A stretch of DNA of 64,000 bases from an uncultured Bifidobacteriaceae bacterium (GCA_964442845.1 CAYUAX010000002.1:14360-78359), one strand, 5' to 3'. Positions 1 to 64,000 are shown, counted from the stretch's first letter. Notes: generated by a model not told the origin, from the letters alone. Translations and numbers: made by a program.

Positions 1-37
1 CCCAACACGCGAGAAACGCCTGGAGACGTCTTGCCAT
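1..37 (-). CDS. possible 5' end of a gene running off the left edge (MARRLQAFLACW...)
   Basis: ATG (reverse complement of cat at 35-37) preceded by GGGAGAG with a 6-nt spacer. Only 12 codons are visible, so this is very weak. Confidence 0.2.
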   Translation of the reverse strand, partial: MARRLQAFLACW

Positions 38-410
38 GCGGAACTCTCCCTCGATGACTTGCTTGACGGCCGTTCACGATTCGAGAACCGTTCCGGTCCG
101 ACGAGCCACCGGTGGTTCCCGGAGCACGCGTGCACGCTGGCCGTGACGACCCGTCAGAGGGCGCAGTCCCCGGCGGATTTCGCGAGGCCCGGCCCACATC
201 GGGCCGCGCCTCTACGGCGTCCCGGCCACTGAGCGGGGAAGTCTTATCACGGCTTGTAACCGAGAGCAACAGTTCGTCCGATGAGTTGCCAACGCGTTAC
301 ATATACTAAATGTGTGTTCAATCAATGACTTACGGTGATTGCTGGCTGGGCCGTGGCGGGGCCGCGAGCCGACGGCGCGTGGGGCGGATCTCGACGAACT
401 GAATTCGGAT

Positions 411-1322
411 TCAGCGCCCGGCGGGTTCGGGGCAGCCGGTCACCGGCGTGGTCGGCGCCGCCACCCGCGCCGGCCGCGGGCGGATCAGCCACGCCCCGGC
501 CAGGCAGACCGCCGCCCCGGCTACCGACAGCGCCGCCACCCGCTCGCCGCGCACGCCGACGCCGAGGATCAGGGCGACCACCGGCATGAGGAACAGCGTC
601 GCGGACGCGCGCGTGGCGCCGAGCCGTCCCGCGGCGATGGTCATGAGGACGTTGGCGATCGCCGTGCCGAACGCGCCGAGGGCGAGCATCGAGGCCAGTG
701 AGCGCGCCGACCAGCGTGCGTCGAGCAGCGCCGGGAACCCCAGCGGCGCGGTGAGCAGCGTCGCCACGCCGAGCGTGCGCCAGACCACCGGCAGGGCGCC
801 GCTGCGCTGCTGCAGCGGCCGCGCCAGGTTGATCGACACCCCATAGGCGCACACCGCCACGACCACCATCGCGATGCCGAGACCGCTGCTCGACCCGTCG
901 ATCGACGGGATCGCCATCAGCGCGATGCCGGCGACGCCGACCGCCAGGCCGGTCACCGCCGCCCGGTCGGGCCACGCCCGCGCCACGACGCCGGCGACGA
1001 TCGCCGCGACGATCGGCGTCGAGCCGTTCAACATGCCGGCGATAGCCGACGAGACGCGCTGCTCGGCGAAGGGGAACAGACTGAGCGGGAAGGCCAGCCA
1101 GATCACGCTGAGCCGCGCCGTCGGCCAGCCGTCGCCCGGCGCCAGCGGCCGGCGCGCCGCCGGCACGAGCGACAGCGTGAGGAAGCCGATCAGCAGTCGG
1201 GTGAACGTGACGCCGAAGGGCGCCATCGCGTCGAGTCCCTCGGCGATGAACAGGAACGAGGCCCCCCAGATCGTCCCCGGCACCACCAGCAGCGCCAGAT
1301 CCCGCAGCCCCGTCCACGCCAT
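411..1322 (-). CDS. EamA/DMT-family membrane transporter
   Basis: Last 303 codons of track ORF 411..2072. ATG checked at 1322 (MAWTGLRDLALLVVPG...). Multiple hydrophobic helices in two EamA-like halves. The upstream part of the track ORF is antisense to the LysR gene. Divergent from a LysR regulator. Confidence 0.85.
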   Translation of the reverse strand: MAWTGLRDLALLVVPGTIWGASFLFIAEGLDAMAPFGVTFTRLLIGFLTLSLVPAARRPLAPGDGWPTARLSVIWLAFPLSLFPFAEQRVSSAIAGMLNGSTPIVAAIVAGVVARAWPDRAAVTGLAVGVAGIALMAIPSIDGSSSGLGIAMVVVAVCAYGVSINLARPLQQRSGALPVVWRTLGVATLLTAPLGFPALLDARWSARSLASMLALGAFGTAIANVLMTIAAGRLGATRASATLFLMPVVALILGVGVRGERVAALSVAGAAVCLAGAWLIRPRPARVAAPTTPVTGCPEPAGR

Positions 1323-1397
1323 GCCGCTCACGATGGCTCGCCCTGACGGGTTAGCACAAGTGAAATGAACTGCGATGTACGATGTAGCATTCCTTAC

Positions 1398-2294
1398 ATG
1401 TTGAACGTCGATCGCCTGCGCGCGCTCCACGCCGTCGCCCATCAGGGTTCGATCCTCGCCGCCGCCGACACCCTGCACGTCACCACGTCGGCGGTCTCGC
1501 AGCAGCTGGCCAAGCTCGAACGCGAGGTCGGCCGGCCGCTGCTCGAGAAGGCCGGCCGCGGCGTGCGGCTCACCGACTCTGGCCGGCTGCTGGTCGCCCA
1601 CGCCGAACGCGTGCTGTGCCTGCTCGAGGCCGCCGAGGCCGATCTCGACGCCGCCCGCGACACCGTCGCCGGTCAGCTGCGCATCGCCGCGTTCGCCACC
1701 AGCATGCGCGGCCTGGCCCCGGCGGCCCTGGCCGCACTGCGCCGCAAGCACCCGCAGCTGACGGTGGTGCTGCGCGAACTCGAGCCGGTGGACGGCGTTG
1801 CCTTGTTGGTGCGCCGGGACGTCGATCTGGCCATCGCCCAGGACTGGGAGAACGCGCCGCTGGCGCTGCCCGAGGGCGTGAGCAAGGCGGCGATCATGGA
1901 CGACGTCGCCGACATCGCCCTGCCGGCCGGCCACCGCCTGGCGCGCGCCCGCACCGTCAAGCTCGACGACCTCGCCGGCGAGCCGTGGATCACCTGGCAC
2001 GACGGGTCGATCTGCCACGACTGGCTGCTGCACACCCTGCGGCGCCGCGGTCACGAGCCGCGCGTCGCCCACACGGCGTCCGGGTACGCGACACAGCTGG
2101 CGCTGGTCGGCGCCGGTCTGGGCGCCGCGGTGATCCCGCGGCTGGGCCGCGGCGCGGTGCCGCGCGGCGTCGTGGTGGTGCGATCGGAGCCGACGCTGCG
2201 CCGGCAGGTCTATGCGGTGTGGCGCAGCGACGCCACGCGGCGCACCGCCATCCGCGCGGTGGTCGACGCGCTGCGATCGGCCGCCCGCGCCTGA
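1398..2294 (+). CDS. LysR-family transcriptional regulator
   Basis: MLNVDRLRALHAVAHQGSILAAADTLHVTTSAVSQQLAKLE is a typical LysR N-terminal HTH, followed by a substrate-binding-like C-terminal domain. The internal ATG at 1398 is preferred over the track start at 1365. Confidence 0.9.
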   Translation: MLNVDRLRALHAVAHQGSILAAADTLHVTTSAVSQQLAKLEREVGRPLLEKAGRGVRLTDSGRLLVAHAERVLCLLEAAEADLDAARDTVAGQLRIAAFATSMRGLAPAALAALRRKHPQLTVVLRELEPVDGVALLVRRDVDLAIAQDWENAPLALPEGVSKAAIMDDVADIALPAGHRLARARTVKLDDLAGEPWITWHDGSICHDWLLHTLRRRGHEPRVAHTASGYATQLALVGAGLGAAVIPRLGRGAVPRGVVVVRSEPTLRRQVYAVWRSDATRRTAIRAVVDALRSAARA

Positions 2295-2309
2295 CCGTAG
2301 GTCGCGCGT

Positions 2310-3731
2310 TCAGGGCACGGTGAGATAGCGGTCGACGGCGGCCGCCGCCTGGCGGCCGTCGGCGATGGCCCAGACGATGAGCGACTGGCCGCGCTGGACG
2401 TCGCCGGCCGCGAACACGCCGGGGACGCTGGTCATCCACCCGTCGTCACGCCAGACGGTTTCGCGCTCGGTCATCCGCACCGCCAGGTCGTCGAGCAGCG
2501 CGTTGCGCTCGGCGCCGACGAAGCCCATCGCCAGCAGCACCAGGTCGGCCGGCAGCGCGAACTCGCTGCCCGCGACGGGCGTGAAGGTCGGCCGGCCGTC
2601 GGCGACGGCGCGGGTCACGCGCAGGCCGTGCAGGGCGCGGACGTGGCCGTCGCCGTCGCCGGTGAAGTGGGTGGTCGTGACGGCGTAGAGCCGTTCGCCG
2701 CCTTCTTCGTGGGCCGACGACGTGCGGAAGACCAGCGGCCAGGTCGGCCAGGGGTTGTCGGCGGCGCGTTCGGCCGGGGGCTGCGGCAGCAGCTCGAGCT
2801 GGACCACGCTCTGCGCCCCCTGGCGGTGCGCGGTGCCGAGGCAGTCGGCGCCGGTGTCGCCGCCGCCGATGATCACCACGTGGCGGCCGGCGGCGGTGAG
2901 CGTCGACGCGTCGATGTCGTCGCCCTCGCAGCGGCGGTTCTGCGCGGTCAGGTAGTCCATGGCGAAGTGGATGCCGGCCAGCTCGCGGCCCGGCACCACC
3001 AGATCGCGCGGGCGGCCGGCGCCGCCGGCCAGCAGCACGGCGTCGAAGCCGCGGCGCAGCTCCGCGGCGGGCAGATCGACGCCGACGTGCACGCCCGGAC
3101 GGAACACCACGCCTTCGGCGGCGAGCAGGGCCAGACGGCGCTCGAGCACCTGCTTCTCCAGCTTGAACTCGGGGATGCCGTAGCGCAGCAGCCCGCCGAT
3201 GCGGTCGCTCTTCTCGAACACCGTCACGCTGTGGCCGGCGCGGTTGAGCTGCGCGGCGGCGGCCAGCCCGGCCGGCCCCGAGCCGATGATCGCGACCTTC
3301 TTCCATGTGCGCGCCCGCGGCGCTTCGGGCACGATCCAGCCCTCGTCGAACGCCCGATCGACGATTGCCAGCTCGATGCCCTTGATCGTCACCGGCTCCT
3401 TGTTGAGGCCGAGCACGCACGAGCCCTCGCACGGCGCCGGACACAACAGCCCGGTGAACTCCGGGAAGTTGTTGGTCTGGTGCAGCCGCTCGATCGCCGC
3501 CTGCCACGAGTCGCGGTAGACGAGGTCGTTCCAGTCGGGGATGAGGTTGCCGAGCGGACAGCCCTGGTGGCAGAACGGCACGCCGCAGTCCATGCAGCGC
3601 GACGCCTGGCGGGTCAGCTCGTCGGCCGGGTAGGCGGCGTAGACGTGCCGGTAGTCGTGCACCCGCTCGGCCACCGGCCGGGCGGGCGGCTTGACGCGGG
3701 CGAACTCGATGAATCCGGTGGCTTTACCCAT
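2310..3731 (-). CDS. gltD: glutamate synthase small (beta) subunit
   Basis: Last 473 codons of track ORF 2310..7568. ATG checked at 3731 (MGKATGFIEF...). Cys clusters CMDCGVPFC and CPAPCEGSC, and a GSGPAG dinucleotide fold. Lies 8 nt downstream of gltB. Confidence 0.95.
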   Translation of the reverse strand: MGKATGFIEFARVKPPARPVAERVHDYRHVYAAYPADELTRQASRCMDCGVPFCHQGCPLGNLIPDWNDLVYRDSWQAAIERLHQTNNFPEFTGLLCPAPCEGSCVLGLNKEPVTIKGIELAIVDRAFDEGWIVPEAPRARTWKKVAIIGSGPAGLAAAAQLNRAGHSVTVFEKSDRIGGLLRYGIPEFKLEKQVLERRLALLAAEGVVFRPGVHVGVDLPAAELRRGFDAVLLAGGAGRPRDLVVPGRELAGIHFAMDYLTAQNRRCEGDDIDASTLTAAGRHVVIIGGGDTGADCLGTAHRQGAQSVVQLELLPQPPAERAADNPWPTWPLVFRTSSAHEEGGERLYAVTTTHFTGDGDGHVRALHGLRVTRAVADGRPTFTPVAGSEFALPADLVLLAMGFVGAERNALLDDLAVRMTERETVWRDDGWMTSVPGVFAAGDVQRGQSLIVWAIADGRQAAAAVDRYLTVP

Positions 3732-3739
3732 GGCGTGCC

Positions 3740-8356
<4,617 letters not shown>

Positions 8357-8370
8357 CGTGGTGCTCCAAT

Positions 8371-8395
8371 GCGGTCCCCAATTAGAGAGGACCGC
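8371..8395 (-). promoter_or_regulatory. stem-loop in the glnK-gltB spacer
   Basis: GCGGTCC (8371-8377) pairs with GGACCGC (8389-8395). In the mRNA sense it extends to ~9 bp with a 7-nt loop. It ends ~14 nt before the gltB ATG, just upstream of a GGAG. No U-tract follows. Confidence 0.3.
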
Positions 8396-8449
8396 TACGC
8401 ATGGTGAAAGCGCAATGTATCGATGTGGATCATGCGATCTCGAGATGCG

Positions 8450-8803
8450 TCAATGCGGCACCGGCGTCACCGCGTCCTGGTCCTGCTCGCCGGTGCGGAT
8501 GCGGTAGATCTTCTCGATTGGCAGGACGAGGATCTTGCCGTCGCCGACCTCGCCGGTCCGCGCCGCCTCGAGGATGGCGTCGACGGTCGGCTGCACGAAG
8601 TGGTTCGAGACGCCGATCTCGAGCCGCACCTTCTCGGCCAGCGCCATCTTCACGGTGGTGCCGCGGTAGTTCTCGACGTGCTCCATCTCGCCGCCGTGGC
8701 CCTGCACGCGGCTGATGGTCAGGCCGCGCACCTCGGCGTGGAACAGCGCTTCGAGCACCTCGCTCAGGCGCTCCGGCCGGATGACGGCGACGATCAGCTT
8801 CAC
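8450..8803 (-). CDS. glnK: P-II nitrogen regulatory protein
   Basis: VKLIVAVIRPERLSEVLEALFHAEVRGLTISRVQGHGG...NYRG (T-loop Tyr)...GDGKILVLPIE. The GTG start at 8803 overlaps the amtB stop (GTGA, 8800-8803). It is the tail of track ORF 8450..10846. Confidence 0.93.
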   Translation of the reverse strand: MKLIVAVIRPERLSEVLEALFHAEVRGLTISRVQGHGGEMEHVENYRGTTVKMALAEKVRLEIGVSNHFVQPTVDAILEAARTGEVGDGKILVLPIEKIYRIRTGEQDQDAVTPVPH

Positions 8804-10089
8804 AGCCGGCCGCCGTTCTGCAGCGCGACGACGTCGCTCAGCCGGCGGGCCGCCGCGGCGTCGCCGGGCGAGACCAGGATGGCGCCGTCGCCGGTGGTGT
8901 AGGCCTCTTCGCCGTGTTCGGCGACGTCGAGGCCGACGCCCTCGACCTTGCCGCTGATGCGCAGCGGCATCGCCAGGCCGACCAGTTTGAGAATCACGAA
9001 GGTGGCGACGCCGCTGTAGGCCAGCACGACGATCACGCTGTAGAGCTGCACGGCGATCTGGCCGGGGTTGCCGGCGAGCAGGCCGGCCGGCCCGCCGCTC
9101 CACGCCGGGTCGGCGAACACCCCGGTGAGGACGGCGCCGGTGGCGCCGCCGGTGCCGTGCGCGGCGACGACGTCGAGCGAGTCGTCGAGCTTGGTGCGGG
9201 CCCGGTAGATGAGTGCGAAGTACGACGGCACGGCGCCGAGCGCGCCCATCGCCAGGGCGGCCGCCGGGCCGACGTAGCCGGCGGCCGGCGTCACCACGAC
9301 GAGGCCGACGACGATGGCGGTGGCGGCACCGACCGCGGTCACCCGTCCGCCGCGGGCCAGGTCGATCACCAGCCAGGTCGCCAGCGTGGCCGCCGGCGCC
9401 AGCAGCGTGTTGGTGAAGGCGAGCGCCGCGGCCGGCGACGCCCCCAGGGCGCTGCCGGCGTTGAAGCCGAACCAGCCGAACCAGAGGATCCCGGCGCCGA
9501 GCAGCGTGAACGGCACGTTGTGGGGCAGGATGGCGTGGCGGCCGTAGTCCTTGCGCGGCCCGACTACCAGCGCCGCGACCAGCGCGGCCGCGGCGGCGTT
9601 GACGTGGACCACGGCGCCGCCGGCAAAATCGAGGGCTCCGGCCGTGGCCAGGAAGCCCCCACCCCACACCCAGTGCGCCACCGGCGCATAGACCAGCAGC
9701 ATCCAGGCGACGACGAACGCCACGTAGGTGCCGAAACGCAGCCGCTCGACGATCGCGCCCGAGATCAGCGCCGCCGTGATGATCGCGAACGTGCCCTGGA
9801 AGGCCATGAACAGCAGGTGCGGGATGGCGCCCTGCGCGTCGAGGCCGACGCCCTGCAGCCCGGCGAAGCCGAACGAGCCGATGAACGGCGTGCCGGGCGA
9901 GAACGCCAGCGAATAGCCGACCAGCGCCCAGGCGACCGCCACCGGGCCGAGCGCGACGAAGCTCATCATCATCGTGTTGAGGGCGTTCTTCGAGCGGACC
10001 ATGCCGCCGTAGAAGAAGCCCAGCGCCGGTGTCATCAGCAGCACCAGGGCCGTGGACACGAGCATCCACGCGATGTCCGCGTTGTTCAT
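8800..10089 (-). CDS. amtB: ammonium transporter (Amt family)
   Basis: MNNADIAWMLVSTALVLLMTPALGFFYGGMVRSKN... and a polytopic Amt-like sequence throughout. The ATG at 10089 is preferred; the track ORF starts at a GTG at 10110. Confidence 0.95.
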   Translation of the reverse strand: MNNADIAWMLVSTALVLLMTPALGFFYGGMVRSKNALNTMMMSFVALGPVAVAWALVGYSLAFSPGTPFIGSFGFAGLQGVGLDAQGAIPHLLFMAFQGTFAIITAALISGAIVERLRFGTYVAFVVAWMLLVYAPVAHWVWGGGFLATAGALDFAGGAVVHVNAAAAALVAALVVGPRKDYGRHAILPHNVPFTLLGAGILWFGWFGFNAGSALGASPAAALAFTNTLLAPAATLATWLVIDLARGGRVTAVGAATAIVVGLVVVTPAAGYVGPAAALAMGALGAVPSYFALIYRARTKLDDSLDVVAAHGTGGATGAVLTGVFADPAWSGGPAGLLAGNPGQIAVQLYSVIVVLAYSGVATFVILKLVGLAMPLRISGKVEGVGLDVAEHGEEAYTTGDGAILVSPGDAAAARRLSDVVALQNGGRL

Positions 10090-10356
10090 GACGATATTGA
10101 ATAGAGACACGCCGTCTCATGTCCAATACGTGTTTCTTGTCGTTCCCATGCGGGCGGTGCCATCGCCGCTGGCGGACGCGTCCATGCCGCCGGCGCATCC
10201 GCTGTGCGGCGCGGCCGCGCCCGTGGTGGCGGCGGACGTCGGAGGACGGAGCGGCGAACCGAGGGGAGGGATCGAATCTGGCGGGCGGGCGCGCGGCCGT
10301 CGTCGGCCGCGCCGATCGTGAGCGCGGCCAGGCGCGCCCACGATCGGCAGCGGGTC

Positions 10357-11898
10357 TCAGGGCGTGATCGTGACCGGGCGTTCGGCGATGCCGGTCAGCA
10401 GGTTGAGCGTGCCGGCCTGGGTGAGGGCCGACAGCCACCTGTAGAGGCCGGGCGGCGTGCCGGCCGGAATCGCCAGCGCGGCGATTTCGAGGTCGAGATC
10501 CACGGGGACGAAGTTGCGGGCGAGCGGCACCAGGCCGGGCACGAGGCCGCCGCCGGTCCACGACAGCAGCTGCCCCGACGGCAGCTGCAGCACGACGTAG
10601 GCGTCGGCGGGCGTGGCCGCCTTGTCCTTGCGCAGGCGGGCGCGGAGGCGCATCACCTCGCCGGGCCGCACCGACGGGGCATTGGTCGTCGTGGTGAGCG
10701 TGGCCGAGTGGAACTGGATGTTGCCGTTGCGGATCAGCCGCGGCGCCCGCGCTTCGACCACCTGGCCGGCCGAGACGATCGTCACCCCGAAGCGATCGTT
10801 GAACGGCGGCTCCCCGTTGTCCTCGGTGAGGACGCTGAAGGTGCACGACGGCAGGAAACCGTCACACGTGCCCGACAGCCGTGCGGTCTTCGGCGCGCCC
10901 TCGGCATCGAGTGCGACCACCGCCACGTCGGTGACCGGGCCGTTGATGTGGAGGTTCGGCGCGACGACGTGGTTGACGTAGTTGAACGTCCCGGTCGCCG
11001 GCCCGCCGGCCGCGCCGGGCTGGCCGTTGAAGCCGTAGTTGGCGAACCCGGTGCCGGTCGCCGTCGGATCGGTGACCGTCGGATCGTTCGGCACGCTGAT
11101 GCCGCCGCCGCCGGTGACCTTGAACGCGGTATGGGTGGGCAGGGCCTGCCCGAAGCTGCAGGCGCGGACGGTGGCGCCGTCGGTGGTCACCGTGCCGTCC
11201 TCGACGCCGGCGCCCAGCGAGACGGCGCGGCCGTCGACGGACGCCCCGGCGCCGATCGTAATCGCCCCTTCAGCCAGGATGTTGCCGACGAGTGCGGCCC
11301 CCGCGCCGACACCCACCGTGCGCGCCGCGGTTGCCGCGCTGGCGTCGCCGACCTGCCAGTAGACCTTGCTGCCGCCACAGGTGGCCGGGGCGACGATCGG
11401 CGCGGTCACGGCCACCCCGGGGGCAATCGCCAGGTTGCCGTCCACCAGCACGATCCATGGACCGGCGCCCGTGAGCGCCAGGTTCGCGGCGACGGTGACG
11501 TCGCTGGTGAAGCAGTGCGTCCCGGTGGCCAGGGTCGCGCCGAGCGGCTGGTCGGTGTTGCCTGGGACGCAGCTGCGGGCGGCCAGGTCGGCGTAGACGA
11601 GGCCGGCGCTCTGCAGGGCCTGCGCGGCCACGGCATCGCCAGTGTGAAGCGCGCTGCCCGCGGCGAGTTCGCCGGCGGTCACGCCGGTGATGGCGCCGCC
11701 CGGGCCGACGCCGACGTCGCCGCCGAACGTGGACGTGCCGCTGTCGGTGACCGTCGTCTTCGCCAGGACCGCGAAGCTCTCGGCACCGCCGAGCGGCGGC
11801 ACCGTCTGCGCGGCGGCTGACGACGCGCCGACCAAGGCCAACAGCGCACCGAGGGCGAGGTGTCGAACCGCGGTCGCAGAAGCAGGAGTTACATACAT
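10357..11898 (-). CDS. secreted DUF3494 (ice-binding-like) domain protein with a long C-terminal extension
   Basis: ATG checked at 11898. Signal peptide ...LVGASSAAAQ. LGGAESFAVLAKTTVTDSGTSTFGGDVGVGPGGAITG is the hallmark N-terminus of DUF3494 beta-solenoid proteins, followed by a ~250-aa unassigned C-terminal part. Confidence 0.75.
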   Translation of the reverse strand: MYVTPASATAVRHLALGALLALVGASSAAAQTVPPLGGAESFAVLAKTTVTDSGTSTFGGDVGVGPGGAITGVTAGELAAGSALHTGDAVAAQALQSAGLVYADLAARSCVPGNTDQPLGATLATGTHCFTSDVTVAANLALTGAGPWIVLVDGNLAIAPGVAVTAPIVAPATCGGSKVYWQVGDASAATAARTVGVGAGAALVGNILAEGAITIGAGASVDGRAVSLGAGVEDGTVTTDGATVRACSFGQALPTHTAFKVTGGGGISVPNDPTVTDPTATGTGFANYGFNGQPGAAGGPATGTFNYVNHVVAPNLHINGPVTDVAVVALDAEGAPKTARLSGTCDGFLPSCTFSVLTEDNGEPPFNDRFGVTIVSAGQVVEARAPRLIRNGNIQFHSATLTTTTNAPSVRPGEVMRLRARLRKDKAATPADAYVVLQLPSGQLLSWTGGGLVPGLVPLARNFVPVDLDLEIAALAIPAGTPPGLYRWLSALTQAGTLNLLTGIAERPVTITP

Positions 11899-12014
11899 GG
11901 GCCCACCACTCTCTCCAGAGAGATACCCTGACTCGGCCGAATTCATGACGTCGGACGAGCCGGACCCCTCCGAGTTGGCGTAAATTGCAAGCTCTGGGCC
12001 AGCACGCGCAGCCG

Positions 12015-14323
12015 ATGGGCCGAGTCGACGCCGTGGCCGGCTGTGCCGGGCCGTTCGCGTCTCGCCGCCGAATTCGTCGTGGCCGGCGCGTGGCGGCGGG
12101 TGTTCTTGCCACGCTCGCGGTCTTGACGGCGACGGCGGTGACGGCCCAGCCGATCACGATTTCGTCATTGGTCGAACGTACCGCACCGGACGGCGTCACC
12201 ATCCGCGCCGTGCGCCTCGAGACGCCGCTGCGCCTCGACGGCCGCCTCGACGAAGACGTCTACGGTCGTGTCGGCCCGCTCACCGACTTCCTGCAGCAGG
12301 AACCGCGCGAAGGCCAGCCGGCCACCGAACGCACCGAGGCGTGGATCCTCTTCGACGACGCCAACCTCTACGTGTCGGCGCGCTGCTGGGACAGTCACCC
12401 CGAACGCGAGGTGGCCAACGAGCTGCGCCGCGACAACGGCAACATCCTCGGCAACGAGAACGTGACGTTCGTGATCGACACCTTCCACGATCGCCGCAAC
12501 GGCTACCTGTTCCAGACCAACCCGCTCGGCGCGCTGCGCGACATGACCGTGACCGACGACCTGCAGAACTCGGCGTGGAACGGCATCTGGTACGTGAAGA
12601 CCGGCCGCTTCGCGCAGGGCTGGACGGTGGAGGTGGCGATCCCGTTCAAGACGCTGCGCTACCGCGGCAGCGGGCCGCAGACCTGGGGCCTCAACCTGCG
12701 CCGCCTGGTCAAGTGGAAGAACGAGTTCTCGTACCTGTCGCTGGTCCCGGCCGCCCTGGGCACGCAGGGGGTGAGCCGCATGGCGTCGGCGGCGACGGTG
12801 ATCGGCCTCGAGACGCCGGCCGCGTCGAAGAACGTCGAGTTCAAACCCTACGCGGTCGGTGCGGCGACGACCGCCCGCAGCGGCGGCACCTACGCCGACG
12901 ACGGCCAGGCCAACGCCGGCTTCGACTTCAAGTACGGGCTCACCCGCGGCCTGATCGCCGACGCCACCGTCCGCACCGACTTCGCGCAGGTCGAAGAGGA
13001 CCTGCAGCAGATCAACCTGACCCGCTTCAGCGTGTTCTTCCCCGAGAAGCGCGAGTTCTTCATCGAAGGCCAGGGCATCTTCGACTTCGGCGGAGTGCAG
13101 GCCGGCAACAGCCCCGGCGACGTGCCGCTGCTGTTCTTCAGCCGGCAGATCGGCCTCAGCCAGGGCCGCGCGGTGCCGGTGCTGGGCGGCGTTCGCCTCA
13201 CCGGCCGCGCCGGGGCCTACAGCATCGGCGCCCTCGACATCCAGACCGACGACGCGCCAGCCGCCGCCGCCGTGTCGACCAACTTCTCGGCGCTGCGCCT
13301 GAAGCGCAACCTGTTCCGGCGCAGCAACGTCGGTCTCATCGCCACGCGGCGCGATCCCGGGCCGCTCGCCGCCGCCAGCGGCCGCCGCGACGCCAGCTAC
13401 AGCCTCGGCGCCGACGCGACGCTGCTCTTCTTCAAGAGCGTCAGCGCGACGGCTACTACGCGCGCGCCGCCGCCCCCGACGCCGCCGGCCGGATGGCGAC
13501 CGGCGCCAGCTACCGCGGCCGGGTGGACTACACGGACGACCGCTACGGCGCCGCCGCCGAGCACCTGCTCATCGACCGCGATTTCCGCCCCGAGGTCGGG
13601 TTCGTGCGCCGGCCCGACATGCGCCGGACGTTCGCGCAGCTGCGCTTCAGCCCGCGGCCGCGGCGCAGCGCCGTGGTCCGCAAGCTGACCTGGCAGGCGA
13701 GTTACGACTACGTCACCGACGCCGCCGCGACCACCGTGCAGAGCCGCGAGGCCTCCGCGCTGTTCCGCCTCGACTTCCAGTCGTCCGACCAGCTGTCGAC
13801 GGAATACACGCGCGAGTACGAACGGCTGCCGGAGCGGTTCCCCATCGCGCCCGGCGTGCACGTGCCGGCCGGCGGCTACACGGCGACGACCGCGCGCGTG
13901 AGCTACGCGCTGGGTCAGCAGCGCCGGGTGTCGGGCCGGCTGTCCGCGGCCACCGGCACGCTCTACGACGGCACGCGCTCGGAGTTCTCCTACAGCGGCC
14001 GGTGGGGCGTCGTGCCGCGCTTTTCGGTGGAGCCGACGGTGTCGCTCAACGTCGTCTCGTTGCCCTACGGCGATTTCACGGCGCGGCTGATGAGCGCGCG
14101 CTTCACGGTGACGCCGACGGCGCGCATGCTGATCAGCAGCCTGGTCCAGTACAACGTCGACCAGGCGACCACCAGCGCGAGCCTGCGGCTGCGCTGGGAG
14201 TACACCGGCGGCAGCGAGCTGTTCGTCGTCTACAGCGACGGCCGCGACACCCGCCCCGCCGGGTTCCCCGCGCTGGTCAACCGCACGCTGGCGGTCAAGG
14301 CGACGCGGCTGTTCCGGTTCTGA
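12015..14323 (+). pseudogene. CBM9-like / DUF5916 family secreted protein, reading frame broken near 13440-13450
   Basis: Track ORFs 11985..13688 (frame 0) and 12341..14323 (frame 2) together form one protein. Credible sequence runs in frame 0 to ...ATLLFFKSVSA and resumes in frame 2 at DGYYARAAAPDAAG...TRLFRF. One base appears to be missing. ATG at 12015 followed by a signal peptide. Confidence 0.7.
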
Positions 14324-14335
14324 GCGGCAGGCGAC

Positions 14336-14375
14336 TAGTGGCCTGTCCTGTACATATGACTAGGACAGGCCACTA
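14336..14375. terminator. bidirectional hairpin between convergent genes
   Basis: Perfect 14-bp inverted repeat: TAGTGGCCTGTCCT (14336-14349) and AGGACAGGCCACTA (14362-14375), with a 12-nt AT-rich loop. It overlaps the TAG stop of the minus-strand gene. Confidence 0.6.
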
Positions 14376-17300
14376 CGGCACGACGACCGTCGTCGCCGCC
14401 GCCGGGCTCATCCCGCACGGTCCCACCGCGTGCACGTTGATCGGCCAGGTGCCGCGCGGCAACGGCCCGCTGATCGACCGCTGCGCCAGTGGCAGGTTGC
14501 CGATGCCCGGCACGCTCACCAGGTAGCTCGACACCGCGCCGCCGGACAGCGGCGGATCCCACAGCAGGAACGTGGTGCCGCCCGCCACGTAGCCGAGCAG
14601 CTCGGTCGGCGGTCCCGGAGCCGCGCCGCACGTGCCCGGTACGACGATCGCCACCGCCGACGTCGAGGTGCTGGCCCCGCCGGCGTTGGTCGCGCGCAGC
14701 GACAGCGTGAAAGCGCCGCCCGGCGCGCCGCCGAAGGCCAGCCGCTCGACCTGCGGCAGCGGCAGCGACGCCGCCAGCGACCCGCCGACGTCGAGGACGA
14801 CGCCGGTGGGCGGGCCGCCGTCGAACGACGGCGCCCACGACAGGTGCACCGCCGAGCCGACCGCGGTCGCCTGGAAGGCCCGCGGCGCCGCCGGCGGCAC
14901 CGGCACGTTGACGTGGAGCGGGATCTCGTTCGAGACGCCGCTCGGTCCGCCGGTGCCCAGGGTCCTGAGCCGCACGAAGAACGAGCCCGTCGGCGCGTTC
15001 ACGTTGAAGACCGGGGCGGTGCTGGTCGCCAGGGCGACCAGCGGCTGGCCCGGCGCGACGCCGCCTTCGAGGACGTAGCCGGTCGGCTCGGGCCCGACCC
15101 CGGGGGGCCGCCACCGGAAGGTCACCGTATTGCCGGTGATGGCGGAGACGCGCACGAACCGCGGCGCTTCGACGACGGTGGGGTGCGCGACGTTGATCGC
15201 GACCGTCACGGTGTTGCCGGTGCCGCTGCTGGTGTCGGCCCGGTACGAGAACGTCTCCACGCCGGCGAACCAGCGGTTCGGCGTGTAGCTGAAGCTGCCG
15301 TTGGCGTTGAAGGACAAGGTGCCGTTCGGCGTCGTCGCGATCAGCTGCGCGGTGAGGCCCGGCGATCCGTGCGCGTTGTCGTTGGCGAGCACGCCCGGCG
15401 CGGCGATGGTCAGCGGGGTGACGTACGAGGTCGCGTAGCCGTCGGCGAACGCGATGAGCGGTTCGTCGTTGACGATGGTCAGCACGCCGCTGGCGTCGGC
15501 GACGGTGGCGCCGAGCGGGTTGGCCACGGTCACCACGACGGTCTCGTCGGCCTCGTAGTTGGTGTCGCCGCGCACCGTGACCGGCAGCGGCCAGCTGGTG
15601 GCGCCGGCCGGGACGACGGCGACCGCGCCGGCGACGGCGTCGTAGTCCGCGCCGGCCGTGGCCGTGCCGTCGCTGGTCGAGTAGGCGACGGCGACGTCGG
15701 TGAGCGCCGCCGCCGACAGCGTGATCGTGACGTTGCCGACCCTGGTGCCGCTGTTGCCTTCGACGACCGCCCCGTCGCCGACGGAGATCGTCGGCAGTGA
15801 CGACGCCGCCACGTAGCGCAGCGACACGGCGCGCGGCGCGCCGCCGGCGGCCGGACCGACCGCGATCACCTGGGACGTGCGGCCGTTGACGACCATCGCC
15901 GTCGGGATCACCGCCTGGCCGTCGATGCGGACCTCGGCGAGGACGCGCGTGCCGAACGACGGCGGCACCATCAGGCTCTGCACCGGCGCGCCCCCGGGCA
16001 CGGCCATGGTGAAGGTGAGGCGGCCGAGCCCCGCGTCCCAGCTCATCGCGCTCATCGTCGAGGCGGCACGGGCCTGCACGAAGTCGTGCCACCGGCGCGC
16101 CGTCCACATCGGGATGTTCTGGCTGGCGGCGTAGGCCAGCGTGCCGTCCACCCACGGCTTCACTTCGTCGTAGGGGTAGTAGTCGACGTGGAACTGCGTG
16201 GCGATGGCCGAGTGGCCGCCGCCCTGGCTGGCGTCGATCAGCTGGCGCGACACGGCCAGCGCCGCCGCCACCGACAGCCCCTCGCTGTTCAGACCGGCGA
16301 CCAGCTGCTCGTCGGCGAGCGATGTCGACTGCTGGAACACCGGCAGCAGCTGCCCGCTGGCATCGACGAAGCGCATCGGCAGGCCGCTGCCGTTCAGATA
16401 CCCGTGCGCCTGGCTCTGCTGCGAGGGGTTGTGCACCGCCGGCCCGAACGTCGAGTACGACAGGTCCATGCCGATGCCGAAGCCCGGCATCACCGCGACC
16501 GGCGACACCCACCCGGCCCACTCGAGCGTGTGATGGCGCACCGTCGGTCCCGGCGGCATCGGCAGCGAGAACTGGAACCAGTCGAAGACGGTCGTGTAGC
16601 CCTGCGCGAAGCTGGTGACGCCGTCGTCGGCGAACACCGGATGGACGCTGATGTCGTGGCCGGCAGCCACCCAGGTGCTGACCGGATTGGCCGACATGTC
16701 GAGGAAGCGGGCGAGGTACAGCGTCATGCGCGCGCCGACGGCTTCGACGGCGGCGAGCAGCCCGGCGTACGACGCCGGCGTCTGCACGTGGCTGTCGCCG
16801 GTCGGGATCAGCAGCGTTCGCGCCGTGCCCGGGAAGTACCAGAGCCGCGGCAGCGGCAGGTGATCGGCGAGCAGATCGCCGATCACGCGGCTCAGCAGCC
16901 GCATCTGCACGTCGGCGTGCGGCACGGCCAGGCGCTCGAGATCGATGGTCTGGTAGAACGGCTCGGTGGTGCGGTACGGCACGAGCCCGTCACGCTCGGT
17001 GCCGGCGAACGCCGGGTCGCCCTGACGCGTGTAGGCGGTGCTGCGCGCCAGATCGAACGCCCACGCCGCCGTGCGGTTGTGCCGCACCACCGCCGGAAAT
17101 GCGCTGGCGGTCGTCCGCGTGGTGTAGAGACTGGCCACCGTGGTGGCGCCGGCGCTCACGTAGTGCTGCGCCGGGCCCTTGAATGGCAGTGTGAGATTCG
17201 GCAGGCCGGCGCCGGGGCCGCCTTGATCGATGAGCGTGTAGCCGTTGCTCGTCGACCCGGCGGCGGCGGCGATGCCGAGTACGGCGTGCAGCTGCGGATC

Positions 17301-17621
17301 GGGCCGCATCGCGACCAGCCGGCCGCCGCCGTTGACGAAGCCGGTGAACAGCGCGGCCTGCGGCGCGGTGAGCGGCGTCTCGGCGAGCAGCACGAGCGAC
17401 GTGGCGTCGAGCGTCGCGGCGTCGACGCTGCCGAGCGACGCGACGCCGAACGCGGTGATGCCCTCGGCTCTCAGGATCTCCGCAAGGTAGGGGCCGAACG
17501 GATTGCCGCTCGCTCCATTGACGACGACGAGCACGACTGGAGACGTCCCGACGGCGCGAAGTCCACCGCCTGCCAGCCACGATATCGCCACGACGCACAG
17601 CACGCCCGCGAGTTTGCGCAT
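14373..17621 (-). CDS. large secreted multidomain protein (unassigned N-terminal module + Calx-beta + cadherin/VCBS-like + 3 FN3-like modules), paralogue A
   Basis: ATG checked at 17621 (MRKLAGVLCVVAISWLAGGG signal peptide). Calx-beta-like ISVGDGAVVEGNSGT...STSDGTATAGADYDAV. APGVLANDN repeat. Three FN3-like repeats. Alignable along its length with the next gene. Confidence 0.85.
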   Translation of the reverse strand: MRKLAGVLCVVAISWLAGGGLRAVGTSPVVLVVVNGASGNPFGPYLAEILRAEGITAFGVASLGSVDAATLDATSLVLLAETPLTAPQAALFTGFVNGGGRLVAMRPDPQLHAVLGIAAAAGSTSNGYTLIDQGGPGAGLPNLTLPFKGPAQHYVSAGATTVASLYTTRTTASAFPAVVRHNRTAAWAFDLARSTAYTRQGDPAFAGTERDGLVPYRTTEPFYQTIDLERLAVPHADVQMRLLSRVIGDLLADHLPLPRLWYFPGTARTLLIPTGDSHVQTPASYAGLLAAVEAVGARMTLYLARFLDMSANPVSTWVAAGHDISVHPVFADDGVTSFAQGYTTVFDWFQFSLPMPPGPTVRHHTLEWAGWVSPVAVMPGFGIGMDLSYSTFGPAVHNPSQQSQAHGYLNGSGLPMRFVDASGQLLPVFQQSTSLADEQLVAGLNSEGLSVAAALAVSRQLIDASQGGGHSAIATQFHVDYYPYDEVKPWVDGTLAYAASQNIPMWTARRWHDFVQARAASTMSAMSWDAGLGRLTFTMAVPGGAPVQSLMVPPSFGTRVLAEVRIDGQAVIPTAMVVNGRTSQVIAVGPAAGGAPRAVSLRYVAASSLPTISVGDGAVVEGNSGTRVGNVTITLSAAALTDVAVAYSTSDGTATAGADYDAVAGAVAVVPAGATSWPLPVTVRGDTNYEADETVVVTVANPLGATVADASGVLTIVNDEPLIAFADGYATSYVTPLTIAAPGVLANDNAHGSPGLTAQLIATTPNGTLSFNANGSFSYTPNRWFAGVETFSYRADTSSGTGNTVTVAINVAHPTVVEAPRFVRVSAITGNTVTFRWRPPGVGPEPTGYVLEGGVAPGQPLVALATSTAPVFNVNAPTGSFFVRLRTLGTGGPSGVSNEIPLHVNVPVPPAAPRAFQATAVGSAVHLSWAPSFDGGPPTGVVLDVGGSLAASLPLPQVERLAFGGAPGGAFTLSLRATNAGGASTSTSAVAIVVPGTCGAAPGPPTELLGYVAGGTTFLLWDPPLSGGAVSSYLVSVPGIGNLPLAQRSISGPLPRGTWPINVHAVGPCGMSPAAATTVVVP

Positions 17622-17713
17622 CTCGACACACACCCCGTCCGGAACGACAACGACACCATGTGCCACCTCCGTATTCTTCTGCACCGTCGCGTGATCAGCA
17701 ACGAAAAGCTGCA

Positions 17714-17733
17714 CCGATCACATTTGTGATCGG
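17714..17733. promoter_or_regulatory. perfect 9-2-9 palindrome upstream of paralogue A
   Basis: CCGATCACA-TT-TGTGATCGG, ~93 nt upstream of the 17621 start, in the 213-nt spacer between the paralogues. It could be an operator or a weak hairpin. Confidence 0.3.
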
Positions 17734-17834
17734 CATGCGGCGGCGGCTTGACGTGGGACGAAACGCGGCGTACGCGGGTCGGGCGCCGCGGATCACCCGC
17801 GACGCCCGACGGAGGGCCGAGGTGGCGGGCGGCG

Positions 17835-20800
17835 CTACGGCACGGTCAGTGCGAACGTCGCCGGCGCGCTGGTGCCGCACGCCCCGACGGCGTGGACGGC
17901 GATGGTGTGGGTGCCGGCCGGCAGCGGACCGCTGATCGACCGCGTCGCGACCGGGAACGCGCCGATGCCGGCGACACTCACGAGGTAGCCCGTTGGCGCC
18001 TCGCCGCTGGCCGGCGGATCCCAGACCACGAAGGTCGTGCCGCCGCTGACGTAGGCCAGCAGTTCGGTCGGCGGCGCCGGCGCGGACGGGCACGCGCCTG
18101 GGACCGTGACGGCGACGGCGGCGGACGGCGCGCTCGCCCCGGCGGCGTTCACGCTGCGGACGGCGAGGGTGTAGCTGCCGGGCGGGACGCCGGTGAACGA
18201 CACCCGTTCGCCGGCGGGCAGCGGCAGCGCCGCGGCGATCGAGCCGCCGACCTGCAGCACGGCCGAGGTGGGCTGGCCGCCCGCGAAGGTCGGCCGCCAC
18301 GCCACGTGCAGCGTGTCGCCGCTCACCGTCGCCTGCAGATCGGCGGGCGCCGACGGCGCCACCGGCACGTTGACGTGCACGAGGGTCTCGTTCGACACGG
18401 GACTGGGCCCGCCGGTTCCGAGCGACCGCACCCGCACGAAGAACGACCCGCTCGGCGCGTCGACCGTGAGGATCGGCGCTGTTCCGGTCGGCAGCGCCGC
18501 CAGCGTCTGCGCCGGCAGCAGCCCGCCTTCGACGACGTATCCGGTCGGATCAGGGCCGATCTCCGGCGCCTTCCACCGCAGCGTCACGAGGTTGCCGGAC
18601 ATCGCCGCGATGCGCAACTGCGCCGGCGCCTGCACCACCGTGGGCTCGTTCACCGTGAGCGTCACCGTGGCGGTGCCACCACTTCCGGCGGCGCTGCTGG
18701 CGCGATAGACGAAGCTGTCGGTGCCGGCGAAGCCGGTGTCCGGGGTATAGAGGACGCTGCCATTCGGACCGAGGGTCAGGGCGCCGTGGGCCACGCCGCT
18801 GACGAGGGCGGCCGTCAGGCCCGGCGCGGTGTGCGCGTCGTCGTTGCCGAGCACGCCCGGCGCCGCGACGGTGAGGGTCGTCTCGAAGGGCGTCGTGAAC
18901 GCGTCGGCCGCCGGCGTCGGCGGCTCGAGGCCGACGCTCAGCGTGACGGTCACGCTGTTGCCGGTGCCGCTGCCGTCGACGACGCGGTAGACGAAGCCGT
19001 CGTTGCCCGTGTACCCGGTCGTCGGGGTGTACTCGATCCGCCCGTCGGCGCCGAGCGTGAGCGAGCCGTTGGCGACCCCGGAGACCAGCTGCGCCGTCAT
19101 CGTGCCGCCGCCGTCGTTGCTGTCGTTGCCGAGCACGCCCGGCGCGGCGACGACCAGCGGGGTGTTGAACGCCGTGGCGTAGCTGTCGGCGACCGCCGTC
19201 GGCAGCACGTCGTCGTCGGTGATCGTGCCGGTGGCCACCGCCGTACCGAGCGTGGCGTTGGTCGGGGCCGACGCGGTGACCGTGAAGGTCTCGGCCGGCT
19301 CCACCACGATGTCGCCGCTGACGTTGACCGTGGCGTTCTGCAGGACGACGCCCGGCGTGAAGGTGACGGTGCCGCTCGCCGCCGCGTAGTCGGCGCCGGC
19401 CGTGGCCGTGCCGTTGGCGGTGGCGACGCTGACCGTGACCGTCCTGCCGCTCGGCGCCGACAGGCTGACCGGGAACGTCGCGGCGGTGGTGCCGGCGTCG
19501 CCCTCGATCACGCTGACGCCGGCGATCGAGACCGCCGGGGGGGCGTCGTCGTCGGTGATGGTGCCGGTGCCGCCGGCGGTGCCGATCGTGCCGTTCACCG
19601 GGGCGGAGAGCGTGATCGTGAAGGCTTCGTCGTCCTCGTCGAGGGCGTCGTTGAGCACGGCGACGCTCACCGTCTGGCTCGTCACCCCGGGCAGGAACGT
19701 GACGGTGCCGGTGCCGGCCGTGAAGTCGACGCCGGTGGTGGCGGTGCCGCCCGCGGTCGTATAGGTAGCGCTGACCGTCTGCAGGCTGCCCGCCGACAGC
19801 GTCGCGGTGAAGACCGCGCTCGCCGCCGGCCCCTCGGCGACGGTGGCGTTGCCGATCGAGATCGCCGGCGGCGCCGGGCCGATGGCGGTCACGCCGACGT
19901 CGTGGACGACGGGCGCGGCCACCGGATCGACGGTGGCGAGTTCGAGCCGGTACTGCAGGTAGCGCCCGTTGGGGCTGGTGATCGCGGATCCGCTGGTGGT
20001 CAGCGGCGCCGACCAGGCGCTCCACGTCACGCCGTCGAGCGACGAACGCGTGCGGGCCTGGACGGTCGCACCCGTTGGCGTCGTCGCGGTCCACGACAGC
20101 TGGTTCCAGACGACCGACAGCAGCGCGTCGATGGCGCAGCTGTCGAAGGAGCCGGCGGCGGCGACCGGCGGATCGATCTCGACGGTGTCCACGTCGAGCG
20201 TCGGCGTGGCGCCGCCGGCTTCCGACAGGAACAGGTAGCGGGCGGCGGGCAGGTCGCCGGCGGTCACGGTGTGCTCGGCCACCACAGCGCCGTCGATGCG
20301 ATAGCGGATGAGCTCGGTGGCGCCCTGGGCGATGCGCTCGATCGTGAAGACGTGATACCCGGTCGGAATCGGTCCGAGGTCGTCGAGAATCGGGCCGCTG
20401 AGCGGATTGGTCGTCGCCCACAGGTTGGTGCCGCCGGCCTCGGTCGAGAAGCGCGTGTACTTGGTGGCCATCTGATTGTCGTCGGCCTGGCCGATCAACT
20501 GGTACGGCGAGGCGTTGAAGCGGGCGCGGACCTCGAGCGTCGTGCCCGTCAGCGCGCTGGCCGAACGGATGTAGGCGCCGTCGGCATTGCCGAGCGACAG
20601 CACGCCGCCCGCGGGCACCGGCGCGTAGGGGGTCGGCGGAACGACCCACGATCCGGAGATCCACTGGGGATCGAGGCTGGTGCCGTCGAAGTCGTCACGG
20701 AACGTGCCGAGCAGCCGCACGTCGCCGGCCGAGCCGACGCGGGTTCCGCTGGTCGCCGAGCAGGTGCTGAAGTCGGCCGCCGAGGTGTGCGTCCAGGCGG

Positions 20801-23021
20801 TCGGGTCGGGCTCGTCGTCGAGGATCGTGACGACGCCGCTGCTGTCGCCAAAGGTGGCGCCGACCGGGTTGCTGAGCGTGACGAGGACGGTCTCGTTCGG
20901 CTCGCTGACGGTGTCGCCGTTGACGGTGATCGGCAACGGCAGGCTGGTGACGCCGGGGGTGAAGGTGAGCGTGCCGCCGCCGGCCAGGTAGTCGGCGCCG
21001 GCGGAGGCGGTGCCGTTGGCGGTGGCCCAGCCGATCGTGACGTCGGTGGCGGCCGCCGCCGACAGCGTCACCGTCAAGCCGGCGGTGGTCGTGCCGGCGT
21101 CGGTCTCGACCACGGAGACGTCGTTGACGGCGACGGTCGGCAGCGAGGCCGGCGTATCGTATCGGGCGACGACGGCGCGCGCGCCGCCGCCGATCGACGC
21201 GACCGCGAAGAACTGCGTCGCTCGCCCATTCACCATCACCAGGGTCGGCGCCACCGTGGCGCCGTCGAGGGTCAGGTGGCTCAACGTCCGGCCGGCGAAA
21301 GTCGTCGGCAGCGTGACCGTCTGCGGCTCGCCACCGGCGGGAACGGCGACCGAGAAGGTGAGGACGCCGGTCCCCGGCGTCCACGTCACGGCGCTCACCG
21401 CGGTGGCGGCGCGATTCTCGGTGTAGGAGAGCCACCGCTCGGCCGTCCACATCGGGATCTGCTGACCGGCGGCGTAGGCGAGCGTCCCGTCCACCCACGG
21501 CTGGACGTTGCCGAACTGGTAGTAGTCGACGTGGAACTGCGTGGCGATTGCCGAGTAGCCGCCGGCCTGGCTGTCGTCGATCAGCTGGCGCGACACGGCC
21601 AGGGCCGCGGTCGGTGTCAGGTTCTGCGAGTAGGGCCCGCCGATGTTCAACAGCTGTTCGTCGGTCAGCGCGGTGTGCTGCTGATACACCGAGAGCACCT
21701 GGCCGGTCGTGGTCACGAACTTCATCGGCAGCCCGCTGCCGTTCAGATACCCGTGCGCCTGCGAGGTGACGTCAGGATTGGCCAGCGCCGGACCCCATGA
21801 GTAGTACGAGAGGTCCATCCGGATACCGCGGGCGGCCATCACGCTCACCGGGTCGATCCAGCCGGCCCACTCGATGCTGTGGTGACGGCTGGTCGCGCTC
21901 GGCGCCAGCGGCAGCGACTGGAACCACGTTGTGGCGACGTCATAGCCCTGCACGAAGTCGCCTTCGAAGCCGTCGGCGGCGAAATACGGGTGCATCCCCA
22001 CCTCGTGACCGTTGGCCAGCCAGGTGCCGACCGGGTTCCCGGTGAGATCGAGGAAGCGAGCGAGGTAGAGAGTGATGCGCGCGCCGGCGTTCTCCACGGC
22101 GCCGATGAGCGCCGCAAACGCCGCGGGGGCGCCGGTGTGGCTGTCGCCGGTGGGAATCAGCAGCGTCCGGCTGGCGCCCGGGAAATACCACAGCCGCGGC
22201 AGCGGCGTCGCGTCGGCGAGCAGCTCGGCGATGACCCGGACGAAGAGGCGCTGGTGCACGTCGGCGTGCGGCACGGCGACGCGCTCGAGATCGATCGTCT
22301 GATAGAAGACGTCGTTGGTGCGGATCATCGGCGGCCCGGGCAGCAGGTCGCGGTCGACGCCGGCGAACGCCGGATCGCCCTGCCGTGTGTAGGCGGTGCT
22401 GCGCGCCAGATCGAACGCCCAGGCGGCCGTGGCGCCATTCCGTACCACGGCGGCCCGGCTCGCCGACGTGGTGCGCGTGCTGTAGAGCTCGGCCACGGCG
22501 GTCGCGCCGGCGAGGTCGTAGTGGGCGGCCGCGCCCCTGAACGGCAGTGTGACGTTCTGCAGGCCGGCCCCCGGTCCGCTCTGCACGACCAGCGCGTAGC
22601 CGTTCGTGGTCGACCCGGCCGCGGCGGCGATGCCGAGCGCGCCGTGGAGCTGCGCGTCGGGCCGCATCGCCACCAGCCGGCCGCCGGCGGCGACGTAGTC
22701 GATGAAGAGCGTCGCCTCCGGCGCGGTGAGCGGCGTCTCGGCGAGGACGACCAGCGTGGCCGCGCCGAGCGTCGGCGCATCGAGTGCCGACAGCTGCACG
22801 ACGTCGAACGTGTTGATGCCCTCGGCGCGGAGGATCTCCGGCAGATAGCGTCCGAAGGGATTGGGGGCGGAGTCGTTCAGCACGACCAGGATCGGCGCCG
22901 GCGCCCCGCCTTGGCCACGCACGCCGCCACTCATCGCCGCGACCATCGCCAGCATCGCCGCTACCAGCACCCACTTGCGCTTTTCCACCGACCACTCCTT
23001 CTCGGGTGCCGGCCCGTGCAC
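17835..23021 (-). CDS. giant secreted multidomain protein, paralogue B (same N-terminal module, 3 Calx-beta, LamG/ConA-like insert, 2 cadherin/VCBS-like, 3 FN3-like)
   Basis: 1728 aa with a hydrophobic signal region WVLVAAMLAMVAAMSGG. Calx-beta-like segments around aa 630-740, 1050-1160 and 1160-1270. The same C-terminal triple module as paralogue A. Confidence 0.85.
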   Translation of the reverse strand: MHGPAPEKEWSVEKRKWVLVAAMLAMVAAMSGGVRGQGGAPAPILVVLNDSAPNPFGRYLPEILRAEGINTFDVVQLSALDAPTLGAATLVVLAETPLTAPEATLFIDYVAAGGRLVAMRPDAQLHGALGIAAAAGSTTNGYALVVQSGPGAGLQNVTLPFRGAAAHYDLAGATAVAELYSTRTTSASRAAVVRNGATAAWAFDLARSTAYTRQGDPAFAGVDRDLLPGPPMIRTNDVFYQTIDLERVAVPHADVHQRLFVRVIAELLADATPLPRLWYFPGASRTLLIPTGDSHTGAPAAFAALIGAVENAGARITLYLARFLDLTGNPVGTWLANGHEVGMHPYFAADGFEGDFVQGYDVATTWFQSLPLAPSATSRHHSIEWAGWIDPVSVMAARGIRMDLSYYSWGPALANPDVTSQAHGYLNGSGLPMKFVTTTGQVLSVYQQHTALTDEQLLNIGGPYSQNLTPTAALAVSRQLIDDSQAGGYSAIATQFHVDYYQFGNVQPWVDGTLAYAAGQQIPMWTAERWLSYTENRAATAVSAVTWTPGTGVLTFSVAVPAGGEPQTVTLPTTFAGRTLSHLTLDGATVAPTLVMVNGRATQFFAVASIGGGARAVVARYDTPASLPTVAVNDVSVVETDAGTTTAGLTVTLSAAAATDVTIGWATANGTASAGADYLAGGGTLTFTPGVTSLPLPITVNGDTVSEPNETVLVTLSNPVGATFGDSSGVVTILDDEPDPTAWTHTSAADFSTCSATSGTRVGSAGDVRLLGTFRDDFDGTSLDPQWISGSWVVPPTPYAPVPAGGVLSLGNADGAYIRSASALTGTTLEVRARFNASPYQLIGQADDNQMATKYTRFSTEAGGTNLWATTNPLSGPILDDLGPIPTGYHVFTIERIAQGATELIRYRIDGAVVAEHTVTAGDLPAARYLFLSEAGGATPTLDVDTVEIDPPVAAAGSFDSCAIDALLSVVWNQLSWTATTPTGATVQARTRSSLDGVTWSAWSAPLTTSGSAITSPNGRYLQYRLELATVDPVAAPVVHDVGVTAIGPAPPAISIGNATVAEGPAASAVFTATLSAGSLQTVSATYTTAGGTATTGVDFTAGTGTVTFLPGVTSQTVSVAVLNDALDEDDEAFTITLSAPVNGTIGTAGGTGTITDDDAPPAVSIAGVSVIEGDAGTTAATFPVSLSAPSGRTVTVSVATANGTATAGADYAAASGTVTFTPGVVLQNATVNVSGDIVVEPAETFTVTASAPTNATLGTAVATGTITDDDVLPTAVADSYATAFNTPLVVAAPGVLGNDSNDGGGTMTAQLVSGVANGSLTLGADGRIEYTPTTGYTGNDGFVYRVVDGSGTGNSVTVTLSVGLEPPTPAADAFTTPFETTLTVAAPGVLGNDDAHTAPGLTAALVSGVAHGALTLGPNGSVLYTPDTGFAGTDSFVYRASSAAGSGGTATVTLTVNEPTVVQAPAQLRIAAMSGNLVTLRWKAPEIGPDPTGYVVEGGLLPAQTLAALPTGTAPILTVDAPSGSFFVRVRSLGTGGPSPVSNETLVHVNVPVAPSAPADLQATVSGDTLHVAWRPTFAGGQPTSAVLQVGGSIAAALPLPAGERVSFTGVPPGSYTLAVRSVNAAGASAPSAAVAVTVPGACPSAPAPPTELLAYVSGGTTFVVWDPPASGEAPTGYLVSVAGIGAFPVATRSISGPLPAGTHTIAVHAVGACGTSAPATFALTVP

Positions 23022-23193
23022 CGATGGGCCAGCCGCATCCGTCTGAAGTGCGATCGAGCAAGCGGCGTACCACCGGGAGCAAAGATGGCCCGATCCCGGA
23101 TATGTGCGGGGCGGGCCCTGTATTCGGGCTCAGGGTGGCGGGTTGTCTGGGTGATGCCTGACTTCTGTCGGAGCTTTAGGGTAGATCGGGCCT

Positions 23194-24060
23194 TCACGCC
23201 TCGTCGTCGGCCGCGCCGTCGAAGGCCTCACCGGTATCCTGCCCGGGTTTCAGCAGCCCGGCCGTCAACCGGTACGTTCCCGGCGTCAGCATCGTGGCGT
23301 AGCCCTCGGCCACCAGTGCGCGGTTGCCGCGCCCCGCGTCCGGACGCGACAACCCGCAGACGCGGGCGAGCTCACCGGGGATCGTCATCCCCGCGCCCGC
23401 CAGGAATCCGCGGGCGACTTCGCGCAGCGCCGTCTCGCGCGTCACCCGCGCGGTCAGCGCCTCCGGGAACCGACCGACGGCCATGGTCCACAAGTAGGTG
23501 AACGTGGGGCGATAGAGCACCTCGCTCGGCACCACGAGCATCGCCGCCTGGAGCTCGTCCAGGGCGCGCGTGAAGGTCGCGCGATCGGCGACGCCGGAGT
23601 CGTCGCGCAGGTCCTTGGAGCCCATCTCCCACTCACGACGCAGGACGCGCAGCACCGCCCGGGCGGGACGGCTCAACCGCGACGCCTCGTCCTTGCGGCG
23701 CACGCCCCAGAGCGCGTGGAAGTGCGGAATGAGCCGCGGCGCGACGAACATCGCCCGGCCAGCCAGCTTGCCGTAATAGATCGTGCCGCGCCGCAGGACC
23801 TCGTCTTTCAGCGTCCACGCCAGCGAGGCCTCGTGATCGGTCTGGACGTTGCGCGGCAACACCGCATCGCGGCGGCCGCAGACCGCGACGTAGAGCGACG
23901 GCCCGGGGCGGCGGGCGTCGGTGAGACAGGCGGCGAAGCCGACGTCCTCGACGAACTGCTCGGCGGCCCGCGCCGAGGTGACGGCGCGGGCGCCCTCGCG
24001 CCGCCAGTACGCATCGCGGTGGTCTTCGATCGCGCCGGGGAGGGTGGGCCGGGGCGGCAT
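23194..24060 (-). CDS. hypothetical protein, possible winged-helix DNA-binding protein
   Basis: 288-aa ORF with ordinary composition and an ATG at 24060. The C-terminal segment [25 protein letters not shown] looks wHTH-like. Any resemblance to YcaQ/AlkZ-type proteins is only an impression. Confidence 0.55.
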
Positions 24061-24144
24061 GGCACCGTGATCATGCCAAAACGCCGCGCGGGAGTGCCGT
24101 CACTCGCTTCGTCCCATGCCGAGGCGCGGTGGTAGTGTCGGCCG

Positions 24145-25281
24145 ATGGCGACTCGCCGTCACGTCCTGCACCTGGGTGCCGCCGCGCTCGCCGGCGGCCT
24201 GGTTTCGGCCCGGCACCCGCGTGGCCAGACGCCGCGTCGCCTGCTGCTGCTCGGCGGCACCGGTTTCCTCGGCCCGCAGCTGGTGCACGTCGCGCTGGCC
24301 CGCGGCTGGCAGGTGGCGATGCTCAATCGTGGCCGGCGTACGCCGTCCCAGCACGGCGGCGACTTCGCCAGGGTCGAGGCGCTGCGCGGCGACCGCTCGC
24401 AGCCGGATGCCTACACCGTGCTGAAGGGCCGTAGCTGGGACGCGGTGATCGACACCGCGACCAACCTGCAGTGGACGCGCGACGCCGTGGCGGCCCTGGG
24501 CAGCGCGACGGGCCGCTACGTCTACGTGTCGTCCACCGGCGTGTTCTGGCCGTACCGCACCGTCGAGATCGCCGAGGACGGGCCGGTGCCGCTCGTCGAC
24601 ACGCCGCCGCAGGAGCCGCCGACCTACGGCGTGCTCAAGGCGCGCAGCGAGCAACTGGTGCGCGACGGATGTCCGTCACGCGAGCTGGTCGTCCGCCCAG
24701 GCTACATCGTCGGGCCCGGCGACACCTCGGATCGCTTCACCTACTGGCCGGTGCGGATGGCCCGCGGCGGCGAGGTGCTGGTGCCGGGCCGGCGCACCGA
24801 CCGCGTGCAGTACGTCGACGTGCGCGACCTGTGCGAGTGGATGATTCGCCTGATCGACGACGACGCCACCGGCACCTTCAACGTCGTCGGCCCGGCGGCG
24901 CCGCAGACCCTGGCCGAGTTCATCGACGGGCTGCGCCCGCTGGCCCCGGCCGGCACCGTCACGACGTGGATCGAGGACTACGCCTGGCTCAAGGCCTACC
25001 CGCTGCGCCAGCCGCGTCCCGGCGAATCCGCCGGCCTCACCGAGGCGATCCCGTGGGTGATGGCCGAGGGCGACGAGCTGGGCCACATGCGCATCGACGC
25101 CCGCAAAGCGCGCGCCGCCGGGCTCTCGTACCGGCCGCTGCTGACCACGGCCCGCGACACGCTCGCCTGGCGCAGCTCGGATGCGGTGCCGGAGGCGCTG
25201 CGCACGCAGCCGCGCTACGTCCTCACCGCCGCGCAGGAGACGGCGCTGCTGGCGGCGTGGCGGTCGCGGACCGCGAAGTAG
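24145..25281 (+). CDS. NAD(P)-dependent epimerase/dehydratase-type SDR with a Tat-like signal
   Basis: MATRRHVLHLGAAALAG (twin-arginine motif), then LLLGGTGFLGPQLV (GxxGxxG Rossmann motif). Confidence 0.85.
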   Translation: MATRRHVLHLGAAALAGGLVSARHPRGQTPRRLLLLGGTGFLGPQLVHVALARGWQVAMLNRGRRTPSQHGGDFARVEALRGDRSQPDAYTVLKGRSWDAVIDTATNLQWTRDAVAALGSATGRYVYVSSTGVFWPYRTVEIAEDGPVPLVDTPPQEPPTYGVLKARSEQLVRDGCPSRELVVRPGYIVGPGDTSDRFTYWPVRMARGGEVLVPGRRTDRVQYVDVRDLCEWMIRLIDDDATGTFNVVGPAAPQTLAEFIDGLRPLAPAGTVTTWIEDYAWLKAYPLRQPRPGESAGLTEAIPWVMAEGDELGHMRIDARKARAAGLSYRPLLTTARDTLAWRSSDAVPEALRTQPRYVLTAAQETALLAAWRSRTAK

Positions 25282-25290
25282 CGCCGCCGC

Positions 25291-26349
25291 TCAGCGGGCC
25301 GTCCGCCGCCCGCCCTTCGCCTCTTCGGCGCGGGCCCCGGCGAGGATGCCTTCCATCGCGTAGTTGCCCTCGTGGCACGCGTATTCGTAGATCAGGGCGT
25401 CGGTCCGCTTGAGGCGGATCATGAACGTGTACGGCGTGGTCCACGTCGCCGCGTCTTCGACCGTGATCGCCCAGTGCAGGAAGTCGGGGCTGACGCGCGT
25501 GTAGCGCTCGGTGAGCTTGACCTCGGCGGTCGAGCCCTGGAAGCCGTTGACGAAGTTGGTGGTCTCGACGACCAGCGTGTCGCCGTCCCAGCGGCCGCGC
25601 GGATCGCCGTGCAGCTGGCGGACGGTGGCCGGCAGGTGCGGCTGGCCGCCCATCGGCACCACCCGGGCGTCGTGGATCATCTCCTGCAGCAGCACGACGG
25701 TCTGCGGCGACTGGACGATCTGGACGTAGCTGTTGTAGTTGGCGCCGGTGCGCGGCGCGCCGTAGGAGATGCAGCGCTCCGAGAGCGGCCGATCCTCGGG
25801 GCCGTCGGCCGGACCGCGGGTGCGCACCGCGGTGCGGGCCGCCTCGCGGCGCGCCTCGGCCGCGGCGGTGAGCGGCGGGAACTGGCCGTCGGGCGGGTCG
25901 ACGATGAGCGACGTGCGGGTGTCCCACTCGCGATCGGCCATCCAGAACTGGTTGTAGTTGCCGGTGGTCGGGTCGTAGGAGACCTGCGCGTACTCGCCGC
26001 GATCGCGGGCGTCGAGCAGCTGCTGGACGAAGTTGCCGAAGATGGCGTCGCCGCCCTGATCGACCGAGCGCGCCGCCAGCTGCTTCAGCTCGTCGAGTTC
26101 GGCCTCGGTGAGCAGCGCCTTGTCCTTCCACTGGCGCGGCCGGGCCATCGGCGTGACGCTGTTGTTGCCCCACACGCCCTGCAGATCGGGATGGCCGTCG
26201 GCGGTGCGGGGCACCGTCCAGCCCGCCGGGGCCGGCGACAGCGCCGACAGGTCGGCGGCCGGGGCCGGGGCCTGCGCGCCGAGCGAGACGACGACCAGCG
26301 AGCCGGCGACCACGACGACGGGTGCGAGTGCCGCGACCAGGTGTCTCAT
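25291..26349 (-). CDS. secreted protein of unknown function (paralogue of 26921..27727)
   Basis: Signal peptide, then TADGHPDLQGVWGN, GRWDGDTLVVETTNF and EYACHEGNY. The same motif order occurs in the smaller paralogue. Confidence 0.75.
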   Translation of the reverse strand: MRHLVAALAPVVVVAGSLVVVSLGAQAPAPAADLSALSPAPAGWTVPRTADGHPDLQGVWGNNSVTPMARPRQWKDKALLTEAELDELKQLAARSVDQGGDAIFGNFVQQLLDARDRGEYAQVSYDPTTGNYNQFWMADREWDTRTSLIVDPPDGQFPPLTAAAEARREAARTAVRTRGPADGPEDRPLSERCISYGAPRTGANYNSYVQIVQSPQTVVLLQEMIHDARVVPMGGQPHLPATVRQLHGDPRGRWDGDTLVVETTNFVNGFQGSTAEVKLTERYTRVSPDFLHWAITVEDAATWTTPYTFMIRLKRTDALIYEYACHEGNYAMEGILAGARAEEAKGGRRTAR

Positions 26350-26468
26350 GCGGCGTAGTGTCGCTCAAGCCCCGCGCGGCGTCCAGGGGCGCCGGCGACC
26401 GGCAGTGCTATGCTCCCCCCGCCCGGGCGGGGCGGTCGAGCCGACCCGGCGCGACGAGGAGATGAGCG

Positions 26469-26918
26469 ATGTCTGGACGAGTCTGGATCGCCGGCGCCGC
26501 GGCGCTGATCCTGTCGGCAGGCGGCGGGGTGCTGGCCCACCACGCCTTTTCCGCCGAGTTCGACGCCAACGCGCCGGTGACCCTGCGCGGCCCGGTCACC
26601 AAGGTCGAGTGGATCAACCCGCACGCCTGGATCCACATCGACGTCACCACCGCCAAGGGCACCCACGAGACGTGGATGGTCGAGGGCGGCACCCCCAACA
26701 CGCTGCAGCGCGTCGGCATCAGCCGCGACTCGATCAAGATCGGCACCGTCATCGTCGTCGCCGGCTACAAGGCCAAGGACGGCCGGCTGCGCGCCAACGG
26801 CCGCGACATCACCCTGCCCGACGGCCGGACGCTGTTCATGGGCTCGTCGGGCACCGGGGCGCCGCGCGATGGCCGCGATCCCAACGAGCGGCCGCAGCCC
26901 AAGAAGCCGGGAGCGTAG
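26469..26918 (+). CDS. DUF6152-like small secreted protein
   Basis: Signal peptide ...GGGVLA followed by HHAFSAEFDANAPVTLRGPVTKVEWINPHAWIHIDV, which is the pattern I associate with DUF6152. ATG checked at 26469. Confidence 0.7.
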   Translation: MSGRVWIAGAAALILSAGGGVLAHHAFSAEFDANAPVTLRGPVTKVEWINPHAWIHIDVTTAKGTHETWMVEGGTPNTLQRVGISRDSIKIGTVIVVAGYKAKDGRLRANGRDITLPDGRTLFMGSSGTGAPRDGRDPNERPQPKKPGA

Positions 26919-26920
26919 AC

Positions 26921-27727
26921 GTGATCGCACGACTGGCGATCGCGCTGCTCGTCGCGGCGGGGCTGTCCGCCGCCTGCTCCGCCCCCCCGACACCGGCGCC
27001 GTATCGCGCGCCGCGCACGGCCGACGGCACGCCGGATCTGAGCGGCATCTGGCAGGCGCTCAACACCGCCAACTGGAACCTCGAGACCCACGTCGCCCGG
27101 CCCGGCCCCGTGTTCTCGCTGGGCGCCGCGTTCAGCGTGCCGCCCGGGGTCGGCGTCGTCGACGGCGGCGAGATCCCCTATCTGCCGGCGGCGCTCGAGA
27201 AGCGCACCGCCAACGCCGCCAGCTGGGCGGCGCTCGATCCCGAAGTGAAGTGCTACATGCCGGGGATCCCGCGCGCCACCTACATGCCGTACCCCTTCCA
27301 GATCGTGCAATCGGGCGCCAACGTCCTGATGACCTACGAGTTCGCCAGCGCCAGCCGCGTGATCCGCATGAACAGCCAGGAGAAGAGCCCCGCGCCGGCG
27401 TGGATGGGCTGGTCGATCGGCCGCTGGGACGGCGAGACGCTCGTCGTCGAGGTGACCGACCACATGGAGGAGACGTGGTTCGATCGCGCCGGCAACCACC
27501 ACAGCGACGCGCTGAAGGTGACCGAGCGCTACACCGCCATCGACGCCAACACGCTGCAGTACGCGGCGACGATCGAGGATGCGAAGGTGTTCGCGCGGCC
27601 GTGGACGATCAGCATGCCGCTCCACCGGCGGCGCGAAGCGAACATGCAGCTGATGGAATACAAGTGCGTGGAGTTCACCGAGGAACTGCTCTACGGCCAC
27701 TTGCGCAAGCAGCCGCGGCCGCGCTGA
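26921..27727 (+). CDS. secreted/lipoprotein-like protein of unknown function (paralogue of 25291..26349)
   Basis: GTG checked at 26921, 2 nt after the DUF6152 stop, in frame with the tail of track ORF 26108..27727. LVAAGLSAACS, then TADGTPDLSGIWQA, GRWDGETLVVEVTDH and EYKCVEFTEE. Confidence 0.75.
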   Translation: MIARLAIALLVAAGLSAACSAPPTPAPYRAPRTADGTPDLSGIWQALNTANWNLETHVARPGPVFSLGAAFSVPPGVGVVDGGEIPYLPAALEKRTANAASWAALDPEVKCYMPGIPRATYMPYPFQIVQSGANVLMTYEFASASRVIRMNSQEKSPAPAWMGWSIGRWDGETLVVEVTDHMEETWFDRAGNHHSDALKVTERYTAIDANTLQYAATIEDAKVFARPWTISMPLHRRREANMQLMEYKCVEFTEELLYGHLRKQPRPR

Positions 27728-27739
27728 CGGCGGCCGGCG

Positions 27740-28234
27740 TCAGCTCTGGATTCTCGCCAGGTCGGCGCGCGCCTCGGCACGCGCCCGGTTGGCTTCGGCG
27801 ACCCCGTCCAGATCGGGCTTGAACTCGACGATCGCCGCCGGCAGCGCCTTGCCTTCGGTCAGCACGCGGTGCTTCAGCACCATGAACGGGATCGCGGTGT
27901 TCTTCGCGGCGTAGGCCACCGTCATGAACTGATAGGCGTTGGCGAAGCCCTCGGCGGCCTTGCGCACGTCGGCGCCGCGGTTGAGCAGGAGCCGCGCCTG
28001 CCGCTGCACCGGCGCCGCCGATGCGGTCGGGACGCGCTCGAGCCGGCCGGTGCCGCGGATCACGACCGGCGCGGATGTCGACGCGGTGACCGTCGGAGTC
28101 GCGACGGCCGCGGGGCGAGCCGCCGAGGGCGTCGCAGCCTCGCGGCTCTTGCCGACCAGGGGTCCCACCGCCAGGCCGACGGCGAATGCGGCCACGACGC
28201 CGAGGTAGGTCACGGATGCTCGCGTGAAGGTCAC
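27740..28234 (-). CDS. hypothetical membrane-anchored protein
   Basis: The GTG at 28234 is preceded by GGAGG with a 7-nt spacer. N-terminal helix VTYLGVVAAFAVGLAVGPLVG, an Ala/Pro/Thr linker, and a ~90-aa conserved-looking C-terminal domain. The track ORF starts at a GTG at 28249. Confidence 0.6.
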   Translation of the reverse strand: MTFTRASVTYLGVVAAFAVGLAVGPLVGKSREAATPSAARPAAVATPTVTASTSAPVVIRGTGRLERVPTASAAPVQRQARLLLNRGADVRKAAEGFANAYQFMTVAYAAKNTAIPFMVLKHRVLTEGKALPAAIVEFKPDLDGVAEANRARAEARADLARIQS

Positions 28235-28613
28235 GGCTTCACCTCCCACGCGGCCTGGAAGTGCAAGATACGTGACAACCCGGAATTGCGCGGATTGACC
28301 ACTGATTTCCGTGCCGGGTCTGCCGCGAAGGTGGGATCTACCGTGTAGGTCCTTCCCGGCGCCTCATGGCTGAGCTGGGGACCATGGGCCGGGGCACGAC
28401 GGCCGGAGGGGGGCCAGGCCGCCGCCCGCGCCGTGGCCCGTCCTGCTACATCCGCGCCGCGATTCCACCGATATGTCGTGCTGGAGCCTCGCCCGCGACC
28501 GTGCACGGACTGCCCGTCGCTTCGGTGGATTGCGCACTCTGGCGGCCCGTCCCGCCGTCACGGCCGCGGTGTCTCCGCGCCCGTCGCGCGGCCGCTCTCG
28601 GCGGGATGCCCCG

Positions 28614-31070
28614 ATGACCAAACCCAAGGTGCCGCCCGTCGAGCTGCCGTGGCACGTGCGGCTCGAGGCCCGGGTCGCCTCGGCGCTCGGCCTGCTGGTG
28701 GCCGTGGCCCTGGGAGCGGTGCTGCTGGTGACCGCCGGCGTGGTCTCGGCGCAGTCGCGCGACCGCGTCGCCGCCGACCTCGAAGTGGCCCGCACCGCCA
28801 TCTACGCGCTGCTCGATCAGCGCCTCGACGCGGCGATCGACGAAGCTGATCTCGTCACCCAGCTGCCGACGTTCCGCGCCCAGCTCGCCGGCGGCCTGCG
28901 CGACCGCGCCGCGCTCGACGCGATGAGCGAGCGGCACCGCCGGCAGCTGGAAGCCGACTTCACGATCGTCGCCGCAGCCGACGGCTCGTGGCTCGGCACG
29001 GCGGGCTGGGCCGACACCTCGGGAGGCGGCCGCAACGTCGTCCGCGATGCCCAGCATGCCGCCCGCGGCGGCCGCGCCGCCGGCGCGCTGGTGCCGGATG
29101 GGGCGCGCCTCTTCCTCGCCGTCTCGGTGCCGGCGCGCGACGCCGACGCGGTCGTCGGCACGCTGACCTCCGGCTACCTGCTCACCGACGAGATGACCGC
29201 GGAGCTGGCCGCCCTGGCGCGCTGCGACGTGGCGCTGGTCGTCAACGGCCAGGTCGTGGCCACCAGCCTGGCGTCGGGCGTCGGGCGCGACGACGAGGCG
29301 CTGCGCCTGGCGACCATGGCCGCGCCCGGCCTGAAGCCCGACGTCCTCGAGATGGCCGGCCGCCAGTACATCGCCGCGGTGTTCCCGCTGATGCCCGACG
29401 TACCGGGCGGCGACGCCGGCCGCCTGCTGGTCCTGTCGGACTGGGCGCTGACGCAGCAGTTCATCGACACCCTGCGGACGCGGTTCGCGCTGGCGGGAAT
29501 CGCCGCACTGGCGCTGTCGCTGGTCGGCGGCGTGTTCCTCAGCCGTCACCTCAGCCGGCCGCTGCGCGACATCGCCACCGCGGCCGAGCAGATCGCCGCC
29601 GGCAACCTCTCGTTGCAGCTGCCGGTGCGCGGCACCGCCGAGGCGGCGACGGTGGCCCGGGCGTTCAACGCGATGAGCGTCAGCCTGCGGTCGGCGCACG
29701 AACGGCTGGTCCACGACGCCATCCACGATCACCTGACGCAGCTGCCCAACCGGGCGCTGTTCCGCGAGCGGCTCGATCGGGCGCTGGCCCGCCGCGTCCG
29801 CCACCCCAAGTACCAGTTCGCGGTGCTGTTCGTCGATCTCGACCGCTTCAAACACGTCAACGACAGCCTCGGCCACACCGCCGGCGATCGGCTGCTGGTG
29901 ATGTTCGGCGAACGGCTGGCCGCCGCCGTCCGCAGCGACGACGTGGTGTCGCGCATGTCCGAGGCGTCGTCGTCACCGGAGCCGACGCTGGCCCGGCTCG
30001 GCGGCGACGAGTTCGCCGTGCTGCTCGACGGCATCCGCGAGCCGCTCGACGCCGTGCGCGTCGCCAAGCGGGTGCAGCAGATGGCGATGTTGCCGCTGCC
30101 GGTCGACGGCCAGGACGTCTTCACCAGCGCCAGCATCGGCGTGGCCGTCGCCTCCGACGCCCACACCTCGGGCGAGGACATCATCCGCGACGCCGACCTG
30201 GCGATGTACCGGGCGAAGAACGCCGGCGGCGGCGGCTACTCGGTGTTCGACGCCGCGCTGCACGACGCCGCCGTGCGCCGCCTGCGGCTCGAGACCGACC
30301 TGCGCCGGGCCGTCGAGCGCGAGGAGTTCCGCGTCTGGTACCAGCCGATCGTCGCGCTGACGACCCGGCAGGTCACCGGCGTCGAGGCGCTGGTGCGCTG
30401 GCAGCACCCCGAGCGCGGCCTGCTCGGCCCCGGCGAGTTCCTGGAAGTGGCGGAGGAAGTCGGCCTCATCGCCCAGATCGACGAATGGGTGCTCAAGGAG
30501 GCGTGCCTGCAGGCCCGCGAGTGGCTGCGCGTCGGCACCTTCACGGCGCATACGTCGGTGAGCGTCAACCTGTCGGCCAGGGCGTTCGCGCAGGAGACGC
30601 TGGTCAAGCACGTCGAGGCCATCCTGCGCGACACCGGCTGCCCGGCCTCCAGCCTGCGCCTCGAGATCACCGAGAGCGCGGCGATCAAGGACGCCGCCCG
30701 CGCCCGCGTCGTCCTCGCCAACCTGCGCAATCTCGGCGTGCGCATCAGCCTCGACGATTTCGGCACCGGCTACAGCTCGCTCAGCTACCTGCAGTCGCTG
30801 CCGCTCGACACCCTGAAGATCGATCGCTCGTTCGTCGCCGGCATCGGCACCGACGAGGACAAGGGCGAGATCATCAAGCTGATCGTCGGCCTGGCCCTCA
30901 CGCTCGGCCTCGAGATCGTCGCCGAGGGCATCGAGACGGCGGCGCACGTCGAGCACCTGCGCGCCCTCGGCTGCCAGTGCGGCCAGGGCTACTTCTTCGC
31001 CAAGCCGGCCGAGGCCGGCGTGCGGCCGGCGCAGACCGCCGCGGCGCGTGCCGCCCGGCTCGCCGTGTGA
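28614..31070 (+). CDS. membrane sensor HAMP-GGDEF-EAL protein (c-di-GMP turnover)
   Basis: ATG checked at 28614 (MTKPKVPPVE...). Two TM segments flank a ~280-aa sensor region. RLGGDEFAVLL (GGDEF). EALVRW, DDFGTGYSSLSYL and QGYFF (EAL). Confidence 0.93.
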   Translation: MTKPKVPPVELPWHVRLEARVASALGLLVAVALGAVLLVTAGVVSAQSRDRVAADLEVARTAIYALLDQRLDAAIDEADLVTQLPTFRAQLAGGLRDRAALDAMSERHRRQLEADFTIVAAADGSWLGTAGWADTSGGGRNVVRDAQHAARGGRAAGALVPDGARLFLAVSVPARDADAVVGTLTSGYLLTDEMTAELAALARCDVALVVNGQVVATSLASGVGRDDEALRLATMAAPGLKPDVLEMAGRQYIAAVFPLMPDVPGGDAGRLLVLSDWALTQQFIDTLRTRFALAGIAALALSLVGGVFLSRHLSRPLRDIATAAEQIAAGNLSLQLPVRGTAEAATVARAFNAMSVSLRSAHERLVHDAIHDHLTQLPNRALFRERLDRALARRVRHPKYQFAVLFVDLDRFKHVNDSLGHTAGDRLLVMFGERLAAAVRSDDVVSRMSEASSSPEPTLARLGGDEFAVLLDGIREPLDAVRVAKRVQQMAMLPLPVDGQDVFTSASIGVAVASDAHTSGEDIIRDADLAMYRAKNAGGGGYSVFDAALHDAAVRRLRLETDLRRAVEREEFRVWYQPIVALTTRQVTGVEALVRWQHPERGLLGPGEFLEVAEEVGLIAQIDEWVLKEACLQAREWLRVGTFTAHTSVSVNLSARAFAQETLVKHVEAILRDTGCPASSLRLEITESAAIKDAARARVVLANLRNLGVRISLDDFGTGYSSLSYLQSLPLDTLKIDRSFVAGIGTDEDKGEIIKLIVGLALTLGLEIVAEGIETAAHVEHLRALGCQCGQGYFFAKPAEAGVRPAQTAAARAARLAV

Positions 31071-31201
31071 CGCGACACTTCGGCGACAAACCGGAGACAT
31101 CTTCTTGCTTGACTCTCCGCCGCGCGCGGCTAGAGTCCGCCCTACGCGTGCGCCCGCCTGCGGTCGGGGTGGCGGTGTGCGCGCGCAAGGGGGCACACGG
31201 C

Positions 31202-32359
31202 ATGCGCATGGCGACCGCTCTTCTCATCACCGGCCTGGCGCTGGCGCCGGCGACGGCATCGGCCCAGGCCACTTCCAGCGCCGAGCCGTTCGCGGTCGGC
31301 ACCTTCGCGTTCAACGGCCGCGAGGGCCTCGGCCTCGTGCTGCGCCAGCAGCTCGTCGTCGAGCTCGAGGCCGCGAACCACAACCTGCAGCTCGAACCGG
31401 GCGTGGCGCGCATGACGATGCCCGAGGACATGCGGCAGCTGATCGGTCTCTACGAATACGGGCTCAAGAACCGCATCTACGAGATCGTCAACCACCTGGT
31501 GGCCACCAAGGCGCTCGACGGCCAGCGGCCCGGCTTCGTGCACCCGGTGAACGCCGTGCGGACGCTGGCGCCGATCCGCTACCCCGGCAAGATCCTCAAC
31601 GCCGCCGGCAACTTCTATACCCACACCTGCGAGGGCTGCACGCCGCAGCAGCAGGCCGAGAACGACAAGAAGATCCGCGCCAACCGCGGGGTCCCGTATC
31701 TGTTCCTCAAGCCGAGCGAAGGCGCGGTGATCGGCAACGGCCACGAGATCGTCATTCCGCCCGGCCGCGACCGCATCGACTGGGAGATCGAGTTCGGCAC
31801 GGTGATCGGCAAGCCGGCCCGCTACGTGTCGGCGAACCGCGCCCAGGACTACGTGTTCGGCTACACCGTGACCATCGACATGTCGGACCGCGGCGGCCGG
31901 CCGGGCACCCGATCGTCGGACTGGTTCGTCGGCAAGGGCCACGAGACGTTCGCGCCGATGGGGCCGTGGATCGTCCCCAAGGAGTTCTACGGCGACCCGA
32001 TGAAGCGGCTGCACCAGCAGCTGTCGATCGACGGCGTCAAGGTGCAGGAAGCCAAGGCCGGCGACATGATCCACAACATCTGGGAGCTGATCGAATACGG
32101 CTCGTCGATCATCACGCTGTATCCAGGTGACGTGATCAACAGCGGCACGACCGGCGGCACGTCGTCGGGCGCGTTCAAGCGCGGCACGCGTTCGGGGTAT
32201 CTCAAGCCCGGCGAGACGATCGAGGCGACCATCGAAGGCATCGGCACGCTGCGCCATCCGATCGTGGCCGGCAAGCCGCTGCCGACCGACCTCACCGGAT
32301 CGCAGCTCCCGGCGGTGGGCACCTATCGTCCCGCCGGCAGCCCGCCACCGCCGCAGTAG
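31202..32359 (+). CDS. fumarylacetoacetate hydrolase (FAH) family protein with signal peptide
   Basis: ATG checked at 31202 (MRMATALLITGLALAPATASAQ). FAH-like core ...YLFLKPSEGAVIGNGHEIVIPPG...DWEIEFGTVIGK...PGDVINSGT. Confidence 0.88.
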   Translation: MRMATALLITGLALAPATASAQATSSAEPFAVGTFAFNGREGLGLVLRQQLVVELEAANHNLQLEPGVARMTMPEDMRQLIGLYEYGLKNRIYEIVNHLVATKALDGQRPGFVHPVNAVRTLAPIRYPGKILNAAGNFYTHTCEGCTPQQQAENDKKIRANRGVPYLFLKPSEGAVIGNGHEIVIPPGRDRIDWEIEFGTVIGKPARYVSANRAQDYVFGYTVTIDMSDRGGRPGTRSSDWFVGKGHETFAPMGPWIVPKEFYGDPMKRLHQQLSIDGVKVQEAKAGDMIHNIWELIEYGSSIITLYPGDVINSGTTGGTSSGAFKRGTRSGYLKPGETIEATIEGIGTLRHPIVAGKPLPTDLTGSQLPAVGTYRPAGSPPPPQ

Positions 32360-32476
32360 GTTCGCGGCGCTCGTGTCGCGGCGGCGGGCCTGTGCGCAGG
32401 TCCGCCGCCTGGCCCGTCCATCACGCTGCGCCGGTGATAGGCTCCCCGGGGCCGATTCGAGGCCCGGGGGCGGACC

Positions 32477-33493
32477 ATGATCAGAGCGGCAGGGACGTTC
32501 GGCGCGATCGCGGCGGTGGTGCTCGGCACCGCGATCGCCGTCGCGCAACAGGCGGCGCCCGCCACGACGGCGCCGGTGCCGGCGGGCCTGCCCGACTGGG
32601 CCTACACGCCGCCCTTGCCGCCGGGATCGCCGCCGCCGCCCACGGCGCTGCCGGCCGACGACAGCGCAGTCGTGCGGATCGCCGGCACCGAGAAGACCAT
32701 GACGCGCGGCGCCCTGCGCGGTACCGCCGAGATCCCCGACTGGTATCCCGAAGATCGGAAGGGCACCGTGCCGGCGGTGGTGCGCAACGGCCGGGAGGGC
32801 GTCCGCGCCTGCGGGTTCTGCCATCTGGCCGACGGCAGCGGACGGCCCGAGAACGCGCCGGTCAACGGCTATTCGCCCACCTACTTCATCCAGCAGATGG
32901 CCGATTTCAAGAACGGCGTGCGCCGCAGCGCCGACCCGCGCAAGGCCAACACCAACATCATGATTGCGATCGCCAAGGCGGCGACGGCAGAGGAAGTGGA
33001 CGCCGCGGCCGCCTTCTTCGCGGCGCAGCCGTACCCGCGCCGGATCAAGGTCATCGAGTCGAAGACCGCGCCGAAGGTGCGCCTCCAGGGCGGCATGCAC
33101 ATGGCCGTGCCCGCCGCCGAGGGCGGCGGCACCGAGCCGATCGGCGACCGCATCGTCGAAGTGCCTGACGACAACCTGCGCGCCGAGGCGCGCGACACCC
33201 GTCTCGGCTGGACCGCCTACGTGCCGGTCGGCATGGTCGACCGCGGCCGGCAGCTCGCGGCGAAGCATCAGTGCGCGCTGTGCCACGGCGCCAAGCTCGA
33301 GGGCCTCGGCCCCGTGCCGGCCTTGGCCGGCCGCTCGCCCAGTTACACGATGCGCCAGCTGTTCGACATGAAGACCGGCGCGCGTCGCGGTCCGTGGGCG
33401 GCGCTGATGGCGCCGATCGTCGGCGCCATGTCGGTGCCGGAGATGGCGGCGGTCTCGGCCTATGCGGCCTCGCTGCCGCCGCCCGACCGCTAA
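32477..33493 (+). CDS. dihaem c-type cytochrome
   Basis: Signal peptide and two CxxCH motifs (CGFCH, CALCH). Confidence 0.85.
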   Translation: MIRAAGTFGAIAAVVLGTAIAVAQQAAPATTAPVPAGLPDWAYTPPLPPGSPPPPTALPADDSAVVRIAGTEKTMTRGALRGTAEIPDWYPEDRKGTVPAVVRNGREGVRACGFCHLADGSGRPENAPVNGYSPTYFIQQMADFKNGVRRSADPRKANTNIMIAIAKAATAEEVDAAAAFFAAQPYPRRIKVIESKTAPKVRLQGGMHMAVPAAEGGGTEPIGDRIVEVPDDNLRAEARDTRLGWTAYVPVGMVDRGRQLAAKHQCALCHGAKLEGLGPVPALAGRSPSYTMRQLFDMKTGARRGPWAALMAPIVGAMSVPEMAAVSAYAASLPPPDR

Positions 33494-33505
33494 CGCCGAC
33501 CGGCG

Positions 33506-35485
33506 CTACTTCGCGGCCGTCGCGGTGCCGCCCATCCGCCAGTCCCAGTGGCGGGCCGCCGCCGCGTGGATGGCCGGGAGGTCGCCCGTCAGCACATAGC
33601 GGTCGCGCGCCAGCTGCTGCGCCACGGCGTCGATCTTCGCGAGGTACTCGGCGCGGCTCGCATAGCGCTCCTCGATCGACAGCCGCGGATCGCCGCTGCG
33701 GGTCCGATCGGCCTTCGTCACGGCGAACGGCAGGTAGCCGCCGGCGTTGACCATCAGGGTGTGCGGAGCGCCGATGCGGGCGCTGCGGAACAGCCAGCCG
33801 GTCATCGTGCCGAGCGGCACGGCCTGCTCCGGCAGGCGGATGCCGCCGGTCTCGTTGCCGTCGGCGTCGACCTGCGAGAGCAGGAACGGCATCGGCGATT
33901 CCGGCGTGTCGACGTCACGGCGGTAGCCGCCCGGCACCTGCGTCGGCCACTGGACGCCCGGCACGGCCGGAAACCTCAGCTGGTGGTGGTGGACCATCGT
34001 GCCGTCGGCGAAGCGTGGATGGCTGCTGGGCGGCGGCTCGACGCCCTGGCGCGTCCACTTGTCGAGCGCGTCCATGAGCGCGCGCTCCGCCCAGCCGTAG
34101 TCGAGCGGGTTGTCGGCCATCTGCCCACCGCCCTGCCGCGCCGGCACGCTGCCGGCGCCGTGCTTCGAACCCGCCACGTAGTAGACGCGCACGTTCGGCG
34201 CGTCGGGCAGATCGGCGGTGCCGTCCACCGAGGCGTGGCGCAACGCGCCGAGACGGCCCTTGTCCCAGTATTCCGAGCCGGTGTCGAAGGTGACGATCTT
34301 GGGCTCGAGGCCCGCGGGGATGCGCGCGCCGAGGCCGTCGCGCTTGCCGGTGACCGGATCGACGGTCATCTGGTACTGGAAGGGGAACTGCGTCTCGGTG
34401 AAGACGCCGAGCGAGTTCACCAGCGCAAAGCGCTCGTTGAACCGCGCCATGCTGGCGCCGCCGGTCTTGATGAACGCGGCGTCGAACACCTTGCGGCCCT
34501 GCTCGTCGATGGTGAAGCCCTCGTAGATGATCTGGCGCAGCGTGCGGCCGGTCTGCGAGACGCCGTACATGTAGGCGAGTCGGCCCGGAGCGACGAAGCC
34601 CGGCTGGTACTTCATGGCCGCCGCCAGGTCGCGCACCGCGGCGAGCCCGACGCCGGCCACCGGCGGGTTCTGCGACTCGAAGGCCAGCTCGTAGGTGAGG
34701 CCCGGTGCGAAGCCGCCGTCGAGCGTGACGTAGTTGGGGTCGGCGACGAAGCGGCCGTCGACCGTACGGCCGAATCGCCACGACGAGCGCGGCAGCAGCC
34801 GCCGCGCCGCGAACATGCCCTCGCGGGCCGTCAGCCGATACTCGGGGTTCTCGAGATCGATGGGCAGATAGCCCTTGGTGGCGTTGCCGCCGGTCCAGTG
34901 GAACGACGGCGCCGCCTGATCGGGCACGAACCACTCGCGCAGCCAGCCGCGCACCGGCTTGCCGTTGTCGGCCGGGATCGGCGCCTGGACGCCGATCAGC
35001 GCCTCGGGCACGTCGAACTGCCAGCCGACCGCCACGAGCGTGTAACCGGCGTGGAGCAGCGAGGCGTCGCCGAAGTGCGCGCGTTGGGTCGGGTCGTCGG
35101 CCGCGGCGGCGTCGCTGAACGTGCTCAGCAGCCGGAAACGGCCGCGGTTGACGACGTCGAAGAACACCACGCCGTTGCCGCGGGCCGGGTCCTTGGGCTT
35201 GAGGATGAAGACGTCGGACGTGAAGGCGACGCGGCCATCCGGGCCGCGCGGCGCCAGGGCCAGGTCGGCGATGACCTGGTTGCGCGGCAGCGCCGGGTCG
35301 AGCGCGAAGTGCGCCGTGCCCCAGATCTTCTCGTAGGCGCCCACGGCGCCGAAGGCTTCGCCGTTCAGCACGTCGGCGCGCGAGCGGATCTCCAGCCGGA
35401 CCAGTTCGGCGCCGGCCAGCGCCGGCAACATGAGGACGCACGCGATCACCCCGGCCAGACCGCGTCCAGCAGACGTTCCAGGCAT
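33506..35485 (-). CDS. secreted alpha/beta-hydrolase-like protein (function unknown)
   Basis: ATG checked at 35485 (MPGTSAGRGLAGVIACVLMLPALAGAE). 659 aa. Possible nucleophile elbow in YGVSQTGR. The upstream part of track ORF 33506..36007 is read-through. Confidence 0.7.
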   Translation of the reverse strand: MPGTSAGRGLAGVIACVLMLPALAGAELVRLEIRSRADVLNGEAFGAVGAYEKIWGTAHFALDPALPRNQVIADLALAPRGPDGRVAFTSDVFILKPKDPARGNGVVFFDVVNRGRFRLLSTFSDAAAADDPTQRAHFGDASLLHAGYTLVAVGWQFDVPEALIGVQAPIPADNGKPVRGWLREWFVPDQAAPSFHWTGGNATKGYLPIDLENPEYRLTAREGMFAARRLLPRSSWRFGRTVDGRFVADPNYVTLDGGFAPGLTYELAFESQNPPVAGVGLAAVRDLAAAMKYQPGFVAPGRLAYMYGVSQTGRTLRQIIYEGFTIDEQGRKVFDAAFIKTGGASMARFNERFALVNSLGVFTETQFPFQYQMTVDPVTGKRDGLGARIPAGLEPKIVTFDTGSEYWDKGRLGALRHASVDGTADLPDAPNVRVYYVAGSKHGAGSVPARQGGGQMADNPLDYGWAERALMDALDKWTRQGVEPPPSSHPRFADGTMVHHHQLRFPAVPGVQWPTQVPGGYRRDVDTPESPMPFLLSQVDADGNETGGIRLPEQAVPLGTMTGWLFRSARIGAPHTLMVNAGGYLPFAVTKADRTRSGDPRLSIEERYASRAEYLAKIDAVAQQLARDRYVLTGDLPAIHAAAARHWDWRMGGTATAAK

Positions 35486-35647
35486 TCCCGCCTCCCGTCG
35501 CGGCGCCCACCGGGCAGCCGGCGTCGCGACCCGCCCACGGTAGTGACCCGCCGGCGGCCTGTCAATCACCCGCCGGGCGCGCGGTCGGCCGGCCGTATAA
35601 TCCGCGGCGCTGAGGCACCGCGGAGCGGGCCTGAACGGGGGACGACC

Positions 35648-36559
35648 ATGAGTGTGAACCGTCGCGAGTTCGTCACGGCCTCGACACTGGCTGCGGTGGC
35701 CGGTGCGGTGCCGGCCAGTCTGGCCGCGCAGGCGCCGGCGGCGCCGCCGGCCCCAGCCGTCTTCACGCCGCTGCGCCGCAACGTCGGCATCTTCAACCAG
35801 CGCGGCGGCACCATCGGCTGGCTGGTCAGCCCCGACGGCCTGCTGGTCGTGGACACGCAGTTCGCCGACACCGCGCCGAACCTGCTGGCCGGGCTCAAGG
35901 AACGCAGCCCGCGCCAGATCGACGTCCTCATCAACAGCCACCACCACCCGGACCACACCGGCGGCAACGGCGTGCTGCGGCCGGCGGCGAAGCAAATCGT
36001 CGCCCACGTGCGCTCAGCCGAGAACCAGAAGGCCCAGGCCGAGCGGATGAAGGCAGCGACGACGCTGCCCGATGTCACCTTCCCGGCCACCTGGAGCGTG
36101 AAGCTCGGCGACGAGACGATCAGCGCCCGGCACTGGGGCCCGGCGCACACCGGCGGCGACGTCTCGATCCACTTCGAGCAGGCCAACATCGTCCACCTGG
36201 GCGACCTGCTGAACAACCGCGGCTATCCCAACGTGGACGCGCCGGCCGGTGCGTCGGTGCACGGCTGGATCCAGGTGCTCGAGAAGATCGCCTCGGCGTT
36301 CCCCGCCGATGCGCTCTACGTCTTCGGCCACGCCGAGGCCGGCCACCCGTTCATCGGCACCCGCACGGATCTGCACTACCAGCGCGACTACTTCGCGGCG
36401 GTGATCGAGATGGCCCGCGCCGCCCGCAAGCAAGGCAAGGCCAAGGAGGAACTGGCCAAGGTCGAGGTGTTGCCGAAGTTCGAGCACTTCGGCGGTCAGA
36501 AGCCGCGCCTGGGCCTGGCCCTGACCATCGCCTACGACGAGCTGGCCGCGCGCGGCTGA
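35648..36559 (+). CDS. MBL-fold metallo-hydrolase with Tat signal
   Basis: ATG checked at 35648. MSVNRREFVTASTLAAVAG (twin-arginine). INSHHHPDHTGG (HxHxDH). Confidence 0.9.
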   Translation: MSVNRREFVTASTLAAVAGAVPASLAAQAPAAPPAPAVFTPLRRNVGIFNQRGGTIGWLVSPDGLLVVDTQFADTAPNLLAGLKERSPRQIDVLINSHHHPDHTGGNGVLRPAAKQIVAHVRSAENQKAQAERMKAATTLPDVTFPATWSVKLGDETISARHWGPAHTGGDVSIHFEQANIVHLGDLLNNRGYPNVDAPAGASVHGWIQVLEKIASAFPADALYVFGHAEAGHPFIGTRTDLHYQRDYFAAVIEMARAARKQGKAKEELAKVEVLPKFEHFGGQKPRLGLALTIAYDELAARG

Positions 36560-36664
36560 GCACCGGCGCGGGCCTGAACCACTCCGCCCGCGGCTTCCGC
36601 TTCCCTGATCAGGCACCCACACCGGCCCGCCGGGCCGAAGCGACGGTGTCGTGGAGGGACGCGC

Positions 36665-37714
36665 ATGTTCGCACGACGGGTTCTCGGCGGCACCGCCGCC
36701 ATCGCGGTCACGATTCTGCACGCCGTCGCCGGGCCGGCCGCGGCGCAGAACGTCTTCGGCACGCACAGCTGGCAGATGCGGCCGTACTGCAACGTGGTGA
36801 CGCTCACCCTGTCGCCGTCGGCGTCGGGCGCGGCGATCCAGGGCGTGGACGACCTGTGCGGGGCCCCGGACAAGGGCAGCGCGGTCGGCATGGCCACGAC
36901 CAACGCCGCCGGCAACGTCACGCTGAACTTCACGATCGTGACGGCGCCCGATGCCCGGCCGGTGCACGTGACCGCCGTCGTCAACCTGCGCAACGGCAAC
37001 GGCAGCTGGGTGGACAGCGGCGGCAGCACCGGCACCATGGCCTACGGCGGCGCCACGTCCCGCCTGCCGCCGCGGCCGGTGCCGACCACCGAGCTGGGCC
37101 CCAACGTCATCACGACGCTCGAACTCGCGCCAGGCGCCGTGGGCAGCGCCGACATCGACCCCACCCAGGTGCAGTCGCGGGTGAGCGGCTCGTGCGCGGC
37201 CGGACAGGCCATGACCGGCATCAACGCCAACGGCACGGTGACGTGCGCGTCGATCACCGGCGGGGGTGGCGGACAGACGGTGGCGTTCAAGGCCGGCGGC
37301 CATCTGCAGAACGCCGGGACCTATCTGCCGTACGCGCAGTACACGGACGTGGTCTGGAACAGCGTGCGGTTCAACACCGGCGGCGGCGCGTTCACGGCGC
37401 CCGGTACGACCTACACCGTGCCCTCGAGCGGTCTCTACCTGCTCACCGCCGTGGTCCGCGTGCTCGGCTACCAGACTTCTGGTTCCTATTGCGGCGGCTT
37501 CCGAGTGAACGGCACGGTCGTCGGCCTGACGTGCAACAAGTACATCGCCAGTGCCTCGGTGGACACCGACGACGTGTCGCTCTCGACCACCGCGCAGCTC
37601 ACCGCCGGCGACACCGTGACCGTGAGTGTGATCCCGCTGATTCCTGGCAACGGCCTCGTCATCACCGGCAGCAACCAGGCCGAAGCGAACTTCACCGTGA
37701 CCAAGCTGCAGTAA
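36665..37714 (+). CDS. secreted protein with C-terminal C1q/TNF-like jelly-roll domain (putative)
   Basis: Signal peptide. Central SGSCAAGQAMTGINANGTVTC motif. The C-terminal ~130 aa (FKAGGH...GAFTAPGTTYTVPSSGLYLL...LTAGDTVTVSV) follows the C1q-like pattern. Confidence 0.6.
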   Translation: MFARRVLGGTAAIAVTILHAVAGPAAAQNVFGTHSWQMRPYCNVVTLTLSPSASGAAIQGVDDLCGAPDKGSAVGMATTNAAGNVTLNFTIVTAPDARPVHVTAVVNLRNGNGSWVDSGGSTGTMAYGGATSRLPPRPVPTTELGPNVITTLELAPGAVGSADIDPTQVQSRVSGSCAAGQAMTGINANGTVTCASITGGGGGQTVAFKAGGHLQNAGTYLPYAQYTDVVWNSVRFNTGGGAFTAPGTTYTVPSSGLYLLTAVVRVLGYQTSGSYCGGFRVNGTVVGLTCNKYIASASVDTDDVSLSTTAQLTAGDTVTVSVIPLIPGNGLVITGSNQAEANFTVTKLQ

Positions 37715-37755
37715 GACCGTCGGATGTGCCAGCATGTGGGCCGGCCCCGGCCCGC

Positions 37756-38334
37756 ATGTCCACGTCTGACGATCTCACGCAGCTGCTCCACGAGTGGTCC
37801 ACCGGCGATCCGCAGGCGCTGCCGCGCCTGATGGAGCTGGTCTATCCGGAACTGCACCGCATCGCCGCGCGGCACCTGAGCCGCGAGCGCGGCGGCCACA
37901 CCTTGCAGCCGACTGCGCTGGTGAACGAGGCCTATCTGCGCTTCGCGCAACAGGCGCCGGGCAAGGCGTGGACCGATCGCACGCACTTCTTCGCGGTGGC
38001 GGCGCGAATCGTCCGCGCCGTGCTCGTCGATCACGCCCGCGCCCGCGATGCCGTCAAGCGCGGCGACGGCGCCCGGCGCACCGACTTCCCCGCGGCGCTG
38101 GCGATGGCCGGCGCGACGCCGGTGGATCTCCTCGATCTCGACGTCGCCCTGACGGAGCTCGAAGCCATGAACGCCGAGCACTGCCGCATCCTCGAACTGC
38201 GCTATTTCGCGGGGCTGTCGATCGAGGAGACGGCAGCGGCCCTCGGCGTGTCCGACTCGACGGTGAAGCGCGGCTGGCTCGCCGCCAAGACCTTCGTTCG
38301 CCGCCGGCTCGACGGCGCCACCGGCGGCGCATGA
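37756..38334 (+). CDS. ECF-type sigma-70 family factor (kinase-associated type)
   Basis: ATG checked at 37756. TQLLHEWSTGDPQALPRLMELVYPELHRIAARHL is typical of the TIGR02999-like ECF clade. Region 4 is ILELRYFAGLSIEETAAALGVSDSTVKRGW. The stop overlaps the kinase start (ATGA). Confidence 0.9.
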   Translation: MSTSDDLTQLLHEWSTGDPQALPRLMELVYPELHRIAARHLSRERGGHTLQPTALVNEAYLRFAQQAPGKAWTDRTHFFAVAARIVRAVLVDHARARDAVKRGDGARRTDFPAALAMAGATPVDLLDLDVALTELEAMNAEHCRILELRYFAGLSIEETAAALGVSDSTVKRGWLAAKTFVRRRLDGATGGA

Positions 38335-40955
38335 CGCCCGAGCGCTGGGCCCGGCTCGCCGAGCTGTTCGACCTCGCCTGCCAGCAGCCGGCCGCGGCCC
38401 GCGAGGCGTGGCTCGCCGCCGCCACCGATGACGAGGGCTTGCGCGCCGAGCTGCGGGCGATGCTCGCCGCCTACGAGCGCGATCCGTCGTTCCTCGAGGA
38501 CGCCGCCGATCCCGGACTCGCCGTCGGCGAAGCCGTGGCCGGCGCCCTCGCCGGGCGCCGCCTGGGCGCCTGGCGGCTGACGCGGCAGATCGGCCGCGGC
38601 GGCATGGGCGTGGTCTACGAAGCCGTGCGCGACGACCGCGCCTTCGACCGCCGCGTCGCCGTGAAGATCCTGCCGGCGTGGCGCGTCGATGCGTTGGCCG
38701 AGCGGTTCCGGGTCGAGCGCCGCCTGCTCGGCGGGCTCGACCATCCCGGCATCGCCCGGCTGCTCGACGCCGGCAGCAGCGACGACGGGGTGCCGTACTG
38801 CGTGATGGAGTTCGTCGACGGCGCGCCGATCGACGAGTGGTGCCGGACCCGGCAGCTCGACGTGCGCGCCAGGGTCGCGCTGATGGAGGGCGTCTGCGCC
38901 GCCGTCGCCTACGCGCACGCGCACCTGGTCGTCCACCGCGACCTCAAACCCTCCAACATCCTCGTCGCCGCCGACGGCCAGCCCAAGCTGCTCGACTTCG
39001 GCATCGCCACGCTGCTCGACGCCGACAGCGGCGAGGCGGTGAGCACGACCCGCACTGGATTCACCAGCTTCACGCCCGAGTTCGCCAGTCCGGAACAGAT
39101 GCGCGGCGAACGGGTGACCACGGCGACCGACGTCTATTCCCTGGGCGTGCTCCTCTACCTGCTGCTCGCCGACCAGCGGCCCTACGACCTGCGCGGGCTG
39201 ACCGCGGCCGAGGCGCTGCAGGTCGTGTGCGAGCGGGAACCGGCGGCGCCCAGCGCCGTCGCACCCGTCGCGGCGCGGGCGCGGCTGCGCGGCGATCTCG
39301 ACGTCATCGTCGGCAAGGCCCTGCGCAAGGACGCCGGCGATCGCTATGCCGGCGTGAGCGCGCTGGCCGCGGATCTCCAGGCGTGGCGCGAGCGGCGGCC
39401 GATTGCCGCGGCGCCGGCCACCTGGGCCGATCGGGCGTCGCGCTTCGTGCGGCGCAACGCCGCCGCCGTGGCGGCGGCCGCGGTGGTGGCCGTGGCCGTG
39501 CTGGCCGGCACCGCGGCCACGGCGTGGCAGGCGCGCATCGCCGAGCGGGAGCGGGCGCGCGCCGACGCCCGCTTCAACGACGTCCGCCGGCTGGCCAATG
39601 CCGTCGTCGGGCCGCTCTACGATGCCATCGCCAAGGTGCCGGGATCGACGGAAGCGCGCCAGCTGCTGGTGCGCGAGGCGCTCACCTACCTCGACCGCCT
39701 CTCGGCCCAGGCCGGTGACGACGTCGCGCTGGCCAGCGAACTCGCCGACGCCTACGAGAAGATCGGCGACGTCCAGGGCAACCTCTACGGCCCCAACCTG
39801 GGGGACGCGGCCGGGGCCAAGACCAGCTACGCGCGGCTGATCGCATTGCGGCGCGCCGTGGACGCCGCCCGCCCGGGTGATGCCGCCGCACGCGCCGGCC
39901 TGGCCAACGCCGAGATCCGGCTCGCCGACATGGCGCTCGGCGAGAGCCGCTATGCCGACGCCGCGGCCGGTTACCAGCGGGCGGTGGACATTCTGGGCGC
40001 CGCCGCCACCACGGCGCCAAACGACGGGCAGGCGGTGATCGCCGGGCGGGCGCACGGTCGTCTCGGCGTGGCGCTCAACTGGGCCGGCCGCCGGGCCGAG
40101 GCGACCGCGTCGTTCGAACGCGCTCGGCGGGTGGTCGAGCCGTGGGCGGCACGACCGGACGCCTCGCCGCAGGTGCGGTTCGAGTTGATGAGCACGCTCG
40201 GCAACGCCGGCGACGTCCATTACCTCGAGGAGCGATTCGCGCCGGCCCTGGAGTCGTACGAGGCAGCGCTGGCGATGGCGCGCGCGGCCGCGGCGCGAAC
40301 CCCCACGGCGCCGGCGCGGCGAAGCGTCCATCTCATCGCCACTCGCGTGGCCGCGGCGATGCAGGAGCTGGGCCGGTTCGACGACGCAGCCGCGCTGGCC
40401 GCCGAGGCGGTGGCCATTCAGCGGGAGTTGGCGGTGGCCGACGCGAAGAACGTGCGGCTCCAGTTCGACCTCGCGGCCTCGATGCAGGGCCAGGCGGTGA
40501 TCGAGTTCAGGCGGCGGCGGTTCGAGGCGGCGGCCGGCTTGCTGCGCGAGTCGCTGACGCTGTTCGACGCCGGCCTGGCGGCGAGTCCCGAAAGCCGCGA
40601 GCAGCGCTTCAACTACGCCCAGACCCTGGCGTGGCAGGGACGGGTCGAGGCCGCTCGCGGCCGCCCGCGGGACGGGGTGGCGGCGCTGCAGCGCGCCGTC
40701 GCCATCTACGCCGAACCCGAGGTGAGTGCGCGCAAGCCGAGTGAGCGCTTCGAGGTGACGCTGTGGCTCGGTGACGCCTTGGCGGCGTCGGCCCGTGCCG
40801 GCGGCGGAGAGCCGGCGCGTCGCCAGGCGCTGGCGGCCTACGCCGCCGCGCGTGACGGACTGGCGGCGCTGGTGGCGTCTGGACAGCCCGAGCCCCGTCT
40901 CGCCGAATTGCAGCGTGCCGTCGAGGCCAGCCGCGTCGCGCTCGACCGGCGGTGA
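38331..40955 (+). CDS. Ser/Thr protein kinase with TM helix and ~430-aa TPR-like C-terminal domain
   Basis: GRGGMGVVYEA, VAVKIL, HRDLKPSNILV, DFGIA and SPEQ. TM segment AAVAAAAVVAVAVLAGTAATAW. Alanine-rich helical repeats to the end. Confidence 0.93.
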   Translation: MTPERWARLAELFDLACQQPAAAREAWLAAATDDEGLRAELRAMLAAYERDPSFLEDAADPGLAVGEAVAGALAGRRLGAWRLTRQIGRGGMGVVYEAVRDDRAFDRRVAVKILPAWRVDALAERFRVERRLLGGLDHPGIARLLDAGSSDDGVPYCVMEFVDGAPIDEWCRTRQLDVRARVALMEGVCAAVAYAHAHLVVHRDLKPSNILVAADGQPKLLDFGIATLLDADSGEAVSTTRTGFTSFTPEFASPEQMRGERVTTATDVYSLGVLLYLLLADQRPYDLRGLTAAEALQVVCEREPAAPSAVAPVAARARLRGDLDVIVGKALRKDAGDRYAGVSALAADLQAWRERRPIAAAPATWADRASRFVRRNAAAVAAAAVVAVAVLAGTAATAWQARIAERERARADARFNDVRRLANAVVGPLYDAIAKVPGSTEARQLLVREALTYLDRLSAQAGDDVALASELADAYEKIGDVQGNLYGPNLGDAAGAKTSYARLIALRRAVDAARPGDAAARAGLANAEIRLADMALGESRYADAAAGYQRAVDILGAAATTAPNDGQAVIAGRAHGRLGVALNWAGRRAEATASFERARRVVEPWAARPDASPQVRFELMSTLGNAGDVHYLEERFAPALESYEAALAMARAAAARTPTAPARRSVHLIATRVAAAMQELGRFDDAAALAAEAVAIQRELAVADAKNVRLQFDLAASMQGQAVIEFRRRRFEAAAGLLRESLTLFDAGLAASPESREQRFNYAQTLAWQGRVEAARGRPRDGVAALQRAVAIYAEPEVSARKPSERFEVTLWLGDALAASARAGGGEPARRQALAAYAAARDGLAALVASGQPEPRLAELQRAVEASRVALDRR

Positions 40956-41650
40956 CGTCGGGCGAGCGCGAACAATCGCCTACGATGGTCGAGATGCCGA
41001 CCCCTGCGCCGCCCGGGACCGCGATCGGCCGGGGCGCCCTGATCGCCACGCTTGCCCTGCTGTCGGGCTGCGGCGAGGCCGGCCCGTCGCTCGCCGAACG
41101 CGCCGCCGCGGCCCGCGCCGCCCAGGAGGCCGCCGATGCCGCGGCGCGCGAGGCGAGCCGGGCGCGGTCGGAAGCCGGGCGTCTCGCGGCGCTGTGGCGT
41201 TACCAGGACGCCACCGTCGGCGGCGGCGCCCAGAAGACCGCGGCGATCGTCGCCACGGGCGACGTCGATGTCGACGGCCAGGGTGCGAAACCGGTGCAAC
41301 TCGTGTTTCGCGACCACGCGAAGTGGGGCCGCAGCAGCTACCTGGTGCTGCAGACCGGCGACTTCGCCTGCCGGCCGCGCTGCACGGTGTCGGTCGCAGC
41401 CGACGATCGGCCGCCGGTGAAGATGGCGGCGCGACGCCCCAACACCGACGAGGCCATCGCGATGTTCATCGACGACGCCGCGGCGCTGTGGCGCCTGGCC
41501 GGCGCCGCCACGCGGCTGGTCATCGCCTTCCCGGTGACGGCGGGTGGCACGCGCACGGCCGCTTTCGAGGTGTCGGGCCTCGACACGGCGCAGCTGCCCG
41601 GCTGGGGCGGCATCGCCGCCGGCTGGACGGACCCGCCAGGCAGACCCTGA
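40952..41650 (+). CDS. lipoprotein of unknown function
   Basis: Lipobox LALLSGC. The GTG at 40952 overlaps the kinase stop (GTGA); an alternative ATG lies at 40985. Confidence 0.65.
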   Translation: MTSGEREQSPTMVEMPTPAPPGTAIGRGALIATLALLSGCGEAGPSLAERAAAARAAQEAADAAAREASRARSEAGRLAALWRYQDATVGGGAQKTAAIVATGDVDVDGQGAKPVQLVFRDHAKWGRSSYLVLQTGDFACRPRCTVSVAADDRPPVKMAARRPNTDEAIAMFIDDAAALWRLAGAATRLVIAFPVTAGGTRTAAFEVSGLDTAQLPGWGGIAAGWTDPPGRP

Positions 41651-41702
41651 TCGGCGCCGTGCCGCGCACGCCGGTGCCGCCGCCGTCGGGGTGGCCGCGA
41701 CG

Positions 41703-41732
41703 TTGACAACCTCGCGTGGCCGTCCCCATACT
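41703..41732 (+). promoter_or_regulatory. sigma-70-like promoter candidate upstream of the S1 protease gene
   Basis: TTGACA (41703-41708), an 18-nt spacer, then CATACT (41727-41732), ~70 nt upstream of the ATG at 41805. Confidence 0.3.
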
Positions 41733-41804
41733 TGCGCCTCCCAGCGTTCCGCGCCGCCGTACCGTTGTCGCTCACGTGAGCCGTAGAGCCGAAGGGACGA
41801 TGCC

Positions 41805-42833
41805 ATGGTGGACACACTGCGAAGGTTTCGCTTGGGGTGGCTGGCGGTCGCGGTCGTCACGTTGACGACGGGCGGGCCGCTCGGGCCCAGGGTGCTCGAC
41901 GCTCAGGGCCCGCTGGACCTCGACGCCCTGCATCGGCGGCTGCTGCCGGTATTCGAAGTGCCCGGCGTCGTGTTCACTGACGCCGATGAAACGCGCGGCC
42001 GCGTCGTCGTCGGCGTGCTCGACCGCGGCGCCGAGGGGCTGGTCCGGGTCGCCGCGGCCCGGCTCGGTGTCGCGGCGCAGGACGTCGACGTCGTGCAGTC
42101 GGAACCGATCTTCCAGGTGGCGACGTTGCGCGACTCGATCCGCCCGGTGGCGGCCGGCGTGCAGATCCGCTTCTCGTCCTACGTGTGCAGCCTCGGGTTC
42201 AACGCCTTCCGCAACGGCGTTCTCGGGTTCGTTACCGCTTCGCATTGCAGCGACCGGCAAGGGACGGTCGATGGCACGAGCTACTATCAGCCCGCGAACC
42301 TGGTGCCGGCGGAGTTCATCGGCACCGAGATCGCGGATCCGGCATATCGCCGCAACTTCGCCGGCTGCCCGCGCGGTCGCGTCTGCCGCTATTCCGATTC
42401 GAATTTCGTCGACGGCGCCGACAATCTCTCCACCGGGTTCGGCCTGATTGCGAAGACCACGGGGCCGAACAATGGGTCGCTCGAGGTGGTCGGGAACTTC
42501 GTCATCGGCGGCGAAGGGGTGGCCCTGGTCGGCCACTCGGCGAACAAGGTGGGGCGGACCACCGGCTGGGGACAAGGCCTGGTGACCCGGACGTGCGCCA
42601 GCACGAGCGTGTCAGGCACCAACATCGTGTTGCTGTGCCAGACGTTCGTGGAGCACGGCTCCGCGGTCATCGTGCAGGGCGGTGACAGCGGCTCGCCGGT
42701 GTTCCGAATCGAGTCGAGCGGCGCGGCGACGCTGCTCGGCAACCTGTGGGGCGCCAATTCAGCGGGCACGCTCTTCGTCTACAGCCCGCTGTCGGGGATC
42801 GAGAACGAGCTGGGCGCCCTTCAAACGCACTGA
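41805..42833 (+). CDS. secreted S1-family (alpha-lytic/streptogrisin-like) serine peptidase
   Basis: TASHC (catalytic His) and GGDSGSP (catalytic Ser), plus an N-terminal pro-region and signal peptide. Confidence 0.88.
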   Translation: MVDTLRRFRLGWLAVAVVTLTTGGPLGPRVLDAQGPLDLDALHRRLLPVFEVPGVVFTDADETRGRVVVGVLDRGAEGLVRVAAARLGVAAQDVDVVQSEPIFQVATLRDSIRPVAAGVQIRFSSYVCSLGFNAFRNGVLGFVTASHCSDRQGTVDGTSYYQPANLVPAEFIGTEIADPAYRRNFAGCPRGRVCRYSDSNFVDGADNLSTGFGLIAKTTGPNNGSLEVVGNFVIGGEGVALVGHSANKVGRTTGWGQGLVTRTCASTSVSGTNIVLLCQTFVEHGSAVIVQGGDSGSPVFRIESSGAATLLGNLWGANSAGTLFVYSPLSGIENELGALQTH

Positions 42834-42848
42834 TCGGCCGGCCGATCA
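42831..42848. terminator. 18-bp perfect palindrome between convergent genes
   Basis: TGATCGGCC|GGCCGATCA includes the protease TGA stop. It can only form a short hairpin, and there is no T-tract. Confidence 0.3.
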
Positions 42849-42895
42849 CCGGCTGTGGCGTCCTCGGAGCTGGCGCGTCTCGAAGCCGCCCGCGG

Positions 42896-44599
42896 CTACT
42901 TGAAGGCCGGTGGCGGCACCCGCTTCCTGGTCGCCTGTTCGAAGGCGTAGGCCAGACCGAGCAGCGCCGGGTCGGCGCAATGGGCGCCGACGAAGCTCAC
43001 GCCGAACGGCCGCACCGCATCGAGTGAACCCTTGGCGCCGTCGGCGTAGTTGGCGACCATGCCGAACGGCACGGCGACGATCGGATAGCCGGCCTTGGTG
43101 GCGTAGTTCGCTCCCGCCGAGCCCGGGAAGAGCAGCGCGTCGAGCCGATGCGCGTTCAACGCCGCGTCCAGCCCCTGATCGCGCGTGAGCCGCAGGTCCG
43201 CCTGGCGATCGCGTTCGTAGCGGGCCCGGTCCCGCGCCAGATCGGCCCCGTCCGCGAAGTCGAGCCGGCCCTGGCCGTAGCGCATCGCGCCGCGGTCGCG
43301 GTTCGCCTCGTTCCAGGCGCGCAGATCGGCGAGCGTCTTGACCGGCGCGGTGGGACCGAGCGACGCCAGCCACAGGTTGAAGTCGCGCTTCATGCCGTAG
43401 CGCAGCACCTGCGAGCAGAGGTCGTCGGCCGGGCGGCCCACGAACGGCGCCTCGCAGATCGCGTGCGATGTCAGGTTGTCGGCCGGATCGGCCGCCACCA
43501 TGCTGGGCAGGTCGGCCGGATCGACGATCTCGGCGCCGGCCTGCTTCAGGGCAGCGATTGCCGCCTCCATGGCGGCCAGCTCGTCGGGCTTCAGGCCGGG
43601 AAAGGGCCGCGCCTGGCCCGGGAAGACATGGGCGGTGTAGATGCCGGCGCGAGGAATGCCGATCCGCGCCCCGGCGAGGGCATCGGCCTTCAGGAACGGC
43701 GTGTAGTCGTTGCCCGGGGGCGCGGTGCACTCGCGGGTGCGGCTGTCCCGCGGGTCCGGTGCGCCTTCCATGACGCCGAGCATGAGGGCGGCATCGGCGA
43801 CCGACCTGGTCATCGGCCCGGCCGTGTCCTGGTCGAGCGTCAACGGGATGATGCCGTGGCGGCTGATGCGTCCCGTGCTGGGCCGCAACCCGACCAGCAT
43901 GGTGAAATTCGACGGCCCCTCGATCGACCCGCCAGTGCTCGTGCCGACGTTGGCCGCCCACAGGTTGGCGGCCACGCCGCCGCCCGAGCTCGACCCGCTG
44001 GTCTCGAGCACCGGCGTGCCGTCGTCGTTGGCGCGGGGATCGTACGGGTTGTAGCTCTGGCCCACCGCGGCGTTGTAGCCGCCGGGGCGGAAGGCCGTGC
44101 CGAACCAGCCGGCCAGTTCGCTCAGCGTCGACTTGGCGAGGACGATCGCCCCAGCCCGCTTCAGGTTCGTGGCGAGGGTCGCCTCGTAGGGTGCCCGGTA
44201 GTGCCGGAACAGCAGCATGCCGCCGGTCGTCGGCATGTCGTCGGTGGTCAGGATGTTGTCCTTGAGGGCGATCGGGATGCCGTGCAACGGGCCGCGCAGG
44301 CGGCCGGCGGCGCGTTCGCGGTCGAGCGCGTCGGCTTCGGCGAGCGCGTGCGGGTTGATCGACACCGCGGCGTTCAGGGTGTCCTCGTAGAGCCCGATGC
44401 GCGTGAGGTACTGGGTGACGATTTCGCGCGACGTCGTTCGCCCGTCGCGCATCGCCGCCTGCATCTCGGCCATCGACGTCTCGACGACGTTGAACGGGGG
44501 CGGCGGGGGCGCCACCGGCCCGGCGCACGACGCCGCGGCCGCGGCCGCGATGAGGCCGACCGTGAATCCTGTGACCGTCGAGACGCGAAGCGCCGTCAT
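42896..44599 (-). CDS. amidase-signature family amidase, lipoprotein-type signal
   Basis: ATG checked at 44599. AAAAASCAG lipobox-like motif. IALKDN and GSSSGGG...GTSTGGSI amidase-signature motifs. Confidence 0.92.
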   Translation of the reverse strand: MTALRVSTVTGFTVGLIAAAAAASCAGPVAPPPPPFNVVETSMAEMQAAMRDGRTTSREIVTQYLTRIGLYEDTLNAAVSINPHALAEADALDRERAAGRLRGPLHGIPIALKDNILTTDDMPTTGGMLLFRHYRAPYEATLATNLKRAGAIVLAKSTLSELAGWFGTAFRPGGYNAAVGQSYNPYDPRANDDGTPVLETSGSSSGGGVAANLWAANVGTSTGGSIEGPSNFTMLVGLRPSTGRISRHGIIPLTLDQDTAGPMTRSVADAALMLGVMEGAPDPRDSRTRECTAPPGNDYTPFLKADALAGARIGIPRAGIYTAHVFPGQARPFPGLKPDELAAMEAAIAALKQAGAEIVDPADLPSMVAADPADNLTSHAICEAPFVGRPADDLCSQVLRYGMKRDFNLWLASLGPTAPVKTLADLRAWNEANRDRGAMRYGQGRLDFADGADLARDRARYERDRQADLRLTRDQGLDAALNAHRLDALLFPGSAGANYATKAGYPIVAVPFGMVANYADGAKGSLDAVRPFGVSFVGAHCADPALLGLAYAFEQATRKRVPPPAFK

Positions 44600-44665
44600 G
44601 GCGAAAGTATAGGCCGCGCTCCTGCGGGCCGCCGCTTCGGGTAGGATTTCGCCCGGAGCGACCTC

Positions 44666-46636
44666 GTGATGATGCACACGCATGGCAGAGCATTCGCCGC
44701 CCTGCTGTCCGCCGCCCTCGCCTCGGCGTTGATGCCGGTGGCGGCCGGATCGAATCTGGCCGCCGAACCCGGAGTCGCCGTGCTCGTCGTCGACACCGAT
44801 CGCCGCGCCGGCCGGATCGATCGCAACGTCTACGGCCAGTTCCTCGAGCACATCAACCACGCCGTGGTCGACGGGCTGTTCGCCGAGCAGATTCGTGGCG
44901 CCGGCTTCGAAGCCGAGGACTTCGCCACGTATTGGACCGCGTTCGGCGACGCGGACGCCGTCCGGCTCGTCGACGTGCCGTTCGAGAAGGGCTCGCGCAG
45001 CGTCCGGATCGCGGCGCGTCGAACCGCGGCGGGCATCAGGCAGGGTCGCGTGCATCTCCAGAACGGACTCGACTATTCGGGATCCGCCTGGCTGAAGGTC
45101 GAGGCCGGGTCGCCGCGCGTCTCGCTGCGCATCCGCGCCGCCGACGGCGCCCTGCTGCGGGAGGTGCCGCTGGTCACCTCCGGGGCGGCGTGGCGCGAGG
45201 TGCCGTTCTCCTTCACCAGTCCGCGGACCGACACCGCCGGCGTGGTCGAACTCGCGGTCGTCGGCACCGGTGCGGTGGTGGTCGATTTCGTGTCCTTGAT
45301 GCGCGCCGACGTCCGCGGCGCCGGCATGCTGCGGCCCGACCTGCTGGCCGCCCTCCGCGGGCTGGCGCCGCCGTTCATCCGCTGGCCCGGCGGGTCGTTC
45401 GCGTCGACCTACAAGTGGAAGGACGGCATCGGTCCGCACGCCTCGCGCACCTATCACCCCAACGTGATGTGGGGCGGCTATTCCGACTACTACGGGTTCG
45501 GCACCGACGAGTTCATGGGCCTCACCCGCCAGCTCGGCAGCGACGCGATGATCGTCCTCCCGGCCCCCGACACCGACGCCGCGTCGGTGCAGTACGCCAT
45601 GGACTGGGTGCACTACCTCATCGATCCGCCGACCACCGAGTGGGGGGCGCAACGCGCGAAGAACGGGCACCCCGAGCCGTACGACGTCCGCTACTTCCAG
45701 ATCGACAACGAGCCGATGAACAACGGCTTCACGGCCGAACGCTATGCCGAGGTCGTCAACGTCTACGGCAGCCGCCTGCGCCAGATCGCCCCCGGCGCCA
45801 GGATCGTCGCCTGCGGCCAGAAGCGATCGAACGACATGGCATGGAGCCAGACGGTGATCGACCTGGCCGGGGCCAACTTCGACGTCCTCGGGGTTCACAA
45901 CTACGAGTACGAGAGCGACCGCTACCACACCGGCCTCCGCCGCATCGGCGACTACCTCGTCAAGCTGCGCGACTACGTGCGCGCGTCAGCGCACCCGAAG
46001 ATCGAGATCGCGGTGCTCGAATGGAACCTCAGCCGCACCTACGACTGGCGGGCCGGGCTGCATGCGGCCGGCAGCCTGATGCTCTACGAGTCGCTCGGCC
46101 CCGAGCTGACCATGGCCGCCCCGGCGCTGCTGATGCGCAACACCACCGACGACCCGACCTGGACCGCGTTCATCTACCACGACCACGTCAGCTGGTTCCC
46201 CGGCGCCGCCTACGTCGTCGCGAAGCTGTTCCAGGAGCACTACGCCGACACCTACCTCGGATCCACGCGCGGCACCTTTCGCGACGCCGAGCGGCGCCTG
46301 CTGCTCGACGAGGTGCCCACCGCGAAGCCCGAGGCCTGGCAGCCCGACACGGTGGACGCAGTGGTGACGGCCAGCGCCGACGGGCGACGCCTCGTGATCA
46401 AGGCCGTCAACTACGACGCCAGCCGGCACACCCTGCTGACGCGGCTGCTCGGGTCCCGGGTGCCGTCGGCCGCCACGGTCACGGTGCACACGGTGGCGGC
46501 GGCGCCCACCGAGGCGGCGTCGCTGGCCGACCCGGACCGCATCCGGCCGGTGACGCGCACCATGCCCTGGAGCCGCGACCTGACGCTCGAACTCGAGCCC
46601 TACTCCGTGGCGGTGGTGGCGATTACCGCGCAGTGA
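44666..46636 (+). CDS. GH51-like alpha-L-arabinofuranosidase family glycoside hydrolase
   Basis: Signal peptide. GQFLEHINH, IRWPGGSFASTYKW, YFQIDNEP and EWN motifs in GH51-like order. The track start at 44666 is a GTG; ATGs lie at 44669 and 44672. Confidence 0.8.
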   Translation: MMMHTHGRAFAALLSAALASALMPVAAGSNLAAEPGVAVLVVDTDRRAGRIDRNVYGQFLEHINHAVVDGLFAEQIRGAGFEAEDFATYWTAFGDADAVRLVDVPFEKGSRSVRIAARRTAAGIRQGRVHLQNGLDYSGSAWLKVEAGSPRVSLRIRAADGALLREVPLVTSGAAWREVPFSFTSPRTDTAGVVELAVVGTGAVVVDFVSLMRADVRGAGMLRPDLLAALRGLAPPFIRWPGGSFASTYKWKDGIGPHASRTYHPNVMWGGYSDYYGFGTDEFMGLTRQLGSDAMIVLPAPDTDAASVQYAMDWVHYLIDPPTTEWGAQRAKNGHPEPYDVRYFQIDNEPMNNGFTAERYAEVVNVYGSRLRQIAPGARIVACGQKRSNDMAWSQTVIDLAGANFDVLGVHNYEYESDRYHTGLRRIGDYLVKLRDYVRASAHPKIEIAVLEWNLSRTYDWRAGLHAAGSLMLYESLGPELTMAAPALLMRNTTDDPTWTAFIYHDHVSWFPGAAYVVAKLFQEHYADTYLGSTRGTFRDAERRLLLDEVPTAKPEAWQPDTVDAVVTASADGRRLVIKAVNYDASRHTLLTRLLGSRVPSAATVTVHTVAAAPTEAASLADPDRIRPVTRTMPWSRDLTLELEPYSVAVVAITAQ

Positions 46637-46651
46637 CGCGCCGCCGCCGCG

Positions 46652-47641
46652 TCAGCGGCGGGCGAGGTCGGCGGCTTGGCGGAGCGCTTCGATGAGGCTG
46701 CGCTCGTCGGCGACGCCCGTGCCGGCGATGTCGAAGGCCGTGCCGTGGTCCACCGACGTGCGCACCACGGGCAGCCCGACGGTGATGTTCACCCCGGACT
46801 CGAGACCGAGCACCTTGATCGGACCGTGGCCCTGGTCGTGGTACATCGCGACGACGATGTCGTAGTCGCCGCGCGCCGCCAGGTAGAACAGCGTGTCGGC
46901 GGGCAGCGGACCAGTGACGTCGATGCCGCGCGCCCGCGCTCGCATCACCGCCGGGGCGATCTTCGCCGCTTCCTCGCCGCGGCCGAACAGGCCGTTCTCG
47001 CCGGCATGGGGATTGATGCCGCAAACGCCGATGCGTGGATGGGCGAGGCCAGCCTTCCGGAGGGTGTCGTGCGCGCGGTCGATGACCCGCTCGACCAACG
47101 CGGCGTCGATGCGCTCGATGGCGTCGAGCAGGCCGATGTGCGTGGTCACGTGGATGACCCGCAGCTTCGGCGTCGACAGCATCATCGACACCTCAGGGGT
47201 CCCGGTCAGCGCTGCCAGCAGTTCCGTGTGCCCCGGATAGGCGTGCCCGGCGGCGTGCAGCGCCTCCTTGCTGATCGGCCCGGTGCAGATCGCCTGCGCG
47301 TCCCCGGCCTCGACGATGCGCACGGCGCGCTCGATGAAGCGAAACGCGGCCTCGCCGGCGATGGCCGAGGTGCGGCCGAACGGCAGGTCCGCCGGGACGA
47401 GCGCGAGGTCGATGCACTGCACGCGGCCTGCCTCGAAGGTCGCCTCCGCTGGCTGGTGCAGGCTGTCCACCGGCAGGCGGGCGCCGACGATGTCGCCGGC
47501 CTGACGCAGGCGCGCCGCGTCGCCCACCACCAGCGGCCGGCACAACGCGTGCACCTGGGCATCCGCCAGGGCCTTCATGACGATCTCGGGTCCGATGCCG
47601 GCGGCATCTCCCATGGTGATGGCGATGGTCGGCAGGGTCAT
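46652..47641 (-). CDS. pdxA2: PdxA-family 4-hydroxy-acid-4-phosphate dehydrogenase (PdxA2-type by context)
   Basis: GDAAGIGPEI, GHTELL, GINPHAGE and HDQGHGP. The ATG overlaps the stop of the upstream kinase gene (ATGA at 47638-47641). Confidence 0.9.
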   Translation of the reverse strand: MTLPTIAITMGDAAGIGPEIVMKALADAQVHALCRPLVVGDAARLRQAGDIVGARLPVDSLHQPAEATFEAGRVQCIDLALVPADLPFGRTSAIAGEAAFRFIERAVRIVEAGDAQAICTGPISKEALHAAGHAYPGHTELLAALTGTPEVSMMLSTPKLRVIHVTTHIGLLDAIERIDAALVERVIDRAHDTLRKAGLAHPRIGVCGINPHAGENGLFGRGEEAAKIAPAVMRARARGIDVTGPLPADTLFYLAARGDYDIVVAMYHDQGHGPIKVLGLESGVNITVGLPVVRTSVDHGTAFDIAGTGVADERSLIEALRQAADLARR

Positions 47642-48885
47642 GCGGAGGGTCGGAGTGCGTGCAGGGCGTCGAGGCAGCGGCGCAGGCTGTGCTCGTCGCC
47701 GAAGGCGCCGGGCTTGGTGACGAGGGGCACTTCGACGGCGCCCCGTGTGAGGCCGAGCGCGACGCCCGGTTCGAGTTCGTCGAGCAGCCGGATGCCGTGC
47801 ACTTTACACTGCGCCAGCAGCACCGCGGCCGTCTCGCCGCCGGTGACGACCAGCGCGCCCATCCGCCCCAGCCCGTCGGCCAGGGCGGCGGCGAAACTGC
47901 GGAGATAGCCTGAGTCGAGCGCGCCGCCGGTCACCGCGGGGCCGTCGAGCATCGCCACGACGGTGTCGCCGTGGGCCAGCCGCTCGCCGATCTCAGCGGC
48001 GACCTGCGCGCCCACGGCCGCGTGGCCGGCCGGGCTCGCCAGTGTGATCGACACGAGGTGCGTCCGGTCGAGCGTCCCGAGGCGCCGCGCCGACTCGCGC
48101 GACACCGGGGCCGCGGTGCCCACCGCGATCAGCGTGCCCCCCGTCGTTGGCTCGAAGCGGAGACCGGTCGTGGGCGACCCGGGCAAGGCGCGGGCGAGCG
48201 CGTTTGCGAGGCCCGCGGTGCCGGCGAAGAACCCCGGTGGCCAGGCGCGAGCCGCGGCCACGAGGCGGCCGAGGTCGTCGTCGGTCTCGGCGTCGCCGAT
48301 GAGGATTGTGTCGGCGGCCGCGCCGGACGCGGCGGCAGCCAGGAACGCGTGGCGAACTGCCGAGTCGTCGCCGCGCAGCGCCGCCACTGGCAGCGAGATG
48401 GCGCGCAGCCCGGCCGACCGCGCGATGGCGGCAAGATCGGCGTCGGGATACGAGTGTTCGCGATTCCAGGTGACGGTGTCTTCGAGCGGCTGGCCGTCGA
48501 CGAATACGCGGCCGCCGCGGGTGGTCCGGCGCATGGCGGGATTGGCCGGCGCGAGCAGTCCCCACGAGGGGCGGCCGCGTTCGCGCAGAGCCGCCGAGAT
48601 CGCGGCCAGCTCGGCGGCCGGCTGGCCGCGGAGCGTGGAATCGATCTTCTTGAACAGCGTCCGCTCAGGCAGGAGGGCGCGGCGCACCGCGTCGCCGTGC
48701 CGTGCCGCCGCCTCGGCCGCGGTGGCAGCCCGACTGTCGAGATCGAGCGCGAGCACGGCCAGTCCGTCCTCCGCCCACGCGTCGTCCCAGCGCACCCCGG
48801 TGGCGTGACCGCGCCGCGCGAAAGCCACGCCCGCGTCGGCGGCGCCGCTGCGATCGTCGGCGAGGATGAGCCAGCGCGGGATCAC
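47638..48885 (-). CDS. four-carbon acid sugar kinase (DUF1537 family)
   Basis: The GTG at 48885 overlaps the permease stop (GTGA). [15 protein letters not shown]-terminus, [17 protein letters not shown]. Tail of track ORF 47638..49770. Confidence 0.88.
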
Positions 48886-49838
48886 GCCCGGCCGACCCGC
48901 GCCGCCGTCCAGGCCGTGAGCACCGGGACCACGATGGCCGTGACGACCACGCAGGCGGCGACCAGCACGGTGGCCTGGCCGGCGGCATCGGCATAGGCCG
49001 GATTGGCGCTGGCGACGATGGCCGGCACCGCCACCGCGTTGCCGGCGGTGGAGGCCGCGGCCACGCCGGCCACGCCGGTGCCTCCGGTGAGACGATCGGC
49101 GACGAACAGCGGGAGGCCGGTGACCACCACCACCGCCAGGCCCAGACCGAGGCCGAGCAGCCCGGCCTGCCACACCTTGGCGAGATCGAGGCTGGCGCCG
49201 AGCGCGAACGCGAAGAACGGAATCAGCACCGGGATGGCGCGGCCGAGGAACTCGCGCATCTCGCGATCGAGGTTGCCGATCAGCATGCCGACGGCCAGCG
49301 GCAGGATGCCGCCGACGAGAGTCGGCCACGGAAACGCCGAGAGGCCGGCGACGCCGAGCGTGACCATGGTGAGGAACGGTCCCGACTCCAGCGACATCAC
49401 GCTGTAGGCGCCGACGTCGCGCGGCTGGCCGTACTGGCCCATGAGCGCCATGTACAAGCCGCCGTTGGTGTCGTTCATCGCGGCGACGATGGCCAGCGTC
49501 GAGACGCCCGCGAACACGCCGGCGCTCACCGGCGCCTCGCCCAGCAGCCGGCCGAACACCACGCCCAGCACGATGCCAAGGCCGATCTTCACGGCGAACA
49601 GCGTGCCGCCCTTGCGGAGCACGTACGGCGTGGTCTCGACGCCGATGCTGGCCCCGGTGCACACGTAGAACACGGCGAGAATCGGCAGCGCGCCGGTGAA
49701 CAGCGCGCCGGTGAAGGAGCCGAAGAACGCCGGCGTCCCGGGGGCGAACGTCGCGACCAGGGCGCCGCACAGCAACGGCACCACCATCATGCCGCCGGGC
49801 ACGGCGTCGATCGCCCGTTTGATGGGGAGGTGAGTCAT
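48882..49838 (-). CDS. kdgT: KdgT-family (2-keto-3-deoxygluconate-type) permease
   Basis: 318-aa polytopic protein: [23 protein letters not shown]... ATG checked at 49838. Confidence 0.85.
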
Positions 49839-49860
49839 CGGATGGGCGGCGGGGCAGTCA

Positions 49861-50301
49861 TCACGGCGTGAGCAGCGCGAGCAACGCGCCGCTCGCCAGC
49901 AGCACCCCGAGTCCGAGGATGGCCCAGCCGGTGGCCGGTCCGTGCCGCTCGAGATACGCGTCGCGCGGGTCGAGCGGGTTGTACCACACGTCCACGTCGT
50001 CGGGAATCATCGCCACGCGGCGCTCGGCAACGGCCCTCTTGACGGGCGACACCGTGAACGCTTGGCGATCGCCGCGATGTTCGGTGCCATCGACCACGTA
50101 GCGATAGGTGACGCGCGGAGCGTAGCCGCCGCCCTCGCCGGTGCGCCCTTCAGTGGCGTCGCCGACCAGCACGACCTGCCGATCGACGACTCGTCCGGGC
50201 GCCCGCCTGAACGAGCGCATCCGGTGCGCCAGCGCCAGATAGCGAGCGCCGACGAAGGCGAAGACGGCGCCGAGGGCGAAGGCGAAGGCCGCTGTTGCCA
50301 C
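49861..50301 (-). CDS. DUF3592-like membrane protein
   Basis: N- and C-terminal TM helices flank [20 protein letters not shown] start. Confidence 0.65.
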
Positions 50302-50455
50302 GGCCGACCGATGTTACTCGCCCGCCGCCGAGACGTGGTCGAAGCGCACCGAGCTGATGAGGAGGCGGCATCCGTCGGGGAGCCGATTCGCAATAGGCGC
50401 ACCAGCGGGTCGACTCGCTTGCAGGGTCGGCATGTCTTGCTATATGGTTACCCAT

Positions 50456-50701
50456 ATGAAGACCACCATCGAGATTGCTGCGCCGGTGCTCGAGGAAGCC
50501 AAGCGCCTGGCCCGCAGGGAGGGCGTGACTCTGCGCGTGCTGGTGGAAGAGGGGCTGCGCACGGTGGTGGCCGCTCGGAGTGCCCGCAAGGGCTTTCGAC
50601 TGAGGGACGCCGGGTTCGCGGGGAACGGCGTGCAGCCGGGCATGGACGAGGGCCGCTGGTTCGACGTGCGCGACCTCATCTACGAAGGCCGCGGCGCGTG
50701 A
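50456..50701 (+). CDS. vapB: type II antitoxin (VapB-like)
   Basis: 81 aa, MKTTIEIAAPVLEEAKRLARREGVTLRVLVEEGLR. ATG checked at 50456. The stop overlaps the PIN gene start (GTGA). Confidence 0.75.
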   Translation: MKTTIEIAAPVLEEAKRLARREGVTLRVLVEEGLRTVVAARSARKGFRLRDAGFAGNGVQPGMDEGRWFDVRDLIYEGRGA

Positions 50702-51129
50702 TTGCGGTCGACACCAACCTGCTCGTCTACGCGCACCGCAAGGACTCGCAGTGGCACGGATCGGCCGAGCCGGCCGTGCGCTCGCTCGCCGAAGGGGCGG
50801 CGCCGTGGGCGATCCCCTGGCCGTGCCTGCACGAGTTCCTGGCGATCGTGACGCACCCGCGGAACTACGCGCCGCCCACCCCGCACGCGGCAGCGGCCGC
50901 GCAGGTCGAGGCTTGGCTCGCCTCGCCGAGCCTGGTGCTGCTCACCGAAGGGCCGGGCTACTGGGACGTGCTCGGGCCGCTGCTCGACCTGTCCAAGGCG
51001 CGTGGCGGACAGGTGCACGACGCCCGCGTCGCGGCGCTCTGTCTGCACCACCGCGTCTCCGAGCTGTGGACGGCCGACCGGGATTTCTCGCGGTTCTCAG
51101 GCCTGACCACGCGCAACCCCCTCGTCTAG
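50698..51129 (+). CDS. vapC: PIN-domain ribonuclease toxin (VapC-like)
   Basis: VIAVDTNLLVYAH (N-terminal acidic residue) and ...WTADRDFSRF. 143 aa. Confidence 0.88.
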   Translation: MIAVDTNLLVYAHRKDSQWHGSAEPAVRSLAEGAAPWAIPWPCLHEFLAIVTHPRNYAPPTPHAAAAAQVEAWLASPSLVLLTEGPGYWDVLGPLLDLSKARGGQVHDARVAALCLHHRVSELWTADRDFSRFSGLTTRNPLV

Positions 51130-51130
51130 C

Positions 51131-52606
51131 ATGCGTGCCTCTGCGCCAACGGCTCTCGAGGCCCGGTCGGGACTCGATCCTTGGATCCCCGGCGACCTCC
51201 CGGCTCCCCCGACACCGCGCGGTCTGGGCTGGGTCGGCGTCGTCGGCCCCGGCGTGATCGTCCTCGGCGCGTCCATCGGCGGCGGCGAGTACCTGCTCGG
51301 GCCGACCGTGTTCGTCCGCCATGGCCTGACGCTGCTCTGGGTGACGACGATCGCGGTCTTCTTCCAGACCATCTTCAACACCGAGTTGATGCGCTACACG
51401 CTCGCCACCGGCGAGCCCGTGTTCACCGGTTTCATGCGGACGCGGCCGCACGCGACCTTCTGGGCGGTGTTCTACGCGGTCCTGTTCTTCCTGCAGGTGG
51501 GCTGGCCGGCCTCGGCCGCCGTCGCGTCGGGGGCGATCTTCTTTCTCGGCGCCGGGCGACTCCCCGGGCCCGCCGACGCCACTACGGTCTACTACATCGG
51601 GGTGGCGACGTTCCTGCTCTGCGTCGCCGTGCTGCTCGTCGGCCGACGTATCGAACGCACGCTGGAGATCGCAAACCTGGTGCTCGTGGTCTGCACGTTG
51701 GGCGGCCTGCTGGTCATGGCCGTCCTGTTCGTCCCGGGCGCGACCTGGCTGGCTGGATTCGCGGGCCTCGTCGGTTACAGCCCCTCGGCCGGCCGCTTCG
51801 ACTTTCTTCCGGCCGACGCCGACTTCTTCCTCCTCGCGGCGTTCGTCGCCTACGCCGGCGCTGGCGGCGTGTTGAACATCACGCTGTCGAACTGGGCCCG
51901 CGACAAAGGCTACGGGATGGGCCAGCGCGTCGGCTACATTCCGGCCGCGGGCGGCCAGCACGTCGACCTGGCGCCGACCGGGTACATCGTCACTCCGTCG
52001 CCCGAGAACCTGGCGCGCTGGCGCGGCTGGTGGCGCATCGTCCGCGCCGATCAGTGGGGCGTGTTCTGCGCCGGCGCGGCGATCGGCATGATGCTGCCGG
52101 CGCTGCTCTACGTCACGTATCTCCCGGCCGGCACCAACATCCAGGGGCTCGGGATCAGCGCCGCGCTCGCCGCCAGCCTCGGCGCCGCCGAGGGCGCCGT
52201 CCTCGGCCTGATCCTCGGCGTGCTCGGTGCGTGGCTGCTCTTCAAGACACAGCTTGACCTCACCGAAGCGCTGGTCCGGGCGATCACCGACATCCTGTGG
52301 ACCGGCAGCCGTCAGGTGCGCGCCTGGCGGGGCGGCGACGTGCGCGCGGTGTACTACACGGTGCTCACAATCGCGGCCGGGTGGGGCATCGTCGCGCTGC
52401 GGCTGGCACAACCCATCATCCTGCTGCAGATCGCCGCCAACGTCGCCGGCGTGGTGTTCGTCATCGCCAGCTGGCACCTGCTCTACATCAACACCCGCTA
52501 CCTGCCGGTCGAGATCCGCCCGTCGCGGGCCCGCCGGGCCATCCTGGTGGCGATGTCGGCGTTCTACGCCTTCTTCGTCGTCCAATCGGTCAGCACGCTG
52601 TTCTGA
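51131..52606 (+). CDS. Nramp-like divalent-metal/other cation transporter family membrane protein
   Basis: 491-aa polytopic protein. GPGVIVLGASIGGGEYLLGP resembles the Nramp N-terminal motif region. Starts 2 nt after the vapC stop. Confidence 0.75.
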   Translation: MRASAPTALEARSGLDPWIPGDLPAPPTPRGLGWVGVVGPGVIVLGASIGGGEYLLGPTVFVRHGLTLLWVTTIAVFFQTIFNTELMRYTLATGEPVFTGFMRTRPHATFWAVFYAVLFFLQVGWPASAAVASGAIFFLGAGRLPGPADATTVYYIGVATFLLCVAVLLVGRRIERTLEIANLVLVVCTLGGLLVMAVLFVPGATWLAGFAGLVGYSPSAGRFDFLPADADFFLLAAFVAYAGAGGVLNITLSNWARDKGYGMGQRVGYIPAAGGQHVDLAPTGYIVTPSPENLARWRGWWRIVRADQWGVFCAGAAIGMMLPALLYVTYLPAGTNIQGLGISAALAASLGAAEGAVLGLILGVLGAWLLFKTQLDLTEALVRAITDILWTGSRQVRAWRGGDVRAVYYTVLTIAAGWGIVALRLAQPIILLQIAANVAGVVFVIASWHLLYINTRYLPVEIRPSRARRAILVAMSAFYAFFVVQSVSTLF

Positions 52607-52608
52607 CC
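52591..52608. repeat. 18-nt exact direct repeat, copy 1 (includes the Nramp-like stop codon)
   Basis: CAGCACGCTGTTCTGACC; the identical 18-mer recurs at 53679-53696. Confidence 0.8.
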
Positions 52609-52704
52609 GCGATCATCGGCGTGGCCTGCCGTCTCGCGCCCCCACCCGACTCGCGTAGAATCACCGCGCCCGAGTCTTCCCTGGCCGGCAGCAGGAGCGA
52701 TGAG

Positions 52705-53667
52705 ATGGCCCGATGGAATGTCCGTCCCGGCGGTTGGCAGTGGTCGGTACTCGGTCTGACGCTGCTGGTCGCGGCGGCCGGGACGCGCTCGTGGGCGCAG
52801 GCGCCGGTGGGGGCACCGCGGCCGGCCGCACCGGAACCGCCGCTGCTCGTCCTGTCTCCCAAGGCGAAGTCGCCCGGCTGGACCGGCGTGCACCGGCCGC
52901 ACACCAAGCTGGCCGACGTACTGGCCCGCCACAAGGGCGAAGCCGACTGGGCGGAGACGGTCGTCGACGACGAGAGCCTGTTCGCCCAGTGGATCTCGAT
53001 CGGCCCCGGCGGCAAGACGCCACGGCGGATGAACGGGGACACCCGCGAGTGGTGGATCGTGCAGTCCGGTTCCTTGCGCTTCACGGTCGAAGGCCGTGAG
53101 CCGGTCGTCGCCACCAAGGGCGTCATGGTGCAGGTGCCGTATCGCACCCTCTATCAGATCGAGAACGTCGGCACCGGGCCCGCGCTGCGCTTCGAGGTCA
53201 ACGTCGCCCGCGCGCGGAAGCTCTATCCGCTGGACGAGACGCCGGTGCCCGTGGCGGGCTTTGACTACGTGCCGACCCGCGTCACCGGCGGGCGCGGCAC
53301 TCTCGATGCACAGAACCGGCCGGTGGTCGACTTCAACCGGGTCGTGACCGGTGAAGAGCGCGGCGGGGCGTTCGTCAGCGACGCCCGCAGCTTCGCGAAC
53401 ATCATCATCGGGCCGTATCAGGCGCCGCAGCCCGACAACAAGGGCCACTACCACGAGGAAGGCGGCGAGTTCTGGCTCGTGATGCTGGGCACGATCCGCT
53501 ACAAGATCGAAGGCGTGCCGGAGTTCGAGGCCCAGGAGGGCGACGTCGTCTATGCGCCGCGGCAGACCTGGCACCTGGCGAGCTTCGGCGGCCGCGAAGG
53601 GCTGCGCTCGTGCCGTCTGGCGATGAACGGCTTCCCATACCAGGCGCACATGTTCGAGCACAAGTAA
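52705..53667 (+). CDS. secreted bicupin-like protein
   Basis: ATG checked at 52705, followed by a signal peptide. Two cupin-like halves (WWIVQSGSLRFTVEG... and GHYHEEGGEFWLVMLGTIRYKIEG...). Confidence 0.75.
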   Translation: MARWNVRPGGWQWSVLGLTLLVAAAGTRSWAQAPVGAPRPAAPEPPLLVLSPKAKSPGWTGVHRPHTKLADVLARHKGEADWAETVVDDESLFAQWISIGPGGKTPRRMNGDTREWWIVQSGSLRFTVEGREPVVATKGVMVQVPYRTLYQIENVGTGPALRFEVNVARARKLYPLDETPVPVAGFDYVPTRVTGGRGTLDAQNRPVVDFNRVVTGEERGGAFVSDARSFANIIIGPYQAPQPDNKGHYHEEGGEFWLVMLGTIRYKIEGVPEFEAQEGDVVYAPRQTWHLASFGGREGLRSCRLAMNGFPYQAHMFEHK

Positions 53668-53678
53668 TCAGGCGGCGC

Positions 53679-53696
53679 CAGCACGCTGTTCTGACC
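53679..53696. repeat. 18-nt exact direct repeat, copy 2
   Basis: CAGCACGCTGTTCTGACC, 12 nt after the bicupin stop and 1088 nt from copy 1. Confidence 0.8.
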
Positions 53697-53912
53697 CCTC
53701 CCGTCGACGACGGAAGACCGGGTCATCCGGGTTCCCGGCGACCGCGGAACATTCCGCACGGCCGGAATCCTCGCCGGTTCGCCTGTGGCCGGCCCGGCGT
53801 GACGACGTCGGTCGGCGCACGAATCCGGCGGGAATCCCGCCCTCGCGCAGGACAACGCCGCGCCGACGACGGGCACGCCCCATGCATCGGGACGTGAGGA
53901 GGCAGGACGCCC

Positions 53913-54551
53913 ATGCAGGTCATCGTCGTCGCCGTGGAGGTGCTCGGGGTGTGGGCACTCACCGACTTCCTGTCAGGTGTCTTCCACTGGCTGGAGGATG
54001 CCTATGGCAAGCCGTCGTGGCCGATCGTCGGCCGCCACGTCACCAAGCCCAACATCCTCCATCACTACGTCCCGCGCGCCTTCACCACCAATTCGTGGTT
54101 CATCAGTTCGCGGCTCCTGCTGGTGATCTGCGCGGCCATCACCGCCGTGACCGCCGCCCTCGGCGTGTTCAACTGGATGGTGGCGCTGTCGATGGTGTTG
54201 GGGGCCAATGCGAACCAGGTGCACAAGTGGAGCCATCGCTCGCCGCGGGAGAACGGCCGGGTGGTGACGATGCTGCAGCGGCTGAAGATCATCCAGTCGC
54301 CGTCGAGCCATCGCCGGCACCACCAGCACGGCAAGGACTCGGACTACTGCGTGCTGACCGACTTCCTCAACCCGGTGCTCGACGGCCTGCATTTCTGGCG
54401 CGGCGCGGAATGGGTGATCCAGCGCGCGTTCGGCGTGGCGCGCCGTGACGACGAGGCCATGGCGCGGGAGGTGCTGGCGAGCGATCCCGGCTTCTTCGGC
54501 GAGAACCTCGCGGCGGTGCGTCAGCAACTGGCGCGTCGCGACGCCGCCTGA
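53913..54551 (+). CDS. CarF/TMEM189 (PEDS1)-family histidine-rich membrane lipid desaturase-like protein
   Basis: DFLSGVFHWLEDAYG, NILHHYVP, NQVHKWSH, SHRRHHQHG...YCVLT: histidine clusters in the order of the TMEM189/CarF lipid desaturase domain. GAGGAGG lies 10 nt upstream of the ATG. Confidence 0.8.
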   Translation: MQVIVVAVEVLGVWALTDFLSGVFHWLEDAYGKPSWPIVGRHVTKPNILHHYVPRAFTTNSWFISSRLLLVICAAITAVTAALGVFNWMVALSMVLGANANQVHKWSHRSPRENGRVVTMLQRLKIIQSPSSHRRHHQHGKDSDYCVLTDFLNPVLDGLHFWRGAEWVIQRAFGVARRDDEAMAREVLASDPGFFGENLAAVRQQLARRDAA

Positions 54552-54593
54552 GGTCCGGCGCCGTGGTCCGGGGGGGGGTGTAGACTCGCCGCC

Positions 54594-55781
54594 ATGAAGA
54601 GGCCGCTCACCCACACGATCGTCATCGGCACGATGCTGGGCGCCTGGACGTACGCGCAGCCGGCGAGCCCGGTGCAGCGCTCGCGCGATCTCGAAGCCAG
54701 GGAACTGGCGGTGCCGTTCAAGGGCATCACCGCGAACGGGCAGATCGAGCCGGGCCTGTTCGGCCTCACGTCGACGGGTGTCTCCACCGAGCCGGTGCGG
54801 ACGGCGGCCGAGGCCTTCCTGGCTGCCCTCACCCCGGAACAACGCCAGAAGACCGTGTTCGCGCACGATGCCGACGAGTGGCGCAGCTGGGCCAACCAGA
54901 GTTCCTATTGGCCGCGCGGCGTCAGTTTCGGCGAGATGAACGACGCACAGCGCGCGGCGGCGCTCGGGATGATGCGGGCCAGCCTCAGTGCCCGCGGCCT
55001 GACGCTGACGGAGAACATCAGGAAGCTGAACCACACCCTCGGTGAACTGCAGGGCAACGACTTCACCGTGCACAACGACGGCCGCTACCACCTCACCGTG
55101 ATGGGCGTGCCGTCGGCGACCGAACCGTGGGGCTGGCAGTTCGACGGCCATCACGGCATCGTCAACTACTTCGTGCTCGGCGACCAGGTGGTGATGTCGC
55201 CGTTCTTCGTCGGATCCGAGCCGGTGGTGGCCACGAGCGGGAAGTACGCGGGCACCGAGATCCTGAAGGACGAAGCGCGCAAGGGCCTGGCCCTGGTCAA
55301 CGCGCTCACCGAGGCACAGCGCGGCAAGGCCGTGCTCAACGTGTCCAAGACCGGCAACAACATCCTGACCCAGGCGTGGTCGGACAACGTCGTGCTCGAC
55401 TATGCCGGCGTGCGCGCCACCGAGTTGAACGGCTCACAGCGGGCGCAGCTGCTCGATCTGATCCAGCAGTACGTCGGCAACATGCGCGACGGCCACGCGG
55501 CAGTACGGATGGCCGAGGTGAAGGCCCACCTCGATCGCACCTGGTTCGCGTGGATCGGCAGGACCGACGCCGACGCGGTGTTCTACTACCGGGTGCACAG
55601 CCCGGTGCTCCTGATCGAATTCGATCACCAGACGCCGGTCGGCCTGCGCCACCTCTACCCGCCGGGCGTGCCGTTTCGCGAACACGTTCACGCCGTGATG
55701 CGCACCCCGAACGGCAACGACTACGGCAAGGACCTGCTGCGCCTGCACTACCAGCAGCATCCGCACACCGCGGCGCAGTAA
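54594..55781 (+). CDS. DUF3500 domain protein (secreted)
   Basis: Signal peptide. WGWQFDGHHGIVNYF and VLLIEFDHQ motifs are characteristic of DUF3500. Confidence 0.8.
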   Translation: MKRPLTHTIVIGTMLGAWTYAQPASPVQRSRDLEARELAVPFKGITANGQIEPGLFGLTSTGVSTEPVRTAAEAFLAALTPEQRQKTVFAHDADEWRSWANQSSYWPRGVSFGEMNDAQRAAALGMMRASLSARGLTLTENIRKLNHTLGELQGNDFTVHNDGRYHLTVMGVPSATEPWGWQFDGHHGIVNYFVLGDQVVMSPFFVGSEPVVATSGKYAGTEILKDEARKGLALVNALTEAQRGKAVLNVSKTGNNILTQAWSDNVVLDYAGVRATELNGSQRAQLLDLIQQYVGNMRDGHAAVRMAEVKAHLDRTWFAWIGRTDADAVFYYRVHSPVLLIEFDHQTPVGLRHLYPPGVPFREHVHAVMRTPNGNDYGKDLLRLHYQQHPHTAAQ

Positions 55782-55819
55782 ACGCTCGATCAGATGACCG
55801 GCGGCCGCGCCGTCCGGGC

Positions 55820-57952
55820 TCAGCGCTCGTAGGTGCCGATCGGCTTGCCCATCAGGTACTTGTCCATGTAGCCGACGATGTGCTGCAGCCGCTCGATGCG
55901 GTGCCACGGCTTGCCGGATCGCGACAGCTCGTGGCTCTCGTCGGGGAAGCGCACCATGACCGTGGGCTTCTTCAGGTACTTCAGCGCCCGGAACAGCTGC
56001 TCGCCACCGGCGGATGGCGGCGTTCGCCAGTCCTCGTCGCCGAGAATGAACATCAGCGGCGTCTGGATGTTGCGCACGTGCGTGATCGGCGAGCGCTGGG
56101 CGAAATCGGCCGGATCCTCGAACGGCGCCTTGCGGAACCACGTCGGGTTGTAGAGCCAGAAGTCCGCGGTGTACCAGAACGTGGTCCAGTCGGCGATGTC
56201 GCGCTGCGACACCGCCGCCTTGAAGCGGTTGGTCTGGGTGACCACCCAGTTGGTGAGCAGTCCGCCGCCGCTGCCGCCGGTGACGCCCATGCGGCTGTCG
56301 TCGATGTAGCCCTTCTTCAGGATCTCGTCCACGCCGGCCATCAGGTCCTTGTAGTCGTCACCGGGATAGCGGAACTGGATCACGTTGCCGAAGTCCTGGC
56401 CGTAGTTCGAGCTGCCGCGCGGGTTGGTGAACAGCACGACGTAGCCTTTGGCCGCCATCCACTGGAACTCGTGGGTGAAGGTGTTGCCGTAGGCCGAGTG
56501 CGGGCCGCCGTGGATCTCGAGGATGAGCGGGTATTTGCGCGACGCGTCGAACGACGGCGGCTTCAGGATCCAGCCCTGGATCCGCTGGCCGTCGAAGCTG
56601 GTGTACCAGAGCTCCTCCGGCTGGGACAGGGTCAGCTGGCCGAACAGCGGATCGTTGAACGTCGACAGCCGCGTCGTCGTGCCGGTCGCCGCGTCGACGA
56701 CGTGGAGATCGCCGAGCACCGTCTGCGATGACAGCACGGCGGCGAACCGCCGGGCCTGGGCGTCGGCCGAATAGGCCATCAGGTCGTGCCGGCCGCTGGT
56801 CACGGCGTCGACCCTGCCGCTGGCGGCGTCGATGCGCTTGAGGTTGGCGTCACCCTGCTCGCCGACCTTGATGTAGACGCTGCGGCCGTCGCGGCTCCAC
56901 ACCGGCCCCGACGGCGCGCCGCCGCGCGGCGCCCGCTGATCGCCGCCGAGCCCGCCGTCGATGTCGAAGTCGTAGGCGGCGGTGAGGTTGCGCGGCGTGC
57001 CGCCCGGCAGATCCATCACCCAGAGGTCCGACTGGCTGTACGAGCGGATGGGAGTGCCGGCCAGGGTGCCGACGAACGCCAGGCGCGTGCCGTCGGGCGA
57101 CACCGCGTAGTCGCCGATCGTGCCGTCGATGCTCGCCACGGCGGTGGGTTCGCCGCCTGCCGCCGGCACCGAGTAGAGGTCGCTGTCCGGGGGCAGGTAG
57201 TACGGCTCCTTGACCCGGGTCGAGACGAAGGTCAGCCGCGTGCCGTCGGCAGTCCACTGGACGTTCCCTTCGGAGAACTCGCCGCTCGTGATCTGCCGCG
57301 GCGCCGCGAGCGGGGCGATCGCGTCGGCCACCGCGACGGTCCAGATGTGCGACGGCCGATCCGGATCGACGTAGCCGAAGTCGGCGACGCCGTTGGCGCG
57401 GTAGACGGCGCTCGTGACGACGCGCACGTCGCTCTGCCGCGGTCGATCCGTGCGCGCGTCCTTCACCAGTTCGTCGGGCCGCGCCGTGGACGAGAAGGCG
57501 ATGGCGCGGCCGTCGGGCGACCACACCGGGCCGCTGGCGCCGCGCGGCATGTCGGTGACCGCGCGGGCTTCGCCGCCGTCCATCGCCAGCACGTGGATCT
57601 GCGGCAGCGTCCGCCCGTCCTTCTCGACTGGGCGCACGAACGCCACCCGCCGGCCGTCGGCCGACCAGCGCGGTGCGGTGTCACGAGTGCCGCGGGTCAA
57701 CTGGCGCGGCGGCTCCGCGCCGTCGGTGCGCGCGATCCAGAGGCTGGTGTCGTAGGTGTCGCCCTTCTCGTCCACGCTCACGCGGACGAAGGCGACCTGC
57801 GTGCCGTCAGGGGACATCTGGGGATCGGCGACCCAGACGAACTGGAGCAGATCCTGCTCGGTGATGCCGCGCTTCTGGGCCGACAGCGGGGCGGTGGCGG
57901 CGGCGAGCAGCGCCGCGGCGGCGGCGATCCGAAGCAGTCGCATCGAGGTCAT
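55820..57952 (-). CDS. S9-family serine peptidase (acylaminoacyl/prolyl oligopeptidase type) with N-terminal beta-propeller
   Basis: ATG checked at 57952 (MTSMRLLRIAAAAALLAAATAPLSAQ). Repeated SPDG.. propeller motifs. GVTGGSGGG nucleophile elbow. C-terminal GDEDWR...ESHEL. Confidence 0.92.
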   Translation of the reverse strand: MTSMRLLRIAAAAALLAAATAPLSAQKRGITEQDLLQFVWVADPQMSPDGTQVAFVRVSVDEKGDTYDTSLWIARTDGAEPPRQLTRGTRDTAPRWSADGRRVAFVRPVEKDGRTLPQIHVLAMDGGEARAVTDMPRGASGPVWSPDGRAIAFSSTARPDELVKDARTDRPRQSDVRVVTSAVYRANGVADFGYVDPDRPSHIWTVAVADAIAPLAAPRQITSGEFSEGNVQWTADGTRLTFVSTRVKEPYYLPPDSDLYSVPAAGGEPTAVASIDGTIGDYAVSPDGTRLAFVGTLAGTPIRSYSQSDLWVMDLPGGTPRNLTAAYDFDIDGGLGGDQRAPRGGAPSGPVWSRDGRSVYIKVGEQGDANLKRIDAASGRVDAVTSGRHDLMAYSADAQARRFAAVLSSQTVLGDLHVVDAATGTTTRLSTFNDPLFGQLTLSQPEELWYTSFDGQRIQGWILKPPSFDASRKYPLILEIHGGPHSAYGNTFTHEFQWMAAKGYVVLFTNPRGSSNYGQDFGNVIQFRYPGDDYKDLMAGVDEILKKGYIDDSRMGVTGGSGGGLLTNWVVTQTNRFKAAVSQRDIADWTTFWYTADFWLYNPTWFRKAPFEDPADFAQRSPITHVRNIQTPLMFILGDEDWRTPPSAGGEQLFRALKYLKKPTVMVRFPDESHELSRSGKPWHRIERLQHIVGYMDKYLMGKPIGTYER

Positions 57953-57967
57953 CGGGGTCACTCCTGC
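57877..57967. repeat. ~90-bp direct repeat, copy A (RBS, start codon and signal-peptide codons of the S9 peptidase gene)
   Basis: Aligns by eye with 58838-58927 at roughly 85% identity with small indels, e.g. GGGCCGACAGCG...CGGTGGCGG...GAGCAGCGCCGC...ATCCGAAGCAGTCGCATCGA..TCATCG.GTCACTCCTG. Confidence 0.8.
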
Positions 57968-58051
57968 GCCCCTCATTATGCGGCGGTCGCCGCTCCAGAC
58001 CGCGGCCACGGCGAGCCGTCGCTGAAGGCCGCTCGAGTTCGCCGCACGCCC

Positions 58052-58741
58052 TCAGAAGCGTCTCGCCAGTCCCAGGAAGACGCCGTTCGAATCGTGCGAG
58101 GGATTGCGTTCGACGCCTTTGGCATCGCCGTTCGAGACGTGTGTATGGCGGATGCCGAAGACGGCCGAGTAGCGGCCGAGGTCGACCTCGGCGCCGAGCC
58201 CGTACTTCGTCGTGCCGTTCCACGTGGTGCCCCGCCTGGGGTCGCGGTCCGTGGGTTGCGGGAACTCCGTCGCGGTCCGGAGAAGCCCGCCGCCAGACTC
58301 GAAGTACAGACGTCCCCACCCGGCGTCGACCGGATAGAACCTCGCGAACGGCCGTACCGCCACCCCCGTCGTGCGGTTGAAGTCGTCACGGGCCCAGTAG
58401 ATGTCGGCTTCGACGCCCACGCCGAGGTAGGAGCGCACCTGGAACACCATACCGGTGTTGTTCTGAGTGAGGCGCGTGCGCGGATACTTGTAGCCCCAGG
58501 AGAGGCCCGTCTCGTTGTACACGGATCGCCTCCGGGCTCCGGACGGATCCGCGTCGGTCAGGAGCAGGATGGCGCCGGACGCCACGGCCGGAAGAATCAG
58601 CCCAGCCGCGGTGTGGAGCCGAAGTGGCGAGAACCCGAGGGGATTGTCATACCAGTGATCTCCCGGCGCGAACTGCGCCGCAGCTGGCGTGGCGATGGCG
58701 GTCCACAGAACCGCCGCGACGATGGCGCGAGTCCATCTCAT
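58052..58741 (-). CDS. PagL-like acyloxyacyl hydrolase / lipid A deacylase family outer-membrane protein (putative)
   Basis: Signal peptide, alternating beta-strand pattern, RHTHVSNG (H-x-S-N motif) and a terminal aromatic residue (F). Confidence 0.65.
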   Translation of the reverse strand: MRWTRAIVAAVLWTAIATPAAAQFAPGDHWYDNPLGFSPLRLHTAAGLILPAVASGAILLLTDADPSGARRRSVYNETGLSWGYKYPRTRLTQNNTGMVFQVRSYLGVGVEADIYWARDDFNRTTGVAVRPFARFYPVDAGWGRLYFESGGGLLRTATEFPQPTDRDPRRGTTWNGTTKYGLGAEVDLGRYSAVFGIRHTHVSNGDAKGVERNPSHDSNGVFLGLARRF

Positions 58742-58914
58742 GCACCTTTCGACGCCGACGGCGCGAAAATGGCGGACGCGGCTCGCATCTGCGTGTCGCT
58801 CGCGATCGGACAGTCCGCCGGGTGCGCGGCTACGGTTGGGCCGACAGCGCGGCGGTGGCGGTTTCGAGCAGCGCCGCCGCGGCGGGCTATCCGAAGCAGT
58901 CGCATCGACATCAT
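58738..58914 (-). pseudogene. decayed duplicate of the S9 peptidase 5' end (58-codon ORF MMSMRLLRIARRGG...)
   Basis: It retains AGGAG plus ATG and the first 9 codons mirror MTSMRLLRI. Indels then change the frame. Its TGA overlaps the PagL-like ATG (ATGA), and its ATG overlaps the upstream membrane-protein stop (ATGA). Confidence 0.5.
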
Positions 58915-58927
58915 CGTGTCACTCCTG
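58838..58927. repeat. ~90-bp direct repeat, copy B
   Basis: See copy A; the two copies are 961 nt apart and bracket the PagL-like gene. Confidence 0.8.
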
Positions 58928-59255
58928 GCGAACCTCCGCGGGCTCGGGCCGCCATCAGGTCCAGATACCGGTCTCGGGGCTCACCCGTCCAGCCGCTGAC
59001 GCCGTGCCGCGGCAGCCAAACAAGGTGCACCCACAAGGCGCCGAGCAACGGCACGGCCAGGAACGCGTAGGCCCAGAGGCGGCCGGCGGTCTCGGCGAGC
59101 GCGATCGTCACGCCGAGCACGATCAGCACTTTCGTGAGCCGGCGGCCGCGCGGCTTGTGCTCTTCGAACCGGCCGAAGAGCACGGTGCCGGCCGCGAAGA
59201 TGCTCATCACGAGCGAGACGTCGAACCAGCGCGTGTCGAGGGTCCACATGGCCAC
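58911..59255 (-). CDS. small membrane protein of unknown function
   Basis: 114 aa with three hydrophobic segments. GTG at 59255 or ATG at 59249. Confidence 0.5.
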   Translation of the reverse strand: MAMWTLDTRWFDVSLVMSIFAAGTVLFGRFEEHKPRGRRLTKVLIVLGVTIALAETAGRLWAYAFLAVPLLGALWVHLVWLPRHGVSGWTGEPRDRYLDLMAARARGGSPGVTR

Positions 59256-59268
59256 GCTCTCGCTCGCA

Positions 59269-59826
59269 TCAGACGGCCGCAGCCGTCGCCTCGGTCACGC
59301 GCCCGGTCGCGAGCACCGCCGGCAGCGGCGGCCCCAAGAATGTGACGCCGTGCAGTCCGAAGGTCTCCTCGACCCGTCGCCGAACATTGGCGTCCGGCGG
59401 ACCCGCGGGAGGAGGCGGCAGTTCGGCCATCGGGGCGGCCACGCTGAGCGCGCGGAACGCCGCTTCCAGGCCGCCCGGCGTGTACAGGTGCAGCAGCCGG
59501 GCCGTCGGCGACTCCACCGCAAAGCCGTGCGGGATGCCGCGCGGCAGGAAGACCGAGTCGCCGGCCATGGCGCGCATCCGCTCGTGACCGCGCTGGAACA
59601 CGACGGTGCCGTCGATCACGAACCACGTCTCGTCCTCGCGGGCGTGAACATGCATCGGCGACTCGAGGCCGCGCCGGACCAGCGCTTCGCCGAGCGTGAT
59701 GAGGCCGCCGCTCTCGGCCGCGGTGACGTGCCACCGCAGGAGGGCCCCCATGTGCCATTCGGGCACGATGGTGGCCGGTGAAGCGCAGGGGAAGGCGTCG
59801 GGTGAGAGGAACGAGGGCTGGGTCAT
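59269..59826 (-). CDS. cupin-domain protein
   Basis: ATG checked at 59826 (MTQPSFL...). HVHAREDETWFVIDGTVVF...GDSVFLPRGIPHGF cupin motifs. Divergent from a LysR gene. Confidence 0.8.
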   Translation of the reverse strand: MTQPSFLSPDAFPCASPATIVPEWHMGALLRWHVTAAESGGLITLGEALVRRGLESPMHVHAREDETWFVIDGTVVFQRGHERMRAMAGDSVFLPRGIPHGFAVESPTARLLHLYTPGGLEAAFRALSVAAPMAELPPPPAGPPDANVRRRVEETFGLHGVTFLGPPLPAVLATGRVTEATAAAV

Positions 59827-59919
59827 GGGGTCCTCCGTGAATGCACGTGGCGACGTCCACGATAGGAAGGCGCCGGCGGAAGGGGAAACAGTACGTCGTG
59901 GTGGCACTTACAATCGATC

Positions 59920-60810
59920 GTGGTGAATGTCGAACTGCGCCACCTGCGGGCGTTTCTCGTGCTCGCCGAGGAGCTGAACTTCACGAAGGCCGCCACGCGG
60001 TTGCACGTCGTGCAGCAGGCGCTGAGCGCGCAGATTCGTCAACTCGAAGAAGCGCTCGGTGTCGACCTCTTCGCGCGCACGACGAGGCGGGTGTCGTTGA
60101 CGGTGGCCGGAGAGGCGCTGCGCGCGCACGCCCCCTCGGTGCTGCGCCACCTCGATGACGCGCTCGACGAGGTCCGCCAGCAGGCGGCGGGCGAGGGCGG
60201 ACCGCTGGCGCTGGGCCTCCTCGCGACGGCCTCGCTCGACTTCACCCCGCGCCTGCTCAGGGCCTTCGCGGCTGAGCGGCCGAAGGCTCAGGTGTCGATC
60301 CGCAACGTCGCCTTCGACGATCCGTCGGGCGGCGTGCGCGACGGGCGCGCCGATGTCGCGCTCGTGTGGCGGCCCTTCGACGACCGCTCACTCGCCTGCG
60401 AGCCGCTTTTCACCGATCAACGCGTGGCCGTCCTGCCGGTCGACCATCCGCTCGCCGCCGCGCCGATTGTCGAGGCGCAGGCGCTCGCGGGTGAGCCGTT
60501 CGTGTGGGTCGAGGCGATGGACCCGGTCGCGCGCGACTTCTGGACCCTGGCCGAGGCGCGCGGCGGGCGCCCGCGATCGGTCACCGGCGCGTTGCCCTGG
60601 GCCGACGTCACCACGCGTCCCGTCCGCGGCCTCGCCCCGGCGATCGTGGCGGCCTGTTGGCGCGTCGACGACTCGCGGCCGCTCGTTCGGGCGTTCGTGA
60701 GCTGCGCACGGCAGCTGGCCGAGCGCGAGGCCGACGCGGCGAGCCGCGCCAGCGCCGGCGCCTCACCTGCCGAGGCAATGCGTCAACGGCGGTCGCCGCG
60801 GCGCCAGTAG
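59920..60810 (+). CDS. LysR-family transcriptional regulator
   Basis: VELRHLRAFLVLAEELNFTKAATRLHVVQQALSAQIRQLE HTH. GTG start. The C-terminal tail is low-complexity. Confidence 0.85.
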   Translation: MVNVELRHLRAFLVLAEELNFTKAATRLHVVQQALSAQIRQLEEALGVDLFARTTRRVSLTVAGEALRAHAPSVLRHLDDALDEVRQQAAGEGGPLALGLLATASLDFTPRLLRAFAAERPKAQVSIRNVAFDDPSGGVRDGRADVALVWRPFDDRSLACEPLFTDQRVAVLPVDHPLAAAPIVEAQALAGEPFVWVEAMDPVARDFWTLAEARGGRPRSVTGALPWADVTTRPVRGLAPAIVAACWRVDDSRPLVRAFVSCARQLAEREADAASRASAGASPAEAMRQRRSPRRQ

Positions 60811-61076
60811 CGGAACTGGAATCGAGGTGTGGTGGACCTGACCAGGTCGTGCCGACTAAGGCGAGCCGGAGGCGATGCCGGTCCGCCTGAGCCCGGTCAG
60901 GGTCCAGCCAACGACCGAATGCAATGAGGGAGTTGGTGGACCAGAACAGCGTCAGTTGGAACCAGGTCGCTCAATGGTTGAGGCATCTCCGCGATCTTCA
61001 TGCTACGCCCCTGGCCACCTGCTGACCTCAAGATCGTGTCGATTACAGCCCCGAGCCCACGTGCCGGCCAGGGACG

Positions 61077-64000: not shown

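Follow-up and report, generated by a model that had tools for sequence, protein, structure and literature searches.

The window (the whole stretch of DNA analysed, 64 kb), assigned here to a soil acidobacterium, contains two adjacent genes on the minus strand, here called A and B (Table 1). Both ORFs were found where the initial annotation had described a tandem, co-oriented pair of paralogues. The likely GTG start of gene B has a GAAGGAG ribosome-binding site just upstream, and GC3 was 0.94 in A and B alike. The two proteins shared 60% identity across 732 N-terminal residues (BLASTP, E = 0) and 54% identity across 396 C-terminal residues (E = 2e-118). All six identical runs quoted in the initial annotation were present in both proteins, and each run is a block conserved family-wide in the family consensus, so purifying selection, as opposed to recent gene conversion, accounts for the runs. 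Each protein also begins with the signal peptide that had been proposed, which reads as Sec-type with a basic n-region and a hydrophobic core, followed by an Ala/Gly-rich stretch.

Table 1 Features of genes A and B (coordinates in the window; residue numbers refer to the respective protein)
Feature	Coordinates	Strand	Details	Basis
Gene A	14373..17621	-	Likely ATG start at 17621 (MRKLAG...), ~1082 aa	ORF list
Gene A, maximal ORF	14373..17714	-	1113 aa	
Gene B	17835..22988	-	Likely GTG start at 22988, ~1717 aa	ORF list
Gene B, maximal ORF	17835..23021	-	1728 aa	
A signal peptide	17550..17621	-	MRKLAGVLCVVAISWLAGGGLRA	Read from sequence
A N-terminal three-domain module	15804..17543	-	aa 58-637; 62% identical to B module; conserved residues mapped from B: D307, H309, H358, R393, H395, D468, H509, D511	
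A Calx-beta	15513..15746	-	E = 3.7e-11	Pfam PF03160
A Big_9/cadherin-like repeat	15192..15470	-	APGVLAND; E = 4e-12	Pfam PF17963
A three FN3-like modules	14376..15182	-	Cys pair C1029/C1100; 61% identical to B trio	Pfam fn3
B signal peptide	22914..22988	-	VEKRKWVLVAAMLAMVAAMSGGVRG	Read from sequence
B alpha/beta/alpha domain	22212..22904	-	aa 40-270; GATase1/ThuA/DUF4350-like, without Cys nucleophile	AF2, Foldseek
B CE4-like (beta/alpha)7 barrel	21402..22211	-	aa 271-540; conserved residues D293, H295, H344, R379, H381, D454, H497, D499	AF2, Foldseek, conservation, CE4 motif alignment
B beta-sandwich ending the N-terminal module	21147..21401	-	aa 541-625	AF2 strands 502-583 of modelled fragment
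B Calx-beta 1	20814..21122	-	E = 5e-17	Pfam PF03160
B-specific insert	19827..20816	-	aa 736-1065, ~330 aa; ConA-like jelly roll, then small beta-sandwich	AF2, Foldseek
B Calx-beta 2 and 3	19209..19823	-	E = 2e-16 and 1.2e-18	Pfam PF03160
B two Big_9/cadherin-like repeats	18654..19205	-	APGVLGND; E = 1.5e-16 and 9.8e-15	Pfam PF17963
B three FN3-like modules	17838..18653	-	Cys pair C1644/C1715 in the last	Pfam fn3

The C-terminal halves carry the module types named in the initial annotation. Calx-beta modules (one in A, three in B) were found by Pfam above the gathering score, as were the APGVL[AG]ND repeats, which had been called cadherin/VCBS-like and matched Big_9/Cadherin_5 once in A and twice in B. 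The C-terminal FN3-like trio gave marginal fn3 scores (29.3 bits for the whole of B and 31.8 bits for a C-terminal fragment of A; cut-off 25), and E-values for the three modules of B taken singly were 0.04, 1e-4, and 0.19. In both proteins the third of these modules holds a conserved Cys pair.

The N-terminal module common to A and B (~585 aa) had been described as falling outside named families, and it indeed gave no above-threshold match in Pfam, NCBIfam, or the PDB sequences. An AF2 model of B residues 40-650 (pLDDT 92.7, pTM 0.92) contained three domains. The first ~200 residues had been likened to GATase1/ThuA proteins, and this agrees with weak Pfam matches (DUF4350, GATase1_like, Glyco_hydro_42M, and ThuA) in 7 to 40 of 64 homologues, GATase1_like matching 29 of the 64 at E <= 0.1, and with Foldseek matches to GH42 trimerisation (middle) domains, IFT52-N, and HisH. 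The DUF4350 (PF14258) and ThuA (PF06283) HMMs stayed below the gathering score (DUF4350: 23.0 bits, E = 1e-4, for B and 18.5 bits for A; cut-off 30.4). This domain, modelled with a pLDDT of ~97, has a flavodoxin-like alpha/beta/alpha fold that matched HisH (4gud) and the GMP-synthetase GATase (7yc6), as would fit a class I glutamine amidotransferase. However, no cysteine was found anywhere in the N-terminal module of A or B, so that the nucleophile of the Cys-His-Glu triad is missing in both paralogues and a working amidotransferase is impossible. The beta-sandwich that closes the module had no Pfam match and occupies the position of the beta-rich domain in PelA and PelADA.

The best Foldseek match of the B module model was PelA (9cgy; E = 1.3e-10, 710 aligned columns), followed by the CE4-type deacetylases 3rxz, 3qbu, 8t0j, 5zns, 2cc0, and 8hfa, with target-normalised TM-scores of 0.55-0.69, the highest being to SlCE4 (2cc0). 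E-values for 3rxz, 3qbu, 5zns, 2cc0, 8hfa, and 7bly ran from 1e-8 to 4e-4. The initial annotation had noted a motif order reminiscent of NodB/CE4 deacetylases, and this was borne out both by the matches to 3rxz, 3qbu, ArnD (8t0j, E = 8e-6), an insect chitin deacetylase, and SlCE4 (E = 1e-8 to 1e-4), and by profile alignments in which ARITLYL falls on the ATFFV strand of CE4 and GHEVGMH on its GHEVANH. In these alignments H344 of GHEVGMH (B numbering) falls on the first His of CE4 motif MT2 (GH.V..H), and R379 lies three residues ahead of NodB R118; hhalign paired T-G-D293-S-H295 with T-F-D-D-G, placing D293 on the first Asp. R379, D454, and H497 follow in the sequence order of the MT3 Arg, MT4 Asp, and MT5 His. 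It should be noted that the hhalign probability to CE4 was only 13-23% (E = 1e-3 to 2e-3). PF01522 matched neither A nor B even at E <= 10, with the gathering score not reached, and touched only three of the 64 homologues (best E = 5.7e-4). A family profile built from 64 members found nothing above noise among PDB sequences, and no PelA chain at E <= 10.

The putative catalytic set (D293-x-H295, H344, R379-x-H381, D454, and H497-x-D499) was 89-100% conserved among 263 relatives, with values of 98% for D293, 91% for H295, 97% for H344, 100% for R379, 96% for H381, 99% for D454, and 95% for H497. The Asp/His positions proposed in the initial annotation thus proved 91-100% conserved, and the whole module matched no characterised non-enzymatic family, so that neither of the two outcomes named there as evidence against the idea occurred. 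H295 was replaced in 24 relatives, in 19 of them by Glu or Asp, which are also able to bind metal. Judged by their residues, the family motifs are non-canonical relative to CE4. Where MT1 of CE4 (TFDDG) has an adjacent Asp pair, the module has T-G-D293-S-H295, and of 260 relatives 28 have Asp at position 294, the metal-binding Asp in TFDDG, whereas ~80% have Ala, Ser, or Gly there. Of the two metal-binding His in MT2 (H(S/T)xxH) the second is not conserved, and position 348, four residues after H344, was Glu or Asp in 38% of relatives and otherwise Tyr, Asn, or Thr.

Family members (E <= 1e-30) fell into at least 1,396 clusters at 50% identity and occupy no fewer than 573 genomic loci. They occur chiefly in Chloroflexota and Vicinamibacterales, and the module is not assigned to any Pfam, NCBIfam, or CAZy-type family. 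The majority of relatives are stand-alone proteins of ~670 aa that lack adhesin modules and are encoded in glycan-synthesis operons. TAT signals were found in 26 of 64 homologues, in contrast to the Sec signals of A and B, and the two kinds of signal together place the family outside the cytoplasm. Chloroflexota members sit in glycan-synthesis loci, and 17 of 77 loci had a co-oriented gene for a PMT_2 glycosyltransferase (GT-C) within 600 bp. Of 46 full-length loci in the family, 19 had three or more of GT2, small EamA, Epimerase_2, DAO, GFO_IDH, and PMT_2, and further loci had Wzy, Wzz, Bac_transf, and GT4 genes. The PMT_2 cluster was absent from Vicinamibacterales loci, and no exopolysaccharide-synthesis genes were found beside A and B within the 64-kb window.

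The fold, the domain order, the residue conservation, the export signals, and the linkage of relatives to glycan-synthesis genes suggest, with a probability of about 60%, that A and B are Sec-exported glycan-modifying enzymes whose shared module is a three-domain carbohydrate de-N-acetylase/esterase of the PelA/Agd3/PelADA type. We read them as secreted carbohydrate deacetylases, putatively metal-dependent, carried on Calx-beta/lectin/Ig-like stalks; the earlier idea of surface polysaccharide-modifying enzymes is thereby supported as a predicted activity. The non-catalytic GATase1-like domain would lengthen the polysaccharide-binding groove, like CBM87 in Agd3 and CBM114 in PelADA, and the beta-sandwich would buttress the (beta/alpha)7 barrel, which would hold a divalent metal and hydrolyse an acetamido or acetyl group in the CE4 manner. 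In this scheme, D293 may be the general base, positioned by R379, and H295 and H344 would be metal ligands, with another possibly added by H381 or H497; H497 may act as general acid, with D454 or D499 tuning it. Together, the Calx-beta, Big_9/cadherin-like, and FN3-like modules and, in B only, the ConA-like lectin would form a stalk that probably binds Ca2+ and carbohydrate and would retain the enzyme on the cell surface or within the matrix. Recurrent UDP-GlcNAc 2-epimerase genes in the linked clusters make a HexNAc-containing polymer the likely substrate.

In PelA of Pseudomonas (CE21, PDB 9CGY), a hydrolase domain is followed by a ThuA/IFT52-like alpha/beta domain, the CE21 deacetylase, and a beta-rich domain (PMC12022489). 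The last three correspond in order to the alpha/beta domain, (beta/alpha)7 barrel, and beta-rich domain of A and B. In both systems a single residue separates the base from the first metal ligand (D528-x-D530 in PelA, putatively D293-x-H295 in B), and PelA is exported and modifies exopolysaccharide, as predicted for A and B. However, PelA has its GH166 hydrolase domain ahead of these domains, whereas the module of A and B directly follows the signal peptide. The motifs differ as well: MT1 is H-x-D-x-D in PelA and T-G-D-S-H in the A/B family, with Thr in place of PelA H526 and, at the position of the first metal ligand, His in place of Asp; MT2 is H-x-x-x-H in PelA and a single His here; and PelA has no MT3 arginine, whereas R379 near that position is invariant. 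Genes A and B lie outside any pel operon. Sequence similarity between PelA and the family was undetectable by HMMER, which places the family outside CE21 by sequence, CAZy families being sequence-defined.

The three-domain layout is also shared with Bacillus cereus PelADA (CE26 + CBM114) and Aspergillus Agd3 (CE18 + CBM87). PelADA, described as reminiscent of Agd3, consists of an alpha/beta/alpha CBM114 domain, CE26, and a beta-rich domain (PMC13254593). Its MT5 His is soon followed by an Asp (H488/D491), as in B (H497-x-D499), and both PelADA and Agd3 were, like the present family, too sequence-divergent for an existing CE family. Unlike the A/B family, PelADA keeps the canonical Asp-Asp (D262/D263) and HxxxH (H350/H354). 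No sequence-level relationship to either protein was found, and both were absent from the PDB sequence matches and from the best 50 of 78 significant Foldseek matches, although PelADA perhaps lies outside the PDB set searched. Their substrates are alpha-1,4-GalNAc polymers, which does not imply the same substrate for the A/B family. With canonical CE4 enzymes (PF01522), the family shares the barrel fold (target-normalised TM up to 0.69) and the colinear motifs TGDSH~TFDDG, ITLYL~ATFFV, and GHEVGMH~GHEVANH, with R379 near the RxPY arginine. It differs from them in lacking two metal ligands, the Asp of MT1 and the second His of MT2, in a ~50-residue insertion including a beta-hairpin between MT3 and MT4, and in the two further obligatory domains that flank its barrel.

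Inactive proteins with a CE4 fold are known, so the fold by itself is no guarantee of deacetylase activity. The module could be a pseudo-enzyme or lectin, a degenerate CE4 fold that binds carbohydrate, and A and B would then be adhesins or matrix scaffold proteins, as the two missing canonical metal ligands and the typical adhesin modules of the C-terminal halves (Calx-beta, Big_9/cadherin-like, and FN3) might suggest. We consider this unlikely, because seven polar residues that fall on CE4 motif positions remain 95-100% conserved despite only 34-50% identity among relatives, because Glu and Asp in place of H295 are the pattern expected of a metal ligand, and because most relatives lack adhesin modules altogether and are encoded in operons for glycan synthesis. 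The barrel might also carry out other chemistry of seven-stranded barrels, such as glycoside hydrolysis (GH38, GH57) or metal-independent amidohydrolysis (PuuE). The motif set (D-x-H, single His, R-x-H, D-E, H-x-D) fits no characterised CE family exactly, and a protein with a GH38 C-terminal domain is encoded in a few linked clusters. However, the barrel matches among the best 50 of 78 significant Foldseek matches were all CE4, CE21, or ArnD-type deacetylases, with no GH38, GH57, or PuuE, and the conserved residues track CE4 motifs MT1 to MT3 in both order and spacing, which makes such chemistry very improbable.

A different substrate level is conceivable, with the family acting as a lipid-linked sugar deacylase on a polyprenyl-phosphate-HexNAc donor before transfer by a PMT_2-type GT-C enzyme, and not on the finished polymer. 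Chemical analogues would be ArnD of the Arn pathway, itself a structural match (8t0j), and the presumed polyprenyl-P-GalNAc deacetylase of the mycobacterial PpgS/Rv3779 pathway. In the loci with an adjoining PMT_2 gene, genes for a ~250 aa GT2, a small EamA protein, and Epimerase_2 recur, and we take the GT2, small EamA, and PMT_2 products to resemble ArnC, ArnE/F, and ArnT in their roles. As in the ArnD and mycobacterial GalN pathways, Chloroflexota relatives lie beside a gene set (GT2, small EamA-type, PMT_2/ArnT-like GT-C) that mirrors a donor pathway running from polyprenyl-P-sugar synthesis through deacylation and flipping to GT-C transfer. The mycobacterial deacylation step has been reported with its mechanism unknown and its location undetermined (PMC5964476). 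Nevertheless, the top structural match and the three-domain layout are those of the polymer-level deacetylases PelA, PelADA, and Agd3, and A, B, and many relatives are giants with lectin/Ig-like stalks that are not beside PMT_2, which fits polymer-level action away from the membrane. Unlike ArnD, the family is exported (TAT or Sec signals), is three times larger, and has no lipid A context, and A and B are unlinked to such a cluster. We therefore regard action on a lipid-linked donor as improbable.

The module would add a fourth lineage, beside Agd3/CE18, PelA/CE21, and PelADA/CE26, to the three-domain exopolysaccharide deacetylases, a class recognised only recently. For thousands of proteins labelled hypothetical or Calx-beta, it would provide a function that can be tested. 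The putative metal-site signature is unlike those of Agd3, PelA, and PelADA and bears on the tolerance of CE4-type catalysis to ligand replacement. Deacetylated polysaccharides are cationic and adhesive, so these enzymes may shape the biofilm and soil-aggregate matrices that two abundant but poorly cultured phyla, Chloroflexota and Acidobacteriota, produce. The tight PMT_2/GT-C linkage suggests that Chloroflexota have an envelope-glycan pathway not described before. A broader scenario, which we hold only tentatively, is that the module founds a new CE family with a D-x-H and single MT2 His site (possibly with H381/H497 as ligands), whose ancestral role would be envelope-glycan deacetylation, a role that Chloroflexota would have kept to the present. 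That role would be an extracytoplasmic step in an undescribed pathway with a polyprenyl-phosphate-HexNAc donor and a GT-C (PMT_2) enzyme, a counterpart of the presumed PpgS/Rv3779 pathway deacylase, and the Vicinamibacterales giants would be secondary, the enzyme having later been recruited onto adhesin-like stalks.

The insert specific to B is missing from A, was not described in the initial annotation, and shares a single codon with the end of Calx-beta 1. It had no Pfam match; its AF2 model (pLDDT 79) matched GH16 and lectin folds in Foldseek (3i4i, 3dgt, and 4bpz; E = 4e-7 to 4e-6, target-normalised TM 0.5-0.6). The jelly-roll fold would fit a GH16 enzyme, but the catalytic ExDx(x)E motif was found nowhere in B. 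In 37 of 77 loci the ConA-like module is seen again downstream of the family gene, and the ConA-like/Calx-beta module that is fused in B is the product of an adjacent gene in many Chloroflexota.

Genes A and B encode adjacent, paralogous giant secreted proteins on the minus strand, and both show a GC3 of 0.94, which is typical for real genes in a window of 72% G+C. Their proteins shared 60% identity across 732 N-terminal residues and 54% across the last 396 (BLASTP). The ORF list, BLASTP, and Pfam confirmed the co-orientation, the shared N-terminal module (~585 aa), and the named domains proposed in the initial annotation, and all six identical runs quoted there were found in both proteins. 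Recent gene conversion was rejected as the origin of these runs, because the same blocks are conserved throughout the family of proteins carrying this type of module. Pfam identified one Calx-beta module in A and three in B, and assigned the APGVL[AG]ND repeat to Big_9/Cadherin_5 (once in A, twice in B). Over the suggested C-terminal trio of FN3-like modules (~90 aa each), the Pfam fn3 signal was marginal; the conserved Cys pair is present in the last module. As had been noted, both N-termini have the appearance of Sec-type signal peptides when read from the sequence, and inspection of the protein termini by eye showed no PEP-CTERM, LPXTG, or lipobox. Scans of the 14.0-24.2 kb region detected nothing promoter-like; a single terminator-like site lay inside B, which is no more than in shuffled sequence.

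Coordinates of gene pair A/B, of other window genes, and of the domains in the module model
Feature	Position	Strand	Remarks
Gene A	14373..17714	-	ORF list; max 1113 aa; likely start ATG at 17621
Gene B	17835..23021	-	ORF list; max 1728 aa; likely start GTG at 22988, with GAAGGAG ahead of it
Alpha/beta/alpha domain	model residues 1 to ~230		AlphaFold2 model of B aa 40-650
(Beta/alpha) barrel	model residues ~240-500		AlphaFold2 model of B aa 40-650
Beta-sandwich	model residues 502-585		AlphaFold2 model of B aa 40-650
CBM9 + DUF5916 gene	11985..14323	+	convergent, downstream of A; ends in RLFRF motif
529-aa protein, Ice_binding-like domain	10357..11946	-	PF11999, E = 2.4e-17; two genes downstream of A
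Nitrogen-assimilation genes	2310..8356 and 8450..10110	-	
Glutamate synthase large subunit	3740..8356	-	small-subunit-like Fer4_20/Pyr_redox_2 region below
P-II protein	~8486..8800	-	
dCache-HAMP-GGDEF-EAL protein	28473..31070	+	c-di-GMP turnover
Ser/Thr kinase	37794..40955	+	1053 aa
CBM4_9/arabinofuranosidase-like protein	44666..46636	+	

The module could not be assigned to a named family, in line with the initial annotation: Pfam and NCBIfam gave no match above cut-off, PDB sequences gave no match, and a family profile searched against PDB sequences returned nothing above threshold. A homologue search with the module returned 158 proteins, mostly unnamed stand-alone proteins of ~670 aa from Chloroflexota and Vicinamibacterales. 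An alignment of 64 homologues (A1) served as input for an AlphaFold2 model of B aa 40-650 (pLDDT 92.7, pTM 0.92), which comprised three domains. Foldseek against the PDB matched this model best with Pseudomonas thermotolerans PelA (9cgy, E = 1.3e-10, 710 aligned columns), followed by the CE4-fold deacetylases 3rxz, HpPgdA (3qbu), ArnD (8t0j), and insect chitin deacetylase (5zns), and further by SlCE4 (2cc0) and VdPDA1 (8hfa), with target-normalised TM ≤0.69 across the CE4-fold set. The first domain matched the GATase1-like middle domains of GH42 beta-galactosidases, IFT52-N, and HisH, and weak Pfam signals among the 64 homologues (DUF4350 in 40, GATase1_like in 29, Glyco_hydro_42M in 26, ThuA in 7) agreed with the GATase1/ThuA-like unit that had been suggested; Polysacc_deac_1 signals were seen in 3/64. 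Cysteine is missing from the module in both paralogues and the amidotransferase triad is therefore absent; a working glutamine amidotransferase was rejected on these grounds, and the first domain has a GATase1-like fold that is non-catalytic.

Bacillus cereus PelADA, a known exopolysaccharide deacetylase, consists of an alpha/beta/alpha domain (CBM114) shown to bind GalNAc oligomers, a CE26 barrel, and a beta-rich domain, and its authors called it reminiscent of Agd3 (CE18 plus CBM87) (PMC13254593). Its three-domain order is identical to that of the module, which therefore groups architecturally with the exopolysaccharide deacetylases PelA, Agd3, and PelADA; at the sequence level, it would belong to none of the three. 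The family has no name, and its motif signature departs from the canonical one. We consider A and B most likely (probability about 0.6) to be secreted metal-dependent carbohydrate deacetylases or esterases of this architectural class, carried on a Ca2+-binding/lectin/Ig-like stalk.

Six polar barrel residues were invariant in A1 (D293, H295, H344, R379, H381, and D454, in B numbering), and H497 and D499 were nearly so. Counted over 263 sequences, including representatives clustered at 50% identity, conservation was 98% for D293, 91% for H295 (Glu or Asp in 19 of the 24 replacements), 97% for H344, 100% for R379, 96% for H381, 99% for D454, 95% for H497, and 89% for D499; the Asp/His positions proposed earlier were thus conserved among homologues. 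A barrel-only profile searched against the PDB gave CE4 matches that were all sub-significant (5jmu, E = 0.05; 7bly, E = 0.16), and aligned GHEFGLHP of the family to GH.V..H(S/T) of both structures. A match of the same profile to the adenylate-cyclase GAF region of 1ykd (E = 0.009) was taken as chance; it falls in the insertion between the CE4 motifs MT3 and MT4. Comparison with a NodB alignment by hhalign gave E = 2e-3 and 9e-4 at a low probability of 13-23%; the NodB set is shallow since it consists entirely of orthologues (61-84% identity to its first member, P0268), and the comparison was used solely as support for colinearity. It placed T-G-D293-S-H295 on T-F-D-D-G, ITLYL on ATFFV, H344 on NodB H79 (the first MT2 His), and R379 three residues ahead of the RxPY arginine. 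These profile alignments are each weak alone and are mutually consistent, and, with CE4-fold deacetylases among the Foldseek matches, they support the NodB/CE4 motif order suggested in the initial annotation.

On this alignment, D293 would occupy the catalytic-base position, the canonical CE4 metal-binding Asp would be replaced by Ser or Ala, and the second MT2 His would be absent. The spacing from D293 to the putative ligand H295, two residues on, is the same as from base to ligand in PelA (D528-x-D530), and the putative metal site may be completed by H381 or H497. In PelADA, the MT5 His also touches zinc and is tuned by an Asp located after MT5 (PMC13254593), and H497-x-D499 of the family is comparable to this pair. 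From these alignments, we infer the geometry of a putative active site. A catalytically dead binding module is a less likely alternative, to be weighed with the replaced Asp and absent His on one side and the conservation across the family on the other. Likewise, some other barrel chemistry would suit a non-canonical signature, and has the PelA and CE4-fold structural matches to account for. The deacetylase or esterase reading remains our preferred one, and the suggestion in the initial annotation that A and B are enzymes, not pure adhesins, is supported by it.

B aa 736-1065 (~330 aa) is an extra segment missing from A that the initial annotation did not describe. Its AF2 model (pLDDT 79) had two parts, a ConA-like jelly roll and then a small beta-sandwich, and Foldseek matched it with GH16 enzymes and L-type lectins (E ~4e-7); Pfam gave no match to the insert. 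The ExDx(x)E motif was not found in the insert, and a GH16 glucanase in B was rejected because ExDxxE is missing. Lectin-like binding is more likely than catalysis. At 37 of the 77 loci, the same module recurs immediately downstream of the family gene, often in 2-5 copies, and the fact that a part fused in B is a neighbouring gene elsewhere argues that the insert and the deacetylase-like module work together.

Searched against 1.84 billion clusters at 50% identity, the A1 profile matched 3,550 representatives with E ≤ 1e-3, of which 1,396 reached E ≤ 1e-30; many of the matches are proteins of 1,000-3,300 aa. At least 573 family loci were confirmed in 185,579 species genomes. The best-matching loci were mostly from Chloroflexota; Vicinamibacterales and further Acidobacteriota contributed others, and a few family loci belonged to Actinomycetota, Chroococcidiopsis, Binatia, and proteobacterial MAGs. 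In several long-read metagenome contigs (ERZ250395xx), giant homologues appeared as strings of short Calx-beta ORFs (L009, 5476..17617; L008, 10001..13933), probably through assembly frameshift errors. Database protein lengths therefore understate the number of giant relatives.

The closest relatives of the window were Vicinamibacterales MAGs (80-82% identity). Two loci, L011 and L012, carried the same tandem pair, in which the B orthologues share 80-82% identity with B and the A orthologues 75-80% with A, compared with ~60% between paralogues. Another Vicinamibacterales MAG (L015) carried only one gene at the syntenic position, B-like and insert-bearing, adjoining the DUF5916 gene, and the duplication therefore followed the split from L015. 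Two Calx-beta domains, one Big_9 repeat, and the lectin insert were then lost from A.

Neighbourhoods were read directly and by a tblastn census of 77 loci. Chloroflexota loci showed a recurrent co-oriented cluster encoding a GFO_IDH oxidoreductase, a GT2 of ~250 aa, a small EamA protein, Epimerase_2 (UDP-GlcNAc 2-epimerase family), a DAO/amine-oxidase, and a PMT_2 GT-C glycosyltransferase. Among the 46 loci that span 18 kb or more, 28 had at least one cluster gene and 19 at least three, and a PMT_2 gene was co-oriented and ≤600 bp away in 17/77 loci. The cluster, which apparently has no known description, encloses the family gene at L002 (770..17760), L005 (1..18298), L006 (15197..17965), and many of L018-L069, occasionally with GT87, a GH38 C-terminal-domain protein, BNR, or Wzy. 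Other family loci had Wzy, Wzz, Bac_transf, and GT4 genes. Gene context thus assigns the family a role in making or modifying extracytoplasmic glycans. The cluster make-up resembles polyprenyl-phosphate sugar donor pathways (polyprenyl-P-HexNAc), of which the Arn pathway is an example. The mycobacterial PpgS/Rv3779 GalN pathway likewise uses a polyprenyl-phosphate sugar donor, and its deacylase was reported as unknown (PMC5964476). A deacylase acting on lipid-linked sugars is another, less likely alternative for the family; the partner genes GT2, EamA, Epimerase_2, DAO, and PMT_2 were not found in the 64-kb window, nor at most Vicinamibacterales loci in the census. No canonical CE4 gene was found by regular-expression search in 87 fetched loci or the window.

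Among the other window genes, the CBM9-DUF5916 product looks, by eye, like an outer-membrane beta-barrel. The gene is split over two frames, with a switch at ~13443-13508; its L011 and L015 orthologues are single-frame, and the window copy is therefore frameshifted, either as a pseudogene or by sequencing error. In L012 this gene is reduced to fragments. The Ice_binding-like protein is probably another secreted surface protein. Turnover of c-di-GMP is often tied to matrix production; no link was established between A/B and the window GGDEF-EAL, Ser/Thr kinase, or CBM4_9 genes. The nitrogen-assimilation genes are ordinary-looking, and a 436-aa ORF upstream of the P-II gene may be amtB.
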